Positions 1 to 64,000 of a stretch of DNA of 64,000 nt are shown here, one piece after another; the first letter of the stretch is position 1; every line of letters starts with the position of its first letter. Source of the stretch: Clostridia bacterium (lineage in GTDB: Bacteria > Bacillota > Clostridia > Christensenellales > QALW01); the NCBI GenBank assembly GCA_045652205.1, contig JAZRTX010000040.1, positions 241 through 64,240 on the forward strand. The letters are read 5' to 3'. The position numbers and the translations under genes are program-made. Under the pieces are notes generated by a model. It did not search any database, was not told the DNA's origin, and saw only the letters and a list, made by a program, of their open reading frames with translations.

Positions 1-93
1 GTTTTTTGTTCAGTAAGTTAAAGGGGATTTGAACATCTGCACTGTTCTCATTCTTTTCGCGGTCAAAAATTTTTAACACTAAAATAACAAAAA

Positions 94-109
94 TTACTAC
101 ATTTTGTGC
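94..109. promoter_or_regulatory. NrdR-box-like site upstream of the pflB promoter
   Basis: TTACTACATTTTGTGC fits the core positions of acaCwAtATaTwGtgt. A half-matching site (AAAATGAATATAGTAT) begins 32 bp downstream at 126. Confidence 0.4.
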
Positions 110-119
110 TTTAAAACAA

Positions 120-148
120 TTGACAAAAATGAATATAGTATATATAAT
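120..148 (+). promoter_or_regulatory. sigma-A promoter of pflBA
   Basis: TTGACA (120-125), 17 bp spacer, TATAAT (143-148). Confidence 0.85.
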
Positions 149-169
149 AAGTATGCAAATGAATAATGC

Positions 170-241
170 TTTTACATGACTGACGGGTTTTGCGATATGA
201 CGCAAGGGGAGTGTAAAAAATTAAGCCGACCGTCTGGGCAA
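170..241 (+). ncRNA. ZMP/ZTP riboswitch (pfl RNA motif)
   Basis: Hallmark segments GACTGACGG...GGGGAGTG...GCCGACCGTCTGGGCA, with TTACA/TGTAA pairing and GACGG/CCGTC pseudoknot complementarity. It lies in the pflB leader and is followed by a terminator. Confidence 0.88.
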
Positions 242-275
242 GTCAGTTATCTGATTTGTCCATTTTTTTATTTTT
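236..275 (+). terminator. Riboswitch expression-platform terminator
   Basis: GGGCAAGTCAG-TTAT-CTGATTTGTCC hairpin plus T run, overlapping the aptamer 3' end. Confidence 0.8.
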
Positions 276-300
276 GCATATATGAGAGAGGAGAAAATAT

Positions 301-2532
301 ATGAAGCACGAAAATTGGAACGGATTTATTTTGGGTGTATGGCAGAATGAAATTAACGTAAGGGATTTCATTCAGCAGAATTATACTGAATATAAAGGCG
401 ACGATAGCTTTTTAGCAGGCGCCACACAAAGAACAAATGAACTTATGGATAAGGTGCAGCACCTTTTTAAGTTAGAAAGGCAGTATGGTGGAGTATTGGA
501 TATTGATACTTCAACAGTTGCTTCCTTAACAAGTTTCTCACCGGGATATATTGATAAAGATAACGAAATTATCGTTGGCTTGCAAACCAACCGTCCACTT
601 AAAAGAGCAGTTAATCCCTTTGGTGGAATACGTATGGCAAGGCAGGCTTGTGAAGCTTACGGTTATAAGCTTTCTGAAAAGGTTGAAGAAGAATTCCGCT
701 ATAAAACTACCCACAACGATGGTGTTTTCAGGGCATATACAGATGAAATGCGTGCCGCAAGAAAGTGCCACGTTATAACAGGTCTTCCTGATGCTTACGG
801 CAGGGGCAGAATTATCGGCGATTACCGCAGGGTTGCCCTTTACGGTGTGGACAGGCTTATTGAAGAAAAGAAAAAGGATAAGGATGAACTTGCCAACAAA
901 GCCTTTGATACTATAACTATCCGTTTAGACGAAGAACTTTATAAACAGATTTCATTCTTAGTGAAATTAAAGGAAATGGCAAATTCATACGGTTATGATA
1001 TTTCTGAGCCTGCAAAAACTGCACGCGAAGCAATTCAATGGACTTATTTTGCATACCTTGGCGCTATTAAAGAACAAAACGGCGCAGCAATGAGCTTAGG
1101 CAGAGTTGCTACGTTCTTTGATATTTACATTGAAAGGGATATCAAAAACGGTGTTTTAACTGAAAGTGAAGCACAGGAACTTATGGACGATTTTGTTATC
1201 AAGCTTCGTATGGCACGCCACCTTCGTACACCTGAATATAACGAACTTTTCGGTGGTGACCCCATGTGGATTACCGAAGCCGTTGGCGGTATGGGCGAAG
1301 ATGGCAGAACTTTGGTTACAAAAAGTTCTTTCCGTATTCTTAATACACTTTATACTTTAGGTTCTTCACCTGAACCAAACCTTACTGTGCTTTGGTCAAA
1401 TGATTTACCCAAAAACTTTAAAAAGTTCTGCGCAAAGGTTTCCAAGGATACTGATTCAATTCAGTACGAAAACGATGATCTTATGCGCCCCATTTATGGC
1501 GATGATTACGCTATCGCCTGCTGTGTTTCTGCTATGAAAATCGGTAAGCAGATGCAGTTCTTCGGCGCAAGATGTAATTTAGCAAAGCTTCTTTTGATTG
1601 CAATTAACGGCGGTTATGACGTTTCAAGCGGAATGCACATTGGTCCTCAGATGGAAGTGTTAAAGGACGAACAGTTAAATTACGAAACCGTAATGGAACG
1701 TTATGATATTTATATTCAGTGGCTTTCAAAACTTTACGTAAATACAATGAATATAATCCACTATATGCACGATAAGTATTGCTATGAAAAATTACAGATG
1801 GCGCTTCACGATACTGACGTTGAACGTTTAATGGCGTTTGGTATTGCAGGTTTAAGTGTTGTTGCAGATTCATTAAGCGCAATTAAATACGCTTCCGTTC
1901 AGCCTGTACGTGATGAAAAAGGCTACATTGTTGAATATAATACAATAGGTGAATTCCCCAAATTCGGTAATGATGATGATAGGGTTGACTTAATTGCAAA
2001 GGAAATGACACATAAGTTTATTACTGAATTAAGAAAGACACCAACCTACCGCAAAGCAATTCATACACTTTCTGTTTTAACAATTACTTCAAACGTAATG
2101 TATGGTAAAAATACCGCCGCAACACCTGATGGCAGAAAGGCAACTGAGCCCTTTGCACCCGGTGCAAACCCAATGCACAATCGCGAAGAAAACGGCGCGC
2201 TTGCATCACTTAACTCTGTTGCAAAAATCAGTTATGACGATTGCCGTGACGGTGTTTCAAACACCTTCTCAATTACGCCTGATGCCTTAGGCAAAACTGA
2301 TGAAGAGCAGATTGAAAATTTAGTTAATATTCTTGATGGCTACTTTAAGAAGAATGCCCATCATATTAACGTTAATGTTTTAAATCGCGAAACACTTATG
2401 GATGCCTATGAAAACCCTGAAAAATATCCAAACCTTACAATCCGCGTTTCAGGTTATGCAGTAAACTTTAATAAGCTTTCCCGCGAACAGCAAAGGGAAG
2501 TTATCAGCCGTACTTTCCACGAAGCATTATGA
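301..2532 (+). CDS. pflB: Pyruvate formate-lyase (formate C-acetyltransferase)
   Basis: IACCVS Cys-Cys active site, [18 protein letters not shown]-terminal RVSGY glycyl-radical motif. Confidence 0.97.
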
Positions 2533-3230
2533 TAGGTAAGATTCATTCTTTTCAAAGCCTTGGCACAGTTGATGGCCCCGGCATAAGATTCGTTGCCTTT
2601 TTAATGGGTTGCCCGTTAAGGTGTGCCTGTTGCCATAACCCTGATTTGTGGGGTGATGGCGGTAAGGAATATACCGCAGAGCAGGTTGTGGAGTCTGCAC
2701 AAAAATATAGGGATTACTTTGGTGAAAAGGGCGGAATAACCCTTTCAGGCGGTGAGCCTTTAATGCAGGCGGAATTTTGCGAAAACGTTTTTCGTTTAGC
2801 CAAAGAAAAGGGAATTAACACTTGCCTTGATACCTCAGGCTGTGTACTGAACGAAAAGGTAAAAAAGCTTTTAACTGTAACTGACAGAGTGCTTTTAGAT
2901 ATTAAATATTTAACTGAAGAAAAATATCAAAAGTATGTTGGTTGTTCCTTTAATAGCGTTAAAGATTTTTTAGAATATCTTAATCAACAAAATATTCCAA
3001 CAATCGTACGCCAGGTAATAATCCCTGGACTGAACGATTCTGAAGAAGATGCGAAAGCCTTAAAAGAATTTGTAAACAAATATTCTTGCGTTGATAAAAT
3101 TGAGCTTTTGCCTCTTAAAAAAATTTGTCAGGTTAAATATGATAATTTAGGTATTCCCTTTCCATTAAAGGATACCCCAACGCCAACAAAAGAACAAATG
3201 GAAAAACTTAATAAAATATTAAGCCACTAA
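2529..3230 (+). CDS. pflA: PFL-activating enzyme (radical SAM)
   Basis: [36 protein letters not shown] overlap with pflB. Confidence 0.95.
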
Positions 3231-3252
3231 TTTTAGTGGCTTTTATTTTTTT
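3220..3252 (+). terminator. Intrinsic terminator after pflA
   Basis: AAGCCACTA-ATTT-TAGTGGCTT plus T run. Confidence 0.75.
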
Positions 3253-3381
3253 GTGTGCAGACAGGCAACCCTACGGTAATAAAATAAAGTTTGTAGGGGC
3301 GTTGCTGTGGCCGTCAGCTTTTCGTATATTGACAAACACATAATAAAAGTGATATCATAAAAACAGGAAAGGAGATTTAAA

Positions 3382-4008
3382 ATGAAAAAAATATTATCAA
3401 TCTTTATTGTTCTTTTAATAGGCGTTGTTGCTTTTTGTGGATGCAATGAAACAAGAGAACAAGGAAACAACAATAACAAAGGTGGAGAAAATACAAATGT
3501 TAGCGGGCAAGGCACGCCACCGCGCCAGATATTTTTTAGTACCGTTAAAGAGATAGAAGATTTTGTAGCACTTAAAGAATGTACTAAAACTGAATATCAA
3601 GAGTTTTTAGATAAGAACAAAGGTGTATTCTCTTACGAAATGAACGGGATGCGCACTCCTGAAGACGTGGCTGTTTTTGCGCAAAATATTGAAAATGGCG
3701 GATATCCGCGTTTTACTAATGAAGATCAAACTTTTGGATTTACATATTATCCTCATAATGAAAATTATACTTTGAATTATTATGTGAACGATATTCGATA
3801 TTGCTTTGAATTTTGTAAAAACCATACGTTAGAAAAAGCAGCAAATAAAGTTCTTGTTGGGCAAAAGAATATTGGAGATGAAAAGGTGGATATGTATAAG
3901 GTTGGAGAGAACTATTATGGCCTTATACACCGCAATGACTATAATATTTATATTTTTGTATACAAGTGTGAGTTTGAAGATATTGATTTCAGCACAGTAA
4001 TTTTTTAA
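3382..4008 (+). CDS. Hypothetical lipoprotein
   Basis: MKK plus hydrophobic signal peptide and lipobox-like AFCGC, followed by an Asn/Gly linker; GAAAGGAG RBS. Confidence 0.7.
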   Translation: MKKILSIFIVLLIGVVAFCGCNETREQGNNNNKGGENTNVSGQGTPPRQIFFSTVKEIEDFVALKECTKTEYQEFLDKNKGVFSYEMNGMRTPEDVAVFAQNIENGGYPRFTNEDQTFGFTYYPHNENYTLNYYVNDIRYCFEFCKNHTLEKAANKVLVGQKNIGDEKVDMYKVGENYYGLIHRNDYNIYIFVYKCEFEDIDFSTVIF

Positions 4009-4036
4009 AAAACCATAAAAAGCAAAGTAAAAATAG

Positions 4037-4066
4037 TAAAGCCAACGGTTAATCCGTTGGCTTTAA
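4037..4066. terminator. Bidirectional terminator between convergent genes
   Basis: AAAGCCAACGG-TTAAT-CCGTTGGCTTT. Confidence 0.7.
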
Positions 4067-4072
4067 ATTTTA

Positions 4073-5902
4073 TTATTTCTTTACAAAAGGCATTTCCGTA
4101 ACGCGTAATTTTGCGCAACCGTATGGATATAATATTTTTTCTTCAATTTCGCCTATAGCTTTTGTTGATTCAGGAATTTTTGCACAAACCGTATCGTATC
4201 CGTCCTCAAAGCCCCAGGCGATTTTTTGCATATTAACCTTTAATACGCTTGGGGGATTAAGGGAAGAAAATGGTGTGCTGTCAGTTTCGTTTTTAATAAA
4301 CTCAACCTTTTTATTTAAAAAGGCGTAATTCCAATCTTCCTTTGGAATTAACTCATAATCGCAATAGGGGAACTTACGTTCAACGTCATTTCTAACGTAT
4401 TCAAGCATATTGCTTTCGTGTTTAATAGGTAAAGCGTATATAATTGAACCGCATTTAATTGAGTTAAGCCCGTGTGGACGTTTAACAAATTCAGGCTTAG
4501 TGTCAAACTTAATATTAAGTGTAACTTCTTCACCCTTTTTAAAGTTAAGTTCAATATTTTTAATAGGCATTTTTTTATTATTAAGGGTAAGGTTTTTACT
4601 AAATGAATTTACCCTTATAATAAATTTAAAATCTTCTTTTGCCTTAACAATATATTTAAAGGTGTTTTCAAAGGGATAATCTGTTTCAATTTTAATATTG
4701 CATTTTGCTTCATCAAGCACACAAGGAATAGGTAACACGTTTATAACCGTGTCATCTTTATGCATAAAAGCGGAAATTGTAAACTTTGGCCAACCTTGAC
4801 CGTGGTTTGCGGTGCAACAACCAAAATGTGGCTCTAAACCAAATACGTGTGCTTCAAAACCGTTTGTTCTGAAAATTGGCTTTCCTGTATCCTTTGCTTC
4901 AGGAAAACGCTCACAGGAGATCTGGTTTGCCATCTGATTGTATTGATGAGTCCACATATCGTCGCTTATTGTGGCAGGAAGGGCGTTAAATGCCATCAGT
5001 TCAAGTAATTCTGCCCATTTGTTATCACCTGTATGATTGAACAGATGTTCATAAGAATACATTTGCTCAACAATTGCACAAAGCTCGGTGCCTTGAATTG
5101 CACTTAAACCTGAAAGACATTCGTCCCCTGTAAATCCGCCCCAAACTGTACCGTTATATTTATAAAGGTAATCGTAAAGCTCGGTTGCAATATCCTTATA
5201 TTCATCACCTAAAATATCACAGGAAACCGCTTCGTATTTAAGCATCATTGCAATATTAACGATATGGGTTTGTAGATCCCAACGGTTAATGGGGCGCACC
5301 CATTTTTCTTTAAGGGCGGGATAATCTTCGCCACCTGATTTTAAGATTTTTGCCAATTCGTAAAGCCAAGGCTCGTTAAATCTGTTTAAAGTAAACTTAA
5401 TAGGAATAAAACATTCAAACCAACGTGCTTTGTTCCAACGAAACATCTGGATTTTGTTATCTTTTAAAAGTTCGTAATAGTTTTTAAGTGCTTTATAGAT
5501 AACTTCGGGTATGCGCTCATCCAAAGTACATTCATAATAAACCGCTAAAACCTTTGTAATTAAAATTACTGCCCAGGTATCGTATGTTGCGCGATTTTCC
5601 TCAGAACAGGGGCATATCCAACCGTCAGGCTGTTGTTGCTGAATAATAGCATCAATATATTTTTTAGCGCGATTAAGCATATTTTCATCTTCAAGTAATG
5701 TGGCAAGGGAAACAAAACCGTCTAACCAATAGGGCGCTCTTTCCCAACCTTCAATCTTACCGCCAATCCACATACTGTCCTTTACATCAGGCCATACTTT
5801 ATCTAAGTTGCCTGCTAACCCGTTTGCTTGAAGTAAAAGTTGCCTTTTAACCCAACCCTCAGGCTTAATATCCCTTGCAGTATAAAAATTCCATTTAGCC
5901 AT
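4073..5902 (-). CDS. Glycoside hydrolase family 127-like (beta-L-arabinofuranosidase-like)
   Basis: WERAPYWLDG, GTELCAIVE and FGCCTANHGQGW (Zn-Cys3-Glu site). Start moved to the ATG at 5902 on RBS spacing. Confidence 0.8.
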   Translation of the reverse strand: MAKWNFYTARDIKPEGWVKRQLLLQANGLAGNLDKVWPDVKDSMWIGGKIEGWERAPYWLDGFVSLATLLEDENMLNRAKKYIDAIIQQQQPDGWICPCSEENRATYDTWAVILITKVLAVYYECTLDERIPEVIYKALKNYYELLKDNKIQMFRWNKARWFECFIPIKFTLNRFNEPWLYELAKILKSGGEDYPALKEKWVRPINRWDLQTHIVNIAMMLKYEAVSCDILGDEYKDIATELYDYLYKYNGTVWGGFTGDECLSGLSAIQGTELCAIVEQMYSYEHLFNHTGDNKWAELLELMAFNALPATISDDMWTHQYNQMANQISCERFPEAKDTGKPIFRTNGFEAHVFGLEPHFGCCTANHGQGWPKFTISAFMHKDDTVINVLPIPCVLDEAKCNIKIETDYPFENTFKYIVKAKEDFKFIIRVNSFSKNLTLNNKKMPIKNIELNFKKGEEVTLNIKFDTKPEFVKRPHGLNSIKCGSIIYALPIKHESNMLEYVRNDVERKFPYCDYELIPKEDWNYAFLNKKVEFIKNETDSTPFSSLNPPSVLKVNMQKIAWGFEDGYDTVCAKIPESTKAIGEIEEKILYPYGCAKLRVTEMPFVKK

Positions 5903-6027
5903 AAACAATACCCCTTTAAGTTTTATACATTTATTATATCATATTAAAAAACCCATAAAACATTGAAAAAATCAATAAAAACATTGACAATATCACACAA
6001 AAATGCTATATTCAAATCGGTGATTAT

Positions 6028-6789
6028 ATGTTAGGTATCAATTTAAATGCCCCTATAAAATATATTTCGGCTTCATTTCGGTATTTTAAAGAAAATGAAC
6101 ATCATACAAAACGCGTTTGTGCGGATAACGTGCTTTTATTGGTGTTTGAAGGTGTTTTGAAATTTCAGGAAGATGGTAAGGAATATGCAATAAAACCGGG
6201 GCAGTATCATATACAAAAGCAAAATTCATATCAAGTGGGAACAGTTAAAAGTGAAACGCCAAAGTACCTTTACGTTCATTTTTTAGGTGAGGAAAATGAA
6301 ATAACTAACGGCGTTTTAAGTTTTGACGGAGAGTTTGACGTTCAAAAGTTTATGCCTAAATTAGAAAAACTTGATGAACTTGCACATAATAGTGCTACTT
6401 ATATTGAACAGGCTTCGGTTTTTTATCAGATACTCTCTGATTTATCTATGCCTGAAATAAAAGTAAACTCCGCAGTAAAAATTAAAGAGTTCATTGAAAA
6501 AAATTATAATCACCAGATAAATCTTGAAGATATTAAAACTGAATTCAGTTTCAGTAAAAATCATATAATTAACGTTTTTAAAAAGGAATTCGGGTTAACG
6601 CCTGTTGAATATTTAAAAAAGGTTCGGATAAAGAATGCATTAAGAAAGATGGAAGCAACAAGCGATTCGTTAGAAGAAATTGCATATTCATGTGGTTTTA
6701 ACGATTACCCGTATTTTTATAAGGTGTTTAAAAAAGAATTTAATATCTCACCTGAAAAATGGCGAAAACAAAAACGTGAAAATATATAA
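6028..6789 (+). CDS. AraC-family transcriptional regulator
   Basis: Cupin-like N-terminus; C-terminal FKKEFGLTP...EEIAYSCGFNDYPYFYKVFKK double HTH; divergent from the GH127 gene. Confidence 0.93.
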   Translation: MLGINLNAPIKYISASFRYFKENEHHTKRVCADNVLLLVFEGVLKFQEDGKEYAIKPGQYHIQKQNSYQVGTVKSETPKYLYVHFLGEENEITNGVLSFDGEFDVQKFMPKLEKLDELAHNSATYIEQASVFYQILSDLSMPEIKVNSAVKIKEFIEKNYNHQINLEDIKTEFSFSKNHIINVFKKEFGLTPVEYLKKVRIKNALRKMEATSDSLEEIAYSCGFNDYPYFYKVFKKEFNISPEKWRKQKRENI

Positions 6790-6821
6790 AAAAGCGATAG
6801 CAAAAGGCTATCGCTTTTTTT
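6787..6821. terminator. Bidirectional terminator, left boundary of the phage-like module
   Basis: AAAAAAGCGATAGC-AAAAG-GCTATCGCTTTTTT. Confidence 0.8.
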
Positions 6822-6826
6822 GCGTT

Positions 6827-7234
6827 TTAAGGCAACTGTTTTTTATAATACAGCCAGAAAGCTTTTTTTATAAGTTCTTCCGGTACCGAAAAATGTTCCG
6901 ATAATTCAAAAACCGTAGAATGTTCATCTAAAACAGCGTCAAGTTTGTTTTTAGGTACAAGCATTTCAACGGTCTTTTTATTGGCGCGGTTTTCCATTCG
7001 TGCAACAAAAACGGGATTATCTGATTTTGTGTAATAGGCATCAGTTAACGCGTGGCCGATTTCGTGGGCAAGCACAAGGCGTTCATCATACTCACTTTTT
7101 AAAACAGACGGGTCAATACCAATAAATTTTGCGCCGTTAAAGTTAAGCGAAATCGCTTTTGATAAAGGGCAGGCAACAGCGTGGGTTTTAATGCCTTTTT
7201 GTTCAGTAAGCGAATATAGTTCCTTTAAGTTCAT
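6827..7234 (-). CDS. ImmA/IrrE-family metallopeptidase (anti-repressor)
   Basis: ERLVLAHEIGHA (HExxH) and MENRAN; directly downstream of an XRE repressor. Confidence 0.88.
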   Translation of the reverse strand: MNLKELYSLTEQKGIKTHAVACPLSKAISLNFNGAKFIGIDPSVLKSEYDERLVLAHEIGHALTDAYYTKSDNPVFVARMENRANKKTVEMLVPKNKLDAVLDEHSTVFELSEHFSVPEELIKKAFWLYYKKQLP

Positions 7235-7291
7235 AACCCATCACATCCTTTCCTTTATATGTTAGCAGTTCCTATGTCCAAAAATAAGGAC

Positions 7292-7624
7292 TTAGGAATT
7301 TTTTTTCAAAATGTAATCGGCGTAAGCCTTAACTTCTTCAAGCATCTGGTCGGTAACGCCTTCCTTAGCATTAAAAAGGGCAAACTTTAACTGATCGGTG
7401 GTGATGTTCATATCAATCATATTATCGTCTTCCCCTGCAAGCCAACGGGGTGAAACGTCCAAAGCGTTTGCAAGCTTTACGATACTTTCGTACTTTGGAA
7501 AATAAGTTCCTTTTAAATAAGTGCTGATAGAGGATTTGTTAATTTCGCAAATTTTAGCAAGTTGGGATTGCTTCATGTTGCGCTCTGTCATCGCCTCTTT
7601 AAGTCTTTGGGCAAAAACTGCCAT
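7292..7624 (-). CDS. XRE-family (ImmR/CI-like) repressor
   Basis: FAQRLKEAM...QSQLAKICEINKSSISTYLKG...P...IVKLANALDVSPRWLAG HTH_3. The ATG at 7624 has GAAGGAG at a usable spacing. Confidence 0.92.
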   Translation of the reverse strand: MAVFAQRLKEAMTERNMKQSQLAKICEINKSSISTYLKGTYFPKYESIVKLANALDVSPRWLAGEDDNMIDMNITTDQLKFALFNAKEGVTDQMLEEVKAYADYILKKNS

Positions 7625-7647
7625 AAAAATCATCTCCTTCGTTTAAT

Positions 7648-7676
7648 ATGCTAACACAAAAGTTCAGAAAATGCAA
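7648..7676 (-). promoter_or_regulatory. Leftward promoter of the repressor/immA unit
   Basis: Minus strand TTGCAT, 17 bp, TAGCAT with a TG extended -10; the -35 is overlapped by operator 1. Confidence 0.6.
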
Positions 7677-7859
7677 CAAAAAATTATAAAAATTCGCAAA
7701 AAATAAGGAAATTTGACAAAAAAGGTCAAAAAATGTAGGAAAAAGTAAATAAAAAAGTTCAGAAAACTGTACTAAATTTGTTGACAAATACAAAAACCCA
7801 ACCTATAATTAGTTCAAGTTACCAAACAAAAACGGACAAAAAGTTTGATAAACTGAACA
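7661..7859. promoter_or_regulatory. Four 18-bp operator-like sites, consensus AGTTCAG-N4-CTGAACW
   Basis: 7661-7678 AGTTCAGAAAATGCAACA; 7756-7773 AGTTCAGAAAACTGTACT; 7811-7828 AGTTCAAGTTACCAAACA; 7842-7859 AGTTTGATAAACTGAACA. Confidence 0.7.
7781..7809 (+). promoter_or_regulatory. Consensus sigma-A promoter driving the structural/lysis operon
   Basis: TTGACA (7781-7786), 17 bp, TATAAT (7804-7809). Confidence 0.85.
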
Positions 7860-7915
7860 AAAAATGCCTTCTCCACTAAAAAAGGTCAATTTAATTCAAT
7901 TTAGGAGGAAACTAA

Positions 7916-8320
7916 ATGTCATTAAAAAAAGAAGATCAACTTTGTTGGGATTGCCAAAGGGCAATCGGTTTATGCCCCTGGTCCCAAAGGGGAGAAGAAG
8001 TTAAAGGGTGGACAGCCACTAAAACGCTGATACCCAATGGGTGCGAAAGCGAATACACTGAATCTTATAAAATCACAAAATGCCCATTGTTTATTAAAGA
8101 TAAAGAAAGAATGCCTGTGGTTTTTGCAGGGGATAGAATAAGCATAAAAACTCTTGCACTTTTACTTAATATGAAGCAACGCACCTTAAAAAGCTGGCAG
8201 GATAATAAGATCGTAAAGGAAGCTGAAAAAAAGGGTATTAAGGTTGAAATTTTAAGGCAAAACGTTCGCACCATTAAGGTTAAACAGATTATAAGGAAAC
8301 AGGAAAATGCTTTGTTGTGA
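7916..8320 (+). CDS. Hypothetical Cys-containing protein with possible C-terminal HTH
   Basis: LCWDC...CPW...CPLF and ISIKTLALLLNMKQRTLKSW; AGGAGG RBS. Confidence 0.7.
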   Translation: MSLKKEDQLCWDCQRAIGLCPWSQRGEEVKGWTATKTLIPNGCESEYTESYKITKCPLFIKDKERMPVVFAGDRISIKTLALLLNMKQRTLKSWQDNKIVKEAEKKGIKVEILRQNVRTIKVKQIIRKQENALL

Positions 8321-8450
8321 TGATTGTAATCATATTTTTCAAGAACCTAAACTTATTCTGTATGAGGATAGCGATGCCTATATTTCACAGCATATTTTAG
8401 TTTGCCCAAGGTGTTTTAGTACAAACTTTTTTGACGTTAACAATGGCTAA
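8307..8450 (+). CDS. 47-aa zinc-ribbon-like protein (not in ORF track)
   Basis: MLCCDDCNHIFQEPKLILYEDSDAYISQHILVCPRCFSTNFFDVNNG has two CxxC motifs. It is preceded by AAGGAAACAGGAAA and fills the operon gap. Confidence 0.7.
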   Translation: MLCCDDCNHIFQEPKLILYEDSDAYISQHILVCPRCFSTNFFDVNNG

Positions 8451-8466
8451 AAGGAAGTGATTAAAG

Positions 8467-8652
8467 GTGGCAAAAGGAAAAAAGGAAATACAGGCGGTTA
8501 AGGATTTTTGGCACAGCGTAATGGAAGATGAAGAAATCAATATTCAGCATCGGCTTAAAGCATCTGAGCTTTGCGCTAAACTCAGCCAGGAAACAGACGC
8601 TGATACAAATCAGGTAGTGGTGTTTACAGGTGAAAAGGAAATCAAAGATTAA
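8467..8652 (+). CDS. Putative minimal terminase small subunit
   Basis: FWHSVM...HRLKASELCAK resembles the TerS C-terminal oligomerisation segment; it overlaps terL. Confidence 0.55.
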   Translation: MAKGKKEIQAVKDFWHSVMEDEEINIQHRLKASELCAKLSQETDADTNQVVVFTGEKEIKD

Positions 8653-9961
8653 AATATATCTTCCCGATATTATTGGCGCAGGCTACGGGCACTTTTGGAA
8701 AAGTAAAAAGCGTTATCGCGCTCTGAAGGGTGGCAAGGGCAGTAAAAAATCAACAACCACCGCTTTAAATTACATATACCGCTTAATGAAATATCCTGAA
8801 AGCAATCTCTTGGTTGTTCGCGCGGTGTTTAATACCCATAAGGATTCTACCTTTGCCCAGTTAAAATGGGCGCAGGAAAGATTAGGGGTAAGTCATCTTT
8901 GGCAAAACAACGTTGCGCCAATGGAAATGACCTTTAAACCAACGGGGCAAAAAATACTTTTCCGCGGTTTTGATGACGTTTTAAAGCTTGCATCTACCAC
9001 CGTTTCAAAAGGCTATCTTTGTTGGGTTTGGATAGAAGAAGCCTTTGAAATTAAATCCGAAGCCGATTTTGATAAATTAGATCTTTCTGTGCCACGTGGC
9101 AACGTTCCTAAAAATTTATTTAAACAAACCACGCTTACCTTTAACCCTTGGAGTCAGGACCATTGGCTGAAAAAACGGTTCTTTGATAAAAAAAGCGAAA
9201 ACGTTGATGCTTATACCACCAACTACAAGGTAAACGAGTTTCTTGATGAAACCGATAGAGCCATATTTGAACGGATGAAAAATGAAAACCCAAGAAAATA
9301 TGACGTTGCCGGTTTAGGTAATTGGGGAATAACTGACGGGCTGATTTATGAAAACTGGGTAATAAAAGATTTTAATATTGAAGAATTAAAAGCTTCGCCA
9401 AACTTTAAGGCGTTCTTTGGGCTTGACTATGGCTACACCAACGATCCCACTGCTTTTATTGCGTTTTTTGCTAACCCTATAAAAAAGGAAATCTATATTT
9501 TTGACGAGCATTACGGCTATAAAATGTTAAATTCACATATTGCCCAGATGATTAAAGATAAAGGCTTTCAAAAAGAAAGAATAAGGGCAGATGCGGCAGA
9601 GCCGAAATCTAACGAAGATTTAAGAAGAATGGGGATTGGGCGTCTGCAAGCTTCTGTTAAGGGAAGGGATAGCGTAATAAACGGTATTATGGCGTTGCAG
9701 GAATATAAGATTTTCGTTTTAGAAAAATGCAAAAACACCATTAACGAGCTTTCTTCCTACTGCTATAAAAAAGATGCTTATGGCAAGGGGATTAACGAGC
9801 CGGAAGACAGCAACAATCACTTAATGGATGCTTTTAGGTATGCTTTTTATGACGTTCGCTTTTTTAAACCCCAAACAAAAACAGAAAGACCTAACCCTCA
9901 AGAATACTACGATATGAAATTCAGGCTGACCCCTGAAGATATGAAAGGAGAATGGAATTGA
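8630..9961 (+). CDS. Terminase large subunit, PBSX/SPP1-like family
   Basis: KGGKGSKKS Walker A, WIEEA Walker B, TFNPW coupling motif, GLDYGYTNDP and NHLMDAFRYA nuclease motifs. Confidence 0.95.
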   Translation: MKRKSKIKIYLPDIIGAGYGHFWKSKKRYRALKGGKGSKKSTTTALNYIYRLMKYPESNLLVVRAVFNTHKDSTFAQLKWAQERLGVSHLWQNNVAPMEMTFKPTGQKILFRGFDDVLKLASTTVSKGYLCWVWIEEAFEIKSEADFDKLDLSVPRGNVPKNLFKQTTLTFNPWSQDHWLKKRFFDKKSENVDAYTTNYKVNEFLDETDRAIFERMKNENPRKYDVAGLGNWGITDGLIYENWVIKDFNIEELKASPNFKAFFGLDYGYTNDPTAFIAFFANPIKKEIYIFDEHYGYKMLNSHIAQMIKDKGFQKERIRADAAEPKSNEDLRRMGIGRLQASVKGRDSVINGIMALQEYKIFVLEKCKNTINELSSYCYKKDAYGKGINEPEDSNNHLMDAFRYAFYDVRFFKPQTKTERPNPQEYYDMKFRLTPEDMKGEWN

Positions 9962-10155
9962 CGGAGATTTTAATTTTATTAACTTTATGGATAGTTTTAA
10001 TGCTATGTTCGTTTGTTTCAGGTTTTTTATTTGGCAAAAAACATAAAAAACAAACAGAAAAAACTATTCTTACGGAATTTGAAAAACGCGCCCTTGAAAA
10101 AGAAAAGCGTGAGCTTAAAAACTTCTGGACCTATAACGGCGAATCACAAAAATAA
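9952..10155 (+). CDS. Small single-TM hypothetical phage protein
   Basis: Hydrophobic N-terminus, C-terminal NFWTYNG; AAGGAG RBS. Confidence 0.7.
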   Translation: MELTEILILLTLWIVLMLCSFVSGFLFGKKHKKQTEKTILTEFEKRALEKEKRELKNFWTYNGESQK

Positions 10156-10169
10156 GGAGATAAAAAATT

Positions 10170-10871
10170 ATGGAAAATGATATTACCGCGTTAAATGATA
10201 CCATACAGGAAACGCAGAATATAGAAACGTCTGAGCCTTCACCAAAGGCAACAGACAGCGCAGAAAACAATATTACCGTACGCTTTAACCACGAAGATAA
10301 GGTGCTGACCCGCGATGAAGCAATTCAGTTTGCACAAAAAGGGCTTAAATACGAAAGTGTTCAGCCACTTTTAGACGAGCTTGCTTATTTGGCTTCTTTA
10401 AGGGGAAAATCGCCTATTGATACGGTAAAGGAATTTGTTGCCCTTGATGAAGCAGTTTATAAAAATCAGTTAAAAAGCCAATACGGTGAAGACCAAAAAA
10501 CTATTGATGCTTTAATGGAAAAGTATAAACAGGATAACGTTTCAAAAAGAGCACAGTTTGTGTCAAAGGAAAAGGAGGAGGCGGAAAAAAAGGAGTTTAG
10601 TGAGAAATTAGCGGATGAATTTGCCGAACTTAAAGGGGAGTGCCCTGAAATTGACAGCTTTGATAAAATTCCGCCTTCTGTTTTGAAAAACGCAAAAAAC
10701 GAAAACCTTTTAAATGCTTATCTGCGCTACAAGAACCGTCAGCAAGTAAAGATTGACCAAAATAATCAGACCCGCAAAAAGAATAAAGAAGCAACAGCAG
10801 GCAATCTTTTGCAAGGCGGAGAACATATTGATACGCTTTTAACGGCGTTTATAAAGGGTCTGAAAAACTAA
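10170..10871 (+). CDS. Putative capsid scaffolding protein
   Basis: Acidic helical protein directly upstream of the capsid gene; VRFNHEDKVLT...AQKGLKYE. Confidence 0.6.
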   Translation: MENDITALNDTIQETQNIETSEPSPKATDSAENNITVRFNHEDKVLTRDEAIQFAQKGLKYESVQPLLDELAYLASLRGKSPIDTVKEFVALDEAVYKNQLKSQYGEDQKTIDALMEKYKQDNVSKRAQFVSKEKEEAEKKEFSEKLADEFAELKGECPEIDSFDKIPPSVLKNAKNENLLNAYLRYKNRQQVKIDQNNQTRKKNKEATAGNLLQGGEHIDTLLTAFIKGLKN

Positions 10872-10889
10872 AAAAGGAGAAAAAATATT

Positions 10890-11792
10890 ATGGCACTTAA
10901 TTCTATTGAATATGCACAGAAGTATGCAAGCGAGCTTGATAAACTTGTTGTGCAGAAATCAGCAACAGGCTTTTTAGCCGATAACGTAATGTGCGCACAG
11001 TTCGTTGGCGCAAAAACAGTTCTTTTACCTGAACTTGATTTCGTTGGTCTTGGTGATTATGACAGGGACAACGGCTTCCCCACAGGTAAAATTACCATCA
11101 CAAACTCATCTTTTATGCTTTCAAAGGACAGAGGCAGAGAGTTACAGCTTGACAGAATGGATATGGATGAAACGGGTGTTGCAAACCTTGCAGGTCAAAC
11201 CTTAAAGGAATACGTTCGCACACAGGTTATTCCTGAAATGGATGCTTACTGCATTTCAAAACTTTCTGGCGTAGCGTTAGAAAGAAACAACAAGATTACT
11301 TATGATGCAAATAAGGTTTATCAGCAGTTTACTTCCCTTGCAAACGCAATTCAGGCAAAGGCAGGCTTTGATGAAGAGCTTGTTTGCTTTATGGATCCAA
11401 CCGCTTACGCTGCTTTAATGAATTCACCTGAACTTCAAAGGCAGATTGTAGTTTCAGACTTTAAGCAGGGTGAAATTGACCTTAAAGTTAAAAAGATTAA
11501 CGACGTTGTAATTATCCCTGTTTCAAGCGAAAGAATGAAAACTGCTTACACCTTTGATGCAGGCCAAAGCGCATTAACAGGCGGTTTTGCAGTTAGCGAA
11601 GATGCCCAGACCGTTAATATGCTTATGATGGCAAAAAGCGGTGCATCTTTAGTTAAGAAAACTGAAAATCTTCGTATTTTTGCCCCTGAAAAGAATCAGG
11701 ATGCAGATGCATACCTTTTCCAGTACAGGCTTTATTACGATGTTTTTGTTAAAAAGAGCCGCCTTGACCATATCGGTGTTGCGGTTTCCTAA
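10890..11792 (+). CDS. Major capsid protein
   Basis: YAQKYASELD, GLGDYDRDNG, DRGRELQLDRMDMDET, VIPEMDAY and YRLYYDVFV are typical of Firmicutes phage capsid proteins; strong RBS. Confidence 0.85.
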   Translation: MALNSIEYAQKYASELDKLVVQKSATGFLADNVMCAQFVGAKTVLLPELDFVGLGDYDRDNGFPTGKITITNSSFMLSKDRGRELQLDRMDMDETGVANLAGQTLKEYVRTQVIPEMDAYCISKLSGVALERNNKITYDANKVYQQFTSLANAIQAKAGFDEELVCFMDPTAYAALMNSPELQRQIVVSDFKQGEIDLKVKKINDVVIIPVSSERMKTAYTFDAGQSALTGGFAVSEDAQTVNMLMMAKSGASLVKKTENLRIFAPEKNQDADAYLFQYRLYYDVFVKKSRLDHIGVAVS

Positions 11793-11805
11793 AAAACACT
11801 TTTAC

Positions 11806-11834
11806 AAGGGGCATAAATATGCCCCTTAATTTTT
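11806..11834 (+). terminator. Internal hairpin/partial terminator after the capsid gene
   Basis: AAGGGGCATA-AA-TATGCCCCTT followed by AATTTTT. Confidence 0.6.
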
Positions 11835-11847
11835 AAAGGAGGTAACA

Positions 11848-13578
11848 ATGGAAAATATTAAGCTTAAACCACAGGAGATATTTTTAGAATATCAAAGCGC
11901 CAACGAATACAAAAATTCTATTGGCGACCGCGGGATTTATGAGCAAAGTAAAATGAACGAGCGCTTTTTTGTTGGGGATCAGTGGCACGGAGTGAACGCA
12001 GGGAACACCCGCCCCCTTGTCCGCCGTAACATTATTAAAAGAATAGGTGAATATAAAATTTCAACCCTTTGCGCAAATCCCATAGCGGTAAATTATTCTT
12101 CTGAAGGTACACCAAGTGAAAGCGGACAAATGGATATTTTGGAAAATATTCCTGAAGGCAAGGTAACAGATGAAGAAATTACCGCAGTTATGCGCGCTCT
12201 TTCCTTATATGAAGCAAGTACTGCTGAAAGAATAAAATTTAACGAAAAACTTGTGGATCTTGTTCGTGAAGCCTATATTTCAGGTACGGCTTTCTTTTAT
12301 ACCTATTGGGATGAAAAGGTTGAAACGGGGCTTTTTGCCGATGAAAATAAAACCTCAAAAATAATGGGTGATATTTCTTGTCAGGTGCAAAACGTGGTAA
12401 ACGTGATTTTAGGCGATCCAAATTTAGATGATATTCAAAGCCAGCCTTATATTATTGTTTCACAAAGAAAACCCCTTTGGCAAGTTAAACAGGAATGTAA
12501 GGAAAACGGCGTAAACAATAAGGATATTAAAAGTGATGACGGAGCTTCTGTTTATGCAGGGGACAGGGGCGAAAATCAGCCAAAGGATAACGAAAACGTT
12601 ACCGTTTTAACAAAGTTCTTTAAGGTTTTTGAAGACGGTGAAACACGCGTTAAAGCCATCAGGGTAACTGAAAATGCAGTTGTTAAAAAGGAATGGGATT
12701 TATCTTTAAGGCTTTATCCCTTTGCAAAATTCACCTGGCAACCAAGATTTTCAAGCGCTTACGGTGATAGCGAAATCACTTATCTTATTCCTAATCAGAT
12801 TGCCATTAACCGCGCGCTTTCTGCTGAAGTCTGGTCTTTAATGATTACAGGAATGCCTAAAATCGTTGTAAACAGGGATATAGTTTCGCAAAACGTAACT
12901 AATGACCCCGGTCAGATAATCAATATTAACGCAGGGGAAGATTATGACGTTCACCGCGCGCTTTCCTACGTTTATCCGCCGCAGTTTGCAAATCAGATGC
13001 AAAACGTTATAAACGATATTGCCCTTAATACCCTTTATGATTCAGGGGCAAACGATGCGGCATTAGGTGATATTCGCCCTGATAACGCTTCGGCAGTAAT
13101 TGCTATAAGGGAAGCAGCACTTCAGCCTATGCAGGTTTACCAAATGCGTTTTTATTCCTGTATTGAAGAAATTGCCCGTATCTTTGCAGATTTCTGGGTG
13201 AATATGTACGGTGAACGCCCTCTTAAAATTCAGGATAAGAACGGCGTAAGGTATATGCCTTTTAATGCAGAAAGATATAAAAATCTTATTATAAACGCCA
13301 AGGTTGACGTAGGCGCTTCAACTATTTGGGGCGAATCTGTGGTAGTTTCTTCCTTAGATAATCTTTTAAATGCAGGCATTATTACGCCCGTTCAGTACTT
13401 AAAACGCTTACCCAAAGGAACTATTCCTGATGTTACAGGGCTTATTGATGAGATTTCTGCCCCACAGGAAGAAGACGTTTTAACAGGCTTAAAGGAACAG
13501 TATCCTGAAGAATATAATATGTTTTCTTCTTTAACAAAAGAAGAACAACAGGAATTTTTAAAAAAGGTAGGGGGATAA
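11848..13578 (+). CDS. Portal protein (P22-like podovirus type)
   Basis: 576 aa; RFFVGDQW...PLVRRNIIKR, YPFAKF...YGDSEITYLIPNQIAINR, ASAVIAIREA. Confidence 0.75.
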   Translation: MENIKLKPQEIFLEYQSANEYKNSIGDRGIYEQSKMNERFFVGDQWHGVNAGNTRPLVRRNIIKRIGEYKISTLCANPIAVNYSSEGTPSESGQMDILENIPEGKVTDEEITAVMRALSLYEASTAERIKFNEKLVDLVREAYISGTAFFYTYWDEKVETGLFADENKTSKIMGDISCQVQNVVNVILGDPNLDDIQSQPYIIVSQRKPLWQVKQECKENGVNNKDIKSDDGASVYAGDRGENQPKDNENVTVLTKFFKVFEDGETRVKAIRVTENAVVKKEWDLSLRLYPFAKFTWQPRFSSAYGDSEITYLIPNQIAINRALSAEVWSLMITGMPKIVVNRDIVSQNVTNDPGQIININAGEDYDVHRALSYVYPPQFANQMQNVINDIALNTLYDSGANDAALGDIRPDNASAVIAIREAALQPMQVYQMRFYSCIEEIARIFADFWVNMYGERPLKIQDKNGVRYMPFNAERYKNLIINAKVDVGASTIWGESVVVSSLDNLLNAGIITPVQYLKRLPKGTIPDVTGLIDEISAPQEEDVLTGLKEQYPEEYNMFSSLTKEEQQEFLKKVGG

Positions 13579-13581
13579 AAA

Positions 13582-13938
13582 ATGACTGCTTCAAAAATTA
13601 TTGAAAAAGCAATGAAGCTTCTTGGCTATGATATTTTGCAAAAAACAGGAAGCGTTACGGATATTGATGAAAACGTTATAACGGCAATAAACACCGTGTA
13701 TGCAGACCTTTATTTTTTAATCAACAAAGACGGCTTTACTGAAATTTCAAATGCCAATGAAACAGTTAATCTTCCTGAAAAAGCCGTTAGCGATATTATG
13801 CCTTACGGCGTTGCTTCTTTTATGGCATCGTTTCAAGGTGATAACGATAATCAGCAGTTTTTTTCAAAAATATATAACTTAAAAAGAAAAGGTTTTATAA
13901 AAGAAGAAACTGTAGATGACGTGCTTCCCACAGTTTAA
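13582..13938 (+). CDS. Putative head-tail adaptor protein
   Basis: Position after the portal; MTASKIIEKA...LPEKAVSDIMPYGVAS pattern. Confidence 0.5.
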   Translation: MTASKIIEKAMKLLGYDILQKTGSVTDIDENVITAINTVYADLYFLINKDGFTEISNANETVNLPEKAVSDIMPYGVASFMASFQGDNDNQQFFSKIYNLKRKGFIKEETVDDVLPTV

Positions 13939-13950
13939 GGGGGGATAAAA

Positions 13951-16164
13951 ATGATACCCGTTAAAAAGAGAACGAATTTATATCAGTTTAAAGTGCCTGC
14001 GCTTTCAGGGGGCGTAGATTTAAATGAAGATATAGCCTATATAAAAGAGAACCAACTTGCTGACTGCACTAATATGTGGTTTAAAGATGGTGCGTTAAAA
14101 ACACGTCCGGGCATAATGCAAACGGAAAACGTAAGTTTAACTAACGTTGGCACAAAAATTCAGGCTGAAAGTTTTAACAGCGTAGTTATTGACGGCAAAA
14201 ACTACGTTCTTGAATGCGAGAAATATATAAGCGGAAAAGCAGAAAATTTCTTTGGCTATTATTTCAATTTAAGGCTTTGCGCAAAGGATAGTACTATAAA
14301 CGTAGGCAGAATTGAAATAAACGTGCCTGAATTAAATGATTTTAATGCGCTTCCTATCGTTTATAGAAACGATATATACGTTTACGTAAGGCATTATAAT
14401 TGCAATGATGAAAGATACGAAAATTTTATCTGCTTATTTAAAAAAACAGGAGCTGAAACTTATTCTGAGCCCCAATATATTCTTTCCAAAGATATGTATG
14501 CGCCGTTAATTTTAACAAACTGCACCGGCTGTTATAAGGATAGCGGTTCGGCAAATACGTTAATAAGTAAAGGTGCTTCGCAGGTTGAAGGCTTTAATCT
14601 TCTTGGAAACTATTACAAAATGGAATTTTCAACTTATGATAATTCCGAAACAGGATATAAGTATTTTACAACAGGTGAAAACGGTGAAATCCTTGATTGC
14701 TTTACTTTTATGGAATATTCCTTGCCTTACACTACAAAAAACACGTTGGGGCAAATTACCGTTAAATATATTGATAAACAAGGCAAAACACATAACCACA
14801 GCGTTTACGTTCCTTATAATATACCTACCGTAGAACAAGAGGTAGGGGACGATGGCTTTTATCTTCACGCCTATATAAAGGGAAATATAGTACATTTTGC
14901 TTTTAATCAAGATGCTGACGCTTTAAACGTAACACCCGATAAAATCAGTGTTGATGATTACGTTCATAATAATATGACCGTTACTGCACCTTGTGAAAAC
15001 AGTGATGAAAACGTTAAAAAAGTTATGGGAATGACTGAGGCTATATGGTATGGTAATGCTTCGTTAGGCGTGTATGGCGGAAGCAGACTTTTCCTTTGCG
15101 GAAATATTGATGAAAAGGAAAAATCGCTGGTTGTGTGGAGTGATTTTGAAAATCCCTTGTATTTTAGCGAAAATAACTACGCTTATGTTGGGGATAAAGG
15201 GCAAAAAGCCACTTGCTTTGGCAGGCAGGGGGCTAGCTTAATCGTTTTTAAGGAACATCAGATTTATTCTTGCGATTACAGTTTGAACAGCGTTTCTGCT
15301 GATGAAATTATTGAACAGTCTGCCATTGACCTTACGAACTTGATTGCGGGCTTTACCTTTAAGCTTATTCATTCAAAAATCGGATGTGATTGCCCTAAAA
15401 CCATTCAGCTTTGTTTTAATAAACTTTTGTGGGCAACAAGCCAGGGCAAAGTATATAACTTAACTGACCGCAATCAATATTCTGAACGCAACGTTGTGGA
15501 GGTTTCAACTGCCGTCAGCCAAAAATTAAAAAAAGAAGATATGCTTTCAGCATATTCTGCTGATTGGAACGGATACTACCTTTTGTTTGTAAATAACAAC
15601 GTATATGCTATGGATTACAATAGTTATGAATATATGGGCATATCTTCATATAGTTTAAAACGAAGCAATGATTCTCTTCCGTCGTGGTATTTGTGGCAGT
15701 TGCCTTATAAGGCGTGTGCGGTTTACGGCGATGATGATTTTATGCTTATGGTGTTTATCAAAGAAACCGATAATGATAACGCAAAAATAATAAGGGGATA
15801 TTTTGATTTTAATCAAACGGTAGATTTTCTTCAAGAGTATTTCAGGATAACTTCAAAAATTAAAACGGCACTGTTTTCATTAAACAGTTTTGATTTTTTA
15901 AAACGCATTATAAAAGTAAACCTTAATATGCAAAGCAAGCAAAACGCCAACGTAATGGTAAAGTGCTTTAACGAACAAGGAGTTTCGGTTATTCATCCGT
16001 TAAACTTAAACAGCAAAATTTTTGATGGTGCGTTAAGGGTAAACAGGCAGATCATTCCCGCCCTTAAACTTTCAAGGTACTTTGGCATGGAATTAACAAG
16101 CTATGATTATTTTGAATTAAAAGAAATTACCGTTAACTTCAAACTTTTAAATAATGCAAAATAA
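13951..16164 (+). CDS. Putative tail nozzle/head-stabilisation protein (P22 gp10/T7 gp12-like)
   Basis: LSGGVDL...DCTNMWFKDGALKTRPG N-terminus, SRLFL, VWSDFENPLYF, LIVFKE and IGCDCPKTI; beta-rich. Confidence 0.6.
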   Translation: MIPVKKRTNLYQFKVPALSGGVDLNEDIAYIKENQLADCTNMWFKDGALKTRPGIMQTENVSLTNVGTKIQAESFNSVVIDGKNYVLECEKYISGKAENFFGYYFNLRLCAKDSTINVGRIEINVPELNDFNALPIVYRNDIYVYVRHYNCNDERYENFICLFKKTGAETYSEPQYILSKDMYAPLILTNCTGCYKDSGSANTLISKGASQVEGFNLLGNYYKMEFSTYDNSETGYKYFTTGENGEILDCFTFMEYSLPYTTKNTLGQITVKYIDKQGKTHNHSVYVPYNIPTVEQEVGDDGFYLHAYIKGNIVHFAFNQDADALNVTPDKISVDDYVHNNMTVTAPCENSDENVKKVMGMTEAIWYGNASLGVYGGSRLFLCGNIDEKEKSLVVWSDFENPLYFSENNYAYVGDKGQKATCFGRQGASLIVFKEHQIYSCDYSLNSVSADEIIEQSAIDLTNLIAGFTFKLIHSKIGCDCPKTIQLCFNKLLWATSQGKVYNLTDRNQYSERNVVEVSTAVSQKLKKEDMLSAYSADWNGYYLLFVNNNVYAMDYNSYEYMGISSYSLKRSNDSLPSWYLWQLPYKACAVYGDDDFMLMVFIKETDNDNAKIIRGYFDFNQTVDFLQEYFRITSKIKTALFSLNSFDFLKRIIKVNLNMQSKQNANVMVKCFNEQGVSVIHPLNLNSKIFDGALRVNRQIIPALKLSRYFGMELTSYDYFELKEITVNFKLLNNAK

Positions 16165-16178
16165 AAGGAGGAAAATAA

Positions 16179-17078
16179 ATGGCAAAAACTTATACTGATT
16201 TTCTTCAGGAAATATTAAATGCACAAAAGGAAGAAAAAGATAAGCAACACGCAAACGTTGATGCAAAATACGATATTCTTACAAAGGAAATTACAGATAA
16301 ATATTCCGCTGAAATTGAAAACGTAAAAGGAATTTACGATGATTATATTGATAAATCCTACGTTCAAAAGCTTATAGATAAAAAACAGGTTGAAGAAACC
16401 CTTGCAAATATGGGCTTGACGGATTCAGGGTTAAACAGAACACAGCAAACTGCGGTTCAGTTAAGCCACGCCAACCGTGTGGGAAAGTATAGTTTATCAA
16501 AACAACAACAGATTGATTCTTTGGCAAAGGAGATGCAAAGCAAATTAACTGATGCTGCAATAAATGCCGAACAAGAAAAAACTTCAATAAATCAAAGTTT
16601 TCAAAAAAGTGCCGAATCAAAGGCAACGGATCTTTACGAAACTTATGAAAAAGGTGAAAACAAGCAAGAAAAGGCTTGGACGAAGGTGGTTAATTCACTT
16701 TTTGATGATGATGTAAGTTCTAAGGAACGCACATTTATTTTAGAAGAGTATTTTCTTAAATACGGGCTTAATTCCAATGAAAAATTATTGCTTGATAAAA
16801 TGCAGATAGACTACAAGAACTTAGGTAAAAAGGTTGAACCGCAAAAGCAGGAGCCTGTTGATTATGCTTTAACTGACCAAAGAAAAACTCAGCTTCAAAA
16901 AATGTGTAAGGATACCCTTATAACAAAGCAACAGTTCAATAACGAACGCAAATTAGGTAACTTTAAAGGCAGTTATAACGAATACGTTAAAGGTGTAATT
17001 ACAAACTGGCGTTTTTCGTTACGAATCAATCAGGCGGAATTTGAATATTTGCTTGATTACTACGGATTAAATAAGTAA
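16179..17078 (+). CDS. Putative internal virion/ejection protein
   Basis: Coiled-coil Q/E/K-rich sequence with LANMGLTDSGL motif; follows the nozzle gene. Confidence 0.4.
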   Translation: MAKTYTDFLQEILNAQKEEKDKQHANVDAKYDILTKEITDKYSAEIENVKGIYDDYIDKSYVQKLIDKKQVEETLANMGLTDSGLNRTQQTAVQLSHANRVGKYSLSKQQQIDSLAKEMQSKLTDAAINAEQEKTSINQSFQKSAESKATDLYETYEKGENKQEKAWTKVVNSLFDDDVSSKERTFILEEYFLKYGLNSNEKLLLDKMQIDYKNLGKKVEPQKQEPVDYALTDQRKTQLQKMCKDTLITKQQFNNERKLGNFKGSYNEYVKGVITNWRFSLRINQAEFEYLLDYYGLNK

Positions 17079-17092
17079 AGGAGGAGATTTTT

Positions 17093-17644
17093 ATGGCTTT
17101 AAGAAAAGTGATTTTTAACGTTTCAAAAAACGGTGTTGAACCGTTAGATTACGCTTGGGGCGGAATTCAGAATGAGGATAACGCCACGGAAGTGAATTTT
17201 GTTCTTGATAACGAATATTTTTTAACTTTAAATGAAGATTGCGAAACCCTGTTTTTCAGAATTGATTTTGAATCCGGTTTTGCGGGATATAATCCATCAG
17301 AAAATCTTGAAATGGTTGATAACGCTATAAAACGTGAAATTCCTAAGGCAATCACCCGATTTGGCGGTGAATTTACAAGTACGCTTGTTGTTACAAGGCT
17401 CTTAAATAACGGAGAATATCAGCAGATTTTAACTGTTCCTGTAACGCTGTTTTTAACGCAGAATAACGTAAAGGACAAGCCTTTAATCAGTAATCTTTCT
17501 GCTTTTGAAGAACACATTTTAAAAAACGTTAAGGAATGTTCTTCCATTAAACAACAGATGGAAAATAAGCTTAACAGCGATATAAACGAAATTGCTGAAC
17601 TTGTAAAACAGGAATTTATTGACGTTTCGGAGGTGGCAAAATGA
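17093..17644 (+). CDS. Putative tail/receptor-binding attachment protein (BppU-N-like)
   Basis: GGIQNEDNATEVNF beta-sandwich-like N-terminus; position in the tail module. Confidence 0.4.
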   Translation: MALRKVIFNVSKNGVEPLDYAWGGIQNEDNATEVNFVLDNEYFLTLNEDCETLFFRIDFESGFAGYNPSENLEMVDNAIKREIPKAITRFGGEFTSTLVVTRLLNNGEYQQILTVPVTLFLTQNNVKDKPLISNLSAFEEHILKNVKECSSIKQQMENKLNSDINEIAELVKQEFIDVSEVAK

Positions 17645-18396
17645 GCAAAAACGCAATAATGCCGCTAACGGATTACGAAAACGTTTGTAATACAATCCGC
17701 GAAAAAACAGGTTCATCAGATTTAATTAAATCAGGTGAATTAACAGAAAAAATCAACGAGGTTTTTGAAAAAGGTAAGCAAGCAGAACACAGTGATTTCT
17801 GGGATAAATACCAAAATAACGGTAAGCGTACAAACTATGACGGCGTATTTTTCGGCAAAGGATGGACGGAAGATACTTTTAAACCTAAATACGATATTGT
17901 GCCAACTTCAATCGGACACATGTTCAGGGGAAGTAACTTAAATTGCGATCTGGTAGAACATTTAGAAAACCTTGGTGTAACACTTGATTTTTCAAAAAGC
18001 AATTTGTTTTATTATACGTTTTATGATGCCAACGTTAAACGCATTGGTGTTATTGATGGTTCTAACATTACAACGTATCAATCGGCGTTTGTAAAATGCA
18101 CGGCGGAAATAATTGATAAAATTATAGTGCATCCCGAAGCAACGTTTACAGATACGTCTTTTCAAATGCCAAACCTTGAAGAAATACGCTTTGAAGGTGT
18201 TATCGGAAAGGGTGGGTTGAACTTTTCATATTCACCGTTATTAAGCCGCGATAGTTTAAATAATATCATTGGCACGTTAAAAGATATTTCCCAAACGGGT
18301 GAAAACTACACTTTAATCTTAGGCAACGTAAACCTTAATAAATTAACCGATGAAGAAAAGGCAATTGCTACAAATAAAGGATGGAATCTTCAATGA
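17641..18396 (+). CDS. Putative tail-associated/receptor-binding protein
   Basis: CNTIREKTG...IKSGELTEKI N-terminus and C-terminal AIATNKGWNL are seen in phage tail-associated proteins; ATGA coupling. Confidence 0.45.
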   Translation: MSKNAIMPLTDYENVCNTIREKTGSSDLIKSGELTEKINEVFEKGKQAEHSDFWDKYQNNGKRTNYDGVFFGKGWTEDTFKPKYDIVPTSIGHMFRGSNLNCDLVEHLENLGVTLDFSKSNLFYYTFYDANVKRIGVIDGSNITTYQSAFVKCTAEIIDKIIVHPEATFTDTSFQMPNLEEIRFEGVIGKGGLNFSYSPLLSRDSLNNIIGTLKDISQTGENYTLILGNVNLNKLTDEEKAIATNKGWNLQ

Positions 18397-18677
18397 GTTA
18401 TTTTCTTATAGTAGTTGAAATAATAAGTGGATTAACGGTGATAACAGGCGTTTTAAGTGCGTTCTTTATTTGGATAAAAAGGCTTGTTGAAGGGCAAAAA
18501 TGTCAGTTAAGATCCGATATGCTTCACATTTACTACAAGCATAAGAATAAAAAGAAAATCCGCCAATATGAGTACGAAAATTTTATGCTTATGTTTAAAG
18601 CATATAAGGCGTTAAAAGGCAATTCTTTCATTGATGAAATTTATAACGTTGTCACCCATTGGGAAATCATTTCGTAA
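18393..18677 (+). CDS. Holin-like single-TM lysis-module protein
   Basis: N-terminal TM helix then KCQLRSDML...YKALKGNSF; immediately upstream of the endolysin. Confidence 0.55.
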   Translation: MSYFLIVVEIISGLTVITGVLSAFFIWIKRLVEGQKCQLRSDMLHIYYKHKNKKKIRQYEYENFMLMFKAYKALKGNSFIDEIYNVVTHWEIIS

Positions 18678-18688
18678 AGGAGAAAAAT

Positions 18689-19387
18689 ATGCGAACAAAA
18701 ATTATAAAACAGGCAAAATTATGGCTTAATAAAAACGAAAAAGACGGAAGTTTTAAAGAAATTATTGATATTTATAATTCACATAAACCGCTTGCAAGGG
18801 GTTATAAAGTAAAATATACAGATGAATGGTGCGCGGCATTTGTTTCGGCAGTTGCGATTAAGTGCGGATTAACAAATATTATTCCAACAGAATGTTCTTG
18901 CGGTAAAATGATTGAAAAAGCGCAAAAAATGGGTATATGGGTTGAAAATGATGCATATACACCCAATATAGCCGATATCATTTTATACCATTGGAAAGAT
19001 TCAGGCGTTGGGGATAATAAATCTTGGCCAAACCACGTTGGAATCGTTGAAAGTGTAACGAATAATACTATAAAGGTTATTGAAGGCAATCTCAATAGTG
19101 CAGTTGGTTATCGCAATATTAAGGTAAACGGCAAAACTATCCGCGGTTATATCTGCCCCCAATATGCTGATGAACAAAAGACGGAAGAAAAAGAATATTA
19201 TCCCAAATATACAGGCAAAACCAACAGTATTGTTGATGCATTAAAAAGCCTTAAAATTGATTCTTCCTTTAATCATCGCAAGCAAATTGCAAAGGCTAAC
19301 GGTATTACGCTTTACGTTGGTTTAGCCAATCAGAACATAAAATTATTAACCTTGTTAAAGCAAGGAATTTTAATTAAGGAGAAATAA
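18689..19387 (+). CDS. CHAP-domain endolysin
   Basis: WCAAFVS (catalytic Cys), NHVGIV (His), VIEGN; C-terminal SIVDALK...RKQIAKANGI cell-wall-binding domain. Confidence 0.9.
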   Translation: MRTKIIKQAKLWLNKNEKDGSFKEIIDIYNSHKPLARGYKVKYTDEWCAAFVSAVAIKCGLTNIIPTECSCGKMIEKAQKMGIWVENDAYTPNIADIILYHWKDSGVGDNKSWPNHVGIVESVTNNTIKVIEGNLNSAVGYRNIKVNGKTIRGYICPQYADEQKTEEKEYYPKYTGKTNSIVDALKSLKIDSSFNHRKQIAKANGITLYVGLANQNIKLLTLLKQGILIKEK

Positions 19388-19391
19388 AAAA

Positions 19392-19592
19392 ATGAAAATG
19401 TCAAACAAAACTTATGATATTTTAAAATGGATAGCCCTGTATTTTCTTCCTGCCCTTGCAACACTTTATTTTGCACTTGCAGGTATATGGAATTTACCTT
19501 ACGGCGAACAGGTGCTTGGTACAATTTCAGCTATTGACACCTTTTTAGGCGTGCTTCTTGGATTAAGTAGTGCAAAGTATAAAAGCGAATAA
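19392..19592 (+). CDS. Phage holin (Dp-1-like family)
   Basis: MSNKTYDILKWIALYFLPALATLY...LPYGEQVLGTISAIDTFLGVLLGLSS. Confidence 0.88.
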   Translation: MKMSNKTYDILKWIALYFLPALATLYFALAGIWNLPYGEQVLGTISAIDTFLGVLLGLSSAKYKSE

Positions 19593-19618
19593 AAAAGCAC
19601 CCGATAGGGTGCTTTTTT
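19591..19618. terminator. Bidirectional terminator, right boundary of the phage-like module
   Basis: AAAAAAGCACCC-GATA-GGGTGCTTTTTT. Confidence 0.85.
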
Positions 19619-21186
19619 TATTTAATTAGTTCTTTATACAACTTAAAGGTATTAGGCATTACTTCCTCATTAAAACGATAAAGTGATGAATATGCGTTTT
19701 TGCCGTAAAGCACGTAAGCGTTTATGGTAACGTAATCGTTACTCATTTTTGCAGGTGTTTTTGATGTAAATGCATAATCATAAAAAGTAACGTATTCCTT
19801 TTCTTCCTGCGTAAGTGTGTTAAATTCCTTGTAAAAGGTTTCATATAACGTTTTGCGGTCTTCAACTGTAAATTTGTAACTGTTTGAAAAAACGTAAACG
19901 TCAGTACGCATAGTGTATTTGGGTACGGTAAGGAACGCTTCTTTATACTTTTGATTCTGGGATATTATCTTAACTAATTTGTTGCGGTTGCTTGTGGATA
20001 AAGTAATCGTTTTTGTACTTATTCTGCCAAGCCTGTCTTTAAAAGTTAAGGATATATGATTTGTGGAAGTGTTTGCAGGATATTTACCGTTTTCATCAAG
20101 TATATCAAGCACTTGGGGATCACTGATAAATATTTTTTCGGCATTTTGCGCTTGGTAAGTGTAAAAATCATAATAAAGGTTTGTTTTTGCGCTTGGCGGC
20201 GTATATTGGTCTTTTATGTTAGAAGCAAGCGTAACCGCAACGGGTTTGGTTAACGTTTCGCTTGTGGAAATATAAGAATATACTTGGTAGGGTATCACAC
20301 TTGCGGTTAAAAACAGAACAAACGAAAGCGTTACGCTTGCAAAGCAAAGATAGCATTTTTTCAGCGTTTTTAATGAAATTACGTTTATTAAGAACGTGAA
20401 GAACGAAAAAATGAAAAATGTAAGTCCGTAAAACAAATTAAGCACGTCAGTTTCTGAAACAAGCAAATCTAAAATTAAATATATAGGTAAGGTTTCAAGA
20501 TACATTTGCCTAAATATAGTAAATTTAGGCTCAAAGCCTTGGCGCTTAAAGGTTAAAAATCCAAGCAATAAGAATACCACGCCCATAATAACGTAGATAT
20601 GCAAATATTTTAAAAGTGAAAACGCTTCATACTTGCTATTAAATATAAACAATTTCAAAAACGAAATTAACAAAAACATTAACGAAGCAAAGGTAGCTCT
20701 ACCTGATTTTTGCAAGAAAAACACGTTAAATATGGTAAACCCTGCAAGCATAAAGCAGATGCCGAACACGTTTAAAAAGATATTTAACATTTCGCCTAAA
20801 AGCATTACTTGCCAATATTCGCATATCAGGGCTACAACGGATAATATTATACCGACAGTTATTAGGTGAAATAAAATCTGGCAAAAAACTGCAACAGTTA
20901 TGGTAACGTATCTTTCTAACGGTGAATAGGGCAAAGCCCCGTGAAAATCGCAAGCCTTTCTTTTAAAAATAAAATTAAAGGCACATAACGGTAAAACTAT
21001 TGCAATCAAACAAGAAAATAACAGTAAATATTCATCAACGTATTCAATGGTGTAGCGCCGTGTTAATGAAGAACGTTCTAAAATATTACCAACACCCATA
21101 AAGCAAATTAACAGAGTAAGCAATGCATTTGGTAATATTAAACGGCGCATGGTTTCTTTAAATAACCCTTTGTTAAAAATACTCAA
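19618..21186 (-). CDS. ABC-2-type transporter permease
   Basis: Multiple TM helices; FIFKRKACDFHGALP motif. Confidence 0.75.
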   Translation of the reverse strand: MSIFNKGLFKETMRRLILPNALLTLLICFMGVGNILERSSLTRRYTIEYVDEYLLLFSCLIAIVLPLCAFNFIFKRKACDFHGALPYSPLERYVTITVAVFCQILFHLITVGIILSVVALICEYWQVMLLGEMLNIFLNVFGICFMLAGFTIFNVFFLQKSGRATFASLMFLLISFLKLFIFNSKYEAFSLLKYLHIYVIMGVVFLLLGFLTFKRQGFEPKFTIFRQMYLETLPIYLILDLLVSETDVLNLFYGLTFFIFSFFTFLINVISLKTLKKCYLCFASVTLSFVLFLTASVIPYQVYSYISTSETLTKPVAVTLASNIKDQYTPPSAKTNLYYDFYTYQAQNAEKIFISDPQVLDILDENGKYPANTSTNHISLTFKDRLGRISTKTITLSTSNRNKLVKIISQNQKYKEAFLTVPKYTMRTDVYVFSNSYKFTVEDRKTLYETFYKEFNTLTQEEKEYVTFYDYAFTSKTPAKMSNDYVTINAYVLYGKNAYSSLYRFNEEVMPNTFKLYKELIK

Positions 21187-23228
21187 TTTGCGTCATCTCC
21201 TTTCAATTGCGCTAAAAGCCACGTGTAATCTTCAGGTGAAAGGTAAGCCGTAAAATCATAGGAGCCTTGGGCGTAAACGTAAACCTTGCAGGTTAATCCA
21301 TTGATTGAAGGCTGAAGCCTGTTTGCAAAATCGGTAAAAAACGTTTTGTGCCTTTGCTCAATCCCAAGCACGTTAGAATAAATTGTTTCGGTGTATTTTC
21401 TTACGTAAACCGTTGCATCAATGGAATATTGTGGCGAATTTGTTGAAACGTTGGTTAAAAACGATTTTTTGTATAAAAGTTCCATTGTGGCGCTTTCCTT
21501 TTGTGCATTTAACGTTTCATCTACAAAAATCCTTTTAAATTCTTCAAAGTTATTTTTGTTTTTTTCTTCTAATGCACTAAATACAACCTTGTACGTTTTT
21601 GGTGTAAGTTCAGGGTCAATGAAGTACTTAGATGAAAAGGATTTGGAATTATAAACACCGTCAATGGAAAAAATTATTCTGCCAACGTTTTTCTCTTTTA
21701 ACGATACTACGGTAGGATAGCAAAAATTGTTAGGTACGTTAGCTAAAATTGAAAGTTTTTGCGTTTCGTCTAACGCCGAAAATTCTTCGGTAAACGTCTT
21801 GTAAACGGATTCGTCAAAAGTGGTTGAAAGATTTAAACCGTTTTCAATCTTAGCCGAAAGTGTATGCACGTTTTTGGCTTCGGGTAAAGTAATTAAGCAA
21901 GAAATCCAATATGGGTTAGAACGTATGTAATCTGCGATTTGGTTATATGCGCTTGTAGGAAGAGATACGTTTCTGTAATGGATAATGCCATACCTATCTT
22001 TAAAGGTAACAAGCACCCCATTGGTCGGCTGTTTTTTGGCAGGGTTGCCCGATGAAGTATTATAAATATGTTCCGCCATTTTTATGCAAAGATCAGGATC
22101 GTTAACGTAATAATCTTCTAATAAAATATTAGCATAAGATTTTGTTGAGTAGTTTTCAAGGCTACCCCAACATGTAATGTATCTGCCGTTAGGCGTTTGG
22201 TAACCGCTTTGCTTTGCAAAATCTATCATTTGAAAGCCCGTAACGGTAAACTTGTGATTTTTGCAAAACGAAGCCGTTGCAAAAAACGAGCCTACAAGTA
22301 AAACGTTAAGCAGAATAAGTGCGGAAGTGGTGATTAAACCGCGCTTTAAGCCTGCGATGCCTTTTGTAGCAATAAATTCATAAAAGAAACAACAAACAAG
22401 ACTGATGCCGTAAACTGTTATTGCCCAAGCTGAATCTTCAAAAACAACGTAAAAAGCAACTATTGAAAAGAAGAAGCCTAATAAAATAGCGTAAACTGCT
22501 TGTAAAAATTTGTTGGGCGCAACCTTTTTTGCGGATTCACTTTTTCTGTTTTTAACGGCAAAAAATCCTAATAAAAACAGTATAAAACTTGAAACAACGT
22601 AAAAGGGTGAATCTGAAAGATAAAAGAAATCCACGTTATCAAGTATAACATTGTAGGAATCATATACCAAAGAATCAACTGTAAGAGTTAAATTATATAC
22701 GTAGATTAATTGCGTTAATGCAGGCAAAATAAAGATAATACATATATTGATTATTGCCGTAAAAAGCGTACCCGTTATATTGATTGCAAAAACTGATATG
22801 CTATAAAAATAAAAGCAGGTTAAAAACGTGTTTAATGCGTCGCTAAAAGGATAACTGCTATATACGTCAAATACTAAATCGTGGATAAGCGAATTTGTAA
22901 GCGGAGCAATAAATAAAAGTGTTAACCAACTAAACCACGCCAAAGAGTTTGCAAAAAACGTTTGCTTGCGGGTTATTGGTAATGAATGATAAAAATCACT
23001 TGCGCTACGTTTAAAAACAAAGCCGTACGATTTAAAGGCAAAAATAACGGAAGTTACGGGTAAAACATAGCAATAAAGCAAAAATACCGACGTAGCCGTC
23101 TCTAATCCACCCAACAGAACTAACATTGAAAAAAGGAACACGTAAACGGCAAGGGTAATGATGGCAGGTTTTTTTAGTGAATTAAAACTTTGCCAGAATA
23201 CCCAAGGAAACATATTTTTATTTTTCAT
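21183..23228 (-). CDS. ABC-2-type transporter permease with large C-terminal domain
   Basis: FVFKRSASDFYHSLPITRKQ motif; multiple TM helices. Confidence 0.78.
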   Translation of the reverse strand: MKNKNMFPWVFWQSFNSLKKPAIITLAVYVFLFSMLVLLGGLETATSVFLLYCYVLPVTSVIFAFKSYGFVFKRSASDFYHSLPITRKQTFFANSLAWFSWLTLLFIAPLTNSLIHDLVFDVYSSYPFSDALNTFLTCFYFYSISVFAINITGTLFTAIINICIIFILPALTQLIYVYNLTLTVDSLVYDSYNVILDNVDFFYLSDSPFYVVSSFILFLLGFFAVKNRKSESAKKVAPNKFLQAVYAILLGFFFSIVAFYVVFEDSAWAITVYGISLVCCFFYEFIATKGIAGLKRGLITTSALILLNVLLVGSFFATASFCKNHKFTVTGFQMIDFAKQSGYQTPNGRYITCWGSLENYSTKSYANILLEDYYVNDPDLCIKMAEHIYNTSSGNPAKKQPTNGVLVTFKDRYGIIHYRNVSLPTSAYNQIADYIRSNPYWISCLITLPEAKNVHTLSAKIENGLNLSTTFDESVYKTFTEEFSALDETQKLSILANVPNNFCYPTVVSLKEKNVGRIIFSIDGVYNSKSFSSKYFIDPELTPKTYKVVFSALEEKNKNNFEEFKRIFVDETLNAQKESATMELLYKKSFLTNVSTNSPQYSIDATVYVRKYTETIYSNVLGIEQRHKTFFTDFANRLQPSINGLTCKVYVYAQGSYDFTAYLSPEDYTWLLAQLKGDDAN

Positions 23229-24123
23229 TTTTCACCTCGTCCGCCATATAGCCAAGGTCAGCAGTTTTATGAACAAACACTTCTTCTAAGGTAAGGGGAA
23301 GTGCTTCAAGCATGATAGGTTTAAGGGTGTTAAGTTTTTCAAGTAAAGGATCTTTATCACCCTTTAAAATAAAGGATGCAATATGTCCATGCTGAACGTA
23401 TTCAAGCATTTCAAAACCGTCAAACAATTCCTTTGTAAAATCGTAATTAAAACCGATCTGTACTTTAAACATATCACTTTTAAGGTCTTGAATATCGCTT
23501 TCAAAAACAATACCGCCCTTATGTAAAAGCGAAAGCTGATCACAAGTGTCTTCAAGCTCTCTTAATGAATGTGAAGTAAGAATAATAGTGGTTTTTCTCT
23601 CTAACACGTCCTGAATAAAAAGGTTTTTTACTTTGTTGCGGATAACGGGGTCAAGGCCGTCAAAGGTTTCGTCAAAAAATATGTACTTTGGCATACAACT
23701 CATATTAAGCACGATTGCAGCCTGCCTTTTCATGCCCTTTGAAAAAGTGCTTACAGGTGTTGTCAATTTAAGATCAAAGGATTTTACCAATTCGTTAAAA
23801 CGGTCAAAATTAAAGTTTTTAAATAATGAATCATACATTTTTGCCATTCTTAAAAGGTTTGCGCCGGGCAAGAAGTAAAGCTCGTCAGAAACGTAATTTA
23901 TCTTTTCCTTTGCTTTGGGGTTTTCGTAAACTGATTCGCCGTCAATTAAAATTTCACCCTCGTTCGCTTTGTAAACGCCTGCAATCAATCTTAAAAGTGT
24001 AGATTTACCTGCGCCGTTTGCACCGATTAAACCGTAGATACAACCTTCGTTTATTGTGGCAGAAACCTGCTTTAACGCTACGTTTTCTTCAAAAATTTTA
24101 GTTATATTTTTAATTTCAATCAT
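23218..24123 (-). CDS. ABC transporter ATP-binding protein (YtrB-like)
   Basis: GANGAGKST, FSKGM signature, FFDETFDGLD. Confidence 0.95.
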   Translation of the reverse strand: MIEIKNITKIFEENVALKQVSATINEGCIYGLIGANGAGKSTLLRLIAGVYKANEGEILIDGESVYENPKAKEKINYVSDELYFLPGANLLRMAKMYDSLFKNFNFDRFNELVKSFDLKLTTPVSTFSKGMKRQAAIVLNMSCMPKYIFFDETFDGLDPVIRNKVKNLFIQDVLERKTTIILTSHSLRELEDTCDQLSLLHKGGIVFESDIQDLKSDMFKVQIGFNYDFTKELFDGFEMLEYVQHGHIASFILKGDKDPLLEKLNTLKPIMLEALPLTLEEVFVHKTADLGYMADEVKNEK

Positions 24124-24124
24124 T

Positions 24125-24499
24125 TTAATTTTCCTCCAAAGAATAAATACTGTTGATTATTTCTATCAAACTATCTTTTCCTACGCCTGATGCCCGGTAT
24201 TTAATCAGCAATTCTTTAAAATTCTTAAAATCTGCATTGTATTTTTTTCTGATAATTTCAAAAGCTTCAGGGGCGATAAAACTGCCTTTGCCTACAATTG
24301 AATATATTAACCCTCTTTTTTCAAGATCACCGTATGCTTTTGAAATGGTGTTGGGGTTAAGGGTTAATTCCATTGATAATCCGCGAACACTTGGCAACTG
24401 TTCGTTTGGCTTTAAAATACCCTTAAGAATGCCATCTTCAATCTGATCAATTATCTGTTCATAAATGGCAGTTCTTGATCGTAAGTTTATTGAAAACAT
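24125..24499 (-). CDS. ytrA: GntR/YtrA-subfamily regulator
   Basis: IYEQI...LPSVRGLS...NPNTISKAYGDLEKRGLI...GKGSF; short C-terminus. Confidence 0.85.
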   Translation of the reverse strand: MFSINLRSRTAIYEQIIDQIEDGILKGILKPNEQLPSVRGLSMELTLNPNTISKAYGDLEKRGLIYSIVGKGSFIAPEAFEIIRKKYNADFKNFKELLIKYRASGVGKDSLIEIINSIYSLEEN

Positions 24500-24520
24500 C
24501 TGTTTCTTTCCTTCCTGAAT

Positions 24521-24579
24521 TAAGTGTACTATTACGGTTAGTACACTTAAAGTATATCACCGCACTTTTTCAATGTCAA
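24521..24579 (-). promoter_or_regulatory. ytr promoter and YtrA operator
   Basis: AGTGTA-N13-TACACT (24523-24547); minus-strand TTGACA (24579-24574), 17 bp, TATACT (24556-24551). Confidence 0.85.
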
Positions 24580-24610
24580 TACTAAAAAAAGCAGATATTT
24601 TATATCTGCC

Positions 24611-24958
24611 TTAAAAAATATTTAAAATATGCAAGGAATTCATTGTTTTAATATGTTCAATCATATTAGCAACCACTTCCCTGGATTCTAAAAATTCGTC
24701 GTAATCAGCGTCTTTTTCGGCTTTCATTGCCCATAGATACTGGCTTACTTCTTCAAGATCGTTATGGTTTATTAAAACGCCTGCTTTATCGGAAACTTTT
24801 TCCCATTTTTCAGTTACAGCGTCAATCTGCTCAATAGTTTGTATGTTTTCAATATCGTCAATAATTTCAATAAATTCATTATTAAGATAATTTTCCCACA
24901 AAGCAGAACCGGCAATAAACATCACCAAAAACAGCAGGATAACTATAAGATTTCTCAT
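24611..24958 (-). CDS. DUF4363-like protein
   Basis: N-terminal TM, W...LINHNDLEEV and C-terminal NIF; paired with DUF421. Confidence 0.7.
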   Translation of the reverse strand: MRNLIVILLFLVMFIAGSALWENYLNNEFIEIIDDIENIQTIEQIDAVTEKWEKVSDKAGVLINHNDLEEVSQYLWAMKAEKDADYDEFLESREVVANMIEHIKTMNSLHILNIF

Positions 24959-25647
24959 AAAGGTATCTCCTTGATTTTTTTGTTTCTGTAATGAACGTAC
25001 AGGCGGCTTCCATCGTAAAGGGCTAATAAAATATCATTAAAATCACTTTGTCCTGTTTTGGATTTCAGCCAGAACATATCCTTATTTATATAGTTAAGGT
25101 TTTTCTTTTGCGCCTTGCCATCTAAAATTACGGCAATATTCATTTCTTCTTGCTTAGGGCTGAAATCTAAATCCTGTGGCTGAACGGTGCGAACGTCACT
25201 TTTTAATATTACGCTTATTTCACCGTTAGTTTCCAAAATGGCGCAATGCACTTGTGAAACGTCAAAAATATCATTTGAACGCAGCTGCTCCATCAAATCG
25301 TTTAGCGTATAGCGTACTTGTTTTAGTGCATCTTCCAAAATAACGCCTTTATCAATTAAAACCTTGGGCGTTCCGCATATAACCTTTCTTAAAAACGTGG
25401 ATTTTAAAGAAATCTCGGAAAAAATAAGACCTAAAACAAGCAAAACGTAAATGGGAATAATACCCCAAAGCAACGGCGTTGCTAAATCGGACATCGGTAC
25501 GGTAACAAGGTTTGATGAAATCAGCATAACTGCGAATTCATAGGGCTGAAGCTGACCGATCTGCCTTTTACCCATAATACGAAGCATAAATAATAATGAA
25601 ACAAACAGTACAACCGTTCTTAAAATAATATTAGCCAAATAAAACAC
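24955..25647 (-). CDS. DUF421/YetF-family membrane protein
   Basis: RIMGKRQIGQLQPYEF and AILETNGEISV. Confidence 0.9.
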   Translation of the reverse strand: MFYLANIILRTVVLFVSLLFMLRIMGKRQIGQLQPYEFAVMLISSNLVTVPMSDLATPLLWGIIPIYVLLVLGLIFSEISLKSTFLRKVICGTPKVLIDKGVILEDALKQVRYTLNDLMEQLRSNDIFDVSQVHCAILETNGEISVILKSDVRTVQPQDLDFSPKQEEMNIAVILDGKAQKKNLNYINKDMFWLKSKTGQSDFNDILLALYDGSRLYVHYRNKKIKEIPL

Positions 25648-25775
25648 CTCAATATAAAATTATCCCCAAATTATATTAAAAAATAAATAAATTTTAAACA
25701 ATATAATATAACTATATACAACAATAAAAAAATGTGATATAATTGTTGTGAATATATAGAAGGGGGAATAGGCTT

Positions 25776-26603
25776 ATGGATAAAGTAAAACTTGCGGTTA
25801 AGTATATTTATACAAGGCTTTTAGTGTTGCTTTTTGTAATTTTGCTTATTTTAAGTGCATTTTTTTCAAGTATGAAAACCTCTAATATATATTTCGTTTT
25901 AAACGATGCGTTAAAAGCAAGGCTTGATATTATTATTTTAGGTACTGAGGTTGAAGAAAAATCAGGCTTCTTTTCCTATGATTATCTGAATAGTCAGGAA
26001 TATTCACAATTACGTTCAAAGTACAGCCTGTATATTATTTCAAATTACGGCCATAAATTTGAATACAGCAATTTGTTTGTTTGGCCCTGGCAAAAGCAGA
26101 AGACGGTTACTGTTAAAGAAGCCGTATATGCTATAAACGGTGAATTTGATACTACACAGATGACCAAAGCCGAAGCTATGGCAATGGGCGTTTACAATAT
26201 TCCACAGTGGCAACATTCCATTTACCGTGTGCGCCTTAAATACGAAAACGGTACCTGGGTAATTGATAGGGTAGTGCGCAGGGGCGATTACGATTACGAA
26301 GCACCTGAAACACCAAGCTTAAATGAAGATGAGATTGCAGCATTAAGAACACCCACCCCGCCACCAACGCCAACGCCTGATGCATCAAACATAACAGGTG
26401 AAAGGCCTGCAACCATTTCAAGTGCTATCAGAAACGATAAGATAAATTTAAGGGAAGGCCCTGCAACAGAATATAAGATTTTAGAAGTGCTTGATAACGG
26501 CGCAAAGGTTACTGTGCTTGAAGAAAGTGATGGTTGGTATCTTGTTAAAACCCAAAGCGGTAAAACGGGATACGTAAGCGGATACTACATACAATTTGAT
26601 TGA
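25776..26603 (+). CDS. Membrane-anchored protein with C-terminal bacterial SH3 domain
   Basis: N-terminal TM, PT linker, INLREGP...GWYLVKTQSGKTGYVS. Confidence 0.85.
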   Translation: MDKVKLAVKYIYTRLLVLLFVILLILSAFFSSMKTSNIYFVLNDALKARLDIIILGTEVEEKSGFFSYDYLNSQEYSQLRSKYSLYIISNYGHKFEYSNLFVWPWQKQKTVTVKEAVYAINGEFDTTQMTKAEAMAMGVYNIPQWQHSIYRVRLKYENGTWVIDRVVRRGDYDYEAPETPSLNEDEIAALRTPTPPPTPTPDASNITGERPATISSAIRNDKINLREGPATEYKILEVLDNGAKVTVLEESDGWYLVKTQSGKTGYVSGYYIQFD

Positions 26604-26618
26604 TAGGAAGTAAGAAAT

Positions 26619-28166
26619 ATGGAAAGGGATAAGCTTATAGACAACGATAAAGGTTTTTATCACATTATAACTGTTATAATCTGCCTTGGTATTGTTCTTT
26701 TAACAAGCCTTGCGTTGCTTATAAGTTATCTTGTGAGCTTTTACAGTGATAAAACAAGGTCAAAAACATATCAAAGCGATTATCAGTATAATCAGGTGTA
26801 TTTTTCAGATAAGATCTTTGATGGCGTTACTGTTTCAGGTTTAGACGTTGGCGGTATGACCGTTCAGGAAGCTAAGGAATATCTTTCAGGCAGAGTTGAT
26901 TATGATATAAAAACCCAAAAGCTTGTACTTACCTTTGAAGATAAAGAATGGTCTTTTGACCGTGAAACTCTTAAACTGACTGTTGACGTTGAAAAGGCTG
27001 CTAAAATGGCATACGAAACAGGAAGAACAGGCGGAAACGACGAGCAACAAGCCGTACGCCAAAAACTTCAGAACGGCGAAAAGATAGATATTTCCGCTAT
27101 TATTATTGAAGATTCAGACGCTCTTTATCAAGGGCTTATGCAGATAAAAGAAGAAATTGACATCAAGCGTGTTAATGCAACAGTAACTTTTAAATATGAA
27201 AACAATCAGCCTGTTTTCACTTATACTGATGAAAAAGCAGGCAGAAGCCTTGATCTTACAGGCGCTTATTACGATATTTCTCAGCTTGTAAAAAGCGAAA
27301 AAGAAGTGCTTAATTATTCAATTACTCCCAAAACCGTTGAACCTGAAATTAAACGTGCGGATATTGAAAAGCCATATCAGAAATGTTCCACTTTTACAAC
27401 TGAACTTTCCGCATATTCTTCTTCGGGAAGAATACAGAATATTACCCGCGCCCTTGAAGCACTTGATAACAGGGTTTGGATGCCCGGTGAAGTATTTTCC
27501 TTTAATCAGTGGGTTGGCGCAAGAACAGTTGAAAACGGTTTTGGTTTAGGCGTTTTCATTAACGAAGATCAGCAGTATGATGAAACTATCGGCGGTGGTA
27601 TCTGTCAGGTTTCAACTACCATTTACTATTCTGCTCTTTTAGCAGGCGCAAATTCAGTTGGCAGAAACGCACCTATTGAAATTATTGAAAGGCGTCCACA
27701 TACATGGCCCTCTGTTTATATTGCAAGGGGTTTAGATGCAACGGTTTCTTGGCCACATACTGATTTAAAAATGTATAATAACAGTAAAACGCCTTACTTT
27801 ATGAATACGGATATAGTTCGTAAAGGCAGTAAACTTTACGTTACCGTTGAATATTACGGTACACCATTGCCAAACAATGCAAAGGTAACCATTGAAACGG
27901 AAACTATTGAAGAAATTCAGCCAGGCACTCCTGAATATATTGTTGATACGAAGAATAAATATAATCTTCAATTAAATCAGGAAAAAAAGGTTTCTGATGC
28001 CCGTACAGGCTACACCGTAAACATTTATCAGGTGTGGACAGAACCTGGCAAAGAGCCTGTTAAATCACTTTTAACGGTTTCTAAGTATGAGCCTATTAAA
28101 GCAAAGATATACATTTCACCCGAAACCCATGCACAAAGAACAGCACAACAAACTCAGGCAGGATAA
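26619..28166 (+). CDS. VanW-family protein with PG-binding and G5-like regions
   Basis: PGEVFSFNQWVG, GGGICQVSTT, GLDATV. Confidence 0.9.
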   Translation: MERDKLIDNDKGFYHIITVIICLGIVLLTSLALLISYLVSFYSDKTRSKTYQSDYQYNQVYFSDKIFDGVTVSGLDVGGMTVQEAKEYLSGRVDYDIKTQKLVLTFEDKEWSFDRETLKLTVDVEKAAKMAYETGRTGGNDEQQAVRQKLQNGEKIDISAIIIEDSDALYQGLMQIKEEIDIKRVNATVTFKYENNQPVFTYTDEKAGRSLDLTGAYYDISQLVKSEKEVLNYSITPKTVEPEIKRADIEKPYQKCSTFTTELSAYSSSGRIQNITRALEALDNRVWMPGEVFSFNQWVGARTVENGFGLGVFINEDQQYDETIGGGICQVSTTIYYSALLAGANSVGRNAPIEIIERRPHTWPSVYIARGLDATVSWPHTDLKMYNNSKTPYFMNTDIVRKGSKLYVTVEYYGTPLPNNAKVTIETETIEEIQPGTPEYIVDTKNKYNLQLNQEKKVSDARTGYTVNIYQVWTEPGKEPVKSLLTVSKYEPIKAKIYISPETHAQRTAQQTQAG

Positions 28167-28174
28167 AAATATCC

Positions 28175-28203
28175 TTTACAAACAAGTTCTGATATAATAT
28201 AAT
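28175..28203 (+). promoter_or_regulatory. Promoter of rhaA
   Basis: TTTACA, 17 bp, TATAAT. Confidence 0.6.
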
Positions 28204-28233
28204 TTATATATATAATTTTAAAGGAGAAATATT

Positions 28234-29487
28234 ATGAGCACACGTTATGAATCCGCAAAGGCTATTTATGCAAAATATGGCGTAGATACCGATGCAGCAA
28301 TCGCAAAACTTAAAAACATTCCCGTTGCAATTCACTGCTGGCAGGGTGATGACGTTACAGGTTTTGACCACGATGGCCCTCTTACAGGCGGTATCCAGAC
28401 AACCGGTAACTATCCCGGCAAGGCAAGAAATCCTGAAGAACTTATGGCAGATATGGATAAGGCTATGTCACTTTGCCCAGGCGCAAAGAAGATTAACGTT
28501 CACGCTTGCTATGCTATCTTTGAAGATGGCCAGTTTGCTGACCGCGATAAGCTTGAACCCAAACACTTTAAGAAATGGGTAGAATTTGCAAAAGAAAGAA
28601 ATATGGGTATTGACTTTAACCCCACATTCTTCTCACATGAAAAGGTTAAGGATGGTCTTACACTTTCAAGCCCTGATAAAGCAACAAGAGATTTCTGGAT
28701 TGAGCACGGCAAGGCTTGTATCCGTATTTCACAGTACTTTGCTGAAGAAACAGGCGTTCCCTGTGTTATGAATATCTGGACAGGTGACGGTTATAAGGAT
28801 ATTCCTGCTGATCGCCTTGGCCCAAGAGAAAGATATAAAGATTCTATTGAAAAGATTTTGGCTGAGCCTTTTGATAAGAACCTTGTTAAACCCTGTGTTG
28901 AATCAAAGGTTTTCGGTATCGGTGTTGAATCCTATACCGCAGGTTCTGCTGAATTTACCCTTACATTTGCAGCAACCCACGATGGATGCCTTCCTTTAAT
29001 GGATAACGGCCACTATCATCCAACAGAAGTTGTTTCAGATAAGATTTCAGCACTTCTTTGCTTCTTCCCTGAAATTGCACTTCACATTACCCGTGGCGTT
29101 CGCTGGGATTCCGACCACGTTCTTCTTTTTGATGACGAAACAAAGGAAATCGCAAAGGAAATCGTTCGCAACGATGCACTTGACAGAGTATATATGGCTC
29201 TTGACTATTTTGATGCTTCCATTAACCGTATCTCTGCTTGGGCAGTTGGTATCCGTTCATGGCAGAAGTCTCTTCTTAACGCATTAGTTACACCTAATGA
29301 GCTTCTTAAAAACCTTCAGGATAACGGCAATCTTACCGAACTTATGGTAATGATGGAAGAAGCCAAAACTCTTCCCTTTGGCGATATTTGGGAAGAATAC
29401 TGCGCTCAGTGCGGTGTTAAGGCTGATGCTTCTTGGTTTGAAGAAATCAAAGAGTATGAAAAGGAAGTTCTTTCAAAGCGTGCATAA
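28234..29487 (+). CDS. rhaA: L-rhamnose isomerase
   Basis: HCWQGDDVTGF, TGNYPGKAR, VESKVFGIGVESYTAGS, GVRWDSDHV, LDYFDASINR. Confidence 0.96.
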   Translation: MSTRYESAKAIYAKYGVDTDAAIAKLKNIPVAIHCWQGDDVTGFDHDGPLTGGIQTTGNYPGKARNPEELMADMDKAMSLCPGAKKINVHACYAIFEDGQFADRDKLEPKHFKKWVEFAKERNMGIDFNPTFFSHEKVKDGLTLSSPDKATRDFWIEHGKACIRISQYFAEETGVPCVMNIWTGDGYKDIPADRLGPRERYKDSIEKILAEPFDKNLVKPCVESKVFGIGVESYTAGSAEFTLTFAATHDGCLPLMDNGHYHPTEVVSDKISALLCFFPEIALHITRGVRWDSDHVLLFDDETKEIAKEIVRNDALDRVYMALDYFDASINRISAWAVGIRSWQKSLLNALVTPNELLKNLQDNGNLTELMVMMEEAKTLPFGDIWEEYCAQCGVKADASWFEEIKEYEKEVLSKRA

Positions 29488-29491
29488 TTGG

Positions 29492-29617
29492 GCGTAACGA
29501 TATAAGCTTCGTAATTCTGTGTTGTGGTAACCGTGAACACTCAGTTACTTACCAAGGATGTAAGCGCCATCGTGTTCAGAACACCACGCCTTGAATTACT
29601 TGCTTCTTTCGTTCCGC
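29492..29617. repeat. Structured dispersed repeat, copy A
   Basis: Nested inverted repeats around the core CTCAGTTACTTAC-N7-GTAAGCGCCATCG; shares fixed segments with the copy at 41876-42027. Confidence 0.7.
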
Positions 29618-29741
29618 GAACGTAATGCTTCTTTCATTCTGCAAAAGCATAATCAAACATAGCTTGCACATTAACAACATATATAATAAAAGAGTTAAGG
29701 CTAAAAACTTAACTCTTTTTTTCAAAAGCGAGGTAAAAATT

Positions 29742-30647
29742 ATGAAGAAAAATGGCGCACTTGATATTATTTTTAAGATTTTTTCAATATTACTTTGTAT
29801 AATCCTTGTACCAACGTTAATTATAACCGTAATTGTTGGTACAGTTTCGGATATGATAAAGCCTGAAACACTTGTAAAAGTAGTAAAAACTGTTGACGTT
29901 CAGCAGATTATTAACGAAACCCCTGATATTTCAGAGGCGCTTGCGGAAGCAAATATTGAACCTGAGGTTATTGAACAGGTCATTGAAAGTAAGGTTGTTG
30001 AAGAAGTTATTTCTTCTTATGCCGAAGATATAAGCAACTACCTTTTAACAGGCGAAAGCAATTTTAATGCAGAAGCAATTAAAAATATTCTTAATGAGAA
30101 TAAGGAAGAAGTAAAAGAAATTCTTGCTGCGGTTGCGCCTGAAGACGTTCCACAGGAAGAAATTGAAGCAGAAATTGATAACTTTATAAACGAAGGTATC
30201 ACGCCTATGTTTAATGAGGTTTTACCTGCACCACAGGAAATTACTCAGGATATCCCTGCTGAGTTTATTGAAATTATTAAGATTTTCAATAGCGGTCTTG
30301 TTACAAAAATCTGCATTGGCGTTTGCGCAGTGCTTGCGTTAATTATCTTGTTGCTTCGTTTAAGGGAATGTTCTTTCTTCATTTGGTACTCTGTTATCTG
30401 TACTGTTACTGCTGTTTTCCTTGCAAGCATTTATTCAGGTATTTCTATGGTGCCTGCAATGCTTCCAAGCGATTTACCTGTACCTGCAAAAACAATTCAG
30501 GATATAATCGGCGTGCTTACACAAAACATTTTAATTACGTTTATCGTTATGTTTGTGCTTGCGGCAGTATTTATGACAAGCTTCTTCTTAATAAGAATGT
30601 TCCGCAACAAAAAGAAACAAGCAAAAGAAGAAATTTTAGAAGCATAA
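29742..30647 (+). CDS. Hypothetical membrane protein
   Basis: One N-terminal and three C-terminal TM helices around an acidic helical domain; GAGGT RBS before the ATG at 29742. Confidence 0.75.
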   Translation: MKKNGALDIIFKIFSILLCIILVPTLIITVIVGTVSDMIKPETLVKVVKTVDVQQIINETPDISEALAEANIEPEVIEQVIESKVVEEVISSYAEDISNYLLTGESNFNAEAIKNILNENKEEVKEILAAVAPEDVPQEEIEAEIDNFINEGITPMFNEVLPAPQEITQDIPAEFIEIIKIFNSGLVTKICIGVCAVLALIILLLRLRECSFFIWYSVICTVTAVFLASIYSGISMVPAMLPSDLPVPAKTIQDIIGVLTQNILITFIVMFVLAAVFMTSFFLIRMFRNKKKQAKEEILEA

Positions 30648-30748
30648 TAAATAAAGGCTCAAAAAGTAATATTTTTGAGCCTTTTATTATTGCCAAAAGA
30701 AAAAGTTGGTGCTACAATATTTAAAGTGAATATTAGGGGGGGATAAGC

Positions 30749-32104
30749 TTGGCAAAGCAGGAGTTTGACGTTACACAGGGTCCTTTATTAAAAAAGGTTT
30801 TGTTATACACCATTCCTATTATATTAACAAGTATTCTGCAACTCTTATTTAATGCTGCCGACTTAATCGTTGTTGGTAGCGCATCAGAAGTTTATGTTGC
30901 CGCAGTTGGTGCAACAAGTGCGGTTGTGCATCTTTGCGTTAATTTGTTTATCGGTTTAAGTAGCGGTATAACGGTTGTAACTGCTACAAAGTTAGGCGCC
31001 AAGGATAATAAAGGTGTTTTTAATGCAGTACATACGGCAATTCCTTTAGCGTTAATAGGAGGCGCGATTTTAACAGTAACAGGCTTATTGATATCAACCC
31101 CGATTCTTACGCTGATGGGTACGCCAAAGGATGTTTTGGATTATTCTACTTTATATATGAAAATATATTTCTGCGGTGCAATTCCAAACCTTGTTTATAA
31201 CTTTGGCGCTTCAATATTAAGGGCGGCAGGTGAAACCAAGGGACCCCTTTATTATTTAACTATCGCAGGCATAATTAACGTTATACTTAACTTTGTATTC
31301 GTTAAATTTTTAGATATGAACGTGGATGGTGTTGCTATTGCTACTGTAATTTCGCAAAGTGTTTCGGCAATCTTGGTATTAAATGCGTTAATTAAAAGAA
31401 CAGATCTGTGCAGGCTTGATTTAAAAGCTATGCGAATTGAAAAAGAATCGTTTTTAGGTATTGTAAAAATTGGATTACCAACAGGGCTGCAAAGTATGCT
31501 GTTTTCAATAGCAAACGTTATGGTGCAATCTTCAATCAATACCTTTGGTCCCGAAGCTTTGGCAGGAAACTCTGCGTGCAGTAACTTTGAAGGCTTTGGT
31601 TATGCAACGTTACATTCCTTTTATCAAACGACCATTACGTTCATCGGGCAAAATATGGGTGCTAAAAAATATGAGCGTATTAAAAAAGTGTACGGCTTAA
31701 ACGTTATGTGTGTTATCTGTGCAGGCGTTGCGTTGGCTGTTATTTATGCTTTTTCAAGCAGATTTTTATTATCACTGTATAACGTTACCGATGAAGTTGG
31801 CGTTGCCTTTGGCTTAACAAGAGTTAAATACGTTGTTTTGCCATATTTGTTATGCGGTCTTTCAGATATAACCGCAGGTGCAATAAGGGCAATGGGCTCA
31901 CCAATCTTACCAACCTTAAACAGTGTAGGCGGTATCTGCGGGTTAAGGCTTTTAATGATCTTTACAATATTTAACGCGTTCCGCACCCCTGAATCCTTGT
32001 TTATTACTTATCCTGTTTCCTGGTCAGTAACCTTTATTTCAGGATTTATCATTTTCTTATTTGTTTATAAAAAAATTAAAAAGAAAGCAGTATTAGAACA
32101 ATAA
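30749..32104 (+). CDS. MATE-family efflux transporter
   Basis: LQLLFNAADLIVVG, LRAAGETKGPL, GVAIATVISQ; about 12 TM helices. Confidence 0.93.
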   Translation: MAKQEFDVTQGPLLKKVLLYTIPIILTSILQLLFNAADLIVVGSASEVYVAAVGATSAVVHLCVNLFIGLSSGITVVTATKLGAKDNKGVFNAVHTAIPLALIGGAILTVTGLLISTPILTLMGTPKDVLDYSTLYMKIYFCGAIPNLVYNFGASILRAAGETKGPLYYLTIAGIINVILNFVFVKFLDMNVDGVAIATVISQSVSAILVLNALIKRTDLCRLDLKAMRIEKESFLGIVKIGLPTGLQSMLFSIANVMVQSSINTFGPEALAGNSACSNFEGFGYATLHSFYQTTITFIGQNMGAKKYERIKKVYGLNVMCVICAGVALAVIYAFSSRFLLSLYNVTDEVGVAFGLTRVKYVVLPYLLCGLSDITAGAIRAMGSPILPTLNSVGGICGLRLLMIFTIFNAFRTPESLFITYPVSWSVTFISGFIIFLFVYKKIKKKAVLEQ

Positions 32105-32129
32105 AAAAAGCACCCGAAAGGGTGCTTTT
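32103..32129. terminator. Bidirectional terminator (GCACCC-N4-GGGTGC family)
   Basis: AAAAAAAGCACCC-GAAA-GGGTGCTTTT. Confidence 0.85.
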
Positions 32130-32135
32130 AGTTTT

Positions 32136-32915
32136 TTATCCACCAATCTGTGCTTTAATTCCTGTTTGTAATGCTGTTTGTAAAAGCGTTTCCATCTGTT
32201 CAGGAGTTGGTGTTTTAATATGATGCATTGAATATTCTCTGTTTAAGCCTTTATACTTATCAACGCCAAATGGGTGATAGGGTAAAAGGTGCATTTCCTT
32301 AACACCGATAGAAAGCGCATATCTTGCAATAGCCTCAATTTCCTGGGGTGTATCGTTAAATGTAGGAATTACAGGCACGCGCACAATTAATCTTACACCG
32401 CTGTGTGCAATCTTTTGTGCGTTTTCTAAAATTAATTCGTTAGGCTGAGTAGTAAATTCATTGTGTTTAGCGCTATCAATATGCTTGATATCCATTAAAA
32501 CGGTATCAAGGTGTGGTAAAAACCTTGCAACTGTTTCCCAAGGAACGCAGGCGGTAGTTTCAATAGCAGTATTGATTCCGCGGGCGTGGGCTTCTTCTAA
32601 AAGAGCCACCGCAAAATCAGGCTGACACATTGATTCACCACCTGAAAGAGTGATTCCGCCACCTGAACGCCTAAAATAAATACGGTCCTTTTCAACCTCG
32701 TTAAGAACTTCTTCAACAGTAACGTCTTTACCAACTATTTTAGTTTTGCCGTCCTGTACCATTTCCTGAATCTTATATTCCTGCGATTCAGGGTTGCAAC
32801 ACCATCTGCATCTTAAAACGCAACCTTTTAAGAACACAATGGTGCGGATACCGGGACCGTCATGAACGGAGAACTTTTGAATATCAAAAATTCTTCCCTT
32901 AGTATCTAATGCCAT
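32136..32915 (-). CDS. Glycyl-radical enzyme activase (short form, no ferredoxin insert)
   Basis: [32 protein letters not shown]. Confidence 0.93.
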   Translation of the reverse strand: MALDTKGRIFDIQKFSVHDGPGIRTIVFLKGCVLRCRWCCNPESQEYKIQEMVQDGKTKIVGKDVTVEEVLNEVEKDRIYFRRSGGGITLSGGESMCQPDFAVALLEEAHARGINTAIETTACVPWETVARFLPHLDTVLMDIKHIDSAKHNEFTTQPNELILENAQKIAHSGVRLIVRVPVIPTFNDTPQEIEAIARYALSIGVKEMHLLPYHPFGVDKYKGLNREYSMHHIKTPTPEQMETLLQTALQTGIKAQIGG

Positions 32916-35443
32916 TAAAAGCCTCCCTGTTCGGTACGGTTAATAATATCATCTTGAAGTGAACGTGAAAGGGTTGTAAACAATGCGCTGTAACCTGCAA
33001 CACGAACAACAAGGGATTTGTAGTTTTCAGGGTGCTTCTGCGCGTCAATAAGGGTTTCTCTGCTTACAACGTTAAACTGCATATGGCTACCCTTTTGGTC
33101 AAAGTAACCGCGTACAAGTGAAACAAAGCTTTCAAGACCTGCTCTGCCTTTAAGGGCGCTTGGATGGAACTTCATATTATAAAGTGTACCGTTTGAAGCA
33201 ATAAAGTGGTCAAGGCGTGAAACAGAGTTTGCTGCTGCGGTAGGACCTGAAACGTCTCTGCCTGCTGCAGGTGAAACACCGTCAGCAATAGGAGTATAGG
33301 CAAGTCTTCCGTCAGGTGTAGCGCCTGTCTGTGCGCCTAAAGGAACGTTAGCGGAAACAGGGTATAAGCCTGCGTGGAACTTACCGCCGCGTGGGTTATC
33401 AAATTTTTCAAGCTCACGGGTATAAACGTATGCAACGTCACGTGCAAAAGCATCAATTTCGTGTAAGTCGTTACCAAACTTATCCTGTGCGTTAATATCG
33501 TCAAGAAGTTTTCCGTAAAAAGCCTTCTTTTCTTCTGTACAGGGGTTAGCGGCAACCTTCTTATAAATGTTTAAAATGTTTTCGTTATCGGGTGTTACGC
33601 CGTTTTTGTGTAATTCAAGAACAACCTTTGTGGTAAGCTTTTGTGCCATCGCAGGATCCATATCCTTACCAAAGTTGTTTTCAACTGCTTCCTTAAAATC
33701 AGCTAAGGTATATTTCTTCTGTTCAAAAACAAGCTTTTTGATTGCCCAAAGCGCGTCAGCCATATTAGCAACACCAAAGCCCTGTGGACCTGTAAAGTTG
33801 TATACTGCACCACCTTCCTGAACACTCTTACCACGCTTGATACAATCATCAACCATTGATGAAAGGAAAGGTAAGGGTGCGCGTTCTGCGTGGGCAACGT
33901 CAATAGCGTTGTCAGCGTTAACCATCAGGCTAACCATATAATCGCTTTGCTTTTTGTAAGCATCAAAGATTTCTTCAAAGGTGGTCATGCTTGTTACGGC
34001 AGGGGTCTTAGGACCAACCTGAACGCCTTTATCAACACCTTGTGAAAATACCATTTCCAAAGGTCTTAACATATTAAAGAATGCGGCATCGTGCCAACCG
34101 TCAGTTTTACCTGATTTCTGAGGCTCAACGCAACCGATGATGTTGTAATCGCGGGCATCCTGAATAGTAAGGCCACGGCTTGCAAGTGAAGGAATAATAA
34201 CTTCATCATTGTAGTATGCGGGCAAACCAATACCTGTTCTTGTAACTTCACCGGCCTTAATCATAAATTCGTGGGGTGTAAGGTTCCAAACACGAACTGA
34301 AAGTGATGGGGCAGGAAGCAAGGTGTGTAATGATGCTTCCAAACACATATAACTCATATCGTTTGTAGCGTCAACACCGTCAGAATTTTGTCCGCCTGCG
34401 ATAAGGTTCTGGAACATTGAATAGCCTGCAAAACCTTCTGCAGAAGCAAGGTCGCGTACTTTTGAAAGATCGTTAAGCTTTATCCAAACACAGTCAACAA
34501 GCTCCTGAGCCTGTTCTAAGGTAATTTTACCTGCATCAATATCCTTTTTATAGAAAGGATACATATACTGGTCAAAACGTCCGGGTGAGATGGAGTGTCC
34601 TGAAGATTCCATCTGAATAAGAAGCTGAATAAACCAGAAGGACTGGCAAGCTTCATGGAAACTTTTTGCAGGGTTCATAGGAACGTTTTTGCAGTTTAAA
34701 GCAATCTGTAAGAGTTCAGCCTTACGAGTGGGATCAGTTTCCTTATTGGCTAATTCTTCAGCTAAAACGCTATAACGCATAGCGTATTCAATAACAGCGT
34801 CAATACTGATAATAACTGATTCAAGGAAGTGGCTTTTCTTAACGTAATTACCATCGGTGATCTTAATTGATTTAAGCTCGTTTTCTGCTTCTTCACGAAT
34901 ACCTTTAAGACCCTTATTTAAAACCTTACCGTAATCAACGGTAACGTGACCAACGCCGTTATAGAAATAGTTACCGGGGGTAAAGAAATTGTGCTCAATA
35001 GCCAATAAGGTTTCAGGTGCCATATACTCGGTTGCAAGCTCACTTGTGGTTTTGCCTGCCCAATAAGCATTTGCTTTCTTTAATCTTGCCTTTGTGTCTT
35101 CTGAAATTACAAACGGATCGGCTGAACGTGTTTCAAGCGTATCAAATTCATCTTCAAGCCAAGAATAAGAAAATTCAGGGAAGGTCTGGCAGCTTCTTGG
35201 TGCCTTTGTTGCAGCACCAACAACCAATTCCAAAGGTCTGATTGTAATAGGAATATTCCTTAAAATATTCTGGAATGCCTTTGCCTTACGGATAACCATA
35301 GGTTCGGCTTCCGTTTTCATAAAGGATTCAGTCATTAATTCTGCACGGTCAGCCTCAATCTGTGGCTTTGTTGCATAAAGATGGTCAATTAATTTCTGAA
35401 TTCTTGGTGATTTTTCAATTCCTGTTAAAAGTCTTTGATCCAT
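32915..35443 (-). CDS. Glycyl-radical (B12-independent) 1,2-propanediol dehydratase
   Basis: GCVEP, RVAGY, NGVGH, ESSGHSIS, GYSMFQN and YPVSA. The Phe/Val residues match propanediol rather than glycerol dehydratase. Confidence 0.82.
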   Translation of the reverse strand: MDQRLLTGIEKSPRIQKLIDHLYATKPQIEADRAELMTESFMKTEAEPMVIRKAKAFQNILRNIPITIRPLELVVGAATKAPRSCQTFPEFSYSWLEDEFDTLETRSADPFVISEDTKARLKKANAYWAGKTTSELATEYMAPETLLAIEHNFFTPGNYFYNGVGHVTVDYGKVLNKGLKGIREEAENELKSIKITDGNYVKKSHFLESVIISIDAVIEYAMRYSVLAEELANKETDPTRKAELLQIALNCKNVPMNPAKSFHEACQSFWFIQLLIQMESSGHSISPGRFDQYMYPFYKKDIDAGKITLEQAQELVDCVWIKLNDLSKVRDLASAEGFAGYSMFQNLIAGGQNSDGVDATNDMSYMCLEASLHTLLPAPSLSVRVWNLTPHEFMIKAGEVTRTGIGLPAYYNDEVIIPSLASRGLTIQDARDYNIIGCVEPQKSGKTDGWHDAAFFNMLRPLEMVFSQGVDKGVQVGPKTPAVTSMTTFEEIFDAYKKQSDYMVSLMVNADNAIDVAHAERAPLPFLSSMVDDCIKRGKSVQEGGAVYNFTGPQGFGVANMADALWAIKKLVFEQKKYTLADFKEAVENNFGKDMDPAMAQKLTTKVVLELHKNGVTPDNENILNIYKKVAANPCTEEKKAFYGKLLDDINAQDKFGNDLHEIDAFARDVAYVYTRELEKFDNPRGGKFHAGLYPVSANVPLGAQTGATPDGRLAYTPIADGVSPAAGRDVSGPTAAANSVSRLDHFIASNGTLYNMKFHPSALKGRAGLESFVSLVRGYFDQKGSHMQFNVVSRETLIDAQKHPENYKSLVVRVAGYSALFTTLSRSLQDDIINRTEQGGF

Positions 35444-35484
35444 ATATATTACTCCTTATTTAAGGTGATATCTCTCCGTATCAT

Positions 35485-35513
35485 ATTTTACACCTAAAAC
35501 AAGCAAATGTCAA
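35485..35513 (-). promoter_or_regulatory. Promoter of the dehydratase operon
   Basis: Minus strand TTGACA, 17 bp, TAAAAT. Confidence 0.7.
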
Positions 35514-35662
35514 CACAAAACAAACAAAAAAAGGTAGAAAAAACGCAAATTCAAAAACAAAAATGGCAAAAACAAACAAAAAACAGGGAAAAACACAACA
35601 AAAAGTCTGTAAAACAAAAAAATAAAGGAGAGCCATCTCTCCTTTTAATAAAAAATGTTTTT

Positions 35663-35926
35663 TTAGCACGTTCCGCAGTTGCCAAAATTGTTGCAAGAAC
35701 AGTTGTTATTTGAGCAGTTGCAACCGCAATTGCATCCGTTATTTGTATTGCTTAAAATTCCGTTTGAGTTATTATTAAACAAAAGAACCAAAAGCACAAG
35801 CCACCAGTTATTATTACAAGTATTGTTGTTTAAAAATAAAATAATCAAAAAGAAAATAAGTAAAGATGAATTATCAAAAGTATTTCCAGAAGAACAGTCG
35901 TTTGTAAAACAGTTATTACATTCCAT
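35663..35926 (-). CDS. Small Cys/Asn-rich hydrophobic protein, probably spore-associated
   Basis: AAGGAGG RBS; two hydrophobic blocks flanked by C/N-rich tracts; sigma-E-like CATAAT-N14-CATACATT upstream; terminator at about 35624-35647. Confidence 0.7.
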   Translation of the reverse strand: MECNNCFTNDCSSGNTFDNSSLLIFFLIILFLNNNTCNNNWWLVLLVLLFNNNSNGILSNTNNGCNCGCNCSNNNCSCNNFGNCGTC

Positions 35927-36078
35927 AAAAAGAACCTCCTTTTAACGTTTAATAAAATGTATGACGGTTTTTGCAAGATTATGTGCTTTTCTTTGTAACA
36001 CAAAAAAATGAAAAAACATATTATACAAATGTAAGCACGTTCTTACAAATAAAATTCTTTTATAAAGGAGTATTAAAT

Positions 36079-36306
36079 ATGGGTAAATTCTTCTCATCAG
36101 GTTCTGACTGCGGATGCAACGATTGTACATGGATCATCATCTTATTGATTATCCTTTTCTGCTGCGGCTCAAATAATGGTTCTTGCGGTGGCTTTGGTGG
36201 TGGCGATAACTGCTGCTGGATCATCATCTTAATTCTTATTATTTGCTGCTGCTGCGGTGGCTCATCAAACGATAATTGCAACAATCAGGTAGGCTGCGGT
36301 TGCTAA
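36079..36306 (+). CDS. Small Cys/Gly-rich repeat protein, probably spore-associated
   Basis: AAAGGAG RBS; two WIIILxII..CC repeats; sigma-K/E-like CATATTATA upstream; terminator downstream. Confidence 0.75.
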   Translation: MGKFFSSGSDCGCNDCTWIIILLIILFCCGSNNGSCGGFGGGDNCCWIIILILIICCCCGGSSNDNCNNQVGCGC

Positions 36307-36312
36307 ATAGAA

Positions 36313-36341
36313 TAAGGCGGAGTAAACACTCCGCCTTTTTT
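36313..36341. terminator. Bidirectional terminator
   Basis: AAGGCGGAGT-AAAC-ACTCCGCCTTTTT. Confidence 0.8.
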
Positions 36342-36534
36342 ATTCAAAATCTTCATTTGTAACACACTCATTTTTTATAGTGCTTAAAAGCCTGATGTAT
36401 TGCTTTTTCTTTGCTTCTAAATTAAAAATAGCATAATCAATATCTTCTTTTGTTATGGCATTATTAAAAACCGCTATGGCGTGGTGCCATTGTTTTTTTG
36501 CTTGCTCAAGCTCGTACTCGTTATTGTTTTCCAT
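36340..36534 (-). CDS. YaaL/DUF2508-family protein
   Basis: AKKQW...F...DIDYAIFNLEAKKKQYIRLL. Confidence 0.75.
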   Translation of the reverse strand: MENNNEYELEQAKKQWHHAIAVFNNAITKEDIDYAIFNLEAKKKQYIRLLSTIKNECVTNEDFE

Positions 36535-36618
36535 AAAAAAATCCCTCCGCTAAAAACTATTCAGCGAAGGGTAATTTTATTCAAAAAAACTAATTATGTA
36601 AATATGAATATATGTGCA

Positions 36619-37572
36619 TTAGTCCTCTGTTTTCTTATAAAGACGCCTATTATCCAAAAGCCATTGTTTTTCAGAGAAGCCACCTTCATTAACGGAAGAA
36701 AGTGCCTTTTTAAAGTCAAACATTCTTGCATCAATCATATCAAGATAGTGTAACATTTCGGCTTCAGGGAACATAGGTCTTCTTACTGCGCCAAACTCAG
36801 GCTCATAGTGGTGTGAGATAAGCATGTGTTGCAACAAGATGGTAGTTTCATCACTTGCACCAACTGCCTTTGATGCTTCCTGAATAACAAGGGGGCCCTG
36901 AACAATATGCCCAAGTAAAAGACCTTTTTTAGTGTAGTCAGAAACTAAACCAAGCTCGGAAGATTCCATTTCTTCGGTTTTTTCCAAATCGTGCAAAATA
37001 ACACCTGCAAAGAGCCAATCGGTGTTTAAATCGGTGTAAATCTTGCTTAATGCATCAGCAGAAGCCAGCATAGTAGTTGTGTGATATAAAAGACCTGAAC
37101 GGATTGAATGATGGTTAGCCTGTGCGGCGGGGTAGTATAAAAGCTTTTCTTTTCTGAGATTAACGGCGTAGGTAACAATATCCCTTATGTCGTCTTTTTT
37201 AATTCTGTTAATATATTCCTGAACAGTTTTAAACATTTCTTCGCTTGTTTTAGGTGCAGAAGGTGTAAAATCGGTAATAGAAACAGGATCGTCTTCAGTT
37301 GCAATACGGATTCTTTCAATCTTCATTTGTAAAGCATTCATCCAGGAAACCACGTTTCCTCGCACTTTAACTAAAATATGAGGCTTGTAATCCTTAAACT
37401 GTTCTTCGGTATAATTCCATATTTTGCCGTTGATTTCGCCTTTTTGGTCAGCAAGCACCATATCAACGTAGCTTTTGCCTGTCTGTCCTGTTTTTACGTT
37501 AAAGGATTTAATCAGCACAAAGCCTTCAAAGGAATCCCCTGCCTGAAGCTCATTTAATAATTTTTGTTCCAT
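36619..37572 (-). CDS. yhaM: 3'-5' exoribonuclease YhaM (OB fold plus HD domain)
   Basis: YPAAQANHH...GLLYHT, ILHDLEK, GLLLGHI, ISHH, LDMIDA. Confidence 0.9.
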   Translation of the reverse strand: MEQKLLNELQAGDSFEGFVLIKSFNVKTGQTGKSYVDMVLADQKGEINGKIWNYTEEQFKDYKPHILVKVRGNVVSWMNALQMKIERIRIATEDDPVSITDFTPSAPKTSEEMFKTVQEYINRIKKDDIRDIVTYAVNLRKEKLLYYPAAQANHHSIRSGLLYHTTTMLASADALSKIYTDLNTDWLFAGVILHDLEKTEEMESSELGLVSDYTKKGLLLGHIVQGPLVIQEASKAVGASDETTILLQHMLISHHYEPEFGAVRRPMFPEAEMLHYLDMIDARMFDFKKALSSVNEGGFSEKQWLLDNRRLYKKTED

Positions 37573-37652
37573 AAAAATCACCTTAAAAATATTCTTTTAA
37601 TAATTATATCATAAACGGGGTAAAATATAAAGAAAAATAAAGGAGAATTTTT

Positions 37653-37751
37653 ATGAAAAAGCAAAAAAAGATTAAATCAGACGTTTTAGGCAGTTACACA
37701 GGTCTTGCAGAAGACGGTTCAAGACCAACACAGGATGTTGACGATTTATGA
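37653..37751 (+). CDS. 32-aa small protein (not in ORF track)
   Basis: MKKQKKIKSDVLGSYTGLAEDGSRPTQDVDDL, with AAGGAG 7 nt upstream of the ATG. Confidence 0.7.
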   Translation: MKKQKKIKSDVLGSYTGLAEDGSRPTQDVDDL

Positions 37752-37887
37752 AAAACTCTAAAAAAACCTAATATTTCTTTTTATTCTTAACCCCAAAGCG
37801 ACAAAAAAGGGACAGGCAGTTATATACAATATATGTATAGAATGTTTAAATAACTTGATTTAAGAAACATTAAAGTGGGGGATTAAG

Positions 37888-40113
37888 GTGAAAAAGCTGA
37901 TAAAACCCATAGGCTGCTTGCTTATGGGTATTTTTTGCGCAAGGTGCGATTTTTTACAGGGAATATATCCCTTAGGCATAGCGGTGCTTACAATTTCATA
38001 TTTATCAAAGGACTTTTTTTACATATTTTCAGGGGCATTATTAGGTGCATTAACAATAAGCTTTACGCCAAATGAAATGCTAATAAACTCGTTAAGCTAT
38101 TTTTTGCTTTTACCCATTTTGATCTATTTAAGAAAAAAGAAAACCGAAAGGCTTGCATTTTCAATGATACTGGGATTTTTAGTATTTTTAATACCTGCTT
38201 CCGCGTTAAGAATAGATACCTATGCCCGTGTAGTGCTTGTTTTCAGCGGACTTTTTGCTATGTTTTTAACGCCCATTCTTAAAAGAATATATTTATCTGT
38301 TAAAGAAATCAACAGTCGCCTTTCATTAGAACAGGCTGACGTTGTTGCCATTTGCTTTATTGGCGCAATTATTATTTCGTCCCTGCCAAAAACAAATATT
38401 TTAGGCTTTGATTTAAGGCTTTTTATGATGCTTTTTTCGTCTTCCCTTGCGATACTTTCCTTTAATGCCAAAGGGGGAATATGGACCTGCGTTTTAGGCA
38501 TAATGTGGGTGATTAAAGGGGGAGACGTAACAAATGCATTAAGTATTATTACAGGCGGTATCCTTGCAGGAATGCTTCAAAAAAGAAAAGGCGGAATAAT
38601 GCTTGGCTTCGTTTTAGGCAACGCCTTAATAAGCCTTTTTATGTTAAACACACTTTCTTTAAGCCTTGGAATAGTAAATCTGATTTCAGGCTGTGCATAT
38701 ACGATATTTTTAAATGAAGATTTTGTGCATCGCGTTAGACGCCTTGCAGGGCAGGAATCAGGCGTAAACGATCTTGAAATGCACTATATTGAAAGTTTGC
38801 GTCAAACACAAAAAAACAAGATTGAGCGCGCAGGCAGAATGTATCTTCAGCTTTCAAAAGCCTTTGTTTCCATTGAGCACGGCGAAAGCTTTAAGCAAAA
38901 AATAGTAAAGGATACTTTAACTGTTTGCGATACTTGTTCAAAAAAAGAATACTGCCACCAAAACAGAAAAAGCGATACTATCTTAGAACTCAACCATTCG
39001 GCAGAAAAAGTTATTGAAAAGGGTAAAATTTCAAGTATGCCTCTTTCTTTAACCGCAAGATGCGTTCAGCCTATGGAATTAGTTAAAGCCGTGCAGGAAT
39101 CCTATAATTTACATAAACACTATTTTGAAGAAAATCCTAAGCCCGAAACGGAGCTTGCCCTTCAATTAAAAAGTATTGCGGATATGTTGTTTTCTCTTTC
39201 TGATGATATTTCAAAATTGCCCCAGTTTGATAAGGATATTGAAAATCAGGCGCGGGATATTCTTTCTGCAAGAGTTGGCACTGTTAAAGAAATATCCTGC
39301 CGTAAAAGCGGTGAAAGCCATATAATCAGCGTTTCTTTAAAGGAAAACGGAAAGGATATGGGGCAAAAAATAGCTGACGCTTTTTATGATGGGTTTTTAG
39401 GCTCGTATCGTTATTTAACAGGGGGAACAGATAAAAACGGAGGCTTTCACGGTGAGTTTGCCCCTAATCCAAAGTATAAGGTGGAAGCCTGCGCGTTAAG
39501 GCAAAATAAAAATGGGCAAAAGGTTTGCGGTGATTCCTTTACTTATATCGCAGGTGATACCAATAAATATATCGCGGCGCTTTCAGATGGGGCAGGTAGC
39601 GGATACAGGGCAAAAAAGGAAAGTGAAGGCGCATTAGATTTATTGGAAGCCTTTTGGGAAGCCGATATTAAAAGGGAAGAAATGTTCTTGATAATGAATA
39701 GGCTACTGTTGTTAAAAGGCGAAAAAGAAGATTATTCCACCGTTGACGTAACTGAATTAGACCTTGAAAACGGCGTGCTTTACTGGACTAAAATCGGCGC
39801 AGTTCCCGGTTATATTATAAGGGAAAACACCGTTGAAAAAATTGAATCAGGGGCGCTTCCTATGGGGATAGTTACAAAAATAAACCCTGTTACAACAAAA
39901 AAGCTTGTTAAACAGGGTGATATAATCGTGCTTGTAACAGACGGTATTTATGACGGCTTAAATAACGGCAACGAAGATAAGCTTAAAGAAATGCTTTTGC
40001 CTTTAAAAAAAGAAACGCCTCAGAATATCGCAAACAATATTTTAGCTTGTGCCAAAGAAACAAATATTAACGATGATATGACCGTGCTTGTGTTAAAGGT
40101 AAGCGTGGCGTAA
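37888..40113 (+). CDS. spoIIE: Stage II sporulation protein E (membrane PP2C phosphatase)
   Basis: Multi-TM N-terminus, CxxCxxxxxC, VCGDSF, LSDGAGSG, STVD, VTDG, DDMTV. Confidence 0.85.
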   Translation: MKKLIKPIGCLLMGIFCARCDFLQGIYPLGIAVLTISYLSKDFFYIFSGALLGALTISFTPNEMLINSLSYFLLLPILIYLRKKKTERLAFSMILGFLVFLIPASALRIDTYARVVLVFSGLFAMFLTPILKRIYLSVKEINSRLSLEQADVVAICFIGAIIISSLPKTNILGFDLRLFMMLFSSSLAILSFNAKGGIWTCVLGIMWVIKGGDVTNALSIITGGILAGMLQKRKGGIMLGFVLGNALISLFMLNTLSLSLGIVNLISGCAYTIFLNEDFVHRVRRLAGQESGVNDLEMHYIESLRQTQKNKIERAGRMYLQLSKAFVSIEHGESFKQKIVKDTLTVCDTCSKKEYCHQNRKSDTILELNHSAEKVIEKGKISSMPLSLTARCVQPMELVKAVQESYNLHKHYFEENPKPETELALQLKSIADMLFSLSDDISKLPQFDKDIENQARDILSARVGTVKEISCRKSGESHIISVSLKENGKDMGQKIADAFYDGFLGSYRYLTGGTDKNGGFHGEFAPNPKYKVEACALRQNKNGQKVCGDSFTYIAGDTNKYIAALSDGAGSGYRAKKESEGALDLLEAFWEADIKREEMFLIMNRLLLLKGEKEDYSTVDVTELDLENGVLYWTKIGAVPGYIIRENTVEKIESGALPMGIVTKINPVTTKKLVKQGDIIVLVTDGIYDGLNNGNEDKLKEMLLPLKKETPQNIANNILACAKETNINDDMTVLVLKVSVA

Positions 40114-40136
40114 AAAAGCACCCAAACGGGTGCTTT
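40112..40136. repeat. 25-bp direct repeat/terminator, copy 1
   Basis: AAAAAAGCACCCAAACGGGTGCTTT, identical to 40925-40949. Confidence 0.85.
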
Positions 40137-40142
40137 ATATTC

Positions 40143-40613
40143 TTATGTAAGGTTAAAGATTATTTTCTTTTTCTTTATTGCATAATCTAAAGCAATTTTT
40201 GTTCCGCTTTTTCGTTTAACAGGGGAAAGTTGTTCGTTATAATAAAAAATGCAAAAATCACTTTTATCAATCATCTCATAATTACGCTGAACGTACACGT
40301 TTCTTCGGGCATTAGTTAATTTTTTTGAAAAATACGTTTCATCGCAAAATTTTAAAAGGTATTTTTTGTACTGTTCATTTATATTAGGGTACTCTGCCCG
40401 TACGTAAACACGTTTTATGTGCGGGTATTTTTCTTTTGCTTGGATAAGTAAATTAACACAAAGTTCGTTAAATTCACTTTTACTGCCTAAAAGAAACGTA
40501 GTTACGTTTTTATTTATTATTAAATTTTCAATTAAATCCCATAACCTGCTTTTTAAATCTTCCGTTTCGGTTATTTTTCTATGCCCTATAAAACAACAAA
40601 CCAGATTTTCCAT
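40143..40613 (-). CDS. DUF1273/YspA-like SLOG-superfamily protein
   Basis: CCFIGHR, QRNYEMIDKSDFCIFY, SGTKIALDYA. Confidence 0.75.
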   Translation of the reverse strand: MENLVCCFIGHRKITETEDLKSRLWDLIENLIINKNVTTFLLGSKSEFNELCVNLLIQAKEKYPHIKRVYVRAEYPNINEQYKKYLLKFCDETYFSKKLTNARRNVYVQRNYEMIDKSDFCIFYYNEQLSPVKRKSGTKIALDYAIKKKKIIFNLT

Positions 40614-40676
40614 ACAAAACTCCATTATATACTGTTTGCATTATATAATGTATTAGTCTATATGTAAAGCGAAAAA

Positions 40677-40708
40677 ATAATATACTATCTAATTAAATAG
40701 TATATTAT
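40677..40708. promoter_or_regulatory. Perfect 12-bp inverted repeat, probable operator
   Basis: ATAATATACTAT-N8-ATAGTATATTAT between the divergent SLOG and HTH genes. Confidence 0.55.
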
Positions 40709-40721
40709 GGAGAAGTATGAT

Positions 40722-40925
40722 ATGTTAAAATTAAGGGTACTTGATATTTTAGAGAAACAAGGTAAAACAAAGTATTGGCTTTACAAACAATTAGGTATGA
40801 GTTATCAAAACTTTACTAAAATGGTAAATAATCAAACAAAATCCATTCGCTATGAAAACATTGAAACAATGTGTTTGTTGCTTGAATGTACGCCTAACGA
40901 TCTTTTTGAAATTACAGAAGATTAA
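40722..40925 (+). CDS. Small Cro/C1-type HTH regulator (YozG/HTH_26-like)
   Basis: KTKYWLYKQLGMSYQNF...TKSIRYENIETMCLLLECTPNDLFE. Confidence 0.85.
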   Translation: MLKLRVLDILEKQGKTKYWLYKQLGMSYQNFTKMVNNQTKSIRYENIETMCLLLECTPNDLFEITED

Positions 40926-40949
40926 AAAAAGCACCCAAACGGGTGCTTT
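40925..40949. repeat. 25-bp direct repeat/terminator, copy 2
   Basis: Identical to 40112-40136. Confidence 0.85.
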
Positions 40950-40957
40950 TTTATTTA

Positions 40958-41863
40958 TTAAAGACTATCAATATATCTGCAAGCGTTTACCGCGCAGGTT
41001 GCGCCATCGCTTGTTGCGGTGGTTATCTGCCTTAAATTTTTGCTTCTGCAATCGCCTGCTACAAAAACGCCATCTGTTTTTGTTAAACAGGATTCGTCAG
41101 CATCAACGTAACCCCAGGCATTAAGGTCGCAAAGATCCTTAAAAGGCGTGTTATCAGGTTCTAATCCAATAGCAACAAATAAGCCTTCACAATTTATATC
41201 AATCTTTTCGTTGCCCTTATTGATAATAATGCCGTTAAATTCGTCTCCGTCCTTAACTTTATCAACGGTTGCGCCTAAAATAACTTCAATGTTATCCCTT
41301 CCGGCAATAATTTCCTGCAAACGTTTTTCGCCTGTTAAAAATTCAAGGTTCTGAACAATAATAACCTTTTTGCTTGTTTCGGATAATAAAATTGCTTCCT
41401 GTAATGCAGAGTTTCCGCCGCCGATTAAAGCAACAGTCTTGTCCTTGTAAAAAGCGCCATCGCAAACTGCGCAGAAAGAAATGCCTTCACCTAAAAACTT
41501 TTCTTCGTTTTCAACGTTTAAATGGCGGTGCTTTGCACCAACTGCAATAATTAAAGCTTTACAGGAATATTCGTTGCCGTCTTCGGTAATTACGGTTTTA
41601 ATGCCGTTTTCATTTTTAACTGAAACAACGTTTTCAACCTCAACGTCAGCGCCCTGTGAAAGCGCCTGTTCAACCATTTTATCGGCAAGCTCAGCGCCTG
41701 TAATTGATTCAAAACCGGGATAGTTTTCTACCTTTGGTGAAAACGCAATCTGTCCGCCAAATGCCGCTTTATCTAAAAGTAAAACGGATTTATTTGCTCT
41801 GCGAGCGTAAACCGCAGCTGTTAGACCTGCGGGACCTGCGCCTACAATTATAATATCGTACAT
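40958..41863 (-). CDS. trxB: Thioredoxin reductase
   Basis: GAGPAG, CAVCDG, GGGNSA, GVFVAGD; true start MYDIII with GAGGT RBS. Confidence 0.92.
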   Translation of the reverse strand: MYDIIIVGAGPAGLTAAVYARRANKSVLLLDKAAFGGQIAFSPKVENYPGFESITGAELADKMVEQALSQGADVEVENVVSVKNENGIKTVITEDGNEYSCKALIIAVGAKHRHLNVENEEKFLGEGISFCAVCDGAFYKDKTVALIGGGNSALQEAILLSETSKKVIIVQNLEFLTGEKRLQEIIAGRDNIEVILGATVDKVKDGDEFNGIIINKGNEKIDINCEGLFVAIGLEPDNTPFKDLCDLNAWGYVDADESCLTKTDGVFVAGDCRSKNLRQITTATSDGATCAVNACRYIDSL

Positions 41864-41875
41864 ATATACCTCGTT

Positions 41876-42027
41876 AGAGCCCAATAAACGCCACAACCAT
41901 AAAATTTTGATAAACAAAATTTTATTTCCTGTGTTACAGGTCATATTCAAACTCGGTTACTTACCGTTTTGTAAGCGCCCTCGTTTTCAATGCCCTGTGC
42001 CTTGGCTTGTAACGTTTCTTGAACTCT
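41876..42027. repeat. Structured dispersed repeat, copy B
   Basis: Core CTCGGTTACTTAC-N6-GTAAGCGCCCTCG inside nested stems. Confidence 0.7.
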
Positions 42028-42084
42028 TTAAATATAGTATTATTTTATATTTTAGGGCGAACTTTTATGTCCGCCCTGAATAAA

Positions 42085-44451
42085 TTATTTATTGATAAAC
42101 TGCTTAATTTCTGCAACCATTGTGTATTTTGCAATTTCGCCGTTCTTAACGTCAACTAATGTAGGTGCTTGTTTGATACCAAGAGCCTGTGTAAGTTCAA
42201 CGTTTTCGTGGGCATAAACCTTAACGTAAGGAATGTCTGCCTTTGCTAAAAGAGTTTCGGCAATCTTACAGTTGGGGCAGGTTGCTGAAGCGAAAAGGTA
42301 AACGCCGTCTTCTAAAAGAGGAGCTTCTTTTTCGCAAGCACAAGCTTCTGCTTCAGGCTTGGGGCCTTCATGAGTAAGTTTGGAATTTGCAATATCGTAA
42401 GTCTTTCTTTCCTTATATTCCTGGCTCTTACCATCGTTCCAGTTCTTAACGGGACGGTAGTAACCTGTGATACGGCTGTAAACTTCTGTTTCAGTTCCGC
42501 AGATGGGGCAGGTGTACTGTTCACCTGAAATATAACCGTGATCACGGCATACTGAATAGGTAGGTGAAAGTGTGTAATAAGGAAGCCTGTAATTTTCAGC
42601 AATCTTCTTGATAATGTTTGCAGCGGCTTTCCAATCAGGAAGCTTTTCGCCTAAGAAAGCGTGGAAAACAGTACCTGATGTGTAAAGTGTCTGTAAATCG
42701 TCCTGAATATCAAGTGCTGTAAAGATATCGTCTGTAAAGCTAACGGGAAGGTGTGATGAGTTGGTGTAGTAAGGTGTTTCAGCATCGGAAGCACAGATGA
42801 TGTCGGGATAATGCTTGCGATCGTGCTTTGCAAGACGGAATGATGTGGATTCAGCAGGAGTTGCTTCAAGGTTGTAAAGGTCGCCGTACTGTTCCTGATA
42901 ATCGGAAAGTCTTTCACGCATGTGGTTAAGAACTTCCTTGGTGAATTCCTGTGTTTCAGGATGTGTCATATCCTTTTTAATCCACTTTGCATTAAGACCT
43001 GCTTCGTTCATACCAACAAGACCGATGGTTGAGAAGTGGTTGTTAAATGTTCCAAGATATCTCTTTGTATAGGGATATAAGCCTTCTTCAAGAAGCCTTG
43101 TGATAACTGTACGCTTAACTTTAAGTGAACGTGCAGAAACGTCCATCATGTGATCAAGGCGCTTATAGAAATCTTCCTTATCCTTTGCAAGATAAGCAAT
43201 TCTTGGCATATTGATAGTAACAACACCAACAGAACCTGTTGATTCACCGCTACCGAAGAAACCGCCTGACTTTTTACGTAATTCACGAAGGTCAAGACGA
43301 AGACGACAACACATTGAACGTACATCGGAAGGCTCCATATCGGAGTTGATGTAGTTGGAGAAGTAAGGTGTGCCGTATTTAGCGGTCATTTCAAATAAAA
43401 GCTTGTTGTTTTCTGTTTCTGACCAGTCAAAGTTTCTTGTAATTGAATATGTGGGGATGGGGTACTGGAAGCCACGTCCGTTAGCATCGCCTTCAACCAT
43501 GATTTCAATAAATGCACGGTTAACCATATCCATTTCTTTCTTACAATCTTTATACTTAAAGTCCATTTCCTTGCCACCAACGATAGCGTTAAGCTCAGCT
43601 AAGTCAGCAGGAACTGTCCAGTCAAGTGTAATGTTTGTAAAGGGTGACTGTGTACCCCAACGTGAAGGAGTATTTACACCGTAAATAAAGGATTGAATGC
43701 ACTGTTTAACTTCTTTATAAGTAAGGTTATCAACCTTAACAAAGGGTGCAAGGTAGGTATCAAATGATGAGAATGCCTGCGCGCCTGCCCATTCGTTCTG
43801 CATAATACCAAGGAAATTTACCATCTGGTTGCAAAGTGTTGAAAGGTGAGCAGCAGGAGCGGAAGTAATCTTTCCGGGAACACCGCCTAAGCCTTCCTGA
43901 ATTAACTGCTTTAATGACCAACCTGCGCAATAGCCTGTAAGCATTGAAAGGTCATGAATATGAATGTCAGCGTTTCTGTGGGCGTTTGCGATTTCATCGT
44001 CATAGATTTCACTAAGCCAGTAGTTAGCGGTAATAGCACCTGAGTTTGAAAGGATAAGTCCGCCTACTGAATAAGTAACGGTGGAATTTTCCTTAACGCG
44101 CCAGTCAGTAACCTTAACGTAGCTGTCAACAACATCCTTGTAGTCAAGAATGGTTGATTTCATATTTCTTAACTTTTCTCTCTGCCTACGGTAAAGGATG
44201 TAAGCCTTTGCAACGTCAGCATAGCCTGCCTGAATAAGCACGGTTTCAACTGAGTCCTGAATATCCTCAACCTGAACGATCTGATCCTTGATCTTTGGCT
44301 CAAAATCAGATGTAACTTTAAGGGCAAGGAAATCAACAATATTTTCATTGTACTGTCTTTCACAAGCTTCAAAAGCCTGTGTGATAGCGTCTGATATTTT
44401 CTTAATATCAAAATCTACTATCTTGTTATCGCGTTTTAAAACTCTGAACAT
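42085..44451 (-). CDS. nrdD: Class III ribonucleotide reductase with N-terminal ATP-cone and C-terminal glutaredoxin-like domain
   Basis: VLKRD ATP-cone, SMCCRL, EATPAES, YSRITGYYRPV and C-terminal SATCPNC...APTL. Confidence 0.93.
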   Translation of the reverse strand: MFRVLKRDNKIVDFDIKKISDAITQAFEACERQYNENIVDFLALKVTSDFEPKIKDQIVQVEDIQDSVETVLIQAGYADVAKAYILYRRQREKLRNMKSTILDYKDVVDSYVKVTDWRVKENSTVTYSVGGLILSNSGAITANYWLSEIYDDEIANAHRNADIHIHDLSMLTGYCAGWSLKQLIQEGLGGVPGKITSAPAAHLSTLCNQMVNFLGIMQNEWAGAQAFSSFDTYLAPFVKVDNLTYKEVKQCIQSFIYGVNTPSRWGTQSPFTNITLDWTVPADLAELNAIVGGKEMDFKYKDCKKEMDMVNRAFIEIMVEGDANGRGFQYPIPTYSITRNFDWSETENNKLLFEMTAKYGTPYFSNYINSDMEPSDVRSMCCRLRLDLRELRKKSGGFFGSGESTGSVGVVTINMPRIAYLAKDKEDFYKRLDHMMDVSARSLKVKRTVITRLLEEGLYPYTKRYLGTFNNHFSTIGLVGMNEAGLNAKWIKKDMTHPETQEFTKEVLNHMRERLSDYQEQYGDLYNLEATPAESTSFRLAKHDRKHYPDIICASDAETPYYTNSSHLPVSFTDDIFTALDIQDDLQTLYTSGTVFHAFLGEKLPDWKAAANIIKKIAENYRLPYYTLSPTYSVCRDHGYISGEQYTCPICGTETEVYSRITGYYRPVKNWNDGKSQEYKERKTYDIANSKLTHEGPKPEAEACACEKEAPLLEDGVYLFASATCPNCKIAETLLAKADIPYVKVYAHENVELTQALGIKQAPTLVDVKNGEIAKYTMVAEIKQFINK

Positions 44452-44463
44452 AACTTTTACCTC

Positions 44464-45144
44464 TTATCTTTCGCCCCGAAGCTCTGCTTCAGGAATATAT
44501 TTTTTTATTTCGTTTAAAAATTCAAGCATTTCTTCTTTTGTAAAAGCTTCTCCACCTTTAATAAGATTGCCCGAATCTACAAAACCTTGAATAAAGTATT
44601 TTTTTACGCCCTGTAAAAGCTCACCGATTTCGGTAAAATCCTTCATTGTGTGAATGCCTTTGACACAGGTTGTACGGAACTCGTGATCAATACCGCTGTT
44701 CCTTATTATATATATGCTGTCAGAAAAAGCAGAAATATCAATATCACTGCCTGTTGCTTTTTTATAATTACTGAATCCTGCTTTAATATCCATCGCTACG
44801 TAGTCAACAAGATCAATAATTTCCTTTAATCTGTTTGGCAGCGCACCGTTTGTATCTAACTTAACCTTAAATCCAAGATCTTTTATCTTTTTTATAAAAT
44901 CTTTAAGGTCAGGTTGAAGGAGTGGTTCACCACCGGTTATGCAAACGCCGTCTAAAATCCCAACACGCTTTTTTAAATAATCAAGAACGTATTCAGTCTG
45001 ATTATTATTTTCCATTGGTTTTTGCACCAAGGAGGCGTTATGGCAAAAGGGGCATCGTAAATTGCATCCGCCGGTAAAGATTGTGCAAGCGGTTTTTTGA
45101 GGAAAATCAAGCAAGGTCAGCTTTTGAAACCCTTGTACGTTCAT
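44464..45144 (-). CDS. nrdG: Anaerobic RNR activase
   Basis: LLDFP, GCNLRCPFCHN, ITGGEP. Confidence 0.92.
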   Translation of the reverse strand: MNVQGFQKLTLLDFPQKTACTIFTGGCNLRCPFCHNASLVQKPMENNNQTEYVLDYLKKRVGILDGVCITGGEPLLQPDLKDFIKKIKDLGFKVKLDTNGALPNRLKEIIDLVDYVAMDIKAGFSNYKKATGSDIDISAFSDSIYIIRNSGIDHEFRTTCVKGIHTMKDFTEIGELLQGVKKYFIQGFVDSGNLIKGGEAFTKEEMLEFLNEIKKYIPEAELRGER

Positions 45145-45228
45145 AAAAAGCGCCTTCTTCTCATTTTATCTTTTTTCATTATTGTGAACATAGTATAACA
45201 TATAAAAAAACGCTTGTCAATACAAAAA

Positions 45229-45276
45229 ACACAATATCTTGTGTTTTTTTACAAAATTTTTTACAAAATGTTGGGT
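45229..45276. promoter_or_regulatory. Tandem NrdR boxes
   Basis: ACACAATATCTTGTGT (45229-45244) and the weaker TTACAAAATGTTGGGT (45261-45276), 32 bp apart, next to the nrdG -35. Confidence 0.8.
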
Positions 45277-45472
45277 TTTGCGTGAATGGTTGAATATATG
45301 CACATATGTCGCATATAACCATAATTGCATAAAAATAAGGTAAAGTATATAAAAATAACAGTAAAAAATGAAAAAACAAGGAAACTGTATATTATAAATA
45401 TGCAAATTGACAAAAAAACTATAAGAATATATAATACTCATAATTACTTTTTATTGATACAGGAGAAAGACA

Positions 45473-46828
45473 ATGGAACAAAAGCGAAGCAGTTTTACAG
45501 GTAAGATAGGTTTTGTACTTGCGGCGGCAGGCAGTGCAGTTGGTTTAGGAAACATTTGGCGCTTTCCATATCTTGCGGCACAGTACGGTGGCGGAATATT
45601 CTTACTTGTTTACGTTTTACTTGCAGTAACCTTTGGCTTTGCCTTAATGTGCGCTGAAATTGCCTTAGGCAGAAAAACAGGTAAAAGTGCAATCGGTGCA
45701 TTTAAAGATTTAAACAGTAAATATTCCTTTATCGGTGTTATTGCATCAATTATTCCTGCAATTATTTTGCCATATTATTCTGTAATCGGCGGATGGGTAA
45801 CAAAATATTTAACTGTGTTTGTAACAGGTGGAATGAATCAGGCGGCTCAGGATGGTTACTTTGAATCCTTTGTTGCACAGGCTGGTTCACCGCTTTTATA
45901 CTTTTTTATATTTATCGGCATAACAGCACTTGTTGTTTTACTTGGTGTTGAAAAGGGTATTGAAAAGGTTTCAAAAATAATGATGCCTGTTTTGATTGTT
46001 TTAACACTTTTTATTGCCATTTATTCAATGTTTATTCCCGGCGCTATGGATGGCGTACTTTATTATATAACCCCCGATATTTCAAAATTCTCCGCTAAAA
46101 CCGTGCTTGCGGCTATGGGTCAGCTTTTTTACTCAATGTCATTGGCTATGGGAATTATGATTACCTACGGCTCATATATGAAAAAGGACGTTAACCTTGA
46201 ATCTTCCGTTTCGCAGATTGAAATCTTTGATACAGGCATCGCTTTCTTAGCAGGTCTTATGATTATTCCGTCGGTATTTGCTTTTTCAGGGGGCAATCAG
46301 GAAGCCTTAGGTCAGGGTCCCGGTTTAATGTTTGTAACGCTTCCTAAGGTGTTTGATTTTATGCCCGGCGGCGCAATAATCGGCGCGTTGTTCTTTTTGC
46401 TTGTGCTTTTTGCGGCGCTTACGTCTTCAATTTCTTTAATGGAAACGGTAGTATCCATCGTTAAAGATAAAACGGGATTAAACAGAAAACTTATTTGCGG
46501 TATCGTATTTTTATTTTCAGTAGTTTTAGGTATTCCGTCTTCCTTAGGTAACGGAGTTTGGGCAAACGTAAAATTACTTAATATGGATATATTATCCTTC
46601 TTTGATTTCATTTCAAATAATATAATGATGCCCATAGTGGCACTTTTAACCTGCTTCTTTATCGGTTTTGTTATAAAGCCACAGGCAATTATTGATGAGG
46701 TTGAATCAAGCGGAAAATTTAAACGCAAAAAACTGTTTACAGTGGTTATAAAGTATATCGCGCCTATCTGCATTATTCTTATTCTTTTAACTTCACTTTT
46801 ACAAGCCTTTGGCAAATTTTCATTCTGA
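45473..46828 (+). CDS. Sodium-dependent transporter (NSS/SNF family)
   Basis: GSAVGLGNIWRFPY, GIEKVSK, GPGLMFVTLP. Confidence 0.95.
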   Translation: MEQKRSSFTGKIGFVLAAAGSAVGLGNIWRFPYLAAQYGGGIFLLVYVLLAVTFGFALMCAEIALGRKTGKSAIGAFKDLNSKYSFIGVIASIIPAIILPYYSVIGGWVTKYLTVFVTGGMNQAAQDGYFESFVAQAGSPLLYFFIFIGITALVVLLGVEKGIEKVSKIMMPVLIVLTLFIAIYSMFIPGAMDGVLYYITPDISKFSAKTVLAAMGQLFYSMSLAMGIMITYGSYMKKDVNLESSVSQIEIFDTGIAFLAGLMIIPSVFAFSGGNQEALGQGPGLMFVTLPKVFDFMPGGAIIGALFFLLVLFAALTSSISLMETVVSIVKDKTGLNRKLICGIVFLFSVVLGIPSSLGNGVWANVKLLNMDILSFFDFISNNIMMPIVALLTCFFIGFVIKPQAIIDEVESSGKFKRKKLFTVVIKYIAPICIILILLTSLLQAFGKFSF

Positions 46829-46873
46829 TAACTATAAAAAAAGAGCCTTCAAAAAGAAGGCTCTTTAATTTTT

Positions 46874-47887
46874 TTATAATCCCATAGGCTCATCAGGGTC
46901 AAGATAATCAAGATTATCTAAACACTTGCCTGCACCTATTGCCACGCAGGAAACCGCGTCTTCTGCAACGTAACAGTTTACCCCAAAGGTTGAAGAAATC
47001 AATTTATCAAGACCAAGCATTAAACTTCCGCCACCTGTTAAAATTATACCGCTTTCAATAATATCTGCCGCAAGTTCAGGCGGTGCATCGTCAAGCACCT
47101 TATGAATTTCAGCTAAAATCATATCAAAGGAATCCTGTAAGGCTTCACGGATTTCTTCGCTTGTAACTTCAATGCTCTTTGGTAAGCCTGTTAAAAGGTT
47201 TCTGCCCATAACTTCACTAACCAACGGTTCGCTTCGGGGCCAGGCTGAACCGATATTCATTTTAAGCATTTCTGCGGTGCGCTCACCAATAAGCAAATTA
47301 TGTTTTTTACGCATATACTTAACTATATCATCATCCATTTTGTTGCCTGCAACTTTAATGGAGGTGCTTAAAACTGTGCTTCCTAAGGAAATCAAAGCAA
47401 TATCCGTTGTGCCACCGCCAATATCAACGATTAAAGTGCCGTGTGGCTTATCAATATCAATGTTTGCACCGATTGCCGCGGCACGCGGTTCTTCCATTAT
47501 GTATGAGCATTTTGCGCCAAGCCTCTGTGCTGCGCCTAAAACGGAACGCTGTTCAACGTCAGTTACACCTGATGGAACGCACATTATAATTCTTGGTCTG
47601 AATATGCTTTTACGGGGAAGTGCCTTTTTCATAAAAAGCTCAAGCATATCCTGTGTAACGTCACAATCAGAAATAACACCGTCTTTAAGGGGGCGAACAA
47701 CTGAAATGGTTTCAGGGGCTCTGCCAAGCATACGCTGTGCTTCAAAGCCAACACCCTGAACTTTGCCTGTTTCTATGTCAACTGCAACGATGCTGGGCTC
47801 ACGCAAAACGATGCCCCTGCCCTTAACGTAAATTAATACGGTTGCAGTGCCTAAATCTATGGCAATATCCTGTCTTTTAAATAGCAT
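46874..47887 (-). CDS. mreB: Rod shape-determining protein, MreB/Mbl family
   Basis: IAIDLGT, RPLKDGVI, VDIGGGTTD, LTGGGS. Confidence 0.9.
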   Translation of the reverse strand: MLFKRQDIAIDLGTATVLIYVKGRGIVLREPSIVAVDIETGKVQGVGFEAQRMLGRAPETISVVRPLKDGVISDCDVTQDMLELFMKKALPRKSIFRPRIIMCVPSGVTDVEQRSVLGAAQRLGAKCSYIMEEPRAAAIGANIDIDKPHGTLIVDIGGGTTDIALISLGSTVLSTSIKVAGNKMDDDIVKYMRKKHNLLIGERTAEMLKMNIGSAWPRSEPLVSEVMGRNLLTGLPKSIEVTSEEIREALQDSFDMILAEIHKVLDDAPPELAADIIESGIILTGGGSLMLGLDKLISSTFGVNCYVAEDAVSCVAIGAGKCLDNLDYLDPDEPMGL

Positions 47888-48066
47888 AATAACCTCAAAA
47901 AAATAAAAATTGCGTAGTTCTTTACTATATTGTATCACAAAATAAATATAAGTTCAAGTTAAATATATTTGATTTTATGATGTGTTACAATACCTTAATA
48001 CTAAATATCTTGACGAAATTTTGCTTTTAAGTATAATATTATCATATAAAAATATTGGAGTAGCGT

Positions 48067-48678
48067 ATGTTTAAAGAAATCAAAGAGTTGCTTCAGGCGT
48101 ACAAAGAACGTGACCCTGCGGCAACAAGTAATATAAGTATTTTTCTTTTGTATCCCGGTGTCCGCGCAGTTATTGACCATAGAATTGCCCATTGGTTTTA
48201 TAAGCATAAATGCTTTTATATTGCAAGGTCAATTTCCCAAAAGTCAAGAAAACGCACAGGCATTGAAATTCACCCTGGCGCAACTATCGGCAAACGCCTT
48301 GTAATAGATCACGGTATGGGTATTGTTATTGGTGAAACCACAATTATCGGTGATGATTGCCTTTTGTATCAGGGCGTAACCTTAGGCGGTTCAGGTAAAG
48401 AAAAGGGTAAGCGCCATCCCACTTTGGGTAACAACGTGCTTGTAGGTGCAGGGGCAAAGGTGCTTGGCTCGTTTACCATTGGCGATAATGCCCGAATTGC
48501 CGCAAACGCAGTAGTTTTAAACGAAATTCCTGCAAACGCAACGGCAGTGGGCGTTCCTGCCCGTGTTGTAAGGGTTAAAGGTAAAAAGGTTGATATGCTT
48601 GACCATATCCACGTACCCGATCCTGTTCAGCAAGCGCTTAAACAGATTAACGAACGTATTGATAAGTTAGAACAATAA
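48067..48678 (+). CDS. cysE: Serine O-acetyltransferase
   Basis: RDPAA, TGIEIHPGATIG, IDHGMG, GKRHPT. Confidence 0.93.
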   Translation: MFKEIKELLQAYKERDPAATSNISIFLLYPGVRAVIDHRIAHWFYKHKCFYIARSISQKSRKRTGIEIHPGATIGKRLVIDHGMGIVIGETTIIGDDCLLYQGVTLGGSGKEKGKRHPTLGNNVLVGAGAKVLGSFTIGDNARIAANAVVLNEIPANATAVGVPARVVRVKGKKVDMLDHIHVPDPVQQALKQINERIDKLEQ

Positions 48679-48721
48679 ATAATAAAAAAGGCAACTGCTT
48701 TTGCAGTTGCCTTCTTTTATT

Positions 48722-51094
48722 TTATCTTAATTTTGCACCAAAGCGATATTCAAGTGAACGAACTATCTTATCAAAGGCTTTTTGTGCTTCTTCAGCCTTT
48801 AAGGTGCGTTCAGGGTTAAGCATTGTAATATTAAATGCAACGCTCATTAAATTATCACCTAAACTTTCGCTCTTATAAATATCAAAGAGCTTAACGTCCT
48901 TAACAAGCTGACCGCCTGCTGATTTAATAGCATCAAGCATAGGTCCGATTTCCTGATTCTGATCAACTAAAACAGCAAGATCGCGTTCAATAGCAGGGTA
49001 TTTAGGAAGAGCCTTATAAAGCACTTTTGAAGATGCAATTGCAAAAATGTTCTGTAAATCTATCTGTGCAATCAAAGGTCTTGCATCAATACTGAACTTA
49101 TTTGCAACGTCAGGATGAATTTCACCTAAAACGCCTAAAACATTGTTGCCTGCTTTAATAACTGCTTGTCTGCCGGGGTGCATAAAGGGTTCAGTGCTTC
49201 TTTCGTAAGTAGCCTTAATGTTAAAGCGGTCAAAAATAGTTTCAACGATTGCTTTTAAAGTGTAGAAATCTTCCTTTTCACCCATAACGCCAAAGCAAAG
49301 AGTCTTTCTTTCTTCGGGTTGTTCTTGAACAGGTAAGCTTTTTGGAATAAATAATTTGCTTATTTCAAACAAGCGCATATTTAAAGCACCCTTATTAAAG
49401 TTCGTACCCATAACAGTAAGCATACTTGAAAAAAGTTGAGTACGCATAATTGAGTAATCTTCGCCTAATGGGTTAATAAGCTTAACTGTATTTTCTGAAG
49501 AAATACCAAGCATATCGTAAGCCTTTTGCGAAATAAATGAATAAGTTGCAATCTCATTTAAGCCAAGGCTAACAAGAATTTCCTTAACAGTATCACTCAT
49601 TAAGTGCTGTTTAGTTTTAGTACCCCTTGTAAGCACGCCTGAAAGTGGACGTGAAATAATATGGTCGTAACCGTAAACGCGGATAATTTCTTCTGAAATA
49701 TCGTGTACACCTTCAATATCATCACGGCGTGAAGGAATTGTGCAGATAATTACGTCATTCTTTAATTCAGCCTTAATACCAAGATTTTTAAGGATAGTAA
49801 GAATAACGTCAGTAGGAACGGTGATACCTAAAAGCTCTTCAATACGGCTTAAAGGAGCTTCAATAATTTTTTCTTCAGGTAATTTTTCGTAAATATCGGG
49901 ATTCCAGCTTGTTACGTCGCCTGCGTTTAATTCATCAATAAGATTTAATGCGCGTTTAAGTGCGAACTCACAGGTTGCCGCATCAACACCCTTTTCAAAA
50001 CGTGAGCTTGATTCAGTTGCAATACCTAACGTCCTTGCAGTTTTTCTGATACTGTCACGGCGGAATTTAGCAGATTCAAAGAAAATACCTGTGGTGGTTT
50101 CTTTAATCTCACTGTTTTCACCACCCATAACGCCTGCAATACCAACTGCTCTTTCTTTATCTGCAATAACAAGCATTTCATTATTTAAAACGTGTTCTTT
50201 TGAATCTAATGTGGTAAGGTTTTCACCTTCTTTTGCTCTGCGAACGATGATTTCCTGTCCGCCAATATCGTTAATATCAAAAGCGTGCATTGGCTGACCT
50301 GTTTCAAGCATAACAAAGTTAGTAATATCAACAATGTTGTTAATGGGACGCATACCTGCAGAAAGCAAGCAATCTGCCATCCACTTTGGTGATGGTGCAA
50401 TTCTTATATTTTCAACCGTTGCGCCAACGTATCTTGAACAAAGGTCAAAATCTTCAACTGTAACCTTTATAGGAGTTTCAGTATCCTTTTTAACGGTGTA
50501 GGAAATTTCAGGTAATTTGATTTCCTTGTTTAAGCAAACTGCAACCTCGCGGGCAATACCTAAAACTGAATTACAGTCAGGGCGGTTAGAGGTTATTGAA
50601 AAATCAATAACGCAGTCGTCAGCACCGATAACAGTGTTCATATCCGTGCCGGGCGCCCATTTTTCATCTAAAATCATAATGCCGTTAACGTCGCAATTGG
50701 GGAAGCCACTGCCAAGTAAGCAAAGTTCTTCACCTGAACACATCATACCAAAGGAAGCAACACCGCGTAATTTGCCCTTTTTAATATGCATACCGTTTGG
50801 TAAATGTGAATCATTTAATGCAGCGGGAACCGTAGCGCCAACAAAAACGTTCTGTGCGCCTGTTACAATCTGCATGTTTTCTTCCTGACCAACGTTAAGC
50901 TGACAAATCTGCAAATGATCTGAATCAGGATGCTTTTCAATTTCTAAAATTTTACCTACAACAACGTTAGACATAACACTTGCTTTTTCAATGCCTTCAA
51001 CCTCAAAACCCTGTGAGGTCATTTTATCGCATAAAATTTCAGGTATTACGTCAATATCAACGTATCTTTTTAACCAATTAAGTGAAACTTTCAT
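48722..51094 (-). CDS. pheT: Phenylalanyl-tRNA synthetase beta subunit
   Basis: NRPDCNSVLGIARE, ETGQPMHAFD, SSRFEKG, C-terminal FDX-ACB domain. Confidence 0.97.
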   Translation of the reverse strand: MKVSLNWLKRYVDIDVIPEILCDKMTSQGFEVEGIEKASVMSNVVVGKILEIEKHPDSDHLQICQLNVGQEENMQIVTGAQNVFVGATVPAALNDSHLPNGMHIKKGKLRGVASFGMMCSGEELCLLGSGFPNCDVNGIMILDEKWAPGTDMNTVIGADDCVIDFSITSNRPDCNSVLGIAREVAVCLNKEIKLPEISYTVKKDTETPIKVTVEDFDLCSRYVGATVENIRIAPSPKWMADCLLSAGMRPINNIVDITNFVMLETGQPMHAFDINDIGGQEIIVRRAKEGENLTTLDSKEHVLNNEMLVIADKERAVGIAGVMGGENSEIKETTTGIFFESAKFRRDSIRKTARTLGIATESSSRFEKGVDAATCEFALKRALNLIDELNAGDVTSWNPDIYEKLPEEKIIEAPLSRIEELLGITVPTDVILTILKNLGIKAELKNDVIICTIPSRRDDIEGVHDISEEIIRVYGYDHIISRPLSGVLTRGTKTKQHLMSDTVKEILVSLGLNEIATYSFISQKAYDMLGISSENTVKLINPLGEDYSIMRTQLFSSMLTVMGTNFNKGALNMRLFEISKLFIPKSLPVQEQPEERKTLCFGVMGEKEDFYTLKAIVETIFDRFNIKATYERSTEPFMHPGRQAVIKAGNNVLGVLGEIHPDVANKFSIDARPLIAQIDLQNIFAIASSKVLYKALPKYPAIERDLAVLVDQNQEIGPMLDAIKSAGGQLVKDVKLFDIYKSESLGDNLMSVAFNITMLNPERTLKAEEAQKAFDKIVRSLEYRFGAKLR

Positions 51095-51108
51095 TTTTCT
51101 TTTCCCCC

Positions 51109-52131
51109 TTATTTAAACTGCTTAAGGAAACGAATATCGTTTTCAAAAACAAGGCGAAGATCAGGAATCTTAAAGCTTGTGGTAGTAATACGGTCAATAC
51201 CGATACCAAAAGCGAAGCCTGAATAAACCTCAGGGTCAATACCGCATTCCCTTAAAACGTTGGGGTGAACGATACCTGCGCCTAAAATTTCAATCCAGCC
51301 TGTGCCTTTACATACTCTGCAACCCTTACCGCCGCATTCTGAACAGGAAAGGTCAACCTCAACGCTGGGCTCAGTAAAGGGGAAGAATGATGGGCGGAAC
51401 TTAACTTTTACGTCAGGACCGTACATTTCGTGTGCAAATTCTTCTAAAACGTATTTTAAGTGGCAAAGGTTAATGCCCTTATCAACAACAAGACCTTCAA
51501 GCTGATGGAAAACAGGTGAGTGTGTTGCATCAACCTCGTCAGCGCGGTAAACACGCCCCGGGCAGATAACACGGATAGGAACATTACGTGTTTTCATTGT
51601 ACGGATCTGCGCCGCAGAAGTCTGTGTTCTTAAAAGAAGATTTTTTGCAATATAGAAGGTATCCTGCATATCCCTTGCAGGATGGTCTTCGGGCAGGTTA
51701 AGTGCCTTAAAGTTGTAGTAATCTGTTTCAACTTCAGGTCCGTCAACAATATCAAAGCCCATGCTTCTAAAAATTTCACACATTCTTTCCTGTGTTAAGG
51801 AAAGGGGATGAAGTGTGCCTCTATTTTCAGGGCTTGCAGGAATAGTAACGTCAATAACCTCATTCTTTAACTGTTCCTGTCTTTTTAAAGAATTAAGCTC
51901 GTCCTTTTTATTTTGAATTGAGCCTTCAATCAAGGTTCTTAATTCATTAACCTTTTGTCCCATAACGGGTCTTTCTTCAGGGTTTAACGAACCCATCATT
52001 TTTGAAATCTCAGTTAATTCGCCTTTTTTTCCGCAGAAAGCAACTCTTAAAGCATCAAGATCGTTAAGATCCTTAATGTTTTTAAGCTGTTCTTCAAAGC
52101 GAGTCTTTGCGCCTGTTAATTTTTCAAGCAT
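51109..52131 (-). CDS. pheS: Phenylalanyl-tRNA synthetase alpha subunit
   Basis: HPARDMQDTFY, RPSFFPFTEPS, GFAFGIG; start at 52131 with GGAGG RBS. Confidence 0.97.
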   Translation of the reverse strand: MLEKLTGAKTRFEEQLKNIKDLNDLDALRVAFCGKKGELTEISKMMGSLNPEERPVMGQKVNELRTLIEGSIQNKKDELNSLKRQEQLKNEVIDVTIPASPENRGTLHPLSLTQERMCEIFRSMGFDIVDGPEVETDYYNFKALNLPEDHPARDMQDTFYIAKNLLLRTQTSAAQIRTMKTRNVPIRVICPGRVYRADEVDATHSPVFHQLEGLVVDKGINLCHLKYVLEEFAHEMYGPDVKVKFRPSFFPFTEPSVEVDLSCSECGGKGCRVCKGTGWIEILGAGIVHPNVLRECGIDPEVYSGFAFGIGIDRITTTSFKIPDLRLVFENDIRFLKQFK

Positions 52132-52144
52132 ATTAAAACCTCCT

Positions 52145-52378
52145 AAAAAATAAAAAAAGACCTTTCGCCAAGGGACGAAAGATCGTGGTACCACCCTAAT
52201 TCACACTCAAACAAGTGCCTCAACAACGTAACGGTGTTGCTCCGCCCAAGCCTACTAAGATTTCAACAAGGGAACTCCAAAGGGAACTTCACTTAATAAA
52301 ACGTAAAGGCTCTTACACCAAACAAGCCTCTCTCTGTGTGCGCTTTGAAAAAGCTACTTTCCTTTTTCACAGTCTTTA
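52145..52378 (-). ncRNA. T-box riboswitch (Phe specifier UUC)
   Basis: Minus strand AGAGA/GGTG stem-I motifs, GAAG-TTC-CCT specifier, AATTAGGGTGGTACCACG T-box, then terminator and T run. Confidence 0.93.
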
Positions 52379-52431
52379 ATTATTTACAGAAAGTATTTTA
52401 GCATAAGGTTAAATTTTGTGCAAGCGTTTTT

Positions 52432-53283
52432 TTAAACTATATCGTTTACGGCGCTTTTAAAGAAAACAGTATTTTTTTGGTTTTCTAATAATTTTTCCAA
52501 ATCATAAGTTTTTTGATTTTCAATAACGCAAACAATCATCTTTTTATCCGTGCCTGAAAGTGCGCCGTGTGCATCCATTATAGTGGCAGTACGTTTAATC
52601 TTATTAAAGATTTCTTTTGTTAAAGTTTCAGCATCGCTTGTGATGATTTCATATTTAACCATCTTTGTTGCGCCTGCGCGGATATTGTTAGAAATAGTTG
52701 AAGTGATAAAGGAATAAATAATACTGCAAATAACAGGGTCTGCCTTAAAATCGTAAACAAAGTAAGAAAGCAAAGCAATACACATATTTATAACAAAAAT
52801 AACGTTCATTAAATTAAGGTACGGCTTATAGTGTTTTACTATTGCGGCAATTATATCAGTGCCACCGCTACAGGCGTTTATCTTAAGGGTAAAGGCGTAT
52901 AAAATACCCCTGATAGCGCCTGCTGCGATGGGAGCAAGCACGGTAGAAGTGCTTGTTTCGGTGTAATAGATAAAGTCTGAAAGATCAGCATTTCTTAAAA
53001 TAATGTTAAAAACTGAAAAGCTTACAACGTAAACGGCAGTTTTAATAACGAATTCCTTTTTTAATAACAAGTATCCAATAATTAAAAGGGGAATATTTAC
53101 TAAAAGCGCAAAATAACCGATGGAAATATCCGTTAAATCCTGTATCATTGTGCAGATACCGTCAACACCTGCGGGTGCAAAGCTGTTGGGGAAAACAAAT
53201 ATAGCATAGTTAAGCGCCGATAAAAAAGAAATTACAGGTAAAAGTAAATATTCAAATGTCTTTTTAACAACGTCTTTTTTCAT
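52432..53283 (-). CDS. YitT-family membrane protein
   Basis: FAPAGVDG, VNIPLL, SGGTDII. Confidence 0.88.
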   Translation of the reverse strand: MKKDVVKKTFEYLLLPVISFLSALNYAIFVFPNSFAPAGVDGICTMIQDLTDISIGYFALLVNIPLLIIGYLLLKKEFVIKTAVYVVSFSVFNIILRNADLSDFIYYTETSTSTVLAPIAAGAIRGILYAFTLKINACSGGTDIIAAIVKHYKPYLNLMNVIFVINMCIALLSYFVYDFKADPVICSIIYSFITSTISNNIRAGATKMVKYEIITSDAETLTKEIFNKIKRTATIMDAHGALSGTDKKMIVCVIENQKTYDLEKLLENQKNTVFFKSAVNDIV

Positions 53284-53385
53284 TTTTGCAGTTCCTTAAA
53301 ACTTTAATCTTGACCATATTATAAAACTCTGTTATCATATAGGCAAATACTAATAAATTATAATATTTATAGAAAAAAACTATGG

Positions 53386-54339
53386 GTGAAAAATATGTTT
53401 AAAAAGTACGAATACGTTTACGCAGTATATCAAACAGGTAGTTTTACAAAGGCGGCGCAAAGCCTTTATATTTCGCAGCCATCTTTAAGCGTTGCCATAC
53501 AAAATATTGAAAAAGAGGTAGGCGCACCGCTTTTTGAAAGGGCAGGAACAAAGGTAATATTAACCGAAATCGGTGAAGAATATATTAAAGCTACCAAAAA
53601 AATAATGAACGTTCAAAAGGAGTTTGAAAACCGCTTAAACGATATTTATTCTTTGGAAACAGGTGAAATAACGGTAGGGGGAACGAACTATCTTTCTTCT
53701 TACGTTTTACCAAAGGTGATAAATAAGTTTTCAAGCCTTTATCCGAAGGTAAAAGTAAATCTTGTTGAAGCCAATTCAAAAAATCTTGTTGATATGATGC
53801 TTAACGAAAACGTTGACGTTATTGTTGACAGCTTTGATGAAAATATGGATCAGTACGTTGGGCATCGCCTGAAAAATGAAGAGATATTCTTATGCGTGCC
53901 AAAGGAATTTTCAATAAACGAAAAGATGCAGGAATATAAAATTCTGCCACATCAGATATATGAAAATTCAGTAAATTTAGAAGACGTTCCGCCTGTTGAT
54001 ATAAAAGCCTTTAAAAAAGAGCCTTTTATTTTATTAAAAAACGGCAACGATATGTTTTACCGCGCCCAGAGTATTTTTGAAAAGGCAAAGGTTTCACCAA
54101 GGGTGCTTTTAAGCGTTGATCAGATGAATATTTCCTATTCTCTTTGCGATTCAGGAATGGGTTGTTGCTTTTTAACAGATACGCTTTTTAAATTCGGTAA
54201 ATTTTCCGATAGCGTTATTCTTTATAAGGTGGAAAAAAGGCATAGTACCCGAACTCTTTACATTGCACATAAAAAGAATATTTACATAAAAAAAGCATCA
54301 CAGAAATTCATTGAGCTTGCTAAACAAATGATAAAATGA
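53386..54339 (+). CDS. LysR-family transcriptional regulator
   Basis: GSFTKAAQSLYISQPSLS...LFER. Confidence 0.95.
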   Translation: MKNMFKKYEYVYAVYQTGSFTKAAQSLYISQPSLSVAIQNIEKEVGAPLFERAGTKVILTEIGEEYIKATKKIMNVQKEFENRLNDIYSLETGEITVGGTNYLSSYVLPKVINKFSSLYPKVKVNLVEANSKNLVDMMLNENVDVIVDSFDENMDQYVGHRLKNEEIFLCVPKEFSINEKMQEYKILPHQIYENSVNLEDVPPVDIKAFKKEPFILLKNGNDMFYRAQSIFEKAKVSPRVLLSVDQMNISYSLCDSGMGCCFLTDTLFKFGKFSDSVILYKVEKRHSTRTLYIAHKKNIYIKKASQKFIELAKQMIK

Positions 54340-54398
54340 TTTTTGTTGAAATTTAGAATGAAATATTATATAATATAATTTTAGAAAGGATCGTAGTT

Positions 54399-55109
54399 AT
54401 GGAAAAGCTGTTTGTTGTTTCTGATATACACGGGCATTATACTTTATTAAAAGAAGCTTTAATAAAAAGCGGTTTTGATAAAGATAATCCTGAGCATAAA
54501 ATAATCTGCTTAGGCGATTATTTTGATAGGGGAAGCGAAAACAAGCTTGTTTTAAAGTTTTTTGAACGCATTCAAAACAAAGTGCTTTTAATGGGTAACC
54601 ATGAAGAGCTTTTACTTAAACTGCTTGAAACAGGCAAGGTTTTACCCCATAATTACATAAACGGAACAATTCAAACCTTGCAGGAATTTTTCGGCAAATA
54701 TTGTATTGACCCTAATGATGACACCGTTGATTTTTCAGGCAAAACAAGTGAAGTTAAGCGTATTTGCGATTTTATCAACGAAACGGTTAATTATTATGAA
54801 ACCGATGAATACGTTTTCGTTCACGGTTTTTTACCAACGGTTGATTATAAAAAAGCAACGGATGAAGATTGGCAAAAAGCGCGATGGCTAAGATGGTCCG
54901 AAGCCTATACAGGTGAAAGACCGTTAAAAGATAAAATTCTTGTGTGCGGTCACATGCCTACGTTGATTGCAAGATTATTTGATAGTTCACGCCCAATGGG
55001 CGATACAAGTATTTATTATGGTAACGGGCTTATCGCCCTTGATGCAGGAACTGCTGATTCAAAACAAATAAACGTTTTAGTAATAGAAAATAATACAAAG
55101 GAAGTATAA
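54399..55109 (+). CDS. Calcineurin-like metallophosphoesterase (PPP/ApaH-like)
   Basis: SDIHG, LGDYFDRG, GNHE, FVHG, CGH. Confidence 0.92.
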   Translation: MEKLFVVSDIHGHYTLLKEALIKSGFDKDNPEHKIICLGDYFDRGSENKLVLKFFERIQNKVLLMGNHEELLLKLLETGKVLPHNYINGTIQTLQEFFGKYCIDPNDDTVDFSGKTSEVKRICDFINETVNYYETDEYVFVHGFLPTVDYKKATDEDWQKARWLRWSEAYTGERPLKDKILVCGHMPTLIARLFDSSRPMGDTSIYYGNGLIALDAGTADSKQINVLVIENNTKEV

Positions 55110-55112
55110 ATT

Positions 55113-57854
55113 ATGGCATTATTTAATTCTGAAGATTATATTAAAAAGGTAATGGAATCTGAAAATATTGACGATTGTCCCAAAGTGCCCATACCTGAAA
55201 TTGAAGAAAAACAGAATTACATATTTATCAGCTATTCCCACAGGGATTATAAACAGGTTTTTTCTGATTTAGCGTTAATGTACGAAAAAGGCGTGCGTTT
55301 TTGGTACGATTACGATCTTAAAGCAGGCAAAAACTGGAATAAGGAAGCCTTTAAAAAGATACGCGATCCCCGTTGCAGCGGTGTTATTTTCTATTTAAGC
55401 GAAAATCTGTTTTTAAGCCAATCGGTTATTGAAGAAATCCGTATAACCTTAGGATTAGATGACGATAATCAGCAAACTGACGACCCTGTAAACTATTTTA
55501 GTGTAAACTTAACTGAAAACAGACCTTCTGATATTATTTTTAAAGCAAGGGCGAGTATGACTGATGAAGAATGGAACGCAAGGGGATACGATGGTGATTG
55601 GAACTTAACCCTTTTAACTGCATTCAGGGATAAGGCAACCTACGTTAAATTTAATACCCCTGATCATAATGCACAGCTTATTACACAAATCAAAAAGAAT
55701 TTTAACGTTATGGATGATTCAAGCAGTAAGCAGGGCAAATACGAAGGCGAAATGCTTAACGGTAAACGTCACGGCTTTGGTAAGGCGGTTTACGATAACG
55801 GCACTGTTTACGAAGGCTACTGGGAAAATGATCAAAGGCACGGCAAGGGAAAATATATTTATCCTGAAAGCAATAAAGCCGAGTATTTTGAAGGAACTTT
55901 TGTTAATGACGTTATTCAGGGCTATGGCGTGTATCAGTTAAGAAGCGGTACAAAGTATGAAGGTAATTTTACTGATGGTAAAACCACAGGTGATTTTACA
56001 GTAAACTATAATAACGGTGAAGTTTATATCGGTCAGCTTGTAAACGCCAAACGTCATGGCAAAGGTAAACTTACTTATAATAAGGATGATAACCGCGATT
56101 ATTACGAAGGCGATTGGGATAACGAAAATCGTCATGGTGAAGGCACTCTTGTTTGGAAAAGCGGTCAAAAATATACAGGCCAGTGGGGAAGTAACGTGCT
56201 TAACGGCAAAGGAAGAATGGATTTTACCGAAAAAACCACGTGGCTTTATCACGAGGGTGAATATAAAAACGATAAGCGCAACGGCTTTGGCAAAATGGAA
56301 TACCGTAATGGCGAAACTTGGGAAGGCGAATTTAAAGACGATAATAAATATAACGGCACCGGCACGGTAGATTACAGTGACGGTAAGATTTACACAGGTG
56401 AATTCAAAGATGGTAAGCGCAACGGCTTTGGTAAATGCGTTTATTCTAGCGGCAGAATCTACGAAGGTCAGTGGAAAGATAATCTGTGGCACGGAACAGG
56501 CAAAGTTACTTATGAAACAGGTAATAAATGGATTTCCTATGAAGGTGAGGTTAATGAAGACAAAATTACCGGCATAGGTAAAATTACTTATGCAGAAAGT
56601 AGTAATATGTCAACCTACGAAGGCGGTATGCTTGAAGCATTACGTCACGGTGAAGGTACTTTAATCTGGAAAAACGGCGCAACTTTTACAGGTTATTGGG
56701 AAAAGGATAAAAGGGAAGGCAACGGCCGTCTTGATTACGAAGAAACTAACGATTGGCTTTATCACGAGGGTGAGTATAAAAACGATAAGCGTGAAGGCTA
56801 TGGTAAAATGGAATACCGCAACGGTGATTCCTGGGAAGGCACTTGGAAAGAAGGCAACAGATATACAGGGGTAGGTACAGTAATTTATACCAGCGGAAAC
56901 AAATATACCGGTGAACTTAAAGAAAAGAATTACCATGGTCAAGGCACGCTTATCTACACTAACGGTGAAACCTATACGGGCGAATTTAAAAATGATAAGT
57001 ATGATGGCAAGGGCAAACTTGTTTATTCTAAAAACGCTAACGTTATTTCTTATGAAGGCGATTTTAAGCAAGGTAAACGCCAGGGCTACGGAAAACTGAT
57101 TTTTGCTAATGGTGACGTTTATGAAGGACAATGGTTGTCAGATAATCGCCACGGCTATGGCGTAACCACTTATGCTATGAACAGAGGCTTATATAAAACA
57201 CACAAGGGCAGATGGTCTAACAGCAAGATGTGGTTTTACGGCGAATATGTTATGCTTGATGATTCAAAAAGAACGGGTATGTTTGAAGATAATATGCTCA
57301 ACGGCCCCGGTTTAATTGTAAATAAGTTTGGCAAAGAAAAACACGTAATATGGAAAAACGGTGCGATAGACCCTAAAACCAATAAGTTTACAGATTGGTT
57401 ATGGAATTCTATGCAGGGTAACTACGGTTACACAGGTGAATTAAAGGATGGCTTTCCCGATGGCTTTGGCGTATACCGTTACGATGACGGAAGCGTTTAT
57501 GAAGGCGACTTTAAACAAGGCAATTTTGAAGGTTTTGGTCGTTTAGTCTTTAAAACAGGCAAGGAATGTATCGGCGATTTTAAAAACGGTAAGCTTAACG
57601 GAAAATGTTCAATAAACAATGGTAATTGGAAATACGTTGGTCAGTGTGTTGATGATGAGATGCACGGTGAAGGCGAATTACACATAAAATTCTATTGTTA
57701 TAGCGGAACATTTGAACATAATAAGCCAAAGGGTGAAGGCTACATAACAGGCATTTCGGGCAATAAATATAAGTTTATTGATGGCGTTTGTCAGGACGAA
57801 AAAGCAGCCGAGCCGATAAAAAATTTCTTTAAAACAAATATTACTTTAAGATAA
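55113..57854 (+). CDS. TIR-domain protein fused to a long MORN-repeat array
   Basis: YIFISYSHRD...VRFWYD...SQSVIEEI TIR_2-like domain with conserved Glu, followed by many YEGxWxNxxRHGxG repeats. Confidence 0.9.
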   Translation: MALFNSEDYIKKVMESENIDDCPKVPIPEIEEKQNYIFISYSHRDYKQVFSDLALMYEKGVRFWYDYDLKAGKNWNKEAFKKIRDPRCSGVIFYLSENLFLSQSVIEEIRITLGLDDDNQQTDDPVNYFSVNLTENRPSDIIFKARASMTDEEWNARGYDGDWNLTLLTAFRDKATYVKFNTPDHNAQLITQIKKNFNVMDDSSSKQGKYEGEMLNGKRHGFGKAVYDNGTVYEGYWENDQRHGKGKYIYPESNKAEYFEGTFVNDVIQGYGVYQLRSGTKYEGNFTDGKTTGDFTVNYNNGEVYIGQLVNAKRHGKGKLTYNKDDNRDYYEGDWDNENRHGEGTLVWKSGQKYTGQWGSNVLNGKGRMDFTEKTTWLYHEGEYKNDKRNGFGKMEYRNGETWEGEFKDDNKYNGTGTVDYSDGKIYTGEFKDGKRNGFGKCVYSSGRIYEGQWKDNLWHGTGKVTYETGNKWISYEGEVNEDKITGIGKITYAESSNMSTYEGGMLEALRHGEGTLIWKNGATFTGYWEKDKREGNGRLDYEETNDWLYHEGEYKNDKREGYGKMEYRNGDSWEGTWKEGNRYTGVGTVIYTSGNKYTGELKEKNYHGQGTLIYTNGETYTGEFKNDKYDGKGKLVYSKNANVISYEGDFKQGKRQGYGKLIFANGDVYEGQWLSDNRHGYGVTTYAMNRGLYKTHKGRWSNSKMWFYGEYVMLDDSKRTGMFEDNMLNGPGLIVNKFGKEKHVIWKNGAIDPKTNKFTDWLWNSMQGNYGYTGELKDGFPDGFGVYRYDDGSVYEGDFKQGNFEGFGRLVFKTGKECIGDFKNGKLNGKCSINNGNWKYVGQCVDDEMHGEGELHIKFYCYSGTFEHNKPKGEGYITGISGNKYKFIDGVCQDEKAAEPIKNFFKTNITLR

Positions 57855-57890
57855 AAAATCGCAACCTGAAAAGGTTGCGATTTTTTTATT
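57853..57890. terminator. Bidirectional terminator shared by the TIR-MORN and RyR operons
   Basis: AAAAAATCGCAACC-TGAAAA-GGTTGCGATTTTTT. Confidence 0.85.
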
Positions 57891-58164
57891 TTTCAATTTT
57901 ATAACCAAGGGAAATTATAACCTTTAAGGTTTCCAAGGCAGTGTTGCGGTCATAGTCTTTTTCTATTTCAGGCAATTCTTCGTAAGGCACAAGGCAAGGT
58001 GTTTCTTTTTTTATATCGTCACGTTTTTCACCGTATTTCCAGCCTTCGTTTATTCTGTTTTTTGCCCAAACGTCATGAACGTTTTCTGCAATTTTTTCAG
58101 TTAGTTCTTTTAATTCAGGGGATAAAACAATATCTTTTGTGTCAATAGGCTTTGGATTAAACAT
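57886..58164 (-). CDS. Stand-alone RyR (ryanodine-receptor repeat) domain protein
   Basis: NPKPIDT...EKIAENVHDVWAKNRINEGWKYG...PCLVPYEELPEIEKDYDR. Confidence 0.9.
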   Translation of the reverse strand: MFNPKPIDTKDIVLSPELKELTEKIAENVHDVWAKNRINEGWKYGEKRDDIKKETPCLVPYEELPEIEKDYDRNTALETLKVIISLGYKIEK

Positions 58165-58165
58165 A

Positions 58166-60073
58166 TTATTTCTCCTTGTCTAACTTGTCTGCTACGGCAA
58201 AAATGCTTGGAATTTCACGAACAATCATAATATCATATTTTTTAAATTCGGCAATTTTATAACCATTTTCTCTTGCTATAACGTTATATTCATTTTCTAA
58301 ATCGTCAAGGTCGTCCCAAGGAATAATGCAGGGGTGCCCTTTTGAAACAGGGTCCTTATGATTTTTTGTTTTATAGGCGTATTTCTTAATATCGTCTATG
58401 GTGGTTGAATTATAACCTTCCGTTGCCATAAAGGCGTTCCAGCGCAAATGCTCGTTTTTGCTTAATTCTAATAAAAGGTCTTTATCCTGAATTAAATTTT
58501 TATATTCGTTAAGCTCGTTGGCGGTAGGGAAAGCACCTTTTAAAACACCGCTTGCAAAAAGCTTTGCATTTAAATGAATGGCTGCTGCCATTGAATTGCG
58601 CCTATCGTATTCCTTGGTTTTAAAATCGTGGTCAGCCATTTTATAGGTTTCAGAATTTTCATCTTCCGTAAGCGCACCCCAGTAAGCAAGATGCACCGCA
58701 AAAGCAAGGTTTTCCAAATGTGAATCAAAGATGGTGTTCTTTGAATAAATAGATTCTAACGTGCCAAACAAATGAATGTTTCTGTTTTCTAAATATGCAG
58801 AATTTTCAAAAAGAGAATGTGTCTTTTTACTTGAACGCACTCTTGTAAAAAACTGCGGTAATTTATCCTTGTCAAAATCTCTTTTTTGCCTGAAAAGTCT
58901 ATAAAACTTTTCAGTGATAGTAAAGTTAAGACCGTCATCACCCATACAAACAAAAACGTGTGTGGCATCTGAACTGTTATCCTTATTAAAGAAAGCATCA
59001 TCAAAGGTTTCGCTTAAAACGTCAGCATTAATAAATTGAATAGTTCCGTCATTTTTTAATAAAGGACAATCTGCTAAAAACTGCTTTTCAATTTTGTCAG
59101 CATCTTTATCATAAGCCCTTATTTTAAGGTTAAGCCCTACGATCTGACCTGCCCAATAAACAGTTTTAAGCATACGTATTCCATATTTGCCTAAGCCAAC
59201 AAGGGCAACGGAAATATCTTTAAAGCCTGCGGGTAAAACGTATAATGGATGCTCAAAAATAAGGTGATTGCATAAAAGGGCAGTTTCGTCAATGCATCTT
59301 ATTTCAACGTTGGAATTCTTCTCTATTAAGCTTTCTAAAAAGTCAACGCTTGCACCACTTTCACAGAAAGCGTAAATAACAGCTTTAACGTCTTTCTTTT
59401 TCTGAACCTTTGTTATTAAACCTTGTGCAAGGTCAACGTTGTTGTCTTCGTCCTTTTCAATTAAATATACGCGGTACTTCTTATTTTTAAAGTATTTTAA
59501 TCCAAAAACTGAACCGTGTAAAAGCAATGCGCCTTCTTTTCTTGCACCTGTTTTTAAGCCTTCGTCGCAATCCTTGGTATTTAAAAAGATAATTTTGCCG
59601 TCTCTATCAATAGTCTTTGCAAGGCTTAATGATTTTTCGTTTAATGCAGAAAAAACGTAGCACTTTTCTTTAAAAGATAAAGTGTATCTTATTCTGTCAA
59701 AAGCATCGCCGATAAAGGAAATTATTAACCCCGAGGTTACGATAGGGCAAATAATGTAGCAAAGATAATTGATTATTAAATAAGCGCTTCTTAATAATCC
59801 CGTAAGCTGAATATCTGCTAAAAATTCGTGGTCCTGCCCGCCACCTAAGGTTTTAAGGGCAAAAATCAGGGATTGCAAAATAGCGTATAAGCCATCGGAA
59901 ATACACTTAACTCCAATAAAAAATACAGGCAGAATCATAACAAAGCTTGCAAATAAGATACCCGTCATAATTAAAGAAATGCAACTTTTAATTCTGTGGC
60001 GGTTGTTATAAGCCATAAAAGCTGTAATCACTAAAATGATAACGCCTAAAATAAAAGAAATAATTTCAAACAT
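58166..60073 (-). CDS. Membrane protein with N-terminal TM/pore-like segment, Rossmann/RCK-like domains and C-terminal RyR-like domain
   Basis: Three or more TM helices with ALKTLGGGQD, then VGLGKYG and EHLRWNAFMATEGY...HPCIIPWDDL. Confidence 0.75.
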   Translation of the reverse strand: MFEIISFILGVIILVITAFMAYNNRHRIKSCISLIMTGILFASFVMILPVFFIGVKCISDGLYAILQSLIFALKTLGGGQDHEFLADIQLTGLLRSAYLIINYLCYIICPIVTSGLIISFIGDAFDRIRYTLSFKEKCYVFSALNEKSLSLAKTIDRDGKIIFLNTKDCDEGLKTGARKEGALLLHGSVFGLKYFKNKKYRVYLIEKDEDNNVDLAQGLITKVQKKKDVKAVIYAFCESGASVDFLESLIEKNSNVEIRCIDETALLCNHLIFEHPLYVLPAGFKDISVALVGLGKYGIRMLKTVYWAGQIVGLNLKIRAYDKDADKIEKQFLADCPLLKNDGTIQFINADVLSETFDDAFFNKDNSSDATHVFVCMGDDGLNFTITEKFYRLFRQKRDFDKDKLPQFFTRVRSSKKTHSLFENSAYLENRNIHLFGTLESIYSKNTIFDSHLENLAFAVHLAYWGALTEDENSETYKMADHDFKTKEYDRRNSMAAAIHLNAKLFASGVLKGAFPTANELNEYKNLIQDKDLLLELSKNEHLRWNAFMATEGYNSTTIDDIKKYAYKTKNHKDPVSKGHPCIIPWDDLDDLENEYNVIARENGYKIAEFKKYDIMIVREIPSIFAVADKLDKEK

Positions 60074-60234
60074 AATTTATCTTCCTTTATATTTAATAAA
60101 ACAATTATACAACAATTAACGTCAAAATGCAAACTTTATTAAAAAAAGGAATATTATCAAAAAAAATAAAAAAATCATATTATATATCAGCAGAGTTATT
60201 TCTGTTAAAAACGTTTGAAAGGATTTTTTTGTAT

Positions 60235-60411
60235 ATGCAAAAAGTTTGTATAAAAGACGAAGATTTAGCCGTTTTAAACAGCTTTCCTTTAGGCAAAGCG
60301 TACGTGCCGTGCCAAAGCTTTACAAATCCCGTTTCACCTGAAAAGGCATTAGAAATGGGTACTATCTGGCAGGAACTTTATCAGCCTTACCGTAAAGGAG
60401 GAAAAATGTAA
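60235..60411 (+). CDS. cotJA: Spore coat protein CotJA
   Basis: LGKAYVPCQ...EKALEMGTIWQELYQPY. Confidence 0.85.
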   Translation: MQKVCIKDEDLAVLNSFPLGKAYVPCQSFTNPVSPEKALEMGTIWQELYQPYRKGGKM

Positions 60412-60656
60412 TGAACCAAAAAGAAATGATGAAAAGGCTTCAGCAGTTAGGTTTTACCTTAGTTGAATTAAACCTTTATCTTGATACCCATCCAAATTGT
60501 TCTAAGGCCCGTGAACTTTATAACCGTTATTCCGAAGAGATGGCTATGTTAAGGGAGCAGTATTTCCAAAAGTACGGTCCAACCCTTAACTTTGGCGTTT
60601 GTCCTGCAGGGGATAGCTTTTCCTGGGTAAATTCACCTTGGCCATGGGAAAATTAA
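60411..60656 (+). CDS. cotJB: Spore coat protein CotJB
   Basis: ELNLYLDTHP...YGP...WVNSPWPWE. Confidence 0.93.
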   Translation: MNQKEMMKRLQQLGFTLVELNLYLDTHPNCSKARELYNRYSEEMAMLREQYFQKYGPTLNFGVCPAGDSFSWVNSPWPWEN

Positions 60657-60672
60657 GAAAGGGGTAAAAAAT

Positions 60673-60873
60673 ATGTGGATTTATGAAAAAAAGTTACAGT
60701 TTCCTGTAGATATAAAAATGAAGGATTTAAAAATGGCAAAGTTTCTCTTTGCCCAGTACGGCGGACCTGATAGCGAATTAAGTGCTTCGCAAACATATCT
60801 TGCACAGCGCTATACTATGCCAACGCCTGAAACCAAGGCTCTTTTAAATGATATCGGTATATCGGTTCGTTAA
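60673..60873 (+). pseudogene. cotJC: 5' part of cotJC (Mn-catalase family), interrupted
   Basis: MWIYEKKLQFPV...QYGGPDSELSA...LLNDIG is followed by unrelated ISVR* instead of the conserved TEELxH. Confidence 0.88.
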
Positions 60874-60880
60874 TTGTGCA

Positions 60881-60909
60881 TTGACATTCCCGTTTAAATA
60901 TAATATAAT
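60881..60909 (+). promoter_or_regulatory. sigma-A promoter at the element end
   Basis: TTGACA (60881-60886), 17 bp, TATAAT (60904-60909). Confidence 0.75.
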
Positions 60910-60947
60910 CGGAAAGGAGATGAATATAACAAAAGGAGAATATTTAA

Positions 60948-61253
60948 ATGGATGCGATTGAATTTATTGTTGGCAAAATTGTAGAAAAAAACGGTGCTGA
61001 TGCGAAACGCTTTATTATAAAAAAGGACGAGTTTCTAAATACATTTATTAAAGAATATACTGTTATCATAAAGCAAAGTATTGAAAGGCCCAATATGATA
61101 ACAAATCCGGAAATTTTAACTTCCAACATCGATATTTCAAATATCGCGGAGCTGCAAAAGGCAATTACTAAGCATTTGTTTACCAAACTACACACTAATA
61201 ATTTAATCAGTGAAAGAGAGTTTGATGAGTTATGCAAAGGAGAATCTTTATAA
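60948..61253 (+). CDS. Hypothetical protein with SHOCT-like C-terminus, upstream of the recombinase
   Basis: AAGGAG RBS; KLHTNNLISEREFDEL. Confidence 0.65.
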   Translation: MDAIEFIVGKIVEKNGADAKRFIIKKDEFLNTFIKEYTVIIKQSIERPNMITNPEILTSNIDISNIAELQKAITKHLFTKLHTNNLISEREFDELCKGESL

Positions 61254-63049
61254 ATAATATGCAATTCAATGATGATATTTTTGGTTTGGATACCAAAAAC
61301 GCCGTAAGTTCATATGGTGTGTATACCGAAGAAGCAAAACCCAAAATGCCTTTGATATATGAAACAGAACGAAGTATAAACGTGTGTGCATACTGTCGAG
61401 TTTCTACGGACAAGCGGGACCAGGCAAACAGCTTTGAAGCGCAACAGGACTACTTTAATGAAGCTTTTGGACGTAGAAAAAATTGGAAGCTTAAAACTAT
61501 ATTTGCAGATAATGGAATCAGCGGTACTTCACTTAAAAATCGAGATAGCTTTGAACAAATGATAAGGGAAGCAAGGGCAGGAAAATATCAGCTTATTATA
61601 ACAAAAAGCGTTTCGCGTTTTTCAAGGAACGTTCAACATATTATGAGTTTTGTAGAAGAATTACGCGAACTTGGCGTCTACATATGGTTTATTACAGATA
61701 AAATTTGTACCGATGATGAAAACTACCGTAAAGCACTTATTGCTGCGTCTGATGCCGCAGAAGCAGAAAGTAGAGCAGCATCTGAGCGAGTTCGTTGGGG
61801 ACAAAGGTACAAAATGCAACAAGGTGTTGTGTTCGGCCGCAAGGAAATGTTTGGCTATAACATCAAAAGAGACGAAGATGGAAAACAGTTTTTTGAAATA
61901 ATACCCGATGAAGCAGAAATTGTTCGCCGCATATTTAGAATGTACGCAGATGGCTTGGGCACTTTTAAAATAGCACGTCGATTAGAGGAAGAGGGAATTA
62001 AAACAAAAAGGTACAAAAATGGTTGGTCTAACACCGTTATTCTTAAAATACTCCGCAATGAAAAATATGTCGGGGATTTAAAGCAAGGTAAAACCTATAC
62101 AACGGACTATATTTCCCATAAAAAGAAATACAACCGTGGAGAATATGCAACGCATTTTGCACCAAACCACCACGCTGAAAGTGCTATCGTTAGCCGAGAC
62201 CTCTGGGAGCTTGTGCAAAAGAAATTAGAAGAAAATACCCCTTCAGACGAAGTGAAGAAAAAGCATAGCAACCGCTATTGGTGTAGCGGAAAGGTGTTTT
62301 GTGGGGAATGTGGCTCGCGTTATGTTTCTCATATTAAACATTTAAAAAACGGTGGTATTCATAAAGCCTGGAAATGTTGGGAAAATCAACAATACGGATA
62401 TAAAAAACAACGTCTAATAAATGGCGAGCCGGTTATAGATGAAGAAACAGGCGTAATAATAGAAATTGGTTGCAACAATCAAAGCGTTAATGACAAAGTG
62501 TTAAAGCAAGGCGTGCATGATATACTGGAAGTTGTTATTGGCCCCATAATGCATAAAAATTACGAAAAATTAAAAGCAATAATATTAAAACGCAAAAAAG
62601 AAGATACCACCGAAACAAAGATAAAGAAGTTGGAAAAAAGGCTAATTTCATTAGAAGATGAATGCGCAGATATAACACGACATATTTTAAAATCTCAAAG
62701 AGAAGATGAAATTGTGCCAATGGGTTTGCTTTTAGCACAAAAGCAGGTGGAAGAAGAAATAACTGCTACACAAAACGCAATAAATGAGTTGCGAAGAACA
62801 GAAAAAAATTACGATATAGAAAATGCCGAAATGCTTTTAAAACTAGACAAACTCAAGGAGATTGTAGAACTTAAAGACGATAAAATAACAGAAGATATAT
62901 ATAGAAGTATTGTTGACAAAATAGAAGTTTTTGATGGACATATACTGAAATATTATATTGCAGGTTGGGACAAGCCTATTGCTATGCAATATACAACAAC
63001 AGGAAAACTGGATGCATTTACAGTAGAGTTTGTAATATTGGAAGAATGA
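61232..63049 (+). CDS. Large serine recombinase (resolvase, recombinase and zinc-ribbon domains)
   Basis: AYCRVST, DNGISGT, TKSVSRFSRN, FGYN, ILRNEKYVG, FCGECG and a coiled coil. The start codon is uncertain (61232 or 61259). Confidence 0.95.
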   Translation: MQRRIFINNMQFNDDIFGLDTKNAVSSYGVYTEEAKPKMPLIYETERSINVCAYCRVSTDKRDQANSFEAQQDYFNEAFGRRKNWKLKTIFADNGISGTSLKNRDSFEQMIREARAGKYQLIITKSVSRFSRNVQHIMSFVEELRELGVYIWFITDKICTDDENYRKALIAASDAAEAESRAASERVRWGQRYKMQQGVVFGRKEMFGYNIKRDEDGKQFFEIIPDEAEIVRRIFRMYADGLGTFKIARRLEEEGIKTKRYKNGWSNTVILKILRNEKYVGDLKQGKTYTTDYISHKKKYNRGEYATHFAPNHHAESAIVSRDLWELVQKKLEENTPSDEVKKKHSNRYWCSGKVFCGECGSRYVSHIKHLKNGGIHKAWKCWENQQYGYKKQRLINGEPVIDEETGVIIEIGCNNQSVNDKVLKQGVHDILEVVIGPIMHKNYEKLKAIILKRKKEDTTETKIKKLEKRLISLEDECADITRHILKSQREDEIVPMGLLLAQKQVEEEITATQNAINELRRTEKNYDIENAEMLLKLDKLKEIVELKDDKITEDIYRSIVDKIEVFDGHILKYYIAGWDKPIAMQYTTTGKLDAFTVEFVILEE

Positions 63050-63184
63050 TTTATCATATGGAACAGATGTCCTGTTTTTGAGATTTTAGTATTATCGCTT
63101 TGCAATACGATTGAAAACAATAAGTTGTTGATTTGTTAAAAATATGTTATAATTATTTTAAAAATAAAACGATGAGGTTAAGTT

Positions 63185-63889
63185 ATGAATATTGCGATAT
63201 GCGATGATGATAAGGTGTTCCGAGAAAAAATAAGAACTCAACTTTCAGAAATTGAGTTCTTCAAAAACAGCAATTATATATTCTGTGAAACAGGGGAGGA
63301 TTTGTTGAAATCTTTTGATTCAACTCAACCATTTGATTTTGTTTTCTTAGATGTAGATATGCCGAAAATGAATGGGTTGGAGGCTGGAGAAACTCTTAAT
63401 AAACTTTCGCCTAAAACAATAATTATTTTTGTGTCAAGTTATCCGCAGTTTGCAATTGATGCTTTTGACTGTAATGCAATTGGTTATCTTCTTAAAGGTT
63501 GTAACGAAGAAAAATTCAACAGAACTATAGAGAAGGCAATATACAAGTATAAAGATCTTAATGCACAATTGCACTTAAAAACAGGAACTGAAATGGTTAA
63601 AGTAGACCTTAATACAATATTTTATGTTGAATACTCAAGAAAGTATTGTCAATATCATACTGCTAATTCTATATATGCAGTACGACAACAGTTACATGAA
63701 GCGTTAACAGAATTATATCCGTTTGGATTTATACAAATATATCAATGCTATATTGTTAATTTAGCTAAAATTAAAAAGATTCAAACATCTAGCGTTGTTT
63801 TGGAAGGCGATACTGAATTACCTATAAAAAGAGGAACCAGCAAGGAATTAATAAAAAAATATAACGACTATATGGCCAAGAGGTGTTAA
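63185..63889 (+). CDS. LytTR-family response regulator (AgrA-like)
   Basis: IAICDDD, FLDVDMPKMNG, FIQIYQCYIVN. Confidence 0.92.
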   Translation: MNIAICDDDKVFREKIRTQLSEIEFFKNSNYIFCETGEDLLKSFDSTQPFDFVFLDVDMPKMNGLEAGETLNKLSPKTIIIFVSSYPQFAIDAFDCNAIGYLLKGCNEEKFNRTIEKAIYKYKDLNAQLHLKTGTEMVKVDLNTIFYVEYSRKYCQYHTANSIYAVRQQLHEALTELYPFGFIQIYQCYIVNLAKIKKIQTSSVVLEGDTELPIKRGTSKELIKKYNDYMAKRC

Positions 63890-64000
63890 ATGGAAACTAT
63901 ATATAACATAATTTTTGCATGCTTAGATGCAGTGTTATCCTATGTCACAATAAGTTATCTGTTTTCGGCGTTTAGTTTAACAAAAAGAATTAATTTTAAA
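63890..64000 (+). CDS. Partial membrane protein, probably the cognate sensor kinase (runs off window)
   Basis: ATG immediately after the LytTR stop, with GAGGTG RBS; hydrophobic METIYNIIFACLDAVLSYVTISYLF. Confidence 0.5.
   Translation, partial: METIYNIIFACLDAVLSYVTISYLFSAFSLTKRINFK

Follow-up and report, generated by a model that had tools for sequence, protein, structure and literature searches.

The window analysed here is a 64,000-nucleotide stretch of Clostridia DNA from genome G000 (G-numbers denote species genomes of one genus). At positions 6827-19618 it contains a block of phage-type genes, in which the whole set of open reading frames named in a preliminary description was found in place. 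Terminator-like hairpins bound the block on the left (6788-6820) and on the right (19591-19618), both bidirectional as had been claimed. The first two genes lie on the reverse strand and encode an ImmA/MpaR-type M78 metallopeptidase (6827-7234; Pfam PF06114, HExxH motif intact), a likely anti-repressor with orthologues in 10/10 species of the host clade (61-82%), and an ImmR/CI-like XRE repressor (7292-7633), recognised by family matches and orthologues. They are followed by four operator-like palindromes, GTTCAG-N4-CTGAAC (7662-7858; at 7662, 7757, 7812 and 7843), against 0.08 expected; none of 500 shuffles got to four, and no second cluster was seen by eye among the 84 such sites found genome-wide with up to two mismatches. 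The earlier consensus promoter stands: a sigma-70-type TTGACA-17-TATAAT (7781-7809, forward strand; 12/12), predicted to drive the whole operon, is kept in 7/7 aligned species, G016 differing by a single change in the -35 box, as is the operator-like site directly after the -10 box. Two early-gene relics come next on the forward strand. The first (7916-8320) is Cys-rich and without assigned function; the parent prophages described below have a homologue of it among their early genes, at 34-36% for the full prophages of G012 and G011. The second is a zinc-ribbon gene (8307-8450) of 47 aa, compared with 57 aa in G006 and 86-92 aa in six other relatives. The block had been described as free of gene debris; the shortened zinc-ribbon frame in G000 and G006 is a slight erosion.

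The packaging and head genes follow on the same strand. The small terminase, TerS (8467-8652), lacks the N-terminal helix-turn-helix and aligns to residues 69-126 of the TerS of the G012 prophage. The large terminase, TerL (8630-9961), is a PBSX-family Terminase_3 protein with intact Walker A and nuclease motifs and matches TIGR01547 at 167.9 bits against a cut-off of 105; a sequence check found the TerL, ImmA and lysin motifs of the block all intact. Beyond a 67-aa hydrophobic protein (9952-10155), which the parent prophages have too, lie a probable scaffolding protein (10170-10871), so named from its place before the capsid gene, weak PHROG matches and alignment, and the major capsid protein (10890-11792; phrog_422, E 6e-79), which is 29-35% identical to annotated phage head proteins. 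A terminator-like hairpin lies 3' of the capsid gene (11806-11827, forward strand). The portal (11848-13578) is of the P22/SU10 type, with matches to phrog_156 and, on relatives, to PF16510 and PF23899.

The tail genes continue the forward-strand series. The adaptor label given earlier to 13582-13938 fits the position and conservation of this probable head-tail adaptor between portal and nozzle, but family searches with it returned zero matches. The 737-aa product of 13951-16164 takes the fold of a podovirus tail nozzle in structure prediction (pLDDT 92), with matches at E 1e-18 to 1e-11 to T7 gp12, P22 gp10 and SU10 tails. A coiled-coil-like 299-aa protein (16179-17078) is probably an internal or ejection protein; PDB sequence searches with the alignments of the nozzle and of this protein gave zero matches. 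A probable tail-fibre attachment protein (17093-17644) is homologous to the N-terminus of the collagen-repeat fibre genes of the full prophages. The probable receptor-binding fibre tip (17641-18396) varies between species, with 32-36% identity to G006, G016 and G018, and its N-terminus is 67% identical to the G011 full prophage. Lysis functions close the block: a 98-aa membrane-type protein upstream of the lysin (18381-18677; phrog_4105, function not known), possibly a second holin, a CHAP endolysin (18659-19387) with catalytic Cys/His motifs, and a Dp-1-type holin (19392-19592; PF16938, E 4e-31). Family matches bear out the labels proposed for the switch, large terminase, capsid, portal, lysin and holin. 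Atlas searches yielded unnamed clusters, a Phage_stabilise lead, DUF7934 and nothing more.

Six full prophages of the same family occur in the genus (loci compared: L040-L041, L037-L038 and L045-L046). They are about 34-39 kb long, share the late-gene order of the block, and carry an integrase, SSB, replication-type genes, a probable late activator and a full TerS. Their proteins are 73-80% (TerL), 64-74% (capsid) and 63-65% (portal) identical to those of the block. In comparison, the block lacks the integrase, Cro, the replication genes, the late activator, the TerS helix-turn-helix and a giant virion protein. The latter, an LPD/MuF-C protein of 2,400-3,200 aa (for large polyvalent protein domains see PMC5512222), is encoded after the 299-aa gene in the parent phages; it is present in 6/6 full prophages of the genus and in 28/31 other family loci, the search in other genomes covering 5 genomes with a single query, the G011 protein from about residue 1,000 to residue 2,776. 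Its counterpart in phi24B, gp47, has been proposed as a DNA ejection conduit (bioRxiv 10.64898/2026.04.10.717836). A second locus supplying the missing genes in G000 was sought by tblastn with the proteins of six full-prophage regions and rejected: the only matches were the host SSB and other host genes, a holin gene with a frameshift, and a disrupted piece of the giant gene, in a genome 90% complete, so that absence is unproven.

No integrase or replication family matched any of the 17 open reading frames scanned, as had been stated, and both tyrosine recombinases of the genome sit on contigs other than that of the block. Family scans and a fold search found no sheath, tube, tape-measure or toxin-like gene in it, and no direct repeat flanks its ends within the 20 largest repeat families, again in line with the earlier reading. 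The host-like word usage noted before was also recovered: the density of ACGT is 4.9/kb for the block and 4.1/kb for the genome, against 1.7/kb in the distinct element at 61-64 kb. Ranked among 113 windows of the genome, the 4-mer profile of the block comes at the 33rd percentile, and 8/9 reduced copies bear their own host's signature, compared with 2/6 full prophages. The contig of the block has the read depth of the chromosome in runs X1 and X2, from two other strains; together with the missing autonomous integration and replication genes and with the location of phage-derived head, packaging and tail genes in the chromosome, this is as expected of a gene transfer agent (GTA). It also bears on a highly improbable reading, that of a helper-dependent satellite packaging its own DNA or relying on a full prophage in the same host for the giant protein. 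Two genomes, G011 and G013, do contain both forms, and in G011 at least 127 bases of the fibre gene are identical between the two. Capsid-forming phage satellites, however, are defined by an integrase, att sites and a replication module. The block has no integrase, att repeat or origin gene, its locus is fixed, and no joint connecting its two ends appeared among the joints listed for four runs. Among 15 IMG/VR loci of the capsid family, those long enough to judge are full phages.

The reduced block is present in 9/10 species of one clade of the 21-species genus and in 0/11 species outside it. DUF4363-yetF is linked to it on one contig in 6/9 carriers, and the block is contiguous, at 12.6-13.3 kb, in G000, G006, G007 and G016. 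Outside the genus, the capsid profile matched one genome among 401 searched in the taxonomic order, and the nozzle profile matched 0/9 other family genomes. ComEC occurs in 21/21 species of the genus and so does not discriminate carriers; a link with the element was rejected. The element tree recovers 6/6 splits of the host tree, among 135,135 possible topologies, and element and host distances correlate at r 0.97, a value equalled in 0/5000 permutations. The full prophages also cluster by host clade, so that congruent trees do not by themselves prove vertical descent. In the TerL and capsid gene trees the G011 full prophage is intermixed with the reduced copies; monophyly of the latter is not rejected (p-AU 0.11 and 0.18), which is not proof of it.

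Selection on the block is purifying. Across seven species pairs its dN/dS is 0.095-0.171, with dS near saturation in the distant pairs, and between G000 and G006 all 16 genes fall within 0.05-0.24. Constraint is strongest on TerL, portal and capsid (0.04-0.12). At dS of 0.96 and above, 9/9 species have unbroken frames for TerL, scaffold, capsid, portal, adaptor and nozzle. These values weigh on the reading of a cryptic prophage in slow decay without host function, which we regard as largely refuted and very improbable. Single lineages do show losses: the structural genes are deleted in G012, which retains ImmA-XRE, the 299-aa gene of G018 has an in-frame stop, in G016 the first early gene carries a stop and the holin is short, and G013 has insertions in the block, one of them a rep-like frame found there only. 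The zinc-ribbon gene is short in two species and the portal C-terminus in five. But six structural and packaging genes have stayed open in every carrier while synonymous sites turned over about once or more. The preliminary description had also held that relatives with an integrase and replication module would point to a recent deletion. Such relatives exist, in part as anticipated, but they are separate full prophages at other sites; the reduced form lacks an integrase, and a recently deleted prophage was rejected since the deletions, the locus and the selection are common to nine species. The block is a domesticated podovirus prophage, fixed in the ancestor of the ten-species clade and then kept under purifying selection. 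The earlier view of the block as domesticated, short-tailed, controlled by ImmA/XRE and vertically inherited is supported. Vertical inheritance under purifying selection is also expected of a GTA; the exceptions here are a single loss, in G012, and some exchange of genes with phage.

What the host has kept the block for could be defence. As an anti-phage device against its own parent family, it would act either through XRE immunity or, on infection, through a headless TerS and cognate head proteins that spoil packaging, with early lysis of the cell and particles serving as decoys. The parent prophages, with capsid and TerL 64-80% identical to those of the block, circulate in the genus; a single operator-like site lies in the early module of G020, along with a related XRE (50%) and an ImmA at 62% to its closest reduced counterpart; and G012 retained the switch only. 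Against this, G011, G012 and G013 host full prophages of the family despite having the ImmA-XRE switch, and the selected nozzle, fibre and lysis genes exceed the needs of interference. We therefore consider this function distinctly unlikely.

The open frame of the small terminase is 60-80 aa in 9/9 reduced copies and 129-154 aa in 6/6 full ones, and the N-terminal helix-turn-helix is lost in 9/9 reduced and 0/6 full copies; the full-length TerS tested match Terminase_2. A TerS without such a domain is a hallmark of RcGTA and a proposed marker of GTAs. Loss of this domain has been proposed as the cause of random packaging in RcGTA (PMC6854486), and the TerS of FpGTA is likewise noted to have no DNA-binding domain (PMC12946183). 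The packaging of host DNA gains support because the small terminase lost its DNA-binding end, and the particles are likely filled with random host DNA. We give about even weight to the reading that the block is a vertically inherited, pared-down podovirus prophage, GTA-like, making short-tailed particles filled with host chromosomal DNA.

In a working model of such a GTA-like system, XRE on the four operators would keep the single promoter off. A stress signal would activate ImmA to cleave this repressor, on the analogy of ImmA/ImmR and Listeria MpaR. As there is no Cro and no late activator, a single transcript would span the head, tail and lysis genes. The block would neither excise nor replicate; the headless TerS could not read a pac site, and packaging by the PBSX-family TerL would begin on host DNA at low specificity and proceed by the headful mechanism, after which the particles would be freed by holin and CHAP lysin. 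Delivery to kin would be the weakest step, relying on the variable fibre tip, on the 299-aa internal protein only and possibly on host ComEC uptake. The particles may not deliver DNA, because the giant virion protein, of the proposed ejection type, is absent, and gene delivery is doubtful on the gene content.

Among known systems, FpGTA of Faecalibacterium resembles the block in several respects: it is chromosomal in gut Clostridia, has a podovirus-type portal, adaptor and nozzle, a TerS without DNA-binding domain and no replication genes (PMC12946183). It is described with an N4-gp56 capsid, two operons about 125 kb apart, one for head and packaging and one for fibre and lysis, and, by accession order, the portal before the capsid (PMC12946183). 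The block, in contrast, has a phrog_422 capsid placed before the portal, a PBSX-family TerL, its own ImmA/XRE switch and living parents, with head, packaging, fibre and lysis genes in one locus. Its capsid has zero NCBIfam matches, including to TIGR04387, which is absent from G000 and found in 1/21 genomes of the genus (G019). By capsid profile and layout, set against the published description, the block does not belong to the FpGTA family. Particles and DNA of about 9 kb were observed for FpGTA, gene transfer not being demonstrated in that account (PMC12946183). RcGTA is siphovirus-like, host-regulated and dispersed over several loci. Rhodobacter capsulatus RcGTA shares with the block a TerS without N-terminal helix-turn-helix and vertical inheritance, and differs in that its gene transfer is proven (PMC6854486; PMC11841831). 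For the block, unlike RcGTA, a helix-turn-helix-bearing ancestor is at hand (39-44% identity); homology with RcGTA is not expected.

The long, contractile tail of PBSX and the long tail of monocins differ from the short nozzle of the block. PBSX of Bacillus subtilis is otherwise similar, a single chromosomal defective prophage with a repressor, a PBSX-family TerL and head and lysis genes, and it kills (PMC7667829). The Listeria monocin locus likewise has a metalloprotease and a CI-like repressor (MpaR) facing two early genes, then structure and lysis; it does not excise, its tree is that of its host and its short versions retain the protease, as G012 does, but it encodes a tail and no capsid, whereas the block retains capsid, portal and terminase (PMC6872733). 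The block might then be a PBSX-like particle that packages host DNA as a by-product and serves, not for gene transfer, but to attach to related strains without the locus and harm or kill them. The lost ejection protein, the fast variation of the fibre tip and the monocin-like layout favour this, as does PBSX itself, which is described as bacteriocin-like, packaging random 13-kb DNA without transfer (PMC7667829). The nozzle-only tail without tape measure or toxin-like gene, and the strong constraint on TerL, portal and capsid, by which DNA filling itself seems to be selected, speak against it; we consider it unlikely. In the literature searched, which returned FpGTA and alphaproteobacterial GTA papers only and mostly excluded subscription journals, no description of the block was found.

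How phages become GTAs is hard to study, and the parents of GTAs are usually remote. Here one genus contains both parent and derivative, two of its genomes carry the pair together, capsid and TerL are 64-80% identical between them, and the steps of domestication can be read directly because full-length parent prophages survive. With slightly less than even confidence, we propose that a GTA lies here beside its ancestors: a temperate podovirus family still infecting the genus gave rise, by readable deletions (integrase, replication, Cro and late activator genes, the DNA-binding domain of TerS and the giant ejection protein), to a particle owned by the host, which would move random chromosomal DNA without the phage ejection machine while still swapping fibre DNA with live phage. 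The proposal that TerS helix-turn-helix loss leads to random packaging becomes a matched-pair experiment, as does the question of podovirus DNA delivery without the giant virion protein. GTAs are described as having arisen several times from different phages and as not findable by homology (PMC11841831). GTA-like packaging, which recent work reports as common in gut Clostridia, gains with the block a further, independent case of domestication. For the hosts only metagenome-assembled genomes are known here, which limits immediate bench work. A weak hint of expression comes from one RNA run, whose strandless contigs, from a relative about 95% identical, cover ImmA-XRE, scaffold-capsid and the lysis genes and almost none of spoIIE.

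The block's capsid gene is present in 12 of the 20 other genus genomes (64–96% identity) and comes in two forms. The reduced form, a module of about 12.8 kb at window positions 6827..19618, is found in nine genomes including the source genome, G000. Full-type prophage copies number six (G010, G011, G012, G013, G017 and G020), and G011 and G013 carry both forms. On a host tree of six genes from the 21 genus genomes, the reduced form is restricted to one ten-species clade, of which nine members carry it; the tenth, G012, retains the ImmA-XRE pair in the same flanking context but has no structural genes there. The block is linked to DUF4363-yetF on a single contig in six of the nine (G000, G006, G007, G013, G016 and G018). 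The G011 reduced copy is broken within the fibre gene, with its lysis end adjoining DUF4363, and those of G005 and G014 are fragmented over several pieces. The left neighbour of ImmA is a GH20 gene in G005, G007, G012, G013, G014 and G018. No block was found at this site in the 11 species outside the clade, the contigs of G003, G015 and G019 stopping early; one of these species, G009, has a solitary lysin-like ORF ~10 kb from the site. Beyond the genus, the capsid profile matched one of 401 genomes searched in the order. A GntR-type regulator and ABC-transporter cassette (window 19618-24499), absent in other species, lies between holin and DUF4363; strain X2 apparently lacks it, as one 1,972-base contig seems to connect the two. 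In G018 (L028:5765-11797) a local inversion parts ImmA from XRE by ~5 kb of host genes, both remaining intact.

The ORFs claimed in the preliminary description were recovered where it had placed them in the window. Family matches (Pfam, PHROG, NCBIfam) name an M78 peptidase, XRE repressor, PBSX-family TerL, capsid, portal, CHAP lysin and Dp-1 holin. The 737-aa protein, modelled from 134 homologues (pLDDT 92), matches the nozzles of T7, P22, SU10 and other podoviruses, and relatives of the block's portal bear P22/SU10 portal domains; a short-tailed particle is therefore predicted. A perfect promoter and a terminator were found at each of the two block boundaries, and no end-flanking direct repeat is among the 20 largest repeat families listed. 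The block is single-copy in the 1.68 Mb genome assembly (90% complete).

Comparison with the full prophages reveals what the reduced form lacks. Among the four full prophages checked, an integrase was confirmed by Pfam in G010 and G012 and by BLAST in G011, and G020 has a serine recombinase on a separate contig; full prophages also carry SSB and replication-type genes and, upstream of TerS, a DUF1492-like probable late activator. The ImmA-XRE switch is of phage origin, because the G020 early module has the same pair together with Cro. In the reduced form two early genes are retained and connect directly to TerS, whose stop-to-stop frame spans 60-80 codons in all nine copies versus 129-154 in all six full ones. 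The reduced TerS lacks the N-terminal region that matches Terminase_2; the same loss in RcGTA is proposed to abolish sequence specificity (PMC6854486). We consider non-specific packaging of host DNA probable for the block. The block is very unlikely to be a satellite.

Downstream of the 299-aa gene (window 16179..17078), a giant LPD/MuF-C gene is present in all six full copies, two extending past contig ends, and absent from all nine reduced ones. Among 31 other family loci of sufficient length, a set that includes duplicates and leaves out the short L126, 28 have it as well; of the three without it, two end within a long ORF and one is frameshift-ridden. Giant proteins of this type are predicted to enter the cell with injected phage DNA (PMC5512222), and the 2,811-aa protein of phi24B is proposed to build an ejection conduit (bioRxiv 10.64898/2026.04.10.717836). 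What the block retains is the set required for filling a particle and releasing it; what it has lost serves self-copying, self-recognition and possibly injection. That its purpose is true gene transfer has about an even chance; a PBSX-like particle that does not deliver its DNA is unlikely. Broken giant-gene fragments, 97.6% identical over 247 bases, lie at L137:9576-10430 (G000 contig C3) and L139:6492-7664 (G011 contig C19), both adjoining recG and a small spore-protein-like gene; they are the remains of a full prophage at a site common to the two genomes. A solitary frameshifted Dp-1-type holin is found close to a tRNA-Met gene (G000 C17:7863-8052, L138).

A concatenated six-gene tree splits the nine reduced copies from the six full ones with support of 100. 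The vertical inheritance put forward for checking in the preliminary description is supported by branching that follows the hosts in six of six splits, and element and host distances correlate at 0.97. Single-gene trees match the host in 6/6 splits for TerL, scaffold, portal and nozzle, 5/6 for capsid and 4/6 for adaptor. Against a clean vertical story, the full prophage of G011 is drawn toward G000/G006/G011 in the TerL and capsid trees, the fibre genes of the two copies in G011 have at least 127 identical bases in common, and full prophages likewise group by host clade. Monophyly of the reduced form is not rejected for TerL or capsid (p-AU 0.11 and 0.18). The own-host 4-mer profile is the best match among 21 for 8/9 reduced copies versus 2/6 full ones. 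The G011 full prophage does not share its host's avoidance of ACGT (3.27/kb against 0.85/kb), but the reduced copy does (0.23/kb). Block contigs have the chromosome's depth in runs from two other strains (X1, 7.5-8.9 (long contigs) versus 8.6-9.9; X2, 5.3-8.1 versus 4.4-7.4). TCGA was not found in sampled host loci or element genes of G000 and G006; elsewhere the avoided palindromes are ACGT and AGCT in G011, AGCT in G013, and GATC and GCGC in G016. This species-specific avoidance suggests lineage-specific restriction or methylation.

The low dN/dS anticipated for a retained element was observed: 0.095-0.171 over seven species pairs, where host genes give 0.071-0.128. For the pair G000 and G006, the 16 block genes all have dN/dS of 0.05-0.24, and dS is 0.96 in the block compared with 0.78-1.56 in the four closest genes of the flanks. 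Erosion is nevertheless real: structural genes are deleted in G012, a stop interrupts the 299-aa gene in G018, G016 has gene breaks, G013 has insertions, and the portal is ~40 residues shorter in five species. Decay of a prophage is very improbable and domestication with a working function very likely; anti-phage action is unlikely. The operator variant GTTCGA-N4-TCGAAC is multiplied in the sister species G012 and G013 (14, 9 and 8 copies in L053:6172-7620, L030:51-5169 and L148:80-917), partly inside G013 insertions between terS-TerL and capsid-portal; the deletion in G012 could have arisen by recombination between repeats of this kind. Only in G013 is a 218-aa ORF (L030:9463-10119; DUF6017, weak phage replisome-organiser match) inserted between nozzle and 299-aa gene. 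The lysin catalytic domain is swapped in G007, G005 and G013 (L032:10869-11711 and orthologues), and the G016 lysin is a mosaic of both types.

The promoter is kept in all seven aligned species. Four palindromes flank it in G000, a number reached in none of 500 shuffles, and G012 and G013 have a variant palindrome in common. The ImmA/XRE region has the layout of the Listeria monocin switch, in which a protease cleaves the repressor (PMC6872733); by analogy, ImmA may cleave XRE. A hint of expression comes from one metatranscriptome, with contigs over ImmA-XRE, scaffold-capsid and lysis genes and almost none over spoIIE; the scaffold-capsid contig stops near a hairpin 3' of the capsid gene.

As read from its genes, the block would work like FpGTA (PMC12946183). 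It falls outside that family by both the capsid and the two-operon test, and because of this appears to be an independent domestication. Our literature search, with subscription journals mostly outside its coverage, found no published description of the block. The class is already known; the distinguishing feature is the parent phage side by side with the block. A second reduced block, also derived from this phage family, lies in an unrelated genome of the Eubacteriales (L126:2711-12129). It keeps ImmA-XRE, a TerS with its HTH, a TerL of a different family, and head and nozzle genes followed directly by the fibre gene, without the 299-aa or giant gene; it is possibly another independent domestication.

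Elsewhere in the window, glycyl-radical enzyme/activase pairs lie at 301-3230 (PflB-like, at the window start) and 32136-35443 (842-aa enzyme). A large serine recombinase at the contig end (61232-63049), in ACGT-poor, lower-GC DNA, likely marks the edge of a separate mobile element.

Follow-up and report, generated by a model that had tools for sequence, protein, structure and literature searches.

We describe a locus from a Clostridia bacterium in which a TIR-domain protein faces a predicted ion channel whose tail resembles the tandem repeats of animal ryanodine receptors (RyR). Genes for such channels recur beside TIR genes, and we think it fairly probable that the two are wired together: the TIR would make a messenger derived from ADP-ribose (ADPR), and the RyR tail of the channel would receive it, whatever the purpose of the response. 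Our observations are of domain anatomy, retained catalytic and ligand residues, and repeated gene linkage. Cyclic ADPR (cADPR) has been linked to RyR channels in animals (10.64898/2025.12.03.692087). It has long been asked whether ryanodine receptors are a target of cADPR-type molecules and, if so, at which site. Phage studies from 2026 pointed to the Repeat12 domain, and no channel was shown to be gated in this way (PMC13232231, 10.64898/2026.06.04.730250). A 635-residue bacterial channel with its own putative TIR synthase would make the question testable in a small system.

Layout of the locus and the TIR-MORN protein

The window, as we use the term, is the whole 64,000-nt stretch of DNA that was analysed. 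Its positions 54399..60073 hold four genes in two convergent pairs, and our check of the open reading frames agreed with an earlier, sequence-only reading of this DNA. On the forward strand, the gene for a 236-aa PPP-type metallophosphoesterase (54399..55109; Pfam Metallophos, E = 8e-17) is followed after 3 nt by the gene for a 913-aa TIR-MORN protein (55113..57854). On the reverse strand, the gene for the 635-aa predicted pore-loop channel (58166..60073) is followed after 1 nt by the gene for a stand-alone 92-aa RyR protein (57886..58164; PF02026, E = 5e-38). That reading had described both pairs, the catalytic glutamate of the TIR, and a single terminator between the facing operons, and all of these were borne out. 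The terminator-like hairpin (57853..57886) is bidirectional and common to both operons: each strand carries a U run, the predicted folding energies are -20.3 and -19.4 kcal/mol (z = -8.1 and -7.3), and 0 of 200 shuffles did as well. Sigma70-like promoter matches lie upstream of the phosphoesterase/TIR-MORN operon (11 of 12; 54346..54374, forward strand) and of the channel/RyR operon (10 of 12; 60104..60133, reverse strand). These are consensus matches only, and the region holds 44 such sites versus 30.3 in shuffles, so they are weak evidence alone. The four-gene convergent layout is repeated in two genomes of the same genus (G006 and G011), so it is not an assembly artefact. The TIR-MORN and channel genes of the window are convergent, not co-transcribed, and the locus is flanked by housekeeping and spore-coat genes. 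Purifying selection acts on each of the four genes, and dS for the locus is close to that of pheS/pheT.

Bacterial TIR domains are NADases that make ADPR-derived signals, as in Thoeris, and repeat arrays often act as sensors. The TIR-MORN protein, which has no membrane segment, is predicted to be both sensor and signal synthase. The core of its TIR_2 domain (residues 37-120; 55221..55472, forward strand) scores above the cut-off (E = 5e-8), and an alignment of TIRs places the catalytic glutamate at E108 (codon 55434-55436, forward strand); this residue is kept in 53 of 53 aligned TIRs. The MORN array covers approximately residues 205-880 (55725..57752, forward strand; E = 2e-89) and includes 16 stretches that pass individually. 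The array varies in length and is the fastest-diverging part of the protein; we looked for positive selection on it and saw none (dN/dS of 0.11-0.23). A profile of the TIR-MORN clade matched no solved structure at E <= 0.01. In the TIR tree, the window's protein falls within an 11-row TIR-MORN clade (SH-aLRT of 100). At seven other loci of this clade (L066, L070, L075, L076, L077, L079, and L094), the TIR-MORN gene is co-directional with a channel gene, and a TIR-MORN gene with no channel beside it was found at one locus (L151) and in genome G004.

The phosphoesterase had been cast as an eraser of the signal, a role for which we found no support. Its sole solved relative at E <= 1e-5 is a Ser/Thr phosphatase (1g5b), and it is closest to lambda phosphatase. 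It occurs at 14 of 79 related loci, there in a separate convergent operon, and at 0 of 45 distant loci; neither a TIR nor a channel gene lies within roughly 9 kb of the copy in G004. Its absence from the distant loci and the isolated copy rule it out as a core component. Probably it is an accessory that belongs to an adjacent operon for ADPR/phosphate turnover.

A predicted channel with a RyR tail

The 635-aa protein has no real match in Pfam, NCBIfam, or PADLOC (weak matches to ANK_LRRK2, CysW, and NuoJ were dismissed). Its AlphaFold2 model (pLDDT of 92) best matches GsuK, TrkA, KtrA, and the CASTOR gating ring: Z = 16.6 for the CASTOR ring (rmsd 4.1, 311 aligned), 16.3 for KtrA, and 15.6 for GsuK over residues 33-451, with a Foldseek E value for GsuK of 5e-6. 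In this predicted model, a pore-loop membrane domain precedes RCK domains, as in MthK and GsuK. The membrane part (residues 1-120; 59714..60073, reverse strand) has hydrophobic segments at 4-22, 35-53, and 94-112, with a predicted pore helix (58-77) among them, which gives an extra N-terminal helix, M1, the pore helix, and M2. Tandem RCK domains follow (approximately residues 135-445; 58739..59671, reverse strand). RCK domains gate channels by binding nucleotides, and RCK2 retains the GxGxxG motif at 293-298 (G293-x-G295-x-x-G298) and D322; across family representatives, G293 is kept in 148 of 150, G298 in 143 of 150, and D/E322 in 147 of 151. With the tail that follows, the predicted order is a channel pore with its pore loop, two RCK domains, and two RyR (Repeat12) repeats. 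The sequence-only reading had the membrane, Rossmann/RCK, and RyR parts right and counted one RCK and one RyR domain where the model has two of each.

That reading had also singled out an ALKTLGGG segment as pore-loop-like. The loop after the pore helix reads KTLGGGQD and has no GYG potassium signature; it varies across the 79 loci, and only 3 of 150 family representatives have GYG within their first 140 residues. Because GYG (in full, the TVGYG selectivity filter) is absent, we dropped the potassium-channel label. The likeness to GsuK, MthK, KtrA/TrkA, and plant CASTOR/POLLUX lies in pore helices followed by tandem RCK domains and in the nucleotide motif of RCK2. Unlike that group, the window's channel lacks GYG, has the extra N-terminal helix, shares 8-13% identity, and carries the RyR tail where RCK-gated channels have the RCK C-lobe. 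A tetramer prediction with four copies of residues 1-132 scored 0.00 against a mark of 0.42, which weighs neither way.

The tail (residues 446-635; 58169..58738, reverse strand) falls below the Pfam PF02026 model, and its last 187 residues match RyR Repeat12 by more sensitive comparisons: hhalign (97.6%, E = 4e-12), a profile search (E = 8e-11), and fold comparison (Z = 7.3, rmsd 5.1, 140 aligned). The top 17 rows of the fold comparison are all RyR repeats, versus Z <= 4.0 for unrelated rows. Foldseek with the tail found nothing at E <= 0.001 (the best E value, 0.2, is not significant). The first repeat is degenerate, and the second retains H542, W545, H580, and D614. These correspond to the ligand residues of two phage proteins, RyDEP (DyoEdafos gp78; H75, W78, H100, and D117) and RyR Tad (vB_PatP_CB1 gp68; H129, W132, H154, and D171), so the tail holds all four RyDEP residues, that is, the catalytic His and Asp and the ligand Trp and His. 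An EHxRW motif is invariant at the 79 loci, and we set this aside as circular, since the motif had been the search pattern. Among 150 family representatives collected without sequence patterns, H542 is kept in 146 of 149, W545 in 148 of 149, and H580 in 147 of 148. The Asp is present at 77 of the 79 loci, 16 of them with the 17-residue spacing of RyDEP H100-D117 and RyR Tad H154-D171; an inserted helix led hhalign to position it elsewhere.

Phage proteins with RyR domains use these residues to bind or to hydrolyse 2'/3'cADPR, and the residues do not tell hydrolases from sponges (PMC13232231, 10.64898/2026.06.04.730250; 2026 preprints). ATP and drugs are also reported there as ligands of RyR repeats, so the identity of the ligand cannot be read from the pocket. 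RyDEP and RyR Tad (PF02026) are an anti-defence glycosidase and sponges of phages; the window's RyR domain, by contrast, is encoded by the host, forms part of a predicted channel, and has a TIR gene linked to it. With Repeat12 of animal ryanodine receptors, the window's protein shares a tandem repeat fold on a channel; channel body and size are unrelated, and we claim no orthology.

The small RyR protein matches PF02026 well above the cut-off (129.8 versus 27.4 bits) and also matches a putative ryanodine receptor from Bacteroides thetaiotaomicron (3nrt, E = 4e-35). Its H30, W33, and D72 correspond to RyDEP H75, W78, and D117 and are kept in 33 of 33 small RyR proteins; T55 stands in place of H100, and Thr replaces this phosphate-binding His in 28 of the 33. 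The gene adjoins the channel gene at 31 of 79 loci, and at two (L097 and L113) the protein is fused to the channel's C-terminus. It is predicted to be a sponge, a hydrolase, or a channel subunit. It was first suggested to be a modulator. We prefer it as a candidate eraser, and a better one than the phosphoesterase, because it keeps both catalytic residues of the glycosidase RyDEP; most phage RyR homologues that were assayed did not hydrolyse (PMC13232231, 10.64898/2026.06.04.730250).

Linkage of TIR and channel genes

The connection between the two operons was originally said to rest only on adjacency. We found a TIR gene within 8 kb of the channel gene at 43 of 79 channel-family loci, versus 0.5, 1.9, or 5.0 expected from the TIR_2 density of all 61 relatives, of channel-bearing genomes, or of the richest genome, respectively. 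Co-occurrence is thus far above chance, and mostly co-directional: 38 of the 43 linked TIRs share the strand of the channel. Thirty-three are within 500 bp, 30 of these on the channel strand, several overlapping it or within 20 nt. Where the contig extends at least 4 kb on both sides, 29 of 48 loci have a TIR. The linkage is spread across the whole channel tree (several families and Treponema), the gene order varies (upstream, downstream, or convergent), and flanking genes differ among loci. The partner TIRs belong to six or more clades, have C-terminal domains that are unrelated to one another, and carry interchangeable sensor domains (MORN, LRR, TPR/Sel1, and FtsK). At the other 36 loci there is no TIR_2 gene; some are cut by a contig end or carry DUF4062 TIR-like genes.

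Among the relatives, TIR_2 is present in 15 of 16 with a channel or RyR match versus 9 of 45 without, and these kin are not independent. Starting instead from TIR genes, we found a RyR or channel gene at 12 of 80 metagenome loci (68 have no RyR gene); among those of at least 9 kb the count is 11 of 43, and about nine of the positive loci are distinct. The channel family is large, with 2,138 clusters (50% identity) at E <= 1e-30 and 7,736 at E <= 0.001.

A RelA/SpoT-type protein and an AAA protein carry RyR domains as well. Some distant loci have conflict-type neighbours: Abi_2-RyR fusions, vWA/PP2C/kinase genes, and a Card1-like nuclease. An ADP-ribosylglycohydrolase gene recurs at five loci; tblastn against the window's genome (90% complete) found neither this gene nor HAD_SAK_2 nor a 482-aa partner seen at related loci.

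A proposed signalling pathway and its alternatives

In the pathway we propose, the TIR-MORN protein would sense a trigger and convert NAD+ to a diffusible ADPR-derived messenger, probably of the 2'- or 3'-cADPR type. The messenger would bind the RyR tail and gate the pore, which we infer to be a cation channel that is not potassium-selective, altering ion flux; adenine nucleotides (NAD/ATP/ADP) would act as a further input through RCK2. Acting as a sponge or a glycosidase, free or docked on the channel, the small RyR protein may define the response threshold or return the signal to baseline. The core of the sequence-only reading (repeat-array sensor, TIR signal, and membrane effector) stands on firmer ground than was claimed for it, since linkage is far above chance and usually co-directional elsewhere. 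Its proposed receptor, a nucleotide-binding RCK domain, fares less well: the RyR tail is the likelier receptor for the TIR product.

The same wiring might not be immune at all. Gut Clostridia could use TIR-made ADPR derivatives as an all-purpose second messenger: several scattered TIR sensors would all act on a single channel, in the service of ion or stress homeostasis, much as c-di-AMP acts on KtrA. The mechanism overlaps with ours and the purpose differs. The window's genome has two further Glu-bearing TIRs on other contigs and one channel, two other genomes (G009 and G018) have 10 and 12 TIR_2 matches, close loci lie outside defence islands, the locus itself is inherited stably and shows no trace of positive selection, and RyR domains sit on RelA/SpoT-type and AAA proteins. 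We give this reading some weight and consider it unlikely: patchy presence (8 of 30 genomes of the family), swapping of repeat sensors, and the duplicated and split TIR-MORN of G006 suit a conflict system, as do the neighbours at more distant loci, and all characterised bacterial TIR signals are immune. It is also unlikely, and a little more so, that the effector is the TIR, a NADase that would deplete NAD+ once turned on by the MORN array, with the channel reading falling NAD+/ATP through RCK2 or linear ADPR through the RyR tail. Large TIR-plus-repeat proteins do resemble sensor-effector fusions, the RCK2 nucleotide motif is intact as in GsuK, TrkA, and KtrA, the RyDEP pocket holds linear ADPR, an ADP-ribosylglycohydrolase gene recurs, and Yirmiya et al. 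warn that TIRs with partners may in some cases be effectors that deplete NAD. This would leave unexplained why a four-residue cADPR pocket is kept on the channel and why a separate small RyR protein accompanies the TIR.

Two further readings dispense with the messenger. Eukaryotic MORN repeats bind protein partners, and the RyR repeats could be docking modules that tether the TIR-MORN or small RyR protein to the channel. The fusions at two loci fit this, as does an earlier view of RyR domains as interaction sites (PMC4820453). We find it improbable, because the conserved residues are the ligand residues and because partner TIRs so diverse in clade and C-terminal domain are easier to reconcile with a diffusible signal than with a fixed interface. 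Most improbable is that both genes simply insert at the same variable sites. The convergent orientation in the window and the recurrence of a CitMHS-like transporter and the phosphoesterase near these TIR genes would suit mere neighbours; the frequency of linkage and its spread over the channel tree largely refute it, as do the shared strand, varying order, and differing flanks.

For the TIR-to-RyR-channel wiring itself, the purpose that we think likeliest, and put forward tentatively, is a Thoeris-like response that would depolarise the membrane upon attack by phage or another agent. We are similarly cautious about a broader idea, that bacteria own a TIR-to-cADPR-to-RyR-channel pathway. The RyR repeat would be a host second-messenger receptor that gates channels and other effectors (RelA/SpoT, AAA, and Abi_2), with stand-alone RyR proteins as erasers; it could be the source of phage RyR sponges and a model for cADPR-type action on animal Repeat12, used by thousands of diverse channel-RyR proteins in a network that possibly extends beyond defence. 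If true, bacterial TIR signalling would gain a signal-receptor domain and an effector class that are new to it, the RyR domains of phages would be accounted for, and a large family that lacks annotation would have a function.

Apart from weak TIR matches, none of the four proteins matched a PADLOC system, as had been anticipated for a novel system. Neither PADLOC 2.0 (which dates from 2023 and predates types V-XI) nor Pfam matched ThsA or ThsB. Among 125 neighbours at 32 close loci, the only strong matches were to PDC-S01 (three proteins at two loci, over most of a protein); other defence-model matches were generic ATPase, FtsK, or enzyme domains. Our literature search, with most subscription papers outside its reach, found no paper on a host TIR with a RyR-domain channel, and the accessible part of PMC7016017 does not bear on this question. 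Among Thoeris types I-XI, type X is the most similar, with a catalytic-Glu TIR (ThsB) beside a membrane protein, the "ion channel" effector ThsK (10.64898/2025.12.03.692087); the window's membrane protein, too, could be an effector that a signal activates. The main text of that survey does not contain the words RyR, RCK, TrkA, or MORN; judged by this text, the dedicated RyR tail and stand-alone RyR partner of the window's effector may be points of difference from ThsK and from the survey's 18 unverified effectors. Unlike ThsB, the window's TIR is a TIR_2 domain fused to a long MORN array. Conserved RyR ligand residues make the effector's tail a candidate receptor for an ADPR-derived signal, such binding having been demonstrated in phage homologues. 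The features that the locus has in common with Thoeris are a TIR-domain protein with the catalytic Glu and conserved linkage of the TIR to a candidate effector gene.

Linkage of the TIR and channel genes

The locus consists of a phosphoesterase gene (54399-55109, + strand) and a TIR-MORN gene (55113-57854, +), which converge on genes for a small 92-aa RyR protein (58164-57886, -) and a 635-aa predicted channel (60073-58166, -). The positions, the 3-nt and 1-nt gaps, and the common hairpin are as the sequence-only reading had stated. Pfam finds Metallophos, TIR_2 plus MORN, and RyR in three of the four proteins. PADLOC gave only weak TIR and phosphatase matches to the four proteins, and NCBIfam did likewise. 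The locus is flanked by pheS/yitT/lysR on one side and cotJ spore-coat genes on the other, in a genome of 1.68 Mb (90% complete), and the identical convergent arrangement is found at the identical site in two genomes of the same genus.

The two operons had been joined by their adjacency, with co-occurrence proposed as the check. Scanning species-representative genomes gave at least 455 candidate channel relatives, and we used the best 79 loci. A TIR profile (17 TIRs) flagged 42 of these loci, Pfam TIR_2 at E<=1e-6 was confirmed for 47 of 48 submitted proteins, and one further TIR locus (L129) came from a Pfam scan of 87 hand-picked proteins (of 196 listed) from loci mostly without a TIR. A TIR gene was present in 43 of these best 79 of at least 455 loci, at less than 500 bp from the channel gene in 33 and on the same strand in 38; among those with 4 kb on either side, 29 of 48 had a TIR. 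By chance we would expect 0.5 loci, given the density of TIR_2 in 61 relatives (59 matches in ~122 Mb), or 5.0 loci at the density of the richest genome. (The density search is a slight undercount, having missed one TIR in relative G008, by a factor too small to matter.) The TIR-RyR-channel locus is real and functionally linked.

TIR linkage is dispersed over the channel tree: across its 75 rows, drawn up after excluding locus L122 and four short rows, it changes 20 times. In the tree of the partner TIRs, these fall into at least six clades, and their C-termini carry MORN, LRR_5, LRR_4, TPR, Sel1, FtsK, methyltransferase, HD, or propeller domains or none that we recognised. The catalytic Glu, said earlier to be retained in the window's TIR (E108), is kept in all 53 aligned TIRs. 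An 11-row TIR-MORN clade contains the window's TIR. In seven of its rows the TIR gene runs in the same direction as the channel gene, at less than 50 nt from it in four; therefore, the convergent layout in the window is a rearranged form of what is a single operon elsewhere.

No TIR_2 gene was found in 36 of the best 79 loci, several of which end at contig borders. Two of the loci (L093 and L112) have DUF4062 genes and no TIR_2, and in G004 and G018 the channel and TIR are on separate contigs. At the genome level, 15 of the 16 relatives that match the channel or RyR have TIR_2, versus 9 of the 45 that match neither, although these kin are not independent and three of the best 79 loci are probably the same as loci in this set of relatives. 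In the reverse test, 12 of 80 TIR-anchored metagenome loci had an RyR or channel gene (11 of the 43 long ones, about nine of them distinct), which is still far above the RyR background of 11 matches in 61 genomes.

A short FtsK ATPase gene (alpha and motor domains) follows the gene for the channel or for the small RyR at L066:10249-11328, L067:10265-11347, L086:10548-11672, and L089:1558-2658, directly preceding a 330-aa TIR in the last three, and L074:6757-8517 is a TIR-FtsK fusion; FtsK near the channel may be a DNA-sensing input. At L032:10695-16623 (G006), TIR-MORN is duplicated in tandem on either side of the phosphoesterase gene, with one of the copies broken into frames of 545 aa and 348 aa. 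The window's genome encodes two more TIR proteins that keep the Glu and have repeat-like C-termini (G000:C1:14175-15749 and G000:C38:3763-5628), the latter from a clade whose members share an operon with the channel elsewhere. Several loci have a CitMHS/ArsB-like transporter gene next to a TIR or channel gene (L034, L053, L037, L056, L087, L123, and L143).

The predicted channel and its RyR domains

The 635-aa protein has no real Pfam match. Its AlphaFold2 model (from an alignment of 60 sequences; pLDDT 92, pTM 0.84) places an N-terminal helix, M1, a pore-helix-like element, M2, two Rossmann-type domains, and a helical tail in that order, and hydropathy is consistent with the modelled membrane helices. 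Foldseek ranked the GsuK channel first (E 5e-6) and TrkA second. A wide structural search matched the CASTOR gating ring (Z 16.6, rmsd 4.1, 311 aligned), KtrA (Z 16.3), and GsuK (Z 15.6), the last across model residues 33-451, so that M1-M2 are covered. RCK2 retains GxGxxG as well as an acidic residue where the second strand ends, and neighbours in the ESM Atlas include clusters titled RCK N-terminal domain and RyR + TrkA_N. These results support the RCK-like region that had been read from the sequence. The pore loop fared less well: a pore-helix-like element is modelled, but the loop at the filter position lacks GYG and differs among family members, and because of this we dropped the label of potassium channel. 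With 2,138 representatives at E<=1e-30, the family is a large one. At L193:7017-12881, a TIR gene converges on two channel-like genes, one of which combines a Pfam Ion_trans_2 pore with an RyR domain.

The RyR-like C-terminus resembles a tandem Repeat12. Modelled alone (pLDDT 96), the tail (residues 446-635) aligned over its full length to tandem Repeat12 (Z 7.3, rmsd 5.1, 140 aligned), and the top 17 rows were RyR repeats; Foldseek ranked the same RyR entries top with E-values that were not significant, and sequence profiles also match the tail to RyR.

Two 2026 preprints (PMC13232231 and 10.64898/2026.06.04.730250) show that 2'/3'cADPR made by TIRs is a ligand or a hydrolysis substrate of PF02026 proteins from phages. 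RyDEP has a catalytic dyad of H75 and D117 and binds the ligand by W78 and H100; six of eight homologues bound ligand and none of the eight hydrolysed it (PMC13232231). RyR Tad binds 3'-gcADPR at 43 nM, as well as 2'-gcADPR and cADPR, by H129/W132, H154, and D171 (10.64898/2026.06.04.730250). We retrieved both sequences, verified the residue numbering, and aligned them to the window's proteins. In this alignment, the second RyR repeat of the channel carries H542, W545, H580, and D614. Because EHxRW had been the search pattern for the 79 loci, conservation was re-tested on 150 representatives gathered without patterns: H542 is present in 146 of 149, W545 in 148 of 149, and H580 in 147 of 148. 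A helix is inserted before D614, and on its account hhalign misplaced the Asp; 61 homologues have an Asp in the D614 column, and in 16 homologues without the helix the Asp lies 17 residues past the His, as in both phage proteins. In the small RyR protein, H30, W33, and D72 are present in all 33 aligned family members, and the second His position is T55 (Thr in 28 of 33). We consider the small RyR to be part of the system because its gene adjoins the channel gene in 31 of the best 79 of at least 455 loci and is fused to the channel C-terminus in L097 and L113.

RyR domains also occur in other contexts. Two unannotated gut "phage" contigs (MT837259.1 and MT836850.1) have RyR proteins ~61% identical to the small RyR, far nearer to it than the other 278 phage matches, and may be host fragments or recent captures. 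Abi_2-RyR (Abi-like) fusions lie immediately upstream of the channel gene at L104:4460-5620, L112:5847-7007, and L116:216-1136, and at L113 an Abi_2 gene is immediately downstream of the channel with fused RyR. L061:397-11316 (G039) encodes, in order, DUF4062-WD40, a 194-aa protein (opposite strand), a RelA/SpoT-type protein with a C-terminal RyR, and WYL; this RyR may serve another effector as its receptor. Large proteins (570-920 aa), each with one RyR domain, are encoded beside channel or TIR genes at L053:5770-8043, L100:9909-12023, L159:6533-8815, L111:12249-15005, and L227:1446-3224, and one of the five has a weak AAA match.

Signalling, purpose, and companion genes

By analogy, the window's system is predicted to work like Thoeris, and we favor the predicted wiring from TIR to channel, with some reserve. 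A Thoeris survey lists 29 putative types, and its main text makes no mention of RyR, RCK, TrkA, or MORN (10.64898/2025.12.03.692087). Its type X has an "ion channel" effector and an unknown signal; the window's system may overlap with type X or with one of the unverified types. PMC4820453 describes prokaryotic RyR domains, as well as channels of oomycetes that end in tandem RyR domains, and regards RyR domains as protein-interaction sites. Our literature searches listed no publication on a host TIR with an RyR-domain channel, and the system is apparently undescribed in print; it would be a form of TIR nucleotide signalling in which the predicted channel carries a receptor domain new to such signalling. 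The window contributes the MORN-sensor clade, a gut Clostridia branch overlooked by Pfam, a stand-alone RyR that keeps the catalytic dyad, and linkage counts set against background. The proposal is open to direct testing.

An anti-phage purpose is a tentative suggestion. The patchy occurrence (8 of 30 genomes in the family) fits a role in conflict, but inheritance is vertical, under purifying selection. Repeat sensors are exchanged between partner TIRs, MORN arrays vary in length with raised dS (0.9 versus 0.45 for pheS/pheT), G006 has a duplicated and split copy, and distant members are beside Abi_2-RyR fusions, vWA/PP2C/kinase genes, and Card1-like nucleases, all of which favor conflict. Against it, genomes have several scattered TIRs that would feed a single channel, and close members have no defence island: 20 of 125 neighbours match any PADLOC model, nearly all via generic domains.

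The phosphoesterase has PPP-family motifs, and its sole solved relative is lambda phosphatase. Among the best 79 of at least 455 loci, 14 of the 34 close ones have it and none of the 45 distant ones; where present, it lies downstream on the other strand in every case. Each of the six relatives that have a close copy has the channel too, but the copy in G004 has no TIR or channel gene nearby. The coupling to TIR-MORN across 3 nt is confined to the window's lineage. The enzyme may help in ADPR turnover.

In the close clade, a second operon converges on channel-RyR-TIR (L066:11340-15391, L083, L085, L089, L091, L092, and L073). Besides the phosphoesterase, it includes its frequent companions among the best 79 loci: a 482-aa protein without a Pfam match (8 loci), HAD_SAK_2 (7), ADP-ribosylglycohydrolase (5), and a 190-aa unknown (4). 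At L076, channel, RyR, ADP-ribosylglycohydrolase, and Metallophos genes are co-directional in that order. Among distant channel homologues, some come after a gene for a double-AAA/M41 protease or after a weakly Card1-like gene, and others are surrounded by vWA, PP2C, and kinase genes (L040:2708-10112, L063:3465-11765, L110, L123, L131, and L133). Beside the window's own locus (60666-63049), a cotJC-like frame behind cotJB ends early, near 60880 (cotJC is full, at 191 aa, in G006). Directly after it come a small ORF and the gene for a large serine recombinase (61232-63049), which G011 also has; an element has probably integrated into cotJC.
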